Below are positions 1 through 25,666 of a stretch of 25,666 bases of DNA, one piece after another. Where the stretch lies: the NCBI GenBank assembly GCA_965649115.1, contig CBFGJN010000023.1:1-25666 (forward strand), given 5' to 3'. The stretch is from a candidate division WOR-3 bacterium (GTDB taxonomy: Bacteria; Hydrothermota; Hydrothermia; LBFQ01; DSFT01). Position numbers and translations under genes: made by a program. Under the pieces are notes generated by a model. The model made no database searches. It had not been told where the DNA came from and saw nothing but the letters and a program-made list of their open reading frames with translations. Positions within the stretch are counted from its first letter, which is position 1. The number at the start of each line of letters is the position of its first letter.

Positions 1-112
1 GGGCGAAGCCCCCCATAACCGAAGATTGGGCATTTTTAAGCCGAAGGCTTATTCATAGGGTGGGTGGGAAAAATAAGAAATAATGATATTTTCAGAATTA
101 CTAGACAAGGCA
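1..112 (+). mobile_element. MITE-like repeat, right half (cut by window edge)
   Basis: GGGCGAAGCCC hairpin, TAAGCCGAAGGCTTA hairpin and AGGGTGGGTGGGAAAA, ending AATTACTAGACAAGGCA at 112; followed by 9 bp (GGATTGCTT) and the next copy. Confidence 0.85.
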
Positions 113-121
113 GGATTGCTT

Positions 122-327
122 TGCTTTGTCCAATAAATAATGTTAAGTCCCTGATAATCAATAACCTATGAAAATTTTAAGAAAATTGTAGATTTTACGG
201 GGGGTTTTAATGGGGGGCTCCGCCCCCCATAACCGAAATATGGGCATTTTTAAGCCGAAGGCTTATATTTAGGGTGGGCGGGGAAAACATAATAAAATAA
301 ATACTTTCAGAATTATTGGACACAGCA
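122..327 (+). mobile_element. Full-length 206-bp MITE-like element
   Basis: Starts TGCTTTGTCCAATAA and ends TTATTGGACACAGCA (imperfect TIR). Same 206-bp length and module order as the copy at 18539-18744. No ORF. Confidence 0.88.
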
Positions 328-372
328 GCAGGCTTATTGGTGGAAAATTGAAGAAACAAAGTTCTCAATGCC

Positions 373-617
373 GAATTATTAGACACAGAAACTTATAGAA
401 GTTTTAAGAAAATTGTTGATTTATAAGGGGATTTTAAGGGGGCGAAGCTCCTTAAAACAAAAGAGGTGAGTATTTGTAAGCCGAAAGCTTATTATTAGGG
501 TGAATGGGAAAAATAAGAAAAATAAAAACTTTTAGAATTACTGAACACATCAATAATTTCCATAAAGTTTCATAAATTAATGCTTTGTCTAATAAATGAT
601 GTTGTAAAAACACATCA
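373..617 (+). repeat. Degenerate MITE fragments
   Basis: Right-end remnant GAATTATTAGACACAG at 373; internal modules to a decayed end CTGAACACATCA at 552; left end TGCTTTGTCTAATAA at 581; possible collapsed right end AAACACATCA at 617. Confidence 0.7.
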
Positions 618-625
618 AAACTTTT

Positions 626-636
626 TCCTTTAAAAT
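626..636 (+). promoter_or_regulatory. Putative -10 box (CCTT-TAAAAT) of a leaderless/short-leader transcript
   Basis: TAAAAT at 631-636, 11 nt before ATG 648, no SD; the same motif precedes other operon-first genes. Confidence 0.6.
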
Positions 637-647
637 TTTCATTAATT

Positions 648-1340
648 ATGAAAGAAGTACAAATTTTATTTGATAAGCAATATAAGCTTAATGGTAAAAA
701 TCTACCTAAAACTTGGCTTTATGAAAATTATATTGAAAACTTTTATTTAATAAATATAATTAACTCTATAAAACCAAAACTAATACTTGATGCTGGATGT
801 GGAGTTGGTCTAAAACTTGAAAATCTAAGAAATTACAATGTTATTGGATTTGATTATTCGTTTGAAGCCGTAAAAATCTGTAAGAATGATAAATTCAAAG
901 TTGTTCAAGCAAGTATTCACCAAATTCCCTTCAAAAATGAAACATTTGATTTTGTATTTTCTTTTCAAGTTATCCAACATCTCCCAAGTTGGGATTATAT
1001 CAGCTTATCATTTAAGGAAATTTCAAGAGTTTTAAAAAAGAAAGGATATTTCTTAACAATAAATTATAGACTTGGTGGAAGACTAAAAGAAAAATATATG
1101 CCTATTAAAGAAGATGATAAAACATTACATAGATGGGCATTTGATTTTAAAGATTATGAAGAGCTAGCAAAAGAAAATCATTTAGAAGTTATAAAAATTG
1201 GAACAATTTTAAATTTAAAACCAAAGGGTATTGGAAAATTTCCATTTTTAAAGAAATTTTATCAGTTTGCTGATTATCAAATGTTTAAACTTGGTTATAA
1301 GAGTGGCCTTTATTTAGTCGGATTATTTAGAAAGATATAA
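648..1340 (+). CDS. Class I SAM-dependent methyltransferase (Methyltransf_11-like)
   Basis: ILDAGCGVG motif I, GFDYS, IPFKNETFDFV, QVIQH, EISRVLKKKG. Confidence 0.85.
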   Translation: MKEVQILFDKQYKLNGKNLPKTWLYENYIENFYLINIINSIKPKLILDAGCGVGLKLENLRNYNVIGFDYSFEAVKICKNDKFKVVQASIHQIPFKNETFDFVFSFQVIQHLPSWDYISLSFKEISRVLKKKGYFLTINYRLGGRLKEKYMPIKEDDKTLHRWAFDFKDYEELAKENHLEVIKIGTILNLKPKGIGKFPFLKKFYQFADYQMFKLGYKSGLYLVGLFRKI

Positions 1341-1419
1341 AAAAATTTTCTGAAACTTTACTCACCATAATGGATACAGAATAAATTAACTGCAAAATTA
1401 TTAAGGAAAGCTTTGTAGG

Positions 1420-1743
1420 TAAGAAAATAAATAAAGACTTTCAGAATTATTAGACATAGCAAAAATAAATTGCTTTGTCCAAAAATTATTGTTAAGTTAT
1501 TGATTATCAAGGACCTATAAAAATTTTATTAGAATTATTTATTTAAGGGGAGCAAAGCCTCCCATAGCCGAAATAAGGAAATTATAATTTTAGTGTTAAG
1601 ACCTACTTTATTAGATTATGGATTTTATTGGGGGGATCCAAGAAACAAAACCTCTCCCATAGCAAAAGATGGGGATTTATAAGGCGAAGCCTTATATTAA
1701 GGGTGGGTGGGGAAAATAAGAAATAATTATATTTTTAGAACAC
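1420..1743 (+). mobile_element. Tandem MITE remnants with a right end-9 bp-left end junction
   Basis: TAGACATAGCA (ends 1461), AAAATAAAT, then TGCTTTGTCC (1471); IHF-type site 1493-1505; TAAGGCGAAGCCTTA and GGGTGGGTGGGG near 1680-1712. Confidence 0.8.
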
Positions 1744-1751
1744 AAACTTAA

Positions 1752-2735
1752 TTAACTAATTTCTAATTTTTTCTTTAATTCTTCTATCCTCGGAATAGAA
1801 TATGGGTCTTCATTATAAAACTTTGAAAGATAATAACTAACATAATCTCCAAGTAAAACTAAATAAAGCATCCTATGTAAAAACGTCTCTCCTTTTCCTT
1901 GTAAAATTGTTATGCCAAGCACACTATCCTTTATTATTTCTGAAACGATCTCAATTCTTTTTTTTATTCTTTCATTATCTTCATTATCAAACATAAAAAC
2001 AATCCAACATTTACTAATTATATCTTTTGGATTTTTTAGGCCATTTATTTCATTATGATTCATCTCTGGGATAACATTTATATGACAAAAACTTTTGGCA
2101 TTCTCATTAATTTGAGTTTGCCACCTATAAGCTACTGAAAATAATCTTTGTGATGAATAAATTATAGGAATTCTTAAATAAAATTTATTTGCAATTTCAA
2201 AAGCTATGGATGAAGTACTATCAAATTCCTTTATAGATTTATCTAATAACTCTAAACTTTCTTTTAATTCCCTTGAAACTTGAATAATACCATTTCTTTC
2301 AAGATTTAATAATATACTTGAAAAAATATAACCAATAGCACCTCTTGGAGGGAGACCTTTTGGTATTAAAACAACAGGAACTTCATACTTCTCAGCCAAT
2401 TCTTTCAATTTTCCTCCACTTGTAATAACAATAATTTTTGAACCATTTTTAAAGGCATTTTCAAATGCTGATATTGTTTCTTCCGTATTTCCTGAATAAC
2501 TAACAACAAAAACTAAACTTGTAGAATTAACATATTCTGGAACTTTATAATCTCTTATTACTTCAACGGGTAATGAACTGTAATATAAATAACTTTTTAA
2601 AAAATCTCCTGCAATAGCTGAACCTCCCATTCCACAAATTACAATTCTATCAATAATAGCCATATCCAATTTATAAGTTGGAAATTCAAAACTTTCTTTT
2701 ATTTGCTTTGGGAAATTTCTAATAATTTCAATCAT
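1752..2735 (-). CDS. Bifunctional phosphoglucose/phosphomannose isomerase (SIS + PGI/PMI C-terminal domain)
   Basis: GMGGSAIAGD, SYSGNTEET, ITSGGKL, PPRGA, RWQTQINENAK, PEMNHNEI. Confidence 0.93.
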   Translation of the reverse strand: MIEIIRNFPKQIKESFEFPTYKLDMAIIDRIVICGMGGSAIAGDFLKSYLYYSSLPVEVIRDYKVPEYVNSTSLVFVVSYSGNTEETISAFENAFKNGSKIIVITSGGKLKELAEKYEVPVVLIPKGLPPRGAIGYIFSSILLNLERNGIIQVSRELKESLELLDKSIKEFDSTSSIAFEIANKFYLRIPIIYSSQRLFSVAYRWQTQINENAKSFCHINVIPEMNHNEINGLKNPKDIISKCWIVFMFDNEDNERIKKRIEIVSEIIKDSVLGITILQGKGETFLHRMLYLVLLGDYVSYYLSKFYNEDPYSIPRIEELKKKLEIS

Positions 2736-2776
2736 GTTAAGTTTTAAAATTTTAAAGGTTATTTATTAAGAATTTA

Positions 2777-2866
2777 TACCTTGTCTAATAATCCTTTCCC
2801 ACCACCCTATAATTAAGCCTATTTGCTTTAATGCCCATTCTTATACCTTGGATTGATAATCAATTA
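2777..2866 (-). repeat. Degenerate MITE copy upstream of pgi/pmi
   Basis: TACCTTGTCTAATAAT end, TTTCCCACCACCCT, TAAGCC..GCTTTA, ATGCCCA, ATTGATAATCAAT. Confidence 0.7.
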
Positions 2867-2873
2867 CTTAATA

Positions 2874-3881
2874 CTATTTATCGGACAACTTTGATTTAAA
2901 ATTCAACTTGTAAAAACCTATAAATTTTTTTGTAATTCCAATAGCATAGTAATTTTCATCAATTTTAAAAATTTTTATAAAATCTTCAACCTCACTATCA
3001 GAATGATCATAAATTAAATTTCCATCACTATAATTAAAAACCTTAATAACACCTCTTTTTTCACCTTCTCTCACTGAATATCCACAAGAGAAAATTTTTC
3101 CATCATCAATAAAGGCATATCTAATAGTTTCGTCAAGATAATAAACACCCAAAATTCTTGGATTATAAATCCAAATATCTTCTCCCATTAAATCTTTTAA
3201 ATTAACATAAAATGTTCTTTGAGACTGACCATAAATTAAAATTGTTCTATCACTTAAGTTTAAAATGACATCCGAAATAATAATTTTCGTAGAAATTTTA
3301 TTGTACCACCTTAAATTTTTATTTTCAAAGAAATAAATGTAGAAATTCCTTTTTGAAAAACCTGCTATTATATAGTAAAAACTATCAGACTTTCCAAAAT
3401 ATGGAATAAATCCTTCAAAGTTTCTTATTATTATGCTATCCATATTTTTTATTGAAATAATTAAAACTTTCTTTGAAATAGTGTCGCTATTGGTTATAAA
3501 CTCGTTTATAACATTATACCTTCCATCAATTTCAAAAACTTTAATTAGATTTGTATCTAAAATATCTAAATTACCCGAATTTGAAACGACTATTTTACTA
3601 TCCTTACAAGCCAAATTACTAAAATTCCCCTTAACTAATAAAACAACTTTATTTTTCAAATAATCGTACTTAATAATTCCTTCATCTGTAAGAATGTATA
3701 AATTTTTTGAAATTTTACAAGCACTACTAACTTGTGACTTCAATTTATAACTATAAATTCTTTTATTTATATTTAAGTTATATGCTTCTACTCTATTTCC
3801 TACAAAATAGATTTTATCATCTTCAGCAAAAGAAAAAAATGGATAAAATTCAAGTTTAAACAAGAGAGATAACTCAATCAA
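2874..3881 (-). CDS. Hypothetical protein, probably exported and beta-propeller-like
   Basis: 335-aa ORF with TTG start, short hydrophobic N-terminus and beta-strand-rich pattern (KIFSCGYS..GVIKVFNYSDG); family not recognised. Confidence 0.6.
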   Translation of the reverse strand: MIELSLLFKLEFYPFFSFAEDDKIYFVGNRVEAYNLNINKRIYSYKLKSQVSSACKISKNLYILTDEGIIKYDYLKNKVVLLVKGNFSNLACKDSKIVVSNSGNLDILDTNLIKVFEIDGRYNVINEFITNSDTISKKVLIISIKNMDSIIIRNFEGFIPYFGKSDSFYYIIAGFSKRNFYIYFFENKNLRWYNKISTKIIISDVILNLSDRTILIYGQSQRTFYVNLKDLMGEDIWIYNPRILGVYYLDETIRYAFIDDGKIFSCGYSVREGEKRGVIKVFNYSDGNLIYDHSDSEVEDFIKIFKIDENYYAIGITKKFIGFYKLNFKSKLSDK

Positions 3882-3919
3882 GTTAATTGAAATTTTAAGG
3901 TATCAACGCTCAGTGTATC

Positions 3920-4130
3920 TGCTGTGTATAATAATTCTAAAAATACAATTATTTCTATGTTTTCCCACCCACCCCGAAAATAAGGCGGAGCCTTATAAGT
4001 ACCCCATCTTTTGCCATCAGGGGGCAGAGCCCCCCAATTAAACCCCTCAATTTTCGTAAGTAGATGTGCTGTGTCTAATAACTCTGAAATTATTTTTTTC
4101 CACCCACTCTATTTTCATTAGGGGGCTATT
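3920..4130 (-). mobile_element. Two tandem partial MITE copies
   Basis: Right ends TGCTGTGTATAATAATTCT (3920) and TGCTGTGTCTAATAACTCT (4067); TTTCCCACCCACCC, TAAGGCGGAGCCTTA, GGGGGCAGAGCCCCC. Confidence 0.8.
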
Positions 4131-4154
4131 TTCGTTTAAGAAATAAATCTTCCG

Positions 4155-6389
4155 CTACCAAACGAAAAATTCCTCCCTGTCAAATCTCTTAAATCCATAA
4201 TCTAGGTCATAAAAATTATTCAAATTTTCAAAACTAATCCTTGGAAATGGTTCTAAATCAAATGAAACAAAGTCCTTTGGAATTGATAATAAATAATTGT
4301 AAAAGCTTTGCCTTAATCCCAAAAATTTTTTATATCTTTCTCTAAAATCCTTAATTTTCAAAATTTCCAAAAATTCTTCATAAACATTCTTTGCTTCCTC
4401 ATCAACTTCAACAAAAACATCAATAAAATTTGGAATTTCTTTAATAATTTTAAATTCTTTTATTTTTTTAAAATCAAAGCACTTCAAACCTTTCAAAACT
4501 TCACTATCTAAATTCTTTCTTTTTATTACATCCTTATAAAATTCATCAATCATATTGTAAAATTCTCTCTCCTCAATAAACTTCATATCTTTTAGTAATT
4601 TTTCACTAATTTCCGTTAAAACAGAACCATAAATTATTGAAGATAAAATTCTATTTTCTCTTATTATTTTGAATATATAAACATCTGATAATTCCCTTTT
4701 AAAATTTCTATTACATCTTCCACAAACTTGAACAATACTATCAAATGGTCCTAAATCTCTATAAGCAACTTCAAAATCCAAATCAACACCTGCTTCAACA
4801 ACTTGTGTAGAAACCAAAATTATCTTCTCATTATTTTTTAAATCATTTTTAATTTTTTCTATTCTTTCCTTCCTATGCTTTGGAACGATGTTTGTAGATA
4901 AATAGAATATCTTAAAATTTTTTATTTCTTTTCTTAATTCTTTATACAATTCAACTGAACTTCTAATAGTATTCAAAACAATAAGGTGAGAATTATGTTT
5001 TTCTAAATTCTCCAATAAAAAATCCCTTAAATTTTCCAAACTATTAATTTCAAGTTTATTAACAATTCTTGTTCTATTTAAAATGTACTTTGATTTATTT
5101 GTTAAAATTTCAAAGCAATTGTCAAAAATAACAGGTTTTGTAGCAGTTGAAATAATGACATAACAACCCATTTTTTCAACAAGAACATTTAAAACATTCT
5201 TAATCAAATCCCAATATTTAACATCTATATTTTGAACTTCATCAAGAATGATAATTGAGCCTGCTATATTATGAAACTTTTTTATAAAGCTATTTTTATA
5301 AGCAATAATTGAATATAAAAGCTGAACAAATGTAGTAATTATTATTTCACTATTCCAAGAGGAAATAAGCATAAGACTTTCTTCAACACTCTTTTCTTCA
5401 TCTGTTTTGTATTCAATTTCAGAAAGATGATGATGTTTTAAAAGATATTCACTTTTATATTTTTCATAATCAGAAATTTCACTTTTTAAGACATTCTCAA
5501 AAACTTCATAAGTTTGCTCAATAATGCTTAAAAATGGTAAAGAATAAATAATTCTGGGTTTATATTTTCTATTTAATTTTTCTCTTATTTTTAGTGCTAA
5601 GGATAAATTTATAAGTGTTTTTCCAAGACCAGTTGGAGCATTAACAGAAATAATTTTTGGAATTTCTTTCAAATTTTCAAAATTTTTTAAAATTTCTTCA
5701 TAAAGTTCATTTCTTATATTATTTTCCTTAAAATGCTTTTTTCTATATTCATCAATAATATTTGAATTTATATGTCTTCTTCTTCTGAAATCTAAATTAA
5801 TAGCTGATTTCTTATCACAATCTATCAAAAGTGAAAATGTGTATGTAAGCTTAAAGTAATTTTCAATGTTTTCATTATTTTCATATTCGTAATTTAGTTT
5901 TCTTAATTGCCTTAAAACGATGTTATTTTTATCTGAAAAATCTAATTTTAAAAATTCAGTTATATCAAAATTTAACTCGCCTGAAATAACATCTTTATTC
6001 TTTTTTAAGTCTTCAATTTGCTCCTTCAAAACAGTATCCTCATAATTAAAATTACTTAAATCACCATGATGATGCCTTATTGCCAAATAACCGATAAGTG
6101 ATAGATTTTCCAATTTCTCCCTAATAAGCCAATAGGCACAAAATAAAGCAGAAATTAAACTATGTTTTGTTAAATTACTTCTCTGCCCATTTTTTAAATA
6201 GTTTTGAAAGAATGTTGTGTATTTTCCAAAATCATGAGATTTTCCAACAATTTCAAAAAATTTTTCATTTAAATCTAATTTTATGAATTCTTTTTGCTCT
6301 TTATAAATTTTCTTCATCCAACTTCCTACTTCATTCAAATGTTCAATTAATTTTTTGTTTGGATGAGAATAGAATTTCATTTCATCCAT
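4155..6389 (-). CDS. cas3: CRISPR-associated helicase/nuclease Cas3 (HD + SF2 helicase)
   Basis: SHP..L..HL, HDFGK, HHHG, DCDK HD motifs; APTGLGKT, LDEVQ, STAT, STQVVEAGVDLDF, QVCGRCNR. Confidence 0.95.
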   Translation of the reverse strand: MDEMKFYSHPNKKLIEHLNEVGSWMKKIYKEQKEFIKLDLNEKFFEIVGKSHDFGKYTTFFQNYLKNGQRSNLTKHSLISALFCAYWLIREKLENLSLIGYLAIRHHHGDLSNFNYEDTVLKEQIEDLKKNKDVISGELNFDITEFLKLDFSDKNNIVLRQLRKLNYEYENNENIENYFKLTYTFSLLIDCDKKSAINLDFRRRRHINSNIIDEYRKKHFKENNIRNELYEEILKNFENLKEIPKIISVNAPTGLGKTLINLSLALKIREKLNRKYKPRIIYSLPFLSIIEQTYEVFENVLKSEISDYEKYKSEYLLKHHHLSEIEYKTDEEKSVEESLMLISSWNSEIIITTFVQLLYSIIAYKNSFIKKFHNIAGSIIILDEVQNIDVKYWDLIKNVLNVLVEKMGCYVIISTATKPVIFDNCFEILTNKSKYILNRTRIVNKLEINSLENLRDFLLENLEKHNSHLIVLNTIRSSVELYKELRKEIKNFKIFYLSTNIVPKHRKERIEKIKNDLKNNEKIILVSTQVVEAGVDLDFEVAYRDLGPFDSIVQVCGRCNRNFKRELSDVYIFKIIRENRILSSIIYGSVLTEISEKLLKDMKFIEEREFYNMIDEFYKDVIKRKNLDSEVLKGLKCFDFKKIKEFKIIKEIPNFIDVFVEVDEEAKNVYEEFLEILKIKDFRERYKKFLGLRQSFYNYLLSIPKDFVSFDLEPFPRISFENLNNFYDLDYGFKRFDREEFFVW

Positions 6390-7144
6390 AAAATAAATTT
6401 ATTTTCACATTTTATTGCTTCAATCTCTTGTTTCAATTTTATAGGTTTTCCAAGTGGATTAACAATAAAATCATTTGTTCTTTTAATTTTTCTTATGTTT
6501 CCATCCATTAAAAAATCAACTGGCATCTTGTCTAAAATGAGAAAATCATTTTCAGAAATATCAATATAATCATAATAATCGTATGGAATTACTGAATGAA
6601 TAATATCGGTTTTTTCTTTAATTTCTTCAAACTTTTTTGGATTTTCAATAAATGCTAAAAATTCACTAATTCCAAGATATGGAGCGTACTTTATTTGATT
6701 ACTTTCTAAAATTTTCCAAAGCTCTTCTTCAATTTTAGAATTATTTTTAAAATTCAAATATATTCTATAACTTAAAAATTCATGATTTATTGGCATTAAA
6801 ACTTCTATTGATGTAGGATAATCTTCAACACCTCTTAAAAATTTTCTTAAAAATTTTTCAATACTTAAATCACCTTTCTTCGTTATACCTAAATCATCTT
6901 TCTCCGTTCGGTAATACTTTACCGTAAAAATGGATTTCTTAATAGGAGTTAGAATTTCAATTGAAATATCTAAATTTTCACTTGAAAAAATTTCATAATA
7001 ACTATCTCTTTCCATTCCAAGAATTCCCGCAATAATACCAATAATTGTTGTTCTTGGTGGAAAGTAATAACTTAATGAACTTGCATTTGTATAGAAAGGT
7101 CTAAAATGAGCAAATTTACCCTTAATTTCAAATGAAATTAACAT
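6377..7144 (-). CDS. cas5: Type I-B Cas5
   Basis: N-terminal GKFAHFR..SLSYYFPPRTTIIGIIAGILG and PYLGISEF; lies between cas7 and cas3. Confidence 0.92.
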   Translation of the reverse strand: MLISFEIKGKFAHFRPFYTNASSLSYYFPPRTTIIGIIAGILGMERDSYYEIFSSENLDISIEILTPIKKSIFTVKYYRTEKDDLGITKKGDLSIEKFLRKFLRGVEDYPTSIEVLMPINHEFLSYRIYLNFKNNSKIEEELWKILESNQIKYAPYLGISEFLAFIENPKKFEEIKEKTDIIHSVIPYDYYDYIDISENDFLILDKMPVDFLMDGNIRKIKRTNDFIVNPLGKPIKLKQEIEAIKCENKFILWMK

Positions 7145-8021
7145 TTGGGAACTTCTTTAAATTTTCATCTAAATACGAAACTTCATCACATCTCTTAACA
7201 ATAACTTTTGATATTTTATCTTTTATCTTATCTAAGGCATTCACAAGTTCATTTATATTAATTTTATAATCTTTAATGCTTTCAATAGCTTCCTTCTTAT
7301 CTATGCTTATAAACCTTCTTAAATCGCCTATTAAATAATCATCATTATATTCAATCCTTATATACAGAATTGGCATATGACCAATTTTGCTTCTTGTACT
7401 TGTTTCAAGGTTAATAGCAGGAAAAATTGATTCATCAAACAATTTAACATCATCTTCATTTAAATTTGTTTTTAAAGCCCAATACTTATTTATTCTTCCA
7501 TAAAACGCTATTAAAGAGTACTTTAACCTCCAATCCTTACCAATAGAACCACCTTCCTTTTTCTCACCTGCAAAATGACTTGTAATTGAAGGACTATCTA
7601 CAAACTCAACCATATTTAATGAATAACCCCAACTAAACTGAATAGGTCCTGTAAATTGAATTGATCTACCTTTATTTTTCTTATCAGAACCTCTAATTGG
7701 AATAGTAGCTCCGAAGAATTTTATATCTATGAATAATTTTGTAAGGTCATCTGGTGAAGGTTTCTTACCTAAGCTTTTTTCTACTTGTTCATATCTTTCA
7801 GTAGCATCAAGATAACTTCCATCATCTGCTTTCCTTATAAAAATATCCATATTTTTATGATGATATAAATAATCCCTTATGAATCTTTTTAGTCTAACAT
7901 CACTAACAAGATTGGTCATAGTTGAATAATCTATTCTTGGCTTATTCTCGTTATCAGGGTCTCCATTCGGATTACAAAGTTTTGCCTCATATAAAAGTAA
8001 AATCTCGCTATTCTTTATCAT
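7128..8021 (-). CDS. cas7: Type I-B Cas7 (Csh2/Cas7b)
   Basis: NPNGDPD..PRID, VSDVRLKRFIRDY, IDIKFFGAT, FTGPIQF, TRSKIG. Confidence 0.93.
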   Translation of the reverse strand: MIKNSEILLLYEAKLCNPNGDPDNENKPRIDYSTMTNLVSDVRLKRFIRDYLYHHKNMDIFIRKADDGSYLDATERYEQVEKSLGKKPSPDDLTKLFIDIKFFGATIPIRGSDKKNKGRSIQFTGPIQFSWGYSLNMVEFVDSPSITSHFAGEKKEGGSIGKDWRLKYSLIAFYGRINKYWALKTNLNEDDVKLFDESIFPAINLETSTRSKIGHMPILYIRIEYNDDYLIGDLRRFISIDKKEAIESIKDYKININELVNALDKIKDKISKVIVKRCDEVSYLDENLKKFPNVNFI

Positions 8022-8412
8022 CTTTTGAACCTCCTTCTTTTAGAATTTTATATGTTTCAAAAGCATAACCTGAAAGGATATAATATGTATTTTCATAACT
8101 TTTTAAATTCCAATTCTTAAAGTTTTTGTCAAACAACTGCTTACTTAATGAATAAATTACTTCATAATTTCCATATATTTCAAGTTGTTTCATTTTTTCA
8201 AGAACTTCATTATATAAATTTATTAACTTTTCTTTATCCATACCATTGAAATTTACTTTTTCAAGAATTGGCTTATATTTATAAGAATTATATTGAATTG
8301 AGCCTATTTTACCAATAACAACTCCAAGAAGGAAGAGCGCAGTTTCCATTTCGCCAAAAGAACAAGTTTTTATATACTCTATATAATCCTTTTCTAAAAC
8401 ATCTATATTCAT
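8008..8412 (-). CDS. cas11b: Putative Cas11b small subunit translated from an internal start in cas8b (134 aa)
   Basis: AGGAGGT at 8428-8422, 9 nt before an in-frame ATG at 8412; matches known internal translation of Cas11 from type I large-subunit genes. Confidence 0.72.
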   Translation of the reverse strand: MNIDVLEKDYIEYIKTCSFGEMETALFLLGVVIGKIGSIQYNSYKYKPILEKVNFNGMDKEKLINLYNEVLEKMKQLEIYGNYEVIYSLSKQLFDKNFKNWNLKSYENTYYILSGYAFETYKILKEGGSKDDKE

Positions 8413-9743
8413 ATCACTTCTACCTCCTTTTAAAAACTTTAAGAGTTGATGCGTCTTTAAGATGTACTCCACCTCATCAAATTTTCTTGATAACTGATAG
8501 GCATTATTTTCATAATAAATAGCCCGAAATCCAATTGTAAATTCTTTAATTAAATTACTAATTTCAATAAAACTTTCATTAAATAATATAGCAAAAATAA
8601 ACTTACGATTTTCTGAATATCAACAAATTCAACAAGATAATAGAAATCACTTAAATTTTTTATAAGATAACCTTCATCATTTATAAAATTCCCAAAACTT
8701 CTTCTAATATCAATAATTTTTTGTTTAATTTTTTCAATCCTACCATTTGGAATATCCTTTATTAAAGCAAAAACTTTAAATTGTTGTTTGTTTTGTTCAT
8801 AGAACAAATAATTTAGTAAAACAAAATTATCATAATCTTCAAATTCCCTATATTCTTCAATCTTTTTTTCAAATTCCATATTAAAAAATTCAAATGGATT
8901 TTTATAAAATTTTATATATTCTGACCATTTTTCAAGTTTATTCTTATTTAATTTAGGTTCTTTTATAAATTCTGGAATTATTAAATAGTTAATACTTCCA
9001 ACTTTTGAACTAAATTTGTTTAAAATAAAACTTTGTCCCTTTATTAAAATTTTATAGCAATTTTCACATAAAGCGAAATTTCCTTGCCAATCATTTGAAA
9101 TGTTTTGAGAAAAACCCACTTTATCATTTATATAGATTTTCATTTTTAATCTTGAAAAATCAGTAAAAAATTTTTTTGTTTCTTTTGAACAAAAATGACA
9201 AATAATTTTACCCTTTTGAGATTTATCTTCCAAAACTTTCCTTTCAATTAATTTCAAATAGCTTTCATTATTATGAATATCTTCACCATCAATTTTTACC
9301 GCCCAAAATGCAATCTCTTTCTCTTTAATGTTATTTTGCTTTAAGTAATTTTCAATAGTTTCCTTATAATTATCTTTTAATAAATCTCCATCATAAAAAA
9401 TTTTTTCAACTTCTAAAATTTTCTGCTTTAATTCCATATCTTCTATCTCATCTTTAAGAGATGTCCAACGTGAATAGCTTTTGTTCTTTTCACCATAAAT
9501 CCTTTTTTTATCACCAAAAACGACAAATGGTTGTTTTTGACGACCAGTTAGGCTCATCTTTACAAAGTTATATTTATATTCATCACCTTGTGAGTACTCT
9601 TTTGATAATAAAGAAATTTTTTCATTTTTTGTATCAAAGTTTATTTCTATTATATATTTTTCTTTTCCATCAATTTCTTCAACAAATGAACTAACTACTT
9701 CTATATCATAATTTTTACCAATTTGGTATAATCCTTTTATCAT
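8008..9743 (-). pseudogene. cas8b: Type I-B Cas8b/Csh1 split by one frameshift (about 578 aa if repaired)
   Basis: ORF 9743-8550 has CHFC..LCENC Zn motifs and YLIIP. The second frame is open from about 8618 (FAILFNESFIEISNLIKEF..) into ORF 8472-8008 (FLLGVVIGKIG..Q..KPILEKVNFNGM). One extra base in the A5 run at 8593-8597 would join them. Confidence 0.85.
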
Positions 9744-9759
9744 AAAGTTTTAAAATTTT

Positions 9760-9784
9760 AAGGGGGGTTGACTTTTAAAAAATG
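9760..9784 (+). repeat. 25-bp direct repeat, copy 1
   Basis: AAGGGGGGTTGACTTTTAAAAAATG, identical to 12487-12511. Confidence 0.9.
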
Positions 9785-9931
9785 CTGTGTCTAGTAATTC
9801 TGGAAGCATAATTATTTCTTATTTTTCCCACCCGCCCTAAAATCAAGCCTTTGGCTTAAAAAAAAACCCCATCTTTTGCCCCCCACAAAAACTATAATTT
9901 TCTTAAAATTTTATTAGTTATTGATTATCAA
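9783..9931 (-). mobile_element. MITE copy lacking its left end, upstream of cas8b
   Basis: TGCTGTGTCTAGTAATTCTG end, TTTCCCACCCGCCCT, AAGCCTTTGGCTT, TTATTGATTATCAA. Confidence 0.82.
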
Positions 9932-9934
9932 TTA

Positions 9935-10735
9935 TTACAGCAAAAACAATTGTATCTTTTTTAAGATCTCATCATAGGTTATTTTTTGTCCTTTTTTGGT
10001 TACTTTTAGCTTCTTAAGTATTACTCCTCGTATATAGTTTAGATATTTTTCTTTGAAAATTATAAATCCATTTTCTAGTTTACCGAAATTCTCTTCAAAA
10101 ATGTGTAAAAGATTTTTATATTCGTTCTTCTTACTTTCTTTCACTCTTGAACTAGCAATTTTATTTTTTATCTCATCAACATCAATAACTAAATATGGTA
10201 CTTCCACAACGATATCCACATGGGTTTGTTGTTTTTTTGTAAATCTTCTCTCTGATGCTTCCCTTCTATATGACACTTTTTTAACTTGAATCGCAATTTT
10301 TATTTTGTTCAAGTCTAAAACTGCATCTATTCCCATCATATCTAACTCTGATGTGGATATTAACTTCTCATCAAATAATGCATTCCACAAATATTGAAAA
10401 TGAAATTGAGTTAAAATAGACATCCAAATCCTATATAGTCTTGCTTTGAATCCTTCCTCTACAAATTGTAATGAACAGCCATAAAAATACTTCTTTATAA
10501 AATCATAAATGTATGGATTTAGCTTCTCACTCCAATAAATTTTAAAGATCTCATCGTAATCTTTAAAATCAGTTGTGTTCCAATAATACCTGTAATATAT
10601 TTCAAGGGGTAATAAATCTTTTGGAAGATCTTGTTCTATGGTTTTAATACCTCTTAGATGTGCATATTTCTGTATGTTTATACCCTCGAGAAATATTTCA
10701 AATTTATTTAAATCTTCTTTCCAACTTCTTGACAT
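9935..10735 (-). CDS. TaqI-family type II restriction endonuclease (likely TCGA)
   Basis: IKTIEQDLP, FIKKYFYGCS..FVEEGFKARLYR, SILTQFHF..WNA, GIDA, IQVKK.SYR, LENGFIIF, all recognised from memory as R.TaqI-like segments. Confidence 0.88.
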   Translation of the reverse strand: MSRSWKEDLNKFEIFLEGINIQKYAHLRGIKTIEQDLPKDLLPLEIYYRYYWNTTDFKDYDEIFKIYWSEKLNPYIYDFIKKYFYGCSLQFVEEGFKARLYRIWMSILTQFHFQYLWNALFDEKLISTSELDMMGIDAVLDLNKIKIAIQVKKVSYRREASERRFTKKQQTHVDIVVEVPYLVIDVDEIKNKIASSRVKESKKNEYKNLLHIFEENFGKLENGFIIFKEKYLNYIRGVILKKLKVTKKGQKITYDEILKKIQLFLL

Positions 10736-12063
10736 AGCGACATTTTTTCCAAATTTTTTAATTCATCCTTTGTGGGCAATGGTAATAACTTTAACTGCGT
10801 TATACTAAAATGGTAAGTTATATCCCTGAAAACATCATTTACATATCTTTTGATAATCTCAGAGTTAAGAAATTTGACAACTTCTTCGTCAGTAAGATCA
10901 AACTTCGTATTAGTTAGCGTATGTTTCCTCAAAAGGTGATATACATCTCCCATCCAAGGATATGCTTTGTAATCATAAGCTGCTCCAATTTGCCTATTTC
11001 CTCTGAAACCTAAACTAACAACAATATGTGGTTTATTAAAGAATTTTCTTAATTTTGTCTTTTTATCAGCTTCAATCCAATATCCAGTAGTAGATTTATA
11101 TACAATTGCTCCAATTTTTAAATTTTTTCCGTTTAAAATTGGGAGCAAATTTTTATCTTCTATATGATCTTTGGATTTTATGACATTTGGGTTATGCTTT
11201 ATTTCTGGAGTTCGGGGGGAAATTCTTATATCGTAAATATCTCCGAGACGAAAACTACAAAGTTCATCTACTTTTTTACTAAATTCGGTAAAAAATAAAA
11301 TAATATCACCATTCCAACTATCATTTTGAGTTAGTAATTTCGGTTTCCCATTATCATAATCATATAGAAGCAACTTCCCCCTTTCAATTGCTGATTTTGT
11401 AAATTTCAACACTACCGTAGTAACATCTGCCTCGGGCTTAAAAACACTAGATCCCATATAAATGATTTCTGTTTTTCCATTCTTTGCTAAAAATTCACGC
11501 AATTTTTTGAATTCATCTAAAATCATAAATGTGGCAGGAACAATAAATATAAGTTGGCCTTTTTCGTTTAGTAATTTTATAGATTTCTCTATAAACGCAC
11601 CATAAACATTGTATTTTCCATGCCAAGTTTCATATATCTTCTTGTATTTTTCCTTAGTTTTATTATCAACTTTTATGGTGTAATGTTCTGATAGACTTGG
11701 TATGCCGTATGGTGGATTACCTAAAATTATATCAAAGAGTTTGTCTGTTTCCCACAGAAGATAGTCTTTATTGATAATCTCTATCGCTAGGGCAAGATCA
11801 TTCTTGCGAAGATATTCTGCTATTTCTTTGTTGATTTCTACTCCAATCCTGACAATTGCATTATCAAAAATGTGCTTTTTGTTCTTTTTTACTCCTAATA
11901 AAAATTGACACATTCCGCAGGCTGGTTCAAGAATGTGTATATCGGATGCTTTACCTAATCTCTCATCCTCTATCAAATCAACCATAAAATCAACAAGCCA
12001 CTCTGGGGTAAAAAATATTCCTAGGTCTTTTTTCACCTGCTTAATTTTCTCATTCATCATCAA
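10708..12063 (-). CDS. M.TaqI-like N6-adenine DNA methyltransferase (gamma class)
   Basis: FFTP..VDFMV, ILEPACG, GVEI, LLWE..FDIILGNPPYG, TWHGKYNVYGAFIEK, IVPAT, LREFLA..GKT; annotated start is TTG, with ATGs at 12060/12057 as alternatives. Confidence 0.92.
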   Translation of the reverse strand: MMMNEKIKQVKKDLGIFFTPEWLVDFMVDLIEDERLGKASDIHILEPACGMCQFLLGVKKNKKHIFDNAIVRIGVEINKEIAEYLRKNDLALAIEIINKDYLLWETDKLFDIILGNPPYGIPSLSEHYTIKVDNKTKEKYKKIYETWHGKYNVYGAFIEKSIKLLNEKGQLIFIVPATFMILDEFKKLREFLAKNGKTEIIYMGSSVFKPEADVTTVVLKFTKSAIERGKLLLYDYDNGKPKLLTQNDSWNGDIILFFTEFSKKVDELCSFRLGDIYDIRISPRTPEIKHNPNVIKSKDHIEDKNLLPILNGKNLKIGAIVYKSTTGYWIEADKKTKLRKFFNKPHIVVSLGFRGNRQIGAAYDYKAYPWMGDVYHLLRKHTLTNTKFDLTDEEVVKFLNSEIIKRYVNDVFRDITYHFSITQLKLLPLPTKDELKNLEKMSLCQEVGKKI

Positions 12064-12078
12064 AATATGGGCTTCAGC

Positions 12079-12303
12079 TCAGTTTTCTTCATGTTGACTT
12101 TGCCCCTTTTCTAATGATTCAAGCCTACTATTTACTTCATCAAATCTTTTATTCATTTCACTCCTAAACTCTTCAAACATTTCTATTAATTCCAATAACT
12201 CTCTTGTTAAAAGTAAAATTCTTAAATTTTCAAAGTAATCTGGTCTTTCTCTTAATAAGTTTAGTAAATCTTCAAATTTTCTTATGACATATTCTTTTTC
12301 CAT
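12079..12303 (-). pseudogene. Probable 5' fragment of a thermophile coiled-coil protein (family often ending in a PD-(D/E)XK domain)
   Basis: FEDLLNLLRERPDY.ENLR.LLLT.ELL followed by heptads (FEEFRSEMNKRFDEVNSRLESLE), ending abruptly; family assignment from memory. Confidence 0.5.
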
Positions 12304-12331
12304 AGTTCTGAAAGTTTAAAGGATAGAAAGT

Positions 12332-12420
12332 TGCTTTGTCTAGTAATTCTAAAAGTCCTTTTTTTCTATGTTTTTCCCACCCTAATAATAAGCCTACCGC
12401 TTTAAAATAGCCATTTTTAT
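12332..12420 (-). repeat. Degenerate MITE right half
   Basis: TGCTTTGTCTAGTAATTCT, TTTCCCACCCT, TAAGCCTACCGCTTTA. Confidence 0.72.
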
Positions 12421-12486
12421 GTCTTGTGGTCTTTACCCTCATAAAATCAATAGTTTCAAATAGATTTTTATTGAGCGAAGCATTAA

Positions 12487-12511
12487 AAGGGGGGTTGACT
12501 TTTAAAAAATG
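12487..12511 (+). repeat. 25-bp direct repeat, copy 2
   Basis: Identical to 9760-9784. Confidence 0.9.
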
Positions 12512-12523
12512 TACCTTTATAAT
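12495..12523 (+). promoter_or_regulatory. Near-consensus sigma70 promoter, leaderless
   Basis: TTGACT(12495)-17 nt-TATAAT(12518), then 7 nt to ATG 12531. Confidence 0.8.
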
Positions 12524-12530
12524 TTAAATT

Positions 12531-14003
12531 ATGATTTTAATCCTTTTAACTCAATCAACACATAGACTTGTTTGGATGTTTTATCCATCGCAGGATTGTG
12601 TAACCTGCCATAAAGTTCCTTCAATAAAACTTAACGATACTACCATTGTTGTTGGTGGTTTTCACTGGGATGGTAATTATAGAAGACCTTTCATTATTGC
12701 TTTTGATACTTTTTTTCAGACAAAATTCTATCGAGCATATACTTGGCCTTCAATAACAAACTTAACAAACTTTGCTATTACTGACATGGTTAAACTATCA
12801 GATTCAGAATTTGTTGCCGTAGGTGGTGCTTCAAATTTACTAAGTAATAATAGTTATGGTCAAGTTGTTAAATTCAAAGTTAATGGTCAGATAGATTGGT
12901 CAGTATATATTAATAATATTAATTTACTTACAGGTGTTGATTATGATGGTAATAACATTATTATCACGGGTATGCAAGGTGATAGAAATGGCAATGCTCA
13001 ACGTTTAATCAAACTCAGTTCAAATGGAAATATTATTCTTCACAAATCTTATTCTAACGGAGCAAGGTCTTCTATGGATTTAGCTTATAACAGGTTTACA
13101 AAATCTTATGTATTATTAGGAAGACAAGGAAACCATGTTATAAAGTTGGATACCTTAGGAAATGTTATTTGGTCATATAGATACCCATCAAATGTAAAGG
13201 AGCAACCTCAGTCTATAATTGTAGATGGTGAAGGAAATTATATCTTTGTAGGTCACTTAGGAAATGATGCTGGTCCATCTGATATTCAGCTTGTAAAGTT
13301 AAACCCAAATGGAACAATAATCTATCAGAAACGTTATACTTCAAATTTGGGAAATTCTGATGAAAGAGCTTACAATATCTCGCTAGATTTTGATGGCAAT
13401 TACCTTATAGCGGGATTCATAAGATTAAGTATAAATTCTTCAATGCCTTTCGCCATGAAAGTTAATAAAAATAATGGTAATTTGATTTGGGTTAGAGCTT
13501 GGATTTTAGCACCCGCTGGGTTTTCAAGTAATAAAGGTATGGGTATTTTAAGTGTAAACCCAAATGTTTATTTATTAAGTGGTTATATTGGAAGTGGTGC
13601 AGATGCAAGTGATAAAAGACATTACGAATAATTTTAGTACTTATGATTTAAACTATATACCTCAAAGCATAAATTTGTCAATTTCAAATATCTCCTCAAA
13701 TGCTTTAAATTTTTCTTTAAACCCTTATTCACCTTCTCTTATTGAAAATGATGTTGGTGGCTCTTGTGCTACACCTGTTGATGTACAAGAGCATTAAATG
13801 GTTCATTTTTAACGATAAGGTCAAAGGACAAACAGGATATAAGGTTAGTAATTTATAGTTCAGATGGTAAGGTGATTTATAAGAATGAATTTAGAAATGT
13901 TGAAGGTGTTTTAAATGAAAAAATTAAGCTAAATAATGGAATTTATATTCTAAAAGTCAATTATAAAAATAAGCAGAAAATTAAAATTATCTTTGTTCAA
14001 TAG
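12531..14003 (+). pseudogene. Secreted beta-propeller protein with a T9SS type A-like C-terminal sorting domain, broken by two frameshifts
   Basis: Repeats such as VIKLDTLGNVIWS and LVKLNPNGTIIYQKRY. Continues in a second frame (about 13610-13797) and a third, unlisted frame RALNGSFL..VIYSSDGKVIY..LNNGIYILKVNY..KIIFVQ* ending at 14003. Confidence 0.8.
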
Positions 14004-16794
14004 CTTTCAATTTTTCCTCTATTCTGAAATTCATATAGTTAATAAATTCTTGGTCATTTACTTTAACAATTTCAGATTTTAAATTATTTAGTAGTTTTTT
14101 AGCTTCATCAAATTTCTTTAAATTTATTAAATTATCTGCAATTTCCAAATCAACTTGATAAATTTGAATATAAACAAAATTATCTTTTAATGTTAAGGCT
14201 TGAAGGAATTTTTTACCAAATTCAAAAAACTTAATAGATTTTTCATAATCACCTCTTATTTTTAAAGCATTTGCTAATGAAAATGCCACTGTTGCATAAT
14301 TTCTATAAATTCTTTGATGATTTTCATCTTTATAAACACTCTCATCAAATATACTTCTATATCTGAAAATCGTATCCTTTAAGACTTTATATTTTTTAGC
14401 ATAATTTTCAATATAATCAATTGGGTCAAAATTTCCACTTAATAAATAAGCTGTTCTTTCAATGTTAATTGAAGAAAATTCTTCATTTGTATCCGATACA
14501 TAATCGTTATTTATGCGCCAAGCTAATCCTTCAAGAATAAATAATTTTTTGTAATCTCTATAAGCTTCAGGATCACAAGTAATTGAAAAATAAATAGGAA
14601 CTTTAAATTCCCTCCCAATTATAACTTCTCTTACAAATTTTTCACCATCTTCAAGGTAAATTTTTGGAATTTTAACAATTCCCTTTTCTGTTAAAACATT
14701 AACATATTCATTAGTTTTATAACCAACACTTGTTGCAATCATGTCCCTAATAGCTAAATCTCTTAATAATAAAAATCTATTATTAGAAATAGGAATAAAA
14801 ACAGGAAGTTTATCAATATCTTCATAACTGAAACTTATAGGAGCACCCCAACCTTTCAATTGTTTTATGTACCAATTTGTATTCAATAATGATAAATTAG
14901 CATTAAAGATATCTCTTCTATAACCTAAAACTTCCTGAACAAACCAAACAGGGAATGTATCATTATCACCATTTGTAAATAGCACAACACCATTTTTTGA
15001 AACGATCGGACTTGAAAGGATATTATAAGGAAAATCTTCAGCTATATAATTTTTATGTCTATCGTTATATTGCCAATTGTGTTTTATCATTGCAAAGACA
15101 ACTCCAAAAGAAAATAGCAAGCCTAAAATTGTTGAAATTATTTGAAATTTAATATATTTATTTATTATTCTTAAAACTTCTAATAATCCAAAACCACTAT
15201 AAAATATAATTGAAGCATAAAGTAGAACATAAAAGTACTCCCTATCTCTAACTTCCATTCTAACTTGACCTGTAATCATATCAGGTTGAGCATTTGCTGG
15301 ATTTACTGGAAGACTTGGAGCATCTGCTGGATTTTGGTAAATAAATAAGCCAATTACCGCAACTACTAACCCAAAGAAATATAACCAAAATAATTTCTTA
15401 TTTTCACTATAATTTACAAAAATTCCAATAATCATTAAACCTAATAAAATATATAAAATTGGAAGAAATTGTTCTCTTGTTATATATGGAATTGATATAA
15501 ACTGCCAAGAAGTATATGTCCATAAAACTGCTAATTGTTCAATTAAAGGAATTCTTCTTTCAAGAGGATTTGGAGGTCCATATTGTTTTCTTGTTAGCAT
15601 GTCCATAAATGCTAACCAATTTGATGGATCTCCTTCATTTATCCTAACTATTGGATTATTAGTTAAATAGTATGCTCTTGCTAATAGCCAAAATTCACAT
15701 ATAATAGCTAATAAAACTAACAATAATGCCACACCTTTCCAATTTTTGTAAAGCTTTGTATAAATAAAAAATAATATAAGAGCCAAAAAACCACTTATAC
15801 TTGCAAAAATAACATTATAAGTAAAATGAAAGAAAATACTACCTAAAATTGATATAATTATTAAATTTGAAAAAATGTTATTAAAATTAAGTTTTTTCAT
15901 TCTATAAAGTGTCCAAATAATTCCAAAATAACATAAAATTAAGATGAAGTTAAAAACAAAGATATTTCTACTCAATTTTGACATTTCATCAGAAATAGCA
16001 TAAGGATTAACTGATATTACATTGGCAGAATTTGAAAATTTTTGAAAGTTAATTAAAGCAGTTTCATAGTAATGATATTGTAGGATATTATAAGAATTAA
16101 ACCAAATTGCTAAAATTGCTATTCCAACTGACAAAACACCTAAAAAGTAATTGTCCCAAATTTGCTTTCTATAAAATATAGCAAGAAATAAGAATAATCC
16201 TATAAAACCAAACAATGATATCGCTTGAATTCCAGTTGCTACTGCCATTATATACGCTGCTAACAATAACCATTTAGCTTTATTCGTTTTAATATATAAA
16301 ATCACAAAATATATAGCTATTATATTTGAAACAAGAGCAGGTGTATAAGTTTCTGCCTCAATTGAATTAAACCATTGAGAATAGGTAAATGCTTGCGTTA
16401 AACCTACAAATGCCCCTGCTATATGAACCCAATAATTATTATATTGATTTTTAAATAAACTTACTCCCTCTACAAAAATTAAATAAAAGAAACCTGCCAT
16501 TAAACCACCACTTAAAATTGGAATTAATGTAACTCTTAGAACGAATTGATTTGCAGGATAACCTTGTAATAGTTCTTTTAATTCTTTAAGTGGTAATGGC
16601 AATAGTGAAAAGAATTTAGCAAGAAGAACATATAACGGTGTCCCAGGAGGATGGGGAATACCCAGATTATAGCTTGAAGCAAGGAATTCTCCAACATCCC
16701 AAAATACGACTGTTGGAGCAGTAGTTAAAAAATATATAAATGATACAAATAGCGTTATTAAACTAAAAATTAACCACTTTATGGAAATTTTCAT
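13987..16794 (-). CDS. DUF2723/TMEM260-like polytopic membrane glycosyltransferase with TPR-like C-terminus
   Basis: [69 protein letters not shown]. Confidence 0.88.
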
Positions 16795-17417
16795 TTTCTT
16801 TTCTTTATTACTTCATCTATCATTCCATATTCTTTTGCCTCAAAAGCAGACATATAATAATTTCTTTCTGTGTCTTTTTGAATTTTCTCATAGGATTGTC
16901 CAGTATGTTCAGAAAGGATTTTTATAAGCAAATCTTTTAATTTTAAAATTTCCTTTGCTTCAATTTCAATATCAGTTGCCTGTCCTTGAACACCACCCCA
17001 AGGTTGATGAATCATTATCCTTGCGTTCGGTAATGAGAACCTCTTGCCCTTTGCTCCTGCTGCCAATAAGACAGCTGCCATAGAAGCAGCCATTCCTATA
17101 CATATTGTTACAACATCAGGCTTTATATATTGTATTGTATCGTAAATTGCAAGTCCAGCCGTTACATAACCCCCAGGTGAATGAATATATAAGTTTATGT
17201 CTTTATCAGGATCCTCCGCTTCTAAAAATAAAAGTTGGGCAACGATTAAATTCCCTACATATTCATCAATTGCTGTCCCAAGAAAGACAATTCTGTCTTT
17301 AAGTAATCTTGAATATATATCATAAGCTCTTTCACCCCTTGCAGTTTGCTCAATAACATATGGAATGTAGTATTGGTCATAAATTTTTTTATATTTCTCA
17401 ATTTTGTGCTTTTTCAT
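16791..17417 (-). CDS. clpP: ATP-dependent Clp protease proteolytic subunit
   Basis: [38 protein letters not shown] (Ser), IMIHQP (His), DTERN; SD AGGAGG. Confidence 0.97.
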
Positions 17418-17427
17418 TTTTAACCTC

Positions 17428-18501
17428 CTATAATTTGACAGGCATTATAAGGTACTTTAAATTATCTTCTTCTGACTTTATCAAGACAGGCTGACTTTCT
17501 GAATAAATATAAATATAAATATCATCTTCCATTTCTTTTACAATCTCATAAAATCTTTTATAATGAAAATAAATTTCAACATTATCTCCATTATACTTTC
17601 CAAGTAAATTTGATTTAAATTCTTCTCCATCATCTGACATAGCAAAAATTGTTATAGATTTATCTATTTTTATTCCAAATGTTTCTGGATTTAAAGGTGA
17701 CATTGCTTTAAGCTTTGTTTCAATTTCATTTTTATGAACATATAATTCATTAGCAATTCCCTCAGGAAATATCGCATTATAGTCAGGATAAGGTCCAGAA
17801 ATTAGTCTTATATTCATAAAACCATTAGTAAATCCAATTACCATATAGTCCTCATTAAATCCAACCTCAATATTTTCATATTCAATTTCATCAAGGATTT
17901 TATAAACATCTTTTGGAATGATTGCTTGAAATTCTCCAAAATTTTCATCAAAATTTTCAGTATATAAACCTAATCTATAACTATCGGAAGCCACAAAATT
18001 TGCTAATTCCCCTTTATTATCCCACAAAATCCCCGATAAAAATAATCTATTTTCATCTTCACCAGTACAAAATTCAACCTTTGATAAACAATTTATAAGT
18101 CTTTTTCTTGAAATTCTGAACATTTTTAGATTTTCTCTCAAATCATTAACTTCAATATAATCATCTGGATTTAAAGTAGGAATTTTATAATAGGTTTCAT
18201 CAGAAGATATTTTTAGAGCATTATTAACCTCTTCAAAACTTATAATTGACGCTGAAGGAATATTCTTTAAAATTGAAATAAGTGTTGAGCCATTTACAAG
18301 AACTTTACCATCTTCACTATCATAAACATCTATTGAGACATTATATTGAATATCAGTGTTACAGGATGTAATATAAACACTATTTCCAGAAACTTCTAAA
18401 AGAACTGATTTAAGAATATCCAAGGATTTCCCTTTTGGTAAAATTTTATTTATAATAGGGATAACTTTTTCAATTTCTCTTTTTTCTATGGAAAATTTCA
18501 T
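17428..18501 (-). CDS. dnaN: DNA polymerase III beta sliding clamp
   Basis: 357 aa; [30 protein letters not shown]-terminal YLIMPVKL. Confidence 0.92.
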
Positions 18502-18538
18502 AGTTTTGAAATTTTAAAGGATTTAAAATTTTTCTTTG

Positions 18539-18744
18539 TGCTGTGTCTAGTAATTCTGGAATTATTGATTTTTCTTATTTTTCCCACCCACCCTAATAAT
18601 AAGCCTTCGGCTTATAAATGCCCATTTTTAGGCTTCGGGGGGCTTCGCCCCCCCCATTAGACCCCCCATTAAATCTATAACTTCTTTAAAATTTTTATAA
18701 ACTATTGATAATCAAGGACTTATCATTATTTATTGGACAAAGCA
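18539..18744 (-). mobile_element. Full-length 206-bp MITE-like element with a perfect 9-bp target-site duplication
   Basis: TGCTGTGTCTAGTAA ... TTATTGGACAAAGCA, flanked by TTTTCTTTG at 18530-18538 and 18745-18753. Confidence 0.92.
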
Positions 18745-18753
18745 TTTTCTTTG

Positions 18754-18809
18754 TGCTGTGTCTAATAATTCTAAATTTCGGCTGTGGGAGCGTAGCTTTT
18801 TCCACCCGT
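18754..18809 (-). repeat. More decayed MITE right-end remnant
   Basis: TGCTGTGTCTAATAATTCT directly after the 9-bp TSD, then scrambled internal pieces. Confidence 0.75.
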
Positions 18810-18844
18810 TCATAAATTATTGACAATCAATTTTTTTCTGTAAT

Positions 18845-19680
18845 TTAAAGAGGTAAAAATGGATAAATTTTTGTTTTCGTTTTCAAAAGATAGTAAATTG
18901 GAGTAATTAAAGCTACAAAATAGTGATACCAAACAATTGGAGAAAAAATCAACATCTTCAGATAATTTAAGAAAAGGCAATAAAATTAAAATAATTAAGA
19001 ATTGAAAAAATTGAATAGTTTTTTTCACCGAAGCCGAAATGATATTTTGGATTAAGTTGAGCATATTTTATAAAATGAAAGAAACTTTCATCTATCCAAA
19101 TATAGAAATTCTTACCAATTAAAATAATAACAAGAGCACAAAAAATTATACAAAAAAACAAATTTTTTAATTTTCTTTTTAAAATCAACCAATACACAAG
19201 GATTATAGGAATTGCCTTTAAAACGATAGCAAGACTTAGAAAAAATCCACTTAGAAGAGAATTTTTTCTAAAATAGTAAGCAAGAACTGGTAGTGAAAAA
19301 AATGGAATGATATTAATTTGACCTACCATAATACTATCCAAAATTGGAGGTAAAAGTAATATAACACTATTTAAAGCTTCCTCAAAATCTTCAAATGTGA
19401 ATAAAGATATTATTAACATTATTGATGAAAATAATAGAACAAAAAAAGCCAATTGCCTGCTTGTCAAGTGATTACAAGCTGGTGATATAATATAAGCAAA
19501 TGTGGGTGGGTATCTATAATATGGAGAGCATTCATTCAATAACTTGTTTTCATTTAAACACTTACAAGCCTTATATATATTATTAAAATCAGAAGTCTTA
19601 CCCTCAACCGCCCTATATGTTCCAATAATAATTGAAAAAATTAGGCAAATTACAATAAAAATAAACTTTACTTTTGACAT
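18845..19680 (-). pseudogene. GT87/DUF2029-family membrane glycosyltransferase with a frameshifted 3' part
   Basis: DF..Y, YRYPPTFA, GQIN, LAIVLK.IP. The conserved SPIVWYHYF segment lies in an unlisted frame (MLIFSPIVWYHYFVAL..PL*, stop 18845-18847). Confidence 0.8.
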
Positions 19681-20594
19681 ACTAAAACTCTAAAATTGTG
19701 AAAGCTCAAAATAAGACTTTTTACCTTATTGAAAATTTTAAATTTTTCAATATCGCTTAAATTCAAGCTTAAAAATTCTGCTATTTCAAGAATTCCATTT
19801 TCCAAAAGAAACTCACCTTGACTTTTATCCAAAATAATTTTTAAACCAAGACCTTTTAAGAATTCTTTTAGAATTGTAAAATCAATAAAATAAGTAATAT
19901 CTTGTTCATAGAGATTTAAAAATGGATTATCACCCACCTGATGTTTATAATATGTTGTTAATGAACCTTTTGGAAACCTAATCAAAATTTCGTTTCTTTC
20001 ATATCCATAATCAATAATAATTAAATAACCCCTTTTCAAAATTTCAACCTGCTTTCTTAAAAAATCAAATGCTTTAATAGAAATATCATATATTAAACCT
20101 TCAAATGGATTATCAGGTAAAAATTTAATAACCTCTTCATCTTCTAATTCAAGAATTATAAACTCTTTAAAATCTTTTACGTACATTTCATTCCACTTAC
20201 CATTCAAAAATATAAATCTTCTAAATTCAATTGCATCCAAAACCTCATTTTCAAAAATTATTCCTTCAAAGTTTTTCAATTCATCCAAACTATTTATAAA
20301 CTTTACATTTTCAATCTCTTTAAATTTTGCTCTTTCAAAAATATAATAATTTATTTCTTTATTTTTCAATTTATAAAATTCAATAACTTCTCTTGCAAAA
20401 TACCCTTCACCTGCACCAATTTCAAGGATATTTTTTTCATTTAATTTCAAAAAATAGTTCGCTATTGTCCAAGAAAATAGTTTTTCAAATGAACTTGAAG
20501 TGTAATAATCTTCACCAATTTTCTTTCTAAAATAATACCCTTTCGTTGGATTATATAAAACCTCACTTAAAAATTCATCAAATTTTAAAATCAT
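19668..20594 (-). CDS. MidA/NDUFAF7 (DUF185) SAM-dependent methyltransferase
   Basis: F..F...LY.P..GYY, DYYTS, LEIGAGEG, NEVLDA, IIIDYG, QDIT..IDF, QGEFL. Confidence 0.88.
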   Translation of the reverse strand: MILKFDEFLSEVLYNPTKGYYFRKKIGEDYYTSSSFEKLFSWTIANYFLKLNEKNILEIGAGEGYFAREVIEFYKLKNKEINYYIFERAKFKEIENVKFINSLDELKNFEGIIFENEVLDAIEFRRFIFLNGKWNEMYVKDFKEFIILELEDEEVIKFLPDNPFEGLIYDISIKAFDFLRKQVEILKRGYLIIIDYGYERNEILIRFPKGSLTTYYKHQVGDNPFLNLYEQDITYFIDFTILKEFLKGLGLKIILDKSQGEFLLENGILEIAEFLSLNLSDIEKFKIFNKVKSLILSFHNFRVLVCQK

Positions 20595-22611
20595 TTGCTA
20601 TTTTAATAGTCATTAAACTTGAATAATAAGCACTTTCAAAACTTATTGGACTTTCCTTACCTTCAATTAAACTTCTTATAAACAATTCAATTAGTTTTTC
20701 TTGACCTTTATCTTGTTTTACCTTTAAAATCGTTCTATTGTTTATAATAATTTCAGAAAAATCTTTTAAAATTAATGTTTCGCTATCTGCATCAATTCTA
20801 ATAATTTCCTTTTCCATTATGTTATTTCCTTGTGAATGATAAATGACATTACATATGGCATTATCGTATCTAAAACTAATTGTGAAGTTTTCATTATTTA
20901 AGATATTTGAAAAATAATAATTTGGCTCTTTAAATAGAAATAAAATGTAATCAATAAAATGACAACCTTCACCAATAAGTCTTCCTCCCCCAATTTGAGG
21001 GTCTAATATCCAATGTTTTCCTAAAACGCCAGCATTTATAAAATAGTTAAAAACAACAAATTTTCTATCTTTAATAAATAATTTTATATTTTCTGTAAGT
21101 CTTGAAAATCTCCTATTAAATCCAATACAAAAATTAACGGGATTTTTTTCATATAGTTCTTTTAATTCTTCAAGCTCATTTAAATTTATAGCAAGTGGTT
21201 TTTCTACATAAACTGCCTTATTATGTAAAATTGAAAGTTTGACAAGTTTAGCATGTAAATTATGAGGTGTAGCTATCACTATTAAATTAACATTTTCATC
21301 CTTAAAAACTTCTTCATAATCACATCCAGCATATTTAAAATTATATCTTTTTGCTAAATTTACAGCGTTTTCGGGTCTTGAAGTAATTAAATATAATGGA
21401 GTAATTTCTTTATATTTTAAAAAATTTGGAATTAAAACATTTTGAGCATAACTTCCTGCACCAATTAAAGCCATATTTATTTTTGAAAGTTTATTATAAT
21501 TTTTAACAACTACGAATTTTCTAATTTCACTTTCATTAGAATATTTAAAAACAACACCAAGATAATTTTTTTCTTTTTTTAAAAATTCATAAGCTTTTAA
21601 CGCATCTTTAAATTCAAATTCATGTGTTATAATCTCACTTAAATTTAGTTTTGGAAGAATTTCTATAAAAGATGACAAATTTCTATTTATTGTCCATTTA
21701 ACATAACTTTCTGGATAGTCAATTCCTTTTATTTCATAATTTGGATCATACCTTCCAGCACCATAAGCTCTACTCATCCTAACTTCAAGTTCTTTATAGT
21801 AAAATTCTTTATAGGGTATTAGAAGCTTGCTTTGACCTACAACAACAATTCTTCCTTTTTCTCTTAAAACTTCACAAGCTAATTTAATAGCATTTCCCGT
21901 CTTATCATTAGCACATATAATAACTCCATCAATAGGATATAATTTTTTAATTAAATGTTTTTCATTGGCGTTATATAGTTTATGCGCATAATTTTTAGCA
22001 AATTTCAATTTGTAATCTGAAATATCAATCCCAATAACTTTTATATTCATTATATTTAAAATTCTTATAACAATTTGACCAATTAATCCAAGTCCTATTA
22101 CTAAAAATGTTTCTCCAATTTCAGGTTTAGCATTTCTAATACTATTTAAGGCAATTGCTCCAATTGTAGAAAAACTTGCCTCTTTTAAATTAATATCTTT
22201 TGGAATTTTTAAAATTAAATTTTTTGGAATAAGATTGAACTCTGAATGTAAAGCAAATTCACCACCTGCTCCAATTACATAATCACCTTGATTTATACCA
22301 TCAATCCTGCTCTCAACAACAACTCCACTTATACTATAACCAAGAGGACCAAGAGTATTTAATTTATTTATAATTCTTCTAAATGTTTCTGAAATTCCAA
22401 GTGTTTTTATTGATTTTATAACTAAATCTATTTGCTCCTTTCTATCAATAATGATATTAAATAAATTTGTTTTTAATCTTGAAAGCTCTGTTCCTATACT
22501 TATTGCAGAATATAATGTCTTTACAATAGCAAAATTCTCCTTAATTTTAGGATATGGAGCATCTATTAAAATTGGCTTAAAATTCTTATAATCTTGAACT
22601 AAAATTTTCAT
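20578..22611 (-). CDS. Bi-domain oxidoreductase (Zn-ADH-like + Gfo/Idh/MocA)
   Basis: SAISIGTE, LGYS, IGLGLIG, YGAGRYDP.YE..G.DYP; IGAGSY, EKPLA, GFNRRF, GEGCHFID. Confidence 0.9.
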   Translation of the reverse strand: MKILVQDYKNFKPILIDAPYPKIKENFAIVKTLYSAISIGTELSRLKTNLFNIIIDRKEQIDLVIKSIKTLGISETFRRIINKLNTLGPLGYSISGVVVESRIDGINQGDYVIGAGGEFALHSEFNLIPKNLILKIPKDINLKEASFSTIGAIALNSIRNAKPEIGETFLVIGLGLIGQIVIRILNIMNIKVIGIDISDYKLKFAKNYAHKLYNANEKHLIKKLYPIDGVIICANDKTGNAIKLACEVLREKGRIVVVGQSKLLIPYKEFYYKELEVRMSRAYGAGRYDPNYEIKGIDYPESYVKWTINRNLSSFIEILPKLNLSEIITHEFEFKDALKAYEFLKKEKNYLGVVFKYSNESEIRKFVVVKNYNKLSKINMALIGAGSYAQNVLIPNFLKYKEITPLYLITSRPENAVNLAKRYNFKYAGCDYEEVFKDENVNLIVIATPHNLHAKLVKLSILHNKAVYVEKPLAINLNELEELKELYEKNPVNFCIGFNRRFSRLTENIKLFIKDRKFVVFNYFINAGVLGKHWILDPQIGGGRLIGEGCHFIDYILFLFKEPNYYFSNILNNENFTISFRYDNAICNVIYHSQGNNIMEKEIIRIDADSETLILKDFSEIIINNRTILKVKQDKGQEKLIELFIRSLIEGKESPISFESAYYSSLMTIKIANDFKI

Positions 22612-23348
22612 TTATGTACCTTAACAATTTCACCCAATTCAACATTTAAAAATTTCCTTGCATTTCCCTCAACAACACTAATTTCTAAAAACTCATAAGA
22701 GCCCTTTAAGAAGACTAATTCATCTTTTTTTGCCTGACTATAAGTTTTAACTTTCTTATAAATTTTTAGATTTTTTATTTCTACAAATTTGAAACTATCA
22801 TCATACTCTATATTTGTTATTAAATTTCCAAAATCATCAATAAATATAACTTCTCCGATTATTGTATTTTGATAGTTTTGAACATTTCTAAAATCAAATT
22901 TTATAATTTCATTTAGGGGTTTCAGAAATTTTTCTAAATTATTATCTTTTGAAATTTTAGCACAAGTTGGAGCAAATACATCTCTTGCATGAAATGTTGG
23001 ACTTGCTGATTTTGGAACTTCAATTTCATAAGCCTTGTATTTTTCTAAAAATCCAAACAAACCATTATCAGGACCAACAAAATAATAATCATCTGTTTGA
23101 ACAACAATAGCTTTTCTTTCAGAACCAACACCCGGATCAACTACTGCTAAAAAAATTGTTCCTTTTGGAAAGAATTTATATGAACTATACAATATAAATT
23201 GTCCAGCTTTTATATTGAACTTTGGAATATCATGCGTTATATCAATAATTTCAACATTAGGATTAATTGATTTAATAACACCTTTTACTTGTCCTACATA
23301 AAAACTATTTCCAAAATCACTTATGAAAGCTATAATTCTTTTTTCCAA
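22608..23348 (-). CDS. SAM hydroxide adenosyltransferase (DUF62, chlorinase/fluorinase family)
   Basis: SDFG, IDITH, VVDPGVGSER, GPDNG, TFHARDVFAP, IDDFGNLITN; TTG start. Confidence 0.92.
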   Translation of the reverse strand: MEKRIIAFISDFGNSFYVGQVKGVIKSINPNVEIIDITHDIPKFNIKAGQFILYSSYKFFPKGTIFLAVVDPGVGSERKAIVVQTDDYYFVGPDNGLFGFLEKYKAYEIEVPKSASPTFHARDVFAPTCAKISKDNNLEKFLKPLNEIIKFDFRNVQNYQNTIIGEVIFIDDFGNLITNIEYDDSFKFVEIKNLKIYKKVKTYSQAKKDELVFLKGSYEFLEISVVEGNARKFLNVELGEIVKVHK

Positions 23349-23369
23349 CTTGGGATAATTTTAAAGGAT

Positions 23370-23386
23370 AGGGGCAAAGAGCCCCT
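23370..23386 (-). terminator. Short GC hairpin immediately after the pstS stop codon
   Basis: AGGGGC-AAAGA-GCCCCT inverted repeat; weak U-tract. Confidence 0.4.
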
Positions 23387-24387
23387 TACTTAATTATTTC
23401 ATTCCAATAATTCATAATTTTTTCTTTGGTTTCTTTTGAAAGCGGAACATAATTTAAACTTATTGCTATACTATCTCCTTTTTCAAAAGCCCATTTGAAA
23501 AATTCAATAATTTGTTTATTTTTTTCTTTCTTTTCTCTTGGGAGAAGAATAAATACTGCTCCTGTTATTGGATAAGTACTATCACCATCTTGATAGGTTA
23601 AAACTTCATAAAAATGATTACTAATATCCCAATTTGCATATTTCGTTGCTTCTTGGAATGTTTTTAAACTAGGTAAAACGAAATTTCCTTTCTTATTATT
23701 TAAATAAGCATAAATAAGATTATTTTCAATAGCATATGCATATTCAACATATCCAATAGTTCCAACATTTTGTTTTACATAATTTGCTACACCTTCATTT
23801 CCCTTTGCTCCTATTCCCTCTGGCCAATTTACACTTGTTCCATAACCTACTTTTTCTTTCCATTCAGGACAAACCTTTGATAAGTAATTTGTAAAAATAA
23901 ATGTTGTTCCAGAGCCATCTGACCTTCTGACAGGAACTATCTTTAAGTCAGGTAAATTTACTTTAGGATTTAATTTTCTTATTCTTTCATCATTCCAATT
24001 CTTAATTTTACCAAGATAAATATCACAAATAACTTCTCCCGTTAAATATAATTTTTCATTCACATTCGGAAGGTTATATATAATACTTACACCTCCTACA
24101 ATAATTGGAAATTGATATAAATTAGCACTATCAAGTTTTTCTTTTTCTAATGGCTTGTCGGATGCTCCAAAATCAACAACCCTTTCACTCACTTGCTTTA
24201 TTCCACCACCTGAACCAATAGATTGATAATTTACTTGATTTTTTGTTTCATTATAAAAACTATAAGACCATTTTGAGATGAGAGGATAGACAAACGTTGA
24301 ACCAGCTCCATTTATTACAAATGGTTTATTTTCTTGAACTTTTTGGCAAGCTATGATAAGCAAACTTATCATCATTAACCTTCTCAT
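23386..24387 (-). CDS. pstS: Phosphate ABC transporter substrate-binding lipoprotein
   Basis: GAGSTF, YQSIGSGGG, DFGASD, RSDGSGTT, GAKGNEGV, YPI; lipobox-like IIAC; SD AAGGAGG. Confidence 0.96.
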   Translation of the reverse strand: MRRLMMISLLIIACQKVQENKPFVINGAGSTFVYPLISKWSYSFYNETKNQVNYQSIGSGGGIKQVSERVVDFGASDKPLEKEKLDSANLYQFPIIVGGVSIIYNLPNVNEKLYLTGEVICDIYLGKIKNWNDERIRKLNPKVNLPDLKIVPVRRSDGSGTTFIFTNYLSKVCPEWKEKVGYGTSVNWPEGIGAKGNEGVANYVKQNVGTIGYVEYAYAIENNLIYAYLNNKKGNFVLPSLKTFQEATKYANWDISNHFYEVLTYQDGDSTYPITGAVFILLPREKKEKNKQIIEFFKWAFEKGDSIAISLNYVPLSKETKEKIMNYWNEIIK

Positions 24388-24401
24388 ATTCTAACCTCCT
24401 T

Positions 24402-25355
24402 TTAAAATTTAATTTCAGTTTGGACATTTACAAACTTATCATCTTTATCTTGCTTGTAATTTACAGAACCTCTTAAATTTTTAGATAAATTCAATACAAA
24501 GCCTCCAATTATGAAATTCCTATCTTCATATCTATCAAATCTGAAAATAATATCAAAAATTTGGTTAGGTTTAACTGAAATAAGGCCAGAAATTAAGTTT
24601 GAACTAATTGTATCTTGACTTGTTAAAGTAGAACCTTTGAAATTACTATATTCAAATGATAAAGTAAAGAATTTTTGAATTATTGCAAGAGCAGAATTAA
24701 GTCTAATTTTTTCATTTTCATTTCTGTATTTACCATAATGTCCATATCCAAAAAGACCAATTTTTAAGTTATCACTAATATATGGATAAGCAGAAATTGT
24801 TAATTCTAAATCCTTGAATTTGTTATCTTCAACTTTATTATATCCTTCTCCATTAAACACACCAAGATTAACATTTACTAACTTTGAGTTATACTCAAAA
24901 GCAATTCCAAAATCAGCTGACGAAAGAATTGAAAAATAATCTGTTGGAGTTTTTTCTATAAATCTATAAACCCAGATATCTTCCATTTGTTTTATCCAAA
25001 AGTTATAGGTTTGTCCAAAATAAATTTTAAAGTTTTTATAATTAGTCTCAAGAAATGCGTACTTGGAATATACAAAATAAGAGCCTACAACAGCAGAATT
25101 TGGAATTTTAATTGTGCTATCTGGGTTTAGTTTATAACTTCCAGACTTTCCAACATCCCTTATCTGGCCCACATCAAGCGTGTATCTAAATTTTAGAGTT
25201 AGATTTTCACTTTTGAGAAGCTCAGAAATGAGGTTAGCATAAGCCCTGTCTATATAGAATCCATTATTGAGTGAACTATCAGCAGTTATAGTGTATCTTA
25301 TGTAAGATACACCACTCACCTTCACATCCGCTAAAATAAGAGTTAATGTTAGCAT
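24402..25355 (-). CDS. Putative outer-membrane beta-barrel/porin, possibly phosphate-related
   Basis: GFYIDRAY, KYAFLE, SADFG, GVFNGEGY, FRFDRY and C-terminal Phe; co-oriented directly upstream of pstS. Confidence 0.7.
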   Translation of the reverse strand: MLTLTLILADVKVSGVSYIRYTITADSSLNNGFYIDRAYANLISELLKSENLTLKFRYTLDVGQIRDVGKSGSYKLNPDSTIKIPNSAVVGSYFVYSKYAFLETNYKNFKIYFGQTYNFWIKQMEDIWVYRFIEKTPTDYFSILSSADFGIAFEYNSKLVNVNLGVFNGEGYNKVEDNKFKDLELTISAYPYISDNLKIGLFGYGHYGKYRNENEKIRLNSALAIIQKFFTLSFEYSNFKGSTLTSQDTISSNLISGLISVKPNQIFDIIFRFDRYEDRNFIIGGFVLNLSKNLRGSVNYKQDKDDKFVNVQTEIKF

Positions 25356-25439
25356 AGTTCAAAATTTTAAAGTATAAAAATTTATTTTTTGTATAACCTA
25401 AATTTTTTTTTATTACAATACGAAAAATTTATTTAAAAA

Positions 25440-25666
25440 GCCCCAAAAGCAGAAGATAGGGCTTTTATAAGACGAAAGGCCTAATTATAGGGTGGGAGAA
25501 AGATAATAAAATAAATGGTTTTAGAATTACTAGACACAGCACACGGAAATTGCTTTGTCCAATAATTATTGCTAACTTATTGATTGTCAATAACTTATAA
25601 AAATTTTAAGAAAATTATAGTTTTTATGGGGGGTTTTTAATGGGGGCTTCGCCCCCATAGCCGAAA
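25440..25666 (+). mobile_element. Tandem MITE copies with a right end-9 bp-left end junction (second copy cut by window edge)
   Basis: TAGACACAGCA (ends 25541), CACGGAAAT, then TGCTTTGTCC (25551); IHF-type site 25573-25585; ATGGGGGCTTCGCCCCCAT. Confidence 0.85.

Follow-up and report, generated by a model that had tools for sequence, protein, structure and literature searches.

Why does one repeat in the genome of a hot-spring bacterium end, at one unrelated gene after another, at the same distance from a −10-like hexamer and in the same orientation? We pursued this question from a 25,666-nt stretch of DNA (the window; CBFGJN010000023.1, positions 1..25,666) of the candidate division WOR-3 bacterium with assembly GCA_965649115.1 to its whole 1.85-Mb genome, related genomes and metagenome contigs. 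The repeat is non-coding and about 205 nt long (modal length 204-206 nt), carries imperfect terminal inverted repeats (TGCTGTGTCTAGTAA.. at one end and ..TTATTGGACAAAGCA at the other) and is flanked by a 9-bp target duplication that directly adjoins its TGCT.. and ..AGCA ends. Among 278 copies that run from end to end, this duplication is perfect in 114 and has one mismatch in 18; setting its length to 8 bp instead leaves 13 perfect cases, and 7 bp or 10 bp leaves none. With 732 copies (368 on the plus and 364 on the minus strand) that add up to 95,836 nt, or ∼5.2% of the genome, the repeat is short, non-coding and multicopy, has inverted ends and a duplication, and shares its ends with an autonomous element (see below), that is, it shows all the hallmarks of a MITE. 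An Rfam scan of the window matched 0 families, and no published description of the element was found in the literature searched. Throughout, the A end is the MITE end that faces the promoter box, and the opposite B end served as a control with the same scoring function. The features of the window are as follows.

18539..18746, plus strand, full-length MITE running from its A end (18539) to its B end (18746; profile match 18539-18744, model 1-205, score 195.9)
18530-18538 and 18747-18755, 9-bp direct repeat TTTTCTTTG flanking the MITE at 18539..18746
18756..18810, plus strand, second, truncated MITE copy directly after the common 9-nt spacer, forming a tandem stack (family D5 at 18752-18786; right boundary approximate)
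18511..18516, minus strand, −10-like hexamer TAAAAT of dnaN, 9 nt ahead of the start codon (ATG 18501); distance to the A end at 18539, 22 nt
9783..9936, plus strand, MITE copy (model 1-181; A end 9783)
9755..9760, minus strand, hexamer TAAAAT of a cas8b-like gene that starts at 9743; distance to the A end at 9783, 22 nt
3920..4049, plus strand, MITE copy (model 1-129; A end 3920)
about 4065-4099, extra A-end fragment beyond the copy at 3920..4049
3892..3897, minus strand, hexamer TAAAAT of the ORF at 2874-3881, which opens with TTG; distance to the A end at 3920, 22 nt
2777..2880, plus strand, decayed MITE copy (TACCTTGTCTAATAA..CCCACCACCC), seen by eye with no profile match; right boundary approximate
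2749..2754, minus strand, hexamer TAAAAT of a PGI/SIS gene that starts at 2735; distance to the decayed end at 2777, 22 nt
12332..12471, plus strand, MITE copy (model 1-159; A end 12332)
12313..12318, minus strand, hexamer TAAACT ahead of an ORF of 74 aa that starts at 12303; distance to the A end at 12332, 13 nt (minor register)
581..617, minus strand, 37-nt remnant with a B-type end at 581-604 and, at 610-617, a decayed A end, seen by eye, 13 nt before the hexamer at 631-636
631..636, plus strand, hexamer TAAAAT of a methyltransferase gene (ATG 648), 13 nt from the decayed end at 617
1..551, minus strand, three-copy stack facing the plus-strand gene at 648 (1-112; 122-327, full length; 387-551; families D2 and D4)
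1471..1740, minus strand, two MITE fragments (1471-1582, model 81-205; 1612-1740, model 16-145)
25441..25666, minus strand, two MITE fragments (25441-25541, model 1-104; 25551-25666, model 90-205); a copy is cut by the contig end

The earlier note on this DNA had placed the element end 22 nt from the hexamer at four genes, and we verified all four in the window (ends 2777, 3920, 9783 and 18539). For two more genes it had given 13 nt; both distances hold (12332 and 617), but one of the two hexamers, at 12313-12318, reads TAAACT rather than TAAAAT. The decayed ends at 2777 and 617 lie below profile detection and were recognized by eye only, and the window promoters with starts at 12531, 23348 and 25355 have no A end at register distance.

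Across the genome, the distance between A end and hexamer is sharply peaked and not flat. Within the 435 complete A ends, the major mode comprises 132 at 22 nt and 46 at 21 nt, with 5 at 23 nt and 2 at 20 nt, and the minor mode comprises 32 at 14 nt, 13 at 15 nt, 8 at 13 nt, 7 at 16 nt, 2 at 12 nt and 1 at 17 nt; the proposal that 13 nt reflects 22 minus 9 thus gives way to a minor mode at 14 nt. A further 15 A ends lie at other distances and 172 have no motif within 48 nt. Most of these motif-less ends stand within stacks, and in an earlier classification 112 A ends without a motif at register distances adjoined another copy; about 60-75 stand elsewhere, which weighs against a homing model. 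The 9-bp duplications are intact in both registers, and the duplicated 9 bp of the major register occupy positions 14-22 upstream of the hexamer, overlapping the expected position of a −35 hexamer. Between hexamer and element, the flank carries little information at positions −1 to −19, in agreement with the observation from the window that the intervening nucleotides are unrelated between loci. Two accounts of the double register were rejected: no subfamily difference separates the 22-nt from the 14-nt class, and there are neither 1-nt-gap junctions nor an end-like signal in the flank, as insertion of the 22-nt class into the end of a 14-nt copy would have it.

The two ends of the element differ strongly in this respect. 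At 20-23 nt we found 185/433 A ends compared to 4/303 B ends (Fisher p = 9e-46), at 12-17 nt 62/433 compared to 8/303 (Fisher p = 2e-8), and in both registers pooled 247/433 compared to 12/303, so that the element has one orientation relative to the promoter, as the window had led the earlier note to hold. This orientation probably stems from a difference between the two ends. One might instead suppose that insertion is random and that purifying selection in a compact genome has left only harmless positions and orientations; there is little intergenic space, and the element accompanies 305 of the 640 boxes that precede an ORF compared to 72 of 1,414 that do not, which selection would also give. 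We regard this account as very unlikely in view of the single-nucleotide precision of the register (178/435 A ends at 21-22 nt), the reuse of identical 9 bp by copies of different length, an end bias reported as ∼45-fold in frequency within the same intergenic regions, and the fact that the parent IS keeps this register in other samples, in front of unrelated genes. Selection against insertions into genes must also shape the pattern, and it is inseparable here from targeting.

The same data speak to replication. IS orientation has been linked to replication and the sliding clamp (in the part of PMC3971601 that we draw on), and almost every gene of the window has the same strand; orientation could track the direction of replication, as has been suggested for a number of IS, with the link to gene direction being secondary. 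Against this, the genome-wide copies are evenly split between the strands, the copies are inverted before the only plus-strand window gene with an adjacent stack (start 648), and a single-nucleotide register to an adjacent box cannot come from the direction of replication; we give this account scarcely any weight.

The register is measured from a box that belongs to the host and not to the element. The genome holds 2,185 matches to the box (consensus CTTTAAAATTT), 640 of which sit 3-16 nt (modes 7 and 9) before the start codon of an ORF of at least 60 aa, and 335 of these 640 have no element nearby. Judging from its position and its likeness to TATAAT, the box is probably the promoter's −10 element; host promoters here mostly come without a −35 box. 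Within the window, it is confined to the first genes of units, and Shine-Dalgarno-like sites precede 3 of the 10 listed internal genes; the genes behind the box are predicted to be leaderless or near-leaderless first genes of transcription units. Could the TAAAAT box nevertheless be part of the mobile unit, such that the element is a portable promoter with a −10 box of its own? Its distance to the element is fixed, the element interior carries a box-like motif (CCTTAAAATTTT) and 131 of the box matches lie inside copies, and the poor conservation of the intervening flank between sister genomes would fit as well. Yet the duplication adjoins the TGCT.. and ..AGCA ends, leaving 13 nt and the box outside the transposed unit, and if the box were transposed, each insertion must have placed it 6-10 nt ahead of a start codon. 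Moreover, the box stands without an element at the 335 gene starts mentioned above and at orthologous promoters of relatives. In comparison with the sister genome G002, 42 of 101 orthologous promoters are occupied here and empty there, with box and leader conserved at these 42 empty promoters, and the dnaN promoters of two further relatives (G003 and G004) have TAAAAT and no element; within the genus, G001 and G004 are free of the element. Both the element-free boxes and the empty alleles answer the concern that the motif travels with the element, and a portable promoter is highly improbable.

The sister genomes offer three further observations. For the ORF at 2874-3881, the orthologous contig of G002 begins with GCA, 22 nt and TAAAAT. 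Sister genomes show little conservation of the flank that separates box and element, which weighs against a homing model; at positions 14-22, identity is 0.31 between empty and occupied promoters, 0.72 between empty ones and 0.32 for random pairing. A two-flank search for empty sites against G002 was swamped by element copies in the flanks, and contigs from public runs, placed with regard to empty alleles and RNA ends, gave joints driven by the repeat.

Copies also accumulate in front of one another. Close junctions between copies of the same orientation have exactly 9 nt between them in 70 of 77 cases, and in 34 of these 70 those 9 nt exactly match the 9-mer on the promoter side; one stack consists of three copies of different length with the common 9-mer aaatttttg. 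Since the stacked copies have identical 9-nt spacers, the same target has been hit repeatedly. Of 29 stacks compared, 19 spoke for the promoter-proximal copy as the youngest and 10 against (p = 0.14), which is not significant.

Which transposase moves the element? Contig termini carry IS left ends in which the MITE B end is followed by the start of a transposase ORF. The left end matches the MITE B end over ∼24 nt and the right end matches the A end over ∼18 nt, and with 10 left and 16 right ends, every one at a contig terminus, the genome holds at least 16 copies. The IS also has the register of the MITE: 11/16 right ends lie 21-22 nt from TAAAAT and 3/16 adjoin another copy after 9 nt, and in metagenome contigs, where the hexamers are −10-like and precede different genes, the distance is 21-22 nt for 5/7 right ends and 14 nt for 1/7. 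The transposase pieces of the genome are N-terminal only, ∼49 aa long and 96% identical to P0001, a 300-aa protein with PF01609 and PF13737 that scores 245.5 bits on NF033579 (cut-off 140) and is only ∼30% identical to IS5-like transposases on plasmids; the ∼49-aa pieces alone reach 15 bits on PF13737, below its cut-off. Six-frame searches of the genome with PF01609 and PF13737 gave no matches because the interior of the IS is unassembled, a transposase scan of genome_contigs likewise gave no locus, and no complete intact IS copy was seen in the genome. The sole complete copy, in a metagenome contig (L066, 922 nt), shows a broken frame and no matching 9-bp flanks. An indirect sign of duplication by the IS is the 9-mer tctcttttt, which precedes an IS left end (contig C93) and follows an IS right end (C43) of one stack.

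Other candidates for the parent were rejected. Among 30 relatives, PF01609 was found in none within the genus; the loci outside it lack the MITE ends, and tblastn with their ORFs matched neighboring genes only. Inverted end pairs 0.7-4 kb apart enclose only host genes, a composite at C11:31359-32784 has a perfect 9-bp repeat and no transposase, an A end with ∼4 kb of other DNA behind it (C68 and C69) showed no transposase by eye, and the multi-copy ORFs turned out to be small nuclease-like families.

These findings bear on the affinity of the element. The earlier note had proposed a non-autonomous element with a 9-bp target overlapping the −35 position and a constant spacing to the −10 boxes of the host, which our data support. 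It had likened this element to Mutator-like ones (ISLre2/TnGBS); the search that it suggested, for a DDE transposase with the same ends, led to an IS of the IS5 family, IS903 type, with copies cut by contig ends. Derivation from a Mutator-like ISLre2/TnGBS-type transposon is hardly credible given that the transposase of the IS that shares the MITE's ends is of the IS5 family and that those elements insert 15-17 bp upstream of a −35 box, as against 21-22 nt upstream of a −10 box here; NF033529 (ISLre2) had no match in the genome, a weak argument in that the control likewise matched in no genome. The MITEs are thus very probably non-autonomous derivatives of a resident IS5-family, IS903-type IS that homes to promoters.

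We propose that a DDE transposase of ∼300 aa would cut the target with a 9-bp stagger and join the element in one orientation, with its A end 21-22 nt (major) or 13-16 nt (minor) upstream of the host box. The promoter rather than the element would set the register, and because of this the next element would enter the promoter-proximal copy of the same 9 bp, giving head-to-tail stacks with identical 9-nt spacers. As to how the site is sensed, our best guess, by a modest preference, is that the transposase reads the AT-rich box directly and asymmetrically, since the insertion point lies inside the stretch that a bound RNA polymerase would cover. A less likely route is tethering to RNA polymerase or a σ factor, and a rather improbable one is tethering to another DNA-bound host protein.

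Elements with some of these traits are known from other organisms. The Correia/NEMIS elements of Neisseria are likewise short and non-coding, with inverted ends and target duplications, and abundant in intergenic DNA near promoters, but target a short sequence (TA) and are not known to keep a fixed register or orientation with respect to promoters. Yeast Ty3 and Ty1 and Dictyostelium TRE5-A also integrate at specific positions near transcription starts and thereby spare genes in compact genomes; they belong to the eukaryotic retroelements and are tethered to RNA polymerase III factors, whereas the element described here is a bacterial DDE transposon. In bacteria, the only oriented site-specific insertion beside promoters in the literature searched is that of Mutator-like elements. 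TnGBS, ISLre2 and ISKra4 insert in one orientation at a fixed distance upstream of σA-type promoters, namely, 15-17 bp upstream of the −35 box for TnGBS/ISLre2, with the orientation ascribed to differences between the two inverted repeats (the parts of Guerillot et al. 2014, PMC3942029, considered here). As far as those parts go, TnGBS/ISLre2 and the present element are alike in oriented, fixed-distance insertion upstream of promoters that spares genes, a likeness in behavior only: their transposase is Mutator-like and unrelated to the IS5/IS903 type, which makes them analogues and not relatives. Their register of 15-17 bp upstream of the −35 box also differs from the one here, 21-22 or ∼14 nt upstream of the −10 box and thus on the −35 position itself. 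For the most part, promoters of the present host have no −35 box, and the main passenger is a MITE, which makes up 5% of the genome and occupies about half of such promoters and for which the same parts of PMC3942029 show no counterpart.

Kinship lies with the IS903 group, which shares the 9-bp duplication (described for IS903B in the portion of PMC13618097 used here), the ∼300-aa DDE transposase with PF13737 and PF01609 and the match to NF033579. Ends of the type TGCTTTGT..AATAA also occur in IS with PF13737 ORFs of the same phylum. The target preference of IS903 is the palindromic WTTYA-N9-TRAAW directly beside the duplication (Table 1 of PMC2577343, the part we rely on), whereas the motif here is one-sided, 13 or ∼5 nt from the duplicated 9 bp, and fixes orientation. 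No symmetric target motif was seen here, where 36/51 and 12/15 distal flanks are themselves other copies.

Taken as a whole, we tentatively suggest, as a joint reading that is possible and not the likelier one, that promoter homing arose a second time in bacteria, through an IS5/IS903-type transposase that reads a −10-only promoter directly and asymmetrically, and that element and host have shaped each other. If so, half of the leaderless promoters have their −35 position filled by element DNA, the stacks may serve hundreds of genes as an insulator or UP-like upstream context, and a promoter design without a −35 box may be what permits the host to tolerate the elements. Two unrelated transposase families with the same behavior would offer a natural comparison of promoter sensing, here with a register inside the polymerase footprint and hundreds of independent insertions supplied by the MITE. 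The element would also mark promoters of an uncultured phylum at single-base resolution, and a small transposase with so strict a landing rule could serve as an insertion tool. A practical side of this abundance is that assemblies of the lineage break at element sites: 76 of 198 contig ends fall in a MITE and 26 more in the IS.

The repeats in the window belong to a single family, present in both orientations: a MITE that creates a 9-bp target duplication. Read in the orientation in which one end is TGCTGTGTCTAGTAATTC.. (the A end), the element closes with ..ATTATTGGACAAAGCA (the B end); the MITE ends are therefore imperfect inverted repeats. The modal length is 204 to 206 nt (287 A-to-B pairs). 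The 9-mers just outside the two ends match perfectly in 114 of 278 copies and with a single difference in 18; as a control, flanks of 8 nt matched perfectly in 13 cases and those of 7 or 10 nt in none. In this genome, exact copies of the A-end 18-mer number 52, rising to 510 when up to three mismatches are allowed. A profile made from 87 oriented full-length copies returned 732 non-overlapping matches that together span 95,836 nt (5.2% of the genome), 368 of them on one strand and 364 on the other; the A end is complete in 442, the B end in 309 and both ends in 207. The copy at dnaN illustrates the arrangement:

18539-18746: MITE copy at dnaN, with TTTTCTTTG flanking it on either side

A second copy starts directly past the distal TTTTCTTTG. 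Each MITE copy also carries an internal box-like motif, CCTTAAAATTTT, at model positions ~145 to 160 (e.g., window 18683-18700), which points to the B end, that is, away from the host gene.

The earlier note had proposed that the element inserts in one orientation with its end 22 or 13 nt from a TAAAAT hexamer, and all six of its window cases stand, apart from minor corrections: at 12313-12318 the hexamer is correctly placed but reads TAAACT, and the MITE ends at 2777 and 617 are present but decayed, visible by eye only. Across the genome, the distance histogram is peaked, as that reading had anticipated. Among 435 complete A ends, a major register lies at 22 nt (132 ends) and 21 nt (46), with 23 nt in 5 and 20 nt in 2, and a minor one at 14 nt (32) and 15 nt (13), with 13 nt in 8, 16 in 7, 12 in 2 and 17 in 1; a further 15 ends fall at other distances, and 172 lack a motif within 48 nt. 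Of the ends put at neither register by an earlier classification, 112 adjoin another MITE copy. The derivation of 13 nt as 22 minus 9 thus holds for the two window cases but not genome-wide, where the minor mode is 14. With the B end as a natural control, A ends stood 20 to 23 nt from a hexamer in 185 of 433 cases versus 4 of 303 for B ends (Fisher p = 9e-46), and 12 to 17 nt away in 62 of 433 versus 8 of 303 (p = 2e-8). Intact 9-bp duplications are kept in both registers alike, and comparison of the end sequences of the two registers' copies revealed no difference. Outside the A end, the flank reads AAATTTTAAAG(G) in register genome-wide, and the 19 nt adjoining the MITE carry little information, in agreement with the claim that the DNA between hexamer and element is unrelated. 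At cas8b, the 22 nt from box to MITE (window 9762-9786, plus strand) are AAGGGGGGTTGACTTTTAAAAAATG, which recurs at 12486-12510, where it provides the gene at 12531 with its TTGACT −35 box; the A end at cas8b stands where the −10 box after AAGGGGGGTTGACTTTTAAAAAATG would be.

The motif is the host's, not the element's. The sequence CTTTAAAATTT, allowing one mismatch, occurs 2,185 times in this genome, 131 times inside MITE copies and 2,054 times outside. A start codon opening an ORF of at least 60 aa follows 3 to 16 nt on at 640 of the outside motifs, most often at 7 nt (165 cases) or 9 nt (123), and a MITE copy lies within 45 nt upstream of 305 of these boxes and is absent there from 335. In the window, the motif stands only ahead of the first genes of transcription units, Shine-Dalgarno-like sites are found at 3 of 10 listed internal genes, and one gene has a textbook TTGACT-17-TATAAT 7 nt ahead of its ATG. 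Taking first-gene placement, start-codon spacing and this last gene together, the motif is best read, from its position, as a putative −10 box of leaderless or near-leaderless genes. No conserved −35 box was found at 305 occupied or 334 unoccupied promoters, and TTGACA-like hexamers (up to two mismatches, spacer 16 to 18) occur at 24 and 68 of these, respectively.

Among five genomes of the genus searched, the MITE is present in three—this one, its sister genome G002 and G003—and none was found in G001 or G004; the sole match in 26 genomes outside the genus was weak and 27 nt long. At dnaN, G003 and G004 have the box and leader, with the element absent. Of 101 orthologous promoter pairs compared between this genome and 336 kb of G002, 42 are empty in G002 and occupied here, 8 are the reverse, 22 are occupied in both and 25 are empty in both; the other 4 have no recognisable hexamer in this genome. 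The box is thus retained at element-free promoters and does not travel with the element, in line with the earlier note. Between the sister genomes, box, leader and gene are conserved and the box-to-element DNA only weakly so: ungapped identity at positions 14 to 22 is 0.31 in 20 pairs in which this genome's promoter is occupied and that of G002 is empty, compared with 0.72 in 25 empty/empty pairs and 0.32 under random pairing, and identity at positions 5 to 13 is reduced in the former too. Some "empty" alleles hold end-like remnants, and promoters occupied in both genomes have a species-specific 9-mer, repeated inside each species' own stack. Long occupation with decay, deletions and small indels likely lies behind this poor conservation.

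Single targets are used repeatedly. There are 106 neighbouring same-orientation pairs whose junction ends are complete, and in 77 of them less than 40 nt separates the two copies. The gap measures exactly 9 nt in 70 of these pairs, 8 nt in four and 7 nt in one, and the 9-nt spacer equals the promoter-side 9-mer of the proximal copy in 34 of the 70. Shared spacers of this kind are predicted by a ruler anchored on the promoter. Stacked copies differ in length (202, 150 and 158 nt in one stack sharing aaatttttg) and are therefore separate insertions, not local duplications. Such a ruler would also make the proximal copy the youngest, which is seen as a trend only (19 versus 10 of 29, p = 0.14).

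The earlier note suggested looking for a DDE transposase bounded by the MITE's terminal repeats and named Mutator-like elements as the known parallel; the transposase with matching ends belongs to the IS5 family. An ISLre2-type model found no match in this genome, its positive control being likewise silent; PF01609 and PF13737 searches of the genome and its genus gave no match, and the DNA between paired MITE ends here holds host genes only. Elsewhere in the phylum, PF13737-bearing ORFs adjoin the ends TGCTTTGTCCAAAAA (genome G013) and TGCTTTGTTGAATAA (genome G255), and tblastn with these ORFs matched two contig termini of this genome, where a MITE B-type end precedes a host-type box and an ORF opening MGKINWQKYNKELVRRGEIW.., which the contig end cuts off. 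The 49-aa piece of this ORF shares 96% identity with a metagenome protein of 300 aa that carries PF01609 and PF13737, scores 245.5 bits on NF033579 (cut-off 140) and is ~30% identical to IS5-like transposases on plasmids. In this parent IS, the host-type box, 6 nt ahead of the ATG, is predicted to drive the transposase inward from the B end. The transposase gene runs from B end to A end, the direction of the downstream host gene. MITE and IS have ~24 nt in common at the B end and ~18 nt at the A end, and their interiors share nothing.

The parent IS shows the same insertion behaviour. On metagenome contigs with relatives of the 300-aa protein (61 to 88% identity, best segment), the IS right end, ..GAATTATTGGACAAGGCA, is followed by TAAAAT, TATAAT, TATACT or TAAACT ahead of different genes, one of them tuf, the intervening distance being 22 nt at three loci, 21 nt at two and 14 nt at one; a seventh right end adjoins a MITE remnant. 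In this genome, blastn with the metagenome IS found 10 left and 16 right ends, ~125 nt deep and all at contig termini, and therefore at least 16 copies with unassembled interiors. Eleven of the 16 right ends lie 21 to 22 nt from TAAAAT, three adjoin another copy after 9 nt, one is at 38 nt and one is 22 nt from TATTTA. The 9-mer tctcttttt stands before an IS left end (contig C93) and after a right end (C43), in a stack that finishes 13 nt from a box.

What calls for a mechanism is thus a set of defined ends, a 9-bp duplication, two registers, one orientation, reuse of a single target and a parent IS that does the same. The transposase itself would set the register. TnGBS-type elements, as described in PMC3942029, insert 15 to 17 bp upstream of the −35 box, which places them at the margin of the polymerase-covered stretch, whereas the 9 bp duplicated here lie 14 to 22 nt (or ~6 to 14 nt) upstream of the hexamer, inside it. 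Because of this position, our preferred explanation is that the AT-rich box is recognised directly and from one side; that variants such as TATAAT and TATACT also serve as targets counts against pure sequence reading. Orientation is probably set by the two MITE ends differing after position 15, by analogy with ISLre2, for which PMC3942029 proposes that differing ends determine orientation. The closest systems in behaviour are TnGBS, ISLre2 and ISKra4, and the closest in descent is the IS903 group of the IS5 family. The IS903 target motif listed in Table 1 of PMC2577343, WTTYA-N9-TRAAW, includes TTTTA, part of the box on the other strand; it adjoins the duplication directly, whereas here the box lies apart from it. 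Full-text searches, with most subscription journals outside their coverage, turned up no publication in which IS5-family elements or MITEs home to promoters and no match for oriented insertion sequences upstream of leaderless promoters.

The assembly (1,848,020 bases, 99 contigs, 27.6% G+C; contig C23 is the entire window) has 198 contig ends, 76 of which fall within a MITE copy and another 26 within the parent IS. This family is the main cause of its breaks, and the transposase gene is absent from it. Window gene content is bacterial (dnaN, clpP, a type I-B-like cas operon and a TaqI-like restriction-modification pair), with no Rfam match in the window. The cas8b-like gene (8008-9743) is split or frameshifted, since its ORFs at 8550-9743 and 8008-8472 match PF09484 profile positions 1 to 395 and 478 to 601, respectively. 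Elsewhere, C11:31359-32784 (1,426 nt) is delimited by MITE-type ends with a perfect 9-bp repeat, TATATCTTT; within it, a truncated MITE copy and a full one accompany a pair of minus-strand ORFs (246 and 66 aa) that have a box of their own. The whole segment may represent a composite mobilised as a single unit. At C68:~4000-8160 plus C69:1-101, a minor-register A end is followed 45 nt later by ~4 kb of non-MITE DNA, which holds ORFs of 291, 650 and 239 aa, and the junction is identical on both contigs. Finally, contigs C4, C35, C39, C42, C64 and C84 carry ORF families of 175 to 198 aa, in 2 to 5 copies and often as adjacent pairs, which we take, by eye, to resemble PD-(D/E)XK nucleases.

Follow-up and report, generated by a model that had tools for sequence, protein, structure and literature searches.

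The repeat that forms head-to-tail stacks in this genome is a MITE of ~205 bp with 9-bp target-site duplications. Very probably it is moved in trans by an IS5-family transposase, and oriented, promoter-anchored re-insertion builds the stacks, with the newest copy lying nearest the gene. The stacks reach 4–5 units, and the element occupies hundreds of loci in one small genome. The window, i.e., the whole stretch of 25,666 nucleotides analyzed here, is the entire contig C23 of a 1.85-Mb assembly (99 contigs, 27.6% G+C), and this stretch is also present in hot-spring metagenome runs. The earlier note on this DNA had proposed repeated insertion at the same promoter-defined 9-bp target; this was largely right, and none of the refutation tests that were run refuted this main reading.

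The dnaN Stack and Other Copies in the Window

The stack upstream of dnaN and the gene of the targeted promoter comprise the following features.

17428..18501, minus strand: dnaN, DNA polymerase III beta clamp, the gene of the targeted promoter (Pfam PF00712 and PF02767 above cut-off)
18508..18519, minus strand: probable promoter box of the host, CTTTAAAATTTC, lying 6 nt before the dnaN ATG, with the element end 19 nt away
18530..18538, plus strand: promoter-side 9-bp target-site duplication TTTTCTTTG, the putatively re-hittable 9-mer
18539..18744, plus strand: intact MITE copy, model positions 1–205 (nhmmer, 195 bits, E 1e-57)
18745..18753, plus strand: second duplication copy TTTTCTTTG, the spacer separating the intact copy from the decayed one
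18754..18840, plus strand: decayed, presumably older copy (nhmmer, model positions 1–22 at 18754–18775, E 8e-4; remainder assigned by reading)

The intact copy turns its TGCTGTGTCTAG end toward dnaN and its TTGGACAAAGCA end away. As had been claimed for this locus, the same 9-mer lies on both sides of it (18530–18538 and 18745–18753) and the distal copy is decayed: nhmmer recovers only its first ~22 bases (18754–18775), and GC-rich core-like and ...TTATTGACAATCAAT-region remnants can be followed by eye to ~18836, with the far inverted repeat gone. The match of dnaN to PF02768 is weak and below cut-off (20.7 bits vs 27). The box before dnaN is kept in four other species of the genus, whether the element is present or not. 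In G003 and G004 the box is present, the element absent and the upstream gene different; in G001 there is a box variant (CTTTAAACTTTC), no element match and a different upstream sequence; and the G002 dnaN contig begins 3 bases inside the element end, 19 nt from the box. With the promoters in these states, the order of the two insertions cannot be dated by comparison. When four hot-spring runs were compared with 18200–19100, the short contigs broke in the repeat and none spanned the whole stack; two of the hot-spring contigs cover the end of the intact copy, the spacer and the decayed copy.

The earlier note had listed four head-to-tail junctions with 9-bp spacers in the window and a period of ~215 bp. 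All four junctions read as stated, and the stack period is indeed ~214–215 bp (205–206 + 9). The spacers are given below.

113..121, plus strand: junction 1, spacer GGATTGCTT, reading ...CTAGACAAGGCA GGATTGCTT TGCTTTGTCC...
1462..1470, plus strand: junction 2, spacer AAAATAAAT, reading ...TTAGACATAGCA AAAATAAAT TGCTTTGTCC...
18745..18753: junction 3 (dnaN), reading ...TTGGACAAAGCA TTTTCTTTG TGCTGTGTCTAA..., reverse complement of the spacer CAAAGAAAA
25542..25550, plus strand: junction 4, spacer CACGGAAAT, reading ...CTAGACACAGCA CACGGAAAT TGCTTTGTCC...

Outside the dnaN stack, the window holds these copies of the element.

1..112, minus strand: MITE copy cut by the contig start, model positions 1–113, distal partner of junction 1 (nhmmer)
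122..327, minus strand: full MITE copy, 198 bits (nhmmer)
388..552, minus strand: partial MITE copy, model positions 1–166, nearer to the promoter box 628–639 (nhmmer)
1410..1461, minus strand: copy remnant, first ~50 bases only, distal partner of junction 2 (repeat family D4, missed by nhmmer)
1471..1740, minus strand: rearranged copy (nhmmer, two overlapping partial matches, model positions 81–205 and 16–146)
3920..4047, plus strand: lone partial copy, end 19 nt from the box 3889–3900 (nhmmer)
9783..9936, plus strand: lone partial copy, end 19 nt from the box 9752–9763, upstream of a cas8b-like gene (nhmmer)
12332..12471, plus strand: lone partial copy, second register, its end lying 10 nt from the box 12310–12321 (nhmmer)
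25441..25541, minus strand: truncated copy, model positions 1–104, distal partner of junction 4 (nhmmer)
25551..25666, minus strand: copy cut by the contig end, model positions 90–205, proximal partner of junction 4 (nhmmer)

The proposed arrangement of an intact promoter-proximal and a decayed distal copy is seen at dnaN but not in the first stack (1–640), in which the most intact copy (122..327) is not the one nearest the promoter. The box at 628–639 belongs to a methyltransferase gene (648–1340), and reading of the sequence between this box and the copy at 388..552 reveals a short leftover of another copy's far end (~592–620). The full copy at 122..327 is without a matching duplication (TAAGCCTGC vs AAGCAATCC), and the copy at 1..112 continues in contig C65, the junction word AAGCAATCC being common to the start of C65. 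None of the copies in the window contains an ORF of at least 80 aa, and an Rfam scan of the window found no family at gathering score.

A Non-coding MITE With 9-bp Target-Site Duplications

Using a profile built from 114 near-full copies, nhmmer detected 723 matches in the 1.85-Mb assembly, of which 232 are full-length. The consensus is 205 bp long and is bounded by terminal inverted repeats, TGCTGTGTCTAGTAATTC... and ...TTATTGGACAAAGCA, as is characteristic of MITEs (these ends are also written TGCTGTGTCTAG... and ...TTGGACAAAGCA); like other MITEs, the element is small, non-coding and present in many copies. Of the 211 full copies, 79 begin with TGCTG and 38 with TGCTT (together 117), with TGTTT (30) and TGCCT (25) among further variants, and 178 end in AAGCA. 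A perfect 9-bp duplication was found in 95 of the 211 full copies with flanks, and one with at most one mismatch in 109, compared to a perfect match in only 17 of 5,000 shuffled flank pairs. Duplications of 8 bp occur in 10 of the 211 copies and those of 7, 10, or 11 bp in none; in 101 full copies the flanking 9-mers differ at three or more positions. Because the direct repeats at the borders have a fixed length and lie far above the shuffled control, we identify the repeat as a MITE. The midpoints of only 7 of the 723 matches fall inside called ORFs. Of the 198 contig ends, 83 fall in the MITE and 26 more in the IS described below; the arrays thus account for the poor assembly of this genome.

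Junction Spacers Across the Genome

We defined junctions across the whole 1.85-Mb assembly as pairs of copies on the same strand with both abutting ends complete and a gap of no more than 30 bp (n = 108). The spacer is 9 bp long in 93 of these and 8 bp long in 8, with the other seven measuring 7, 16 (three times), 18, 24, and 27 bp, a regularity well above what chance would give. Variable spacer lengths had been named in advance as an observation that would speak against repeated insertion; the spacer is instead largely constant, also in a 391-kb sample of the sister species G002, where it measures 9 bp in seven of nine junctions and duplications occur in 8 of 17 full copies. Opposite-strand pairs with both facing ends intact number only three.

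The identity of the spacer is less uniform. In 40 of 73 testable junctions it is identical to the 9-mer on the promoter side of the proximal copy, in the other 33 it is not, and in 10 of those 40 all three 9-mers agree, including the one beyond the distal copy. Moreover, 48 of the 95 copies with a perfect duplication are directly followed by the end of another copy (40 of 78 at terminal positions, 8 of 17 inside stacks).

Insertion at a Constant Distance to a Promoter Box

A strong motif on the gene-side flank of the TGCTGTGTCTAG end reads CTTTAAAATTTT on the gene strand. This box has 386 exact occurrences, compared to 7 expected, and mostly ends 3–8 nt before an ATG. It also lies 4–17 nt before 32 of 45 tRNA genes, which indicates a transcription signal and not a translation signal. 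Thus, the box is probably a promoter element, −10-like and with very short leaders.

The element holds a precise distance from this box. Of 335 terminal TGCTGTGTCTAG ends, 130 are located 19 nt and 46 are located 18 nt from a box (176 in total), and a further 59 occupy a second register at 10–13 nt, whereas among 175 terminal distal ends just 3 lie 19 nt from a box. The promoter-defined target of the earlier note is therefore well borne out. The same register is found in the G002 sample (18–19 nt in 13 of 25 terminal ends), and between same-direction genes one orientation prevails over the other by 254 to 26. Among exact boxes outside elements, 166 of 372 have an element end in register, a scale that is rarely seen.

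Stacks follow the box as well. Among young copies, 35 of 40 that lead a stack are in register with a box, compared to 23 of 38 solo copies, and stacks are present at 5 of 20 off-box sites vs 35 of 58 box sites (Fisher p = 0.009). Since stack leaders are more often in register and stacks are rarer away from the box, this argues that the anchor is the box and not the end of a resident element. Boxes located inside elements are hit in 0 of 103 cases vs 291 of 1,328, and thus the 12-mer alone is insufficient for targeting. A genome-wide count found no nested insertions among boxes inside elements; apparent insertions at the element's own internal box were rejected, as the recurrent "−69" pairs are overlapping matches on both strands of a partly palindromic copy. 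We infer that targeting, rather than selection alone, sets the position of the element.

Polarity of the Stacks

Copies are more decayed the farther they rank from the promoter. In junction pairs, the profile score favors the promoter-side copy 69 times vs 24 (p = 3e-6); this copy is full-length in 73 of 93 junctions vs 41 of 93 for the distal copy, and has the longer model span in 58 pairs vs 20 (79 pairs away from contig ends). When ranked from the box, 84% of copies are full-length at rank 1 (n = 89), 28% at rank 2 (n = 88), and 12% at rank 3 (n = 25), and rank 1 outscores rank 2 in 78 stacks vs 10, although the analysis demands an intact end at rank 1 and so favors that rank. The gradient largely comes from distal copies being truncated; by identity alone the polarity is weak (0.873 to consensus over the aligned part on the promoter side vs 0.863; 46 vs 33 pairs; sign test p = 0.18, Wilcoxon p = 0.012). 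The age polarity proposed earlier is therefore upheld as a gradient of decay, and the decay would plausibly reflect age, but the gradient may partly be survivorship or selection rather than pure age, as pairs of intact neighbors could be lost by recombination.

A Parent Insertion Sequence of the IS5 Family

The probable source of the transposase is preserved at contig ends. Sixteen contig ends stop ~100–127 bases into a sequence starting TGCCTTGTCCAATAATTCC, and ten stop inside a sequence starting TGCTTTGTCCAATAAATAATG, which runs into an ORF start MGKVNWQEYNKELVRRGEIW.... Both of these IS ends carry MITE-like inverted repeats, and one is then followed by the start of the transposase ORF. The 56-aa transposase N-terminus encoded there is 92% identical to a 300-aa metagenome protein (P0001), whose full-length sequence comes from another metagenome, the IS body being absent from this assembly. 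P0001 reaches 245.5 bits against the IS5-family model NF033579 of NCBIfam, whose cut-off is 140; its scores against PF01609 and PF13737 are 88.9 and 73.5 bits. It aligns with IS903B-type transposases over residues 4–290 of 300 at ~26% identity. Of 18 bases in the IS903B inverted repeat, 14 are shared by the MITE end (IS903B ends GGCTTTGTTGAATAAATC, taken from plasmid record CP128783.1). On these sequence grounds, the parent is a multi-copy, IS903-like IS of the IS5 family with a predicted DDE transposase, collapsed by the assembler. The 9-bp duplication of the IS903 group is demonstrated on the MITE copies; an IS relative in metagenome locus L012 is without a duplication.

The IS shares the register of the MITE. 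Free IS ends (TGCCTTGTCC) lie 18–19 nt from a box in 10 of 13 scored cases (11 by eye), and two IS relatives in other metagenomes (L011 and L012) lie 19 nt from it. One IS relative is located upstream of tuf and there a Shine-Dalgarno sequence separates the box from the ATG.

A complete IS copy was not found in the assembly. Searches of the genome with Pfam PF01609, PF13737, PF00872, PF12762, PF00665, and PF05598 were all empty, which is explained by the survival of the IS only as collapsed ends at contig ends. A search of four genomes of the genus with PF01609 was empty as well. Clustering of the sequence beside the truncated ends found no IS, the exact 34-base pattern had no match in the metagenome contigs, and a search of the genome contig collection with the transposase found no relative. 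Two other candidates were set aside: the long repeats in a self-BLAST proved to be paralogous genes, and the only pair of inverted repeats 700–2,500 bp apart with a duplication (contig C11, 31359–32784) is a cargo-carrying composite instead of an autonomous IS. In this 1,426-bp unit, element ends enclose two genes; the unit carries a perfect duplication and stands in register with a box.

Proposed Mechanism and Its Misfits

We propose that an IS903-like DDE transposase of the IS5 family moves the MITE in trans and would make the 9-bp target-site duplications. The transposase, or a promoter-bound factor that it reads, would place the element in a single orientation, with its TGCTGTGTCTAG end 18–19 nt (in the minor register 10–13 nt) upstream of the host box CTTTAAAATTTT. 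Insertion would duplicate the 9-mer and leave the box-side copy at an unchanged distance from the box, where it would still be a good target, so that the next insertion would land there again. The second insertion would give the order box–N10–T–new–T–old–T (T being the 9-mer), i.e., a head-to-tail stack with spacers of duplication length and the newest copy by the promoter. Older copies would then decay by deletion, and stacks would later be scrambled as adjacent copies move as composites and, probably, as stacks recombine with one another.

Some junctions depart from simple re-insertion, as shown by the 33 of 73 spacers that are non-local and the 101 full copies with mismatched flanks. At least four dimers have their own outer duplication (C1 59266, C3 37424, C4 18773, and C64 8173), indicating joint movement of neighboring copies. 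Different loci share six to seven spacer words, compared to 0.32 expected, and several of these equal the duplication of a copy elsewhere (GTAGAAAAT at C27 and C39; GATGCTTTT at C24 and C11). The flanking copies at such loci are usually not alike; for example, two dimers with the spacer AGAGTTAG(T) were rejected as copies of one dimer (a–a 0.795, b–b 0.706). Candidate sources of the recurring words are composite moves from long stacks with a single word, and recombination or conversion between stacks. Accordingly, the view of a stack as a record of insertion history survives for rough order, but is compromised by non-local spacers, dimers that moved whole, and recurring words.

Weighing Alternative Explanations

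A regular period could also arise if unequal crossover, slippage, or rolling-circle amplification multiplied a 215-bp unit, making the arrays small satellites derived from a single insertion, and some stacks do carry one 9-mer throughout (the same word occurs four times at C5 47713). In a satellite or tandem duplication, neighbors should be more alike than distant units. Adjacent full copies, however, have a mean identity of 0.842 (maximum 0.925, n = 32), the same as 400 random pairs (0.842). Near-identical neighbors, which the earlier note had named as a route by which unequal crossover would refute insertion, are thus not what is found, and crossover or amplification of one unit is not the source of the stacks. 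Many stacks also carry differing spacers, and completeness differs strongly among the copies of one stack. This explanation is already largely refuted, and we regard it as extremely improbable. Alternatively, the right end–N9–left end unit could be a circle junction, an (IS)2-type junction, or a recombination site, such that ~215-bp circles integrate and bring the spacer of their donor. The 33 of 73 spacers foreign to their site and the recurring words, several of them matching a duplication elsewhere, would fit such circles, and homologous recombination of a circle into a resident copy would yield dimers with a donor spacer. Yet 40 of the 73 testable spacers equal the local promoter-side duplication and spacers vary between stacks, the gradient and one-sided growth track the promoter, and IS903 is mainly a cut-and-paste element. 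This alternative, raised by the earlier note itself, did not gain support and seems quite unlikely.

A transposase sitting on the end of an already resident copy might steer the incoming copy to the adjoining 9 bp, much as IS30 and IS911 target their own inverted repeats. Consistent with this, about half of the duplication-perfect copies (48 of 95) are directly followed by another copy's end, five stacks led by young copies stand at sites without a box in register, and the IS adjoins MITE ends at 9 bp on contigs C16, C42, C43, C1, and C28. However, solo copies and the IS hold the 18–19-nt register without any neighbor, stacks are much commoner at box sites (35 of 58 vs 5 of 20), and growth on the box side only is not predicted from two similar inverted repeats; we therefore judge steering by resident ends to be unlikely. 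Finally, near-random insertion followed by selection could leave only those positions that are harmless to genes or promoters. The scarcity of midpoints in called ORFs (7 of 723) fits this, and the observed position is plausibly harmless since the duplicated 9-mer leaves the promoter-side sequence unchanged. But selection alone should spread insertions over a broad range of distances, whereas two sharp registers are seen, with 130 ends at exactly 19 nt; nor would it produce a 10:1 orientation bias, and the same register recurs for the IS in other metagenomes and in the sister species. An account by selection only is thus very unlikely, although selection for harmless positions is not fully separable from targeting at the level of sequence data.

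Comparison With Known Systems

Promoter-anchored re-insertion combines features of several described systems. In the part of the study available to us, tandems of the P element, hobo, and R1 in Drosophila are attributed to double insertion, the spacer being the duplicated target and of TSD length, and bacterial IS dimers are cited for the same double-insertion process (McGurk & Barbash 2018, PMC5932611). The MITE stacks share with these tandems the head-to-tail spacer of TSD length (93 of 108 junctions) and its identity with the flanking duplication (40 of 73), and in both cases tandems favor the best target sites, as far as that part of the source describes them (PMC5932611). Unlike P element, hobo, and R1, this element is a bacterial MITE found at hundreds of loci, in stacks of up to 4–5 units with one-sided growth, and its target is set by distance to the promoter box and not by the sequence of the duplicated word.

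Homing to promoters is described for TnGBS, ISLre2, and ISKra4, prokaryotic Mutator-like elements whose insertions are oriented and keep a constant spacing upstream of housekeeping promoters; the orientation is linked there to the way in which the two inverted repeats differ (Guerillot et al. 2014, PMC3942029, according to the sections available to us). Those sections describe no MITE stacks. The MITE and IS behave alike in homing to promoters, a likeness of behavior only, judged against those sections. Their transposase is of the IS5 family and not of the p-MULT type, and PF00872 is empty in this genome. TnGBS inserts 15–17 bp upstream of the −35 element (PMC3942029, same sections), whereas the element here inserts 18–19 nt upstream of the −10-like box, which would place the duplication roughly over the −35 region.

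With IS903 and IS903B, the element shares the 9-bp duplication, inverted repeats matching at 14 of 18 bases, and a transposase recognized by NF033579, PF01609, and PF13737, but the proteins are only ~26% identical. To our knowledge, IS903 neither homes to promoters nor has a very abundant MITE derivative. A literature search, in which sources were accessible in part, returned no account of such an element in this lineage, nor of promoter-anchored MITE stacks.

CRISPR arrays and tandem casposons grow from a leader-like anchor, where a short target (the repeat) is duplicated per insertion and the newest unit lies beside the anchor. There is a formal likeness to the stacks, in which the promoter box would serve as the anchor, a 9-mer would be duplicated per insertion, and the newest unit would adjoin the box. 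Unlike CRISPR arrays and casposons, the stacks involve no Cas1–Cas2 or casposase, and the inserted unit is always one element, so that only order is recorded and this is often scrambled. A CRISPR array would have identical repeats that set apart diverse foreign spacers, whereas in the stacks it is the short words that vary from one stack to another, with all long units coming from one element family. The true CRISPR arrays of this genome use a different repeat.

Overall, a known mechanism (double insertion) and a known targeting behavior (promoter homing) are found here with a new transposase family and host and at an unusual scale. The transposase belongs to a second, unrelated family that finds promoters with base-pair precision, here in a hot-spring lineage that is poorly known, and the stacks are a clear bacterial case of the proposed origin of tandem repeats from transposons by repeated insertion into one target, with a built-in growth direction. 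A more far-reaching reading, which we offer tentatively and with some doubt, is that this IS5-family transposase evolved promoter homing independently by reading a promoter-bound factor, and that the stacks are CRISPR-like polarized arrays produced by DDE transposition. The factor would be RNA polymerase holoenzyme or another box-binding protein, and not the DNA sequence alone, which would explain why boxes inside elements are not hit. If this were true, the IS and its MITE would have spread to nearly half of a thermophile's consensus promoters, and the stacks would be a natural transposon analog of CRISPR-like polarized array formation. The transposase is also a candidate compact tool for insertion at a fixed offset from a short motif. 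Within this lineage, the distance from box to element end provides a ready promoter marker, and the stacks might have been co-opted as upstream insulators of the promoters that they flank.

Promoter box and insertion registers

The host promoter box, the 12-mer CTTTAAAATTTT, occurs genome-wide (e.g., window 18508-18519, 9752-9763, 3889-3900 and 628-639), and for most start codons across the genome only 3-8 nt lie between its end and the start codon. It also lies 4-17 nt ahead of 32 of the 45 tRNA genes. This close placement relative to both start codons and tRNA genes suggests that the transcripts of this genome are mostly leaderless or near-leaderless.

Besides the usual register, in which the end of the ~205-bp MITE is found 18-19 nt from the box, we detected a second register with the end only 10-13 nt away (59 ends genome-wide), as in the following example:

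Window 12310-12332, element end in the second register

The two registers differ by 8 bp and have the same orientation. Mixing them would be expected to give 17-bp spacers; lengths of 16 and 18 bp occur a few times in the genome.

A promoter box is also present inside every element; in the intact copy upstream of dnaN it falls at window 18684-18695 (positions 145-156 of the MITE profile). This internal box is oriented outward through the distal end and faces away from the gene that was targeted. We counted 103 internal boxes with at most one mismatch, and in none of these 103 copies was the internal box itself an insertion target.

Genes bordered by element copies

Some element copies border protein-coding genes, including those of a 1426-bp unit on another contig, C11, and, in the window, of a methyltransferase region that occurs three times in the genome (87-90% identity):

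C11 31359-32784 (outside the window), 1426-bp unit bordered by one partial and one full element copy
Window 619-1341, methyltransferase gene and surroundings, with element copies on either side of the gene
C21 8981-9699, further copy of the methyltransferase region
C46 10367-11085, further copy of the methyltransferase region

The C11 unit encodes a 246-aa ORF and one small ORF, whose sequence allows a guess at a ribbon-helix-helix-like protein. Its flanks form a perfect 9-bp duplication (TATATCTTT), and the unit is placed in register with a promoter box. Here, host genes appear to have been mobilized by element ends, as in a composite transposon. The methyltransferase region may have been spread by elements.

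cas genes, CRISPR arrays and contig ends

The window also encodes cas genes:

Window 4155-9743 and 9935-12063, cas3 helicase and cas8b-like (TM1802) gene, with the neighboring restriction-modification pair

The cas3 and cas8b-like genes are separated by 3-4 ORFs, and the group could represent a type I-B cas operon. A TaqI-like restriction-modification pair adjoins this candidate operon. Promoters in this region carry element copies at 9783 and 12332.

True CRISPR arrays with the repeat GTTTAAATTCCACTAYGTTCAGATGAAAC are located at the right ends of C1 and C66 and the left ends of C35 and C32. Where they terminate, at several contig ends, the arrays have a leader-like sequence in common, and thus represent either several arrays or one collapsed locus.

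The contig under study itself begins and ends inside element copies (window 1-121 and 25551-25666). The 9-bp junction word at its start was found again at the start of C65 and that at its end at C26 10913, making these two regions its probable genomic neighbors.
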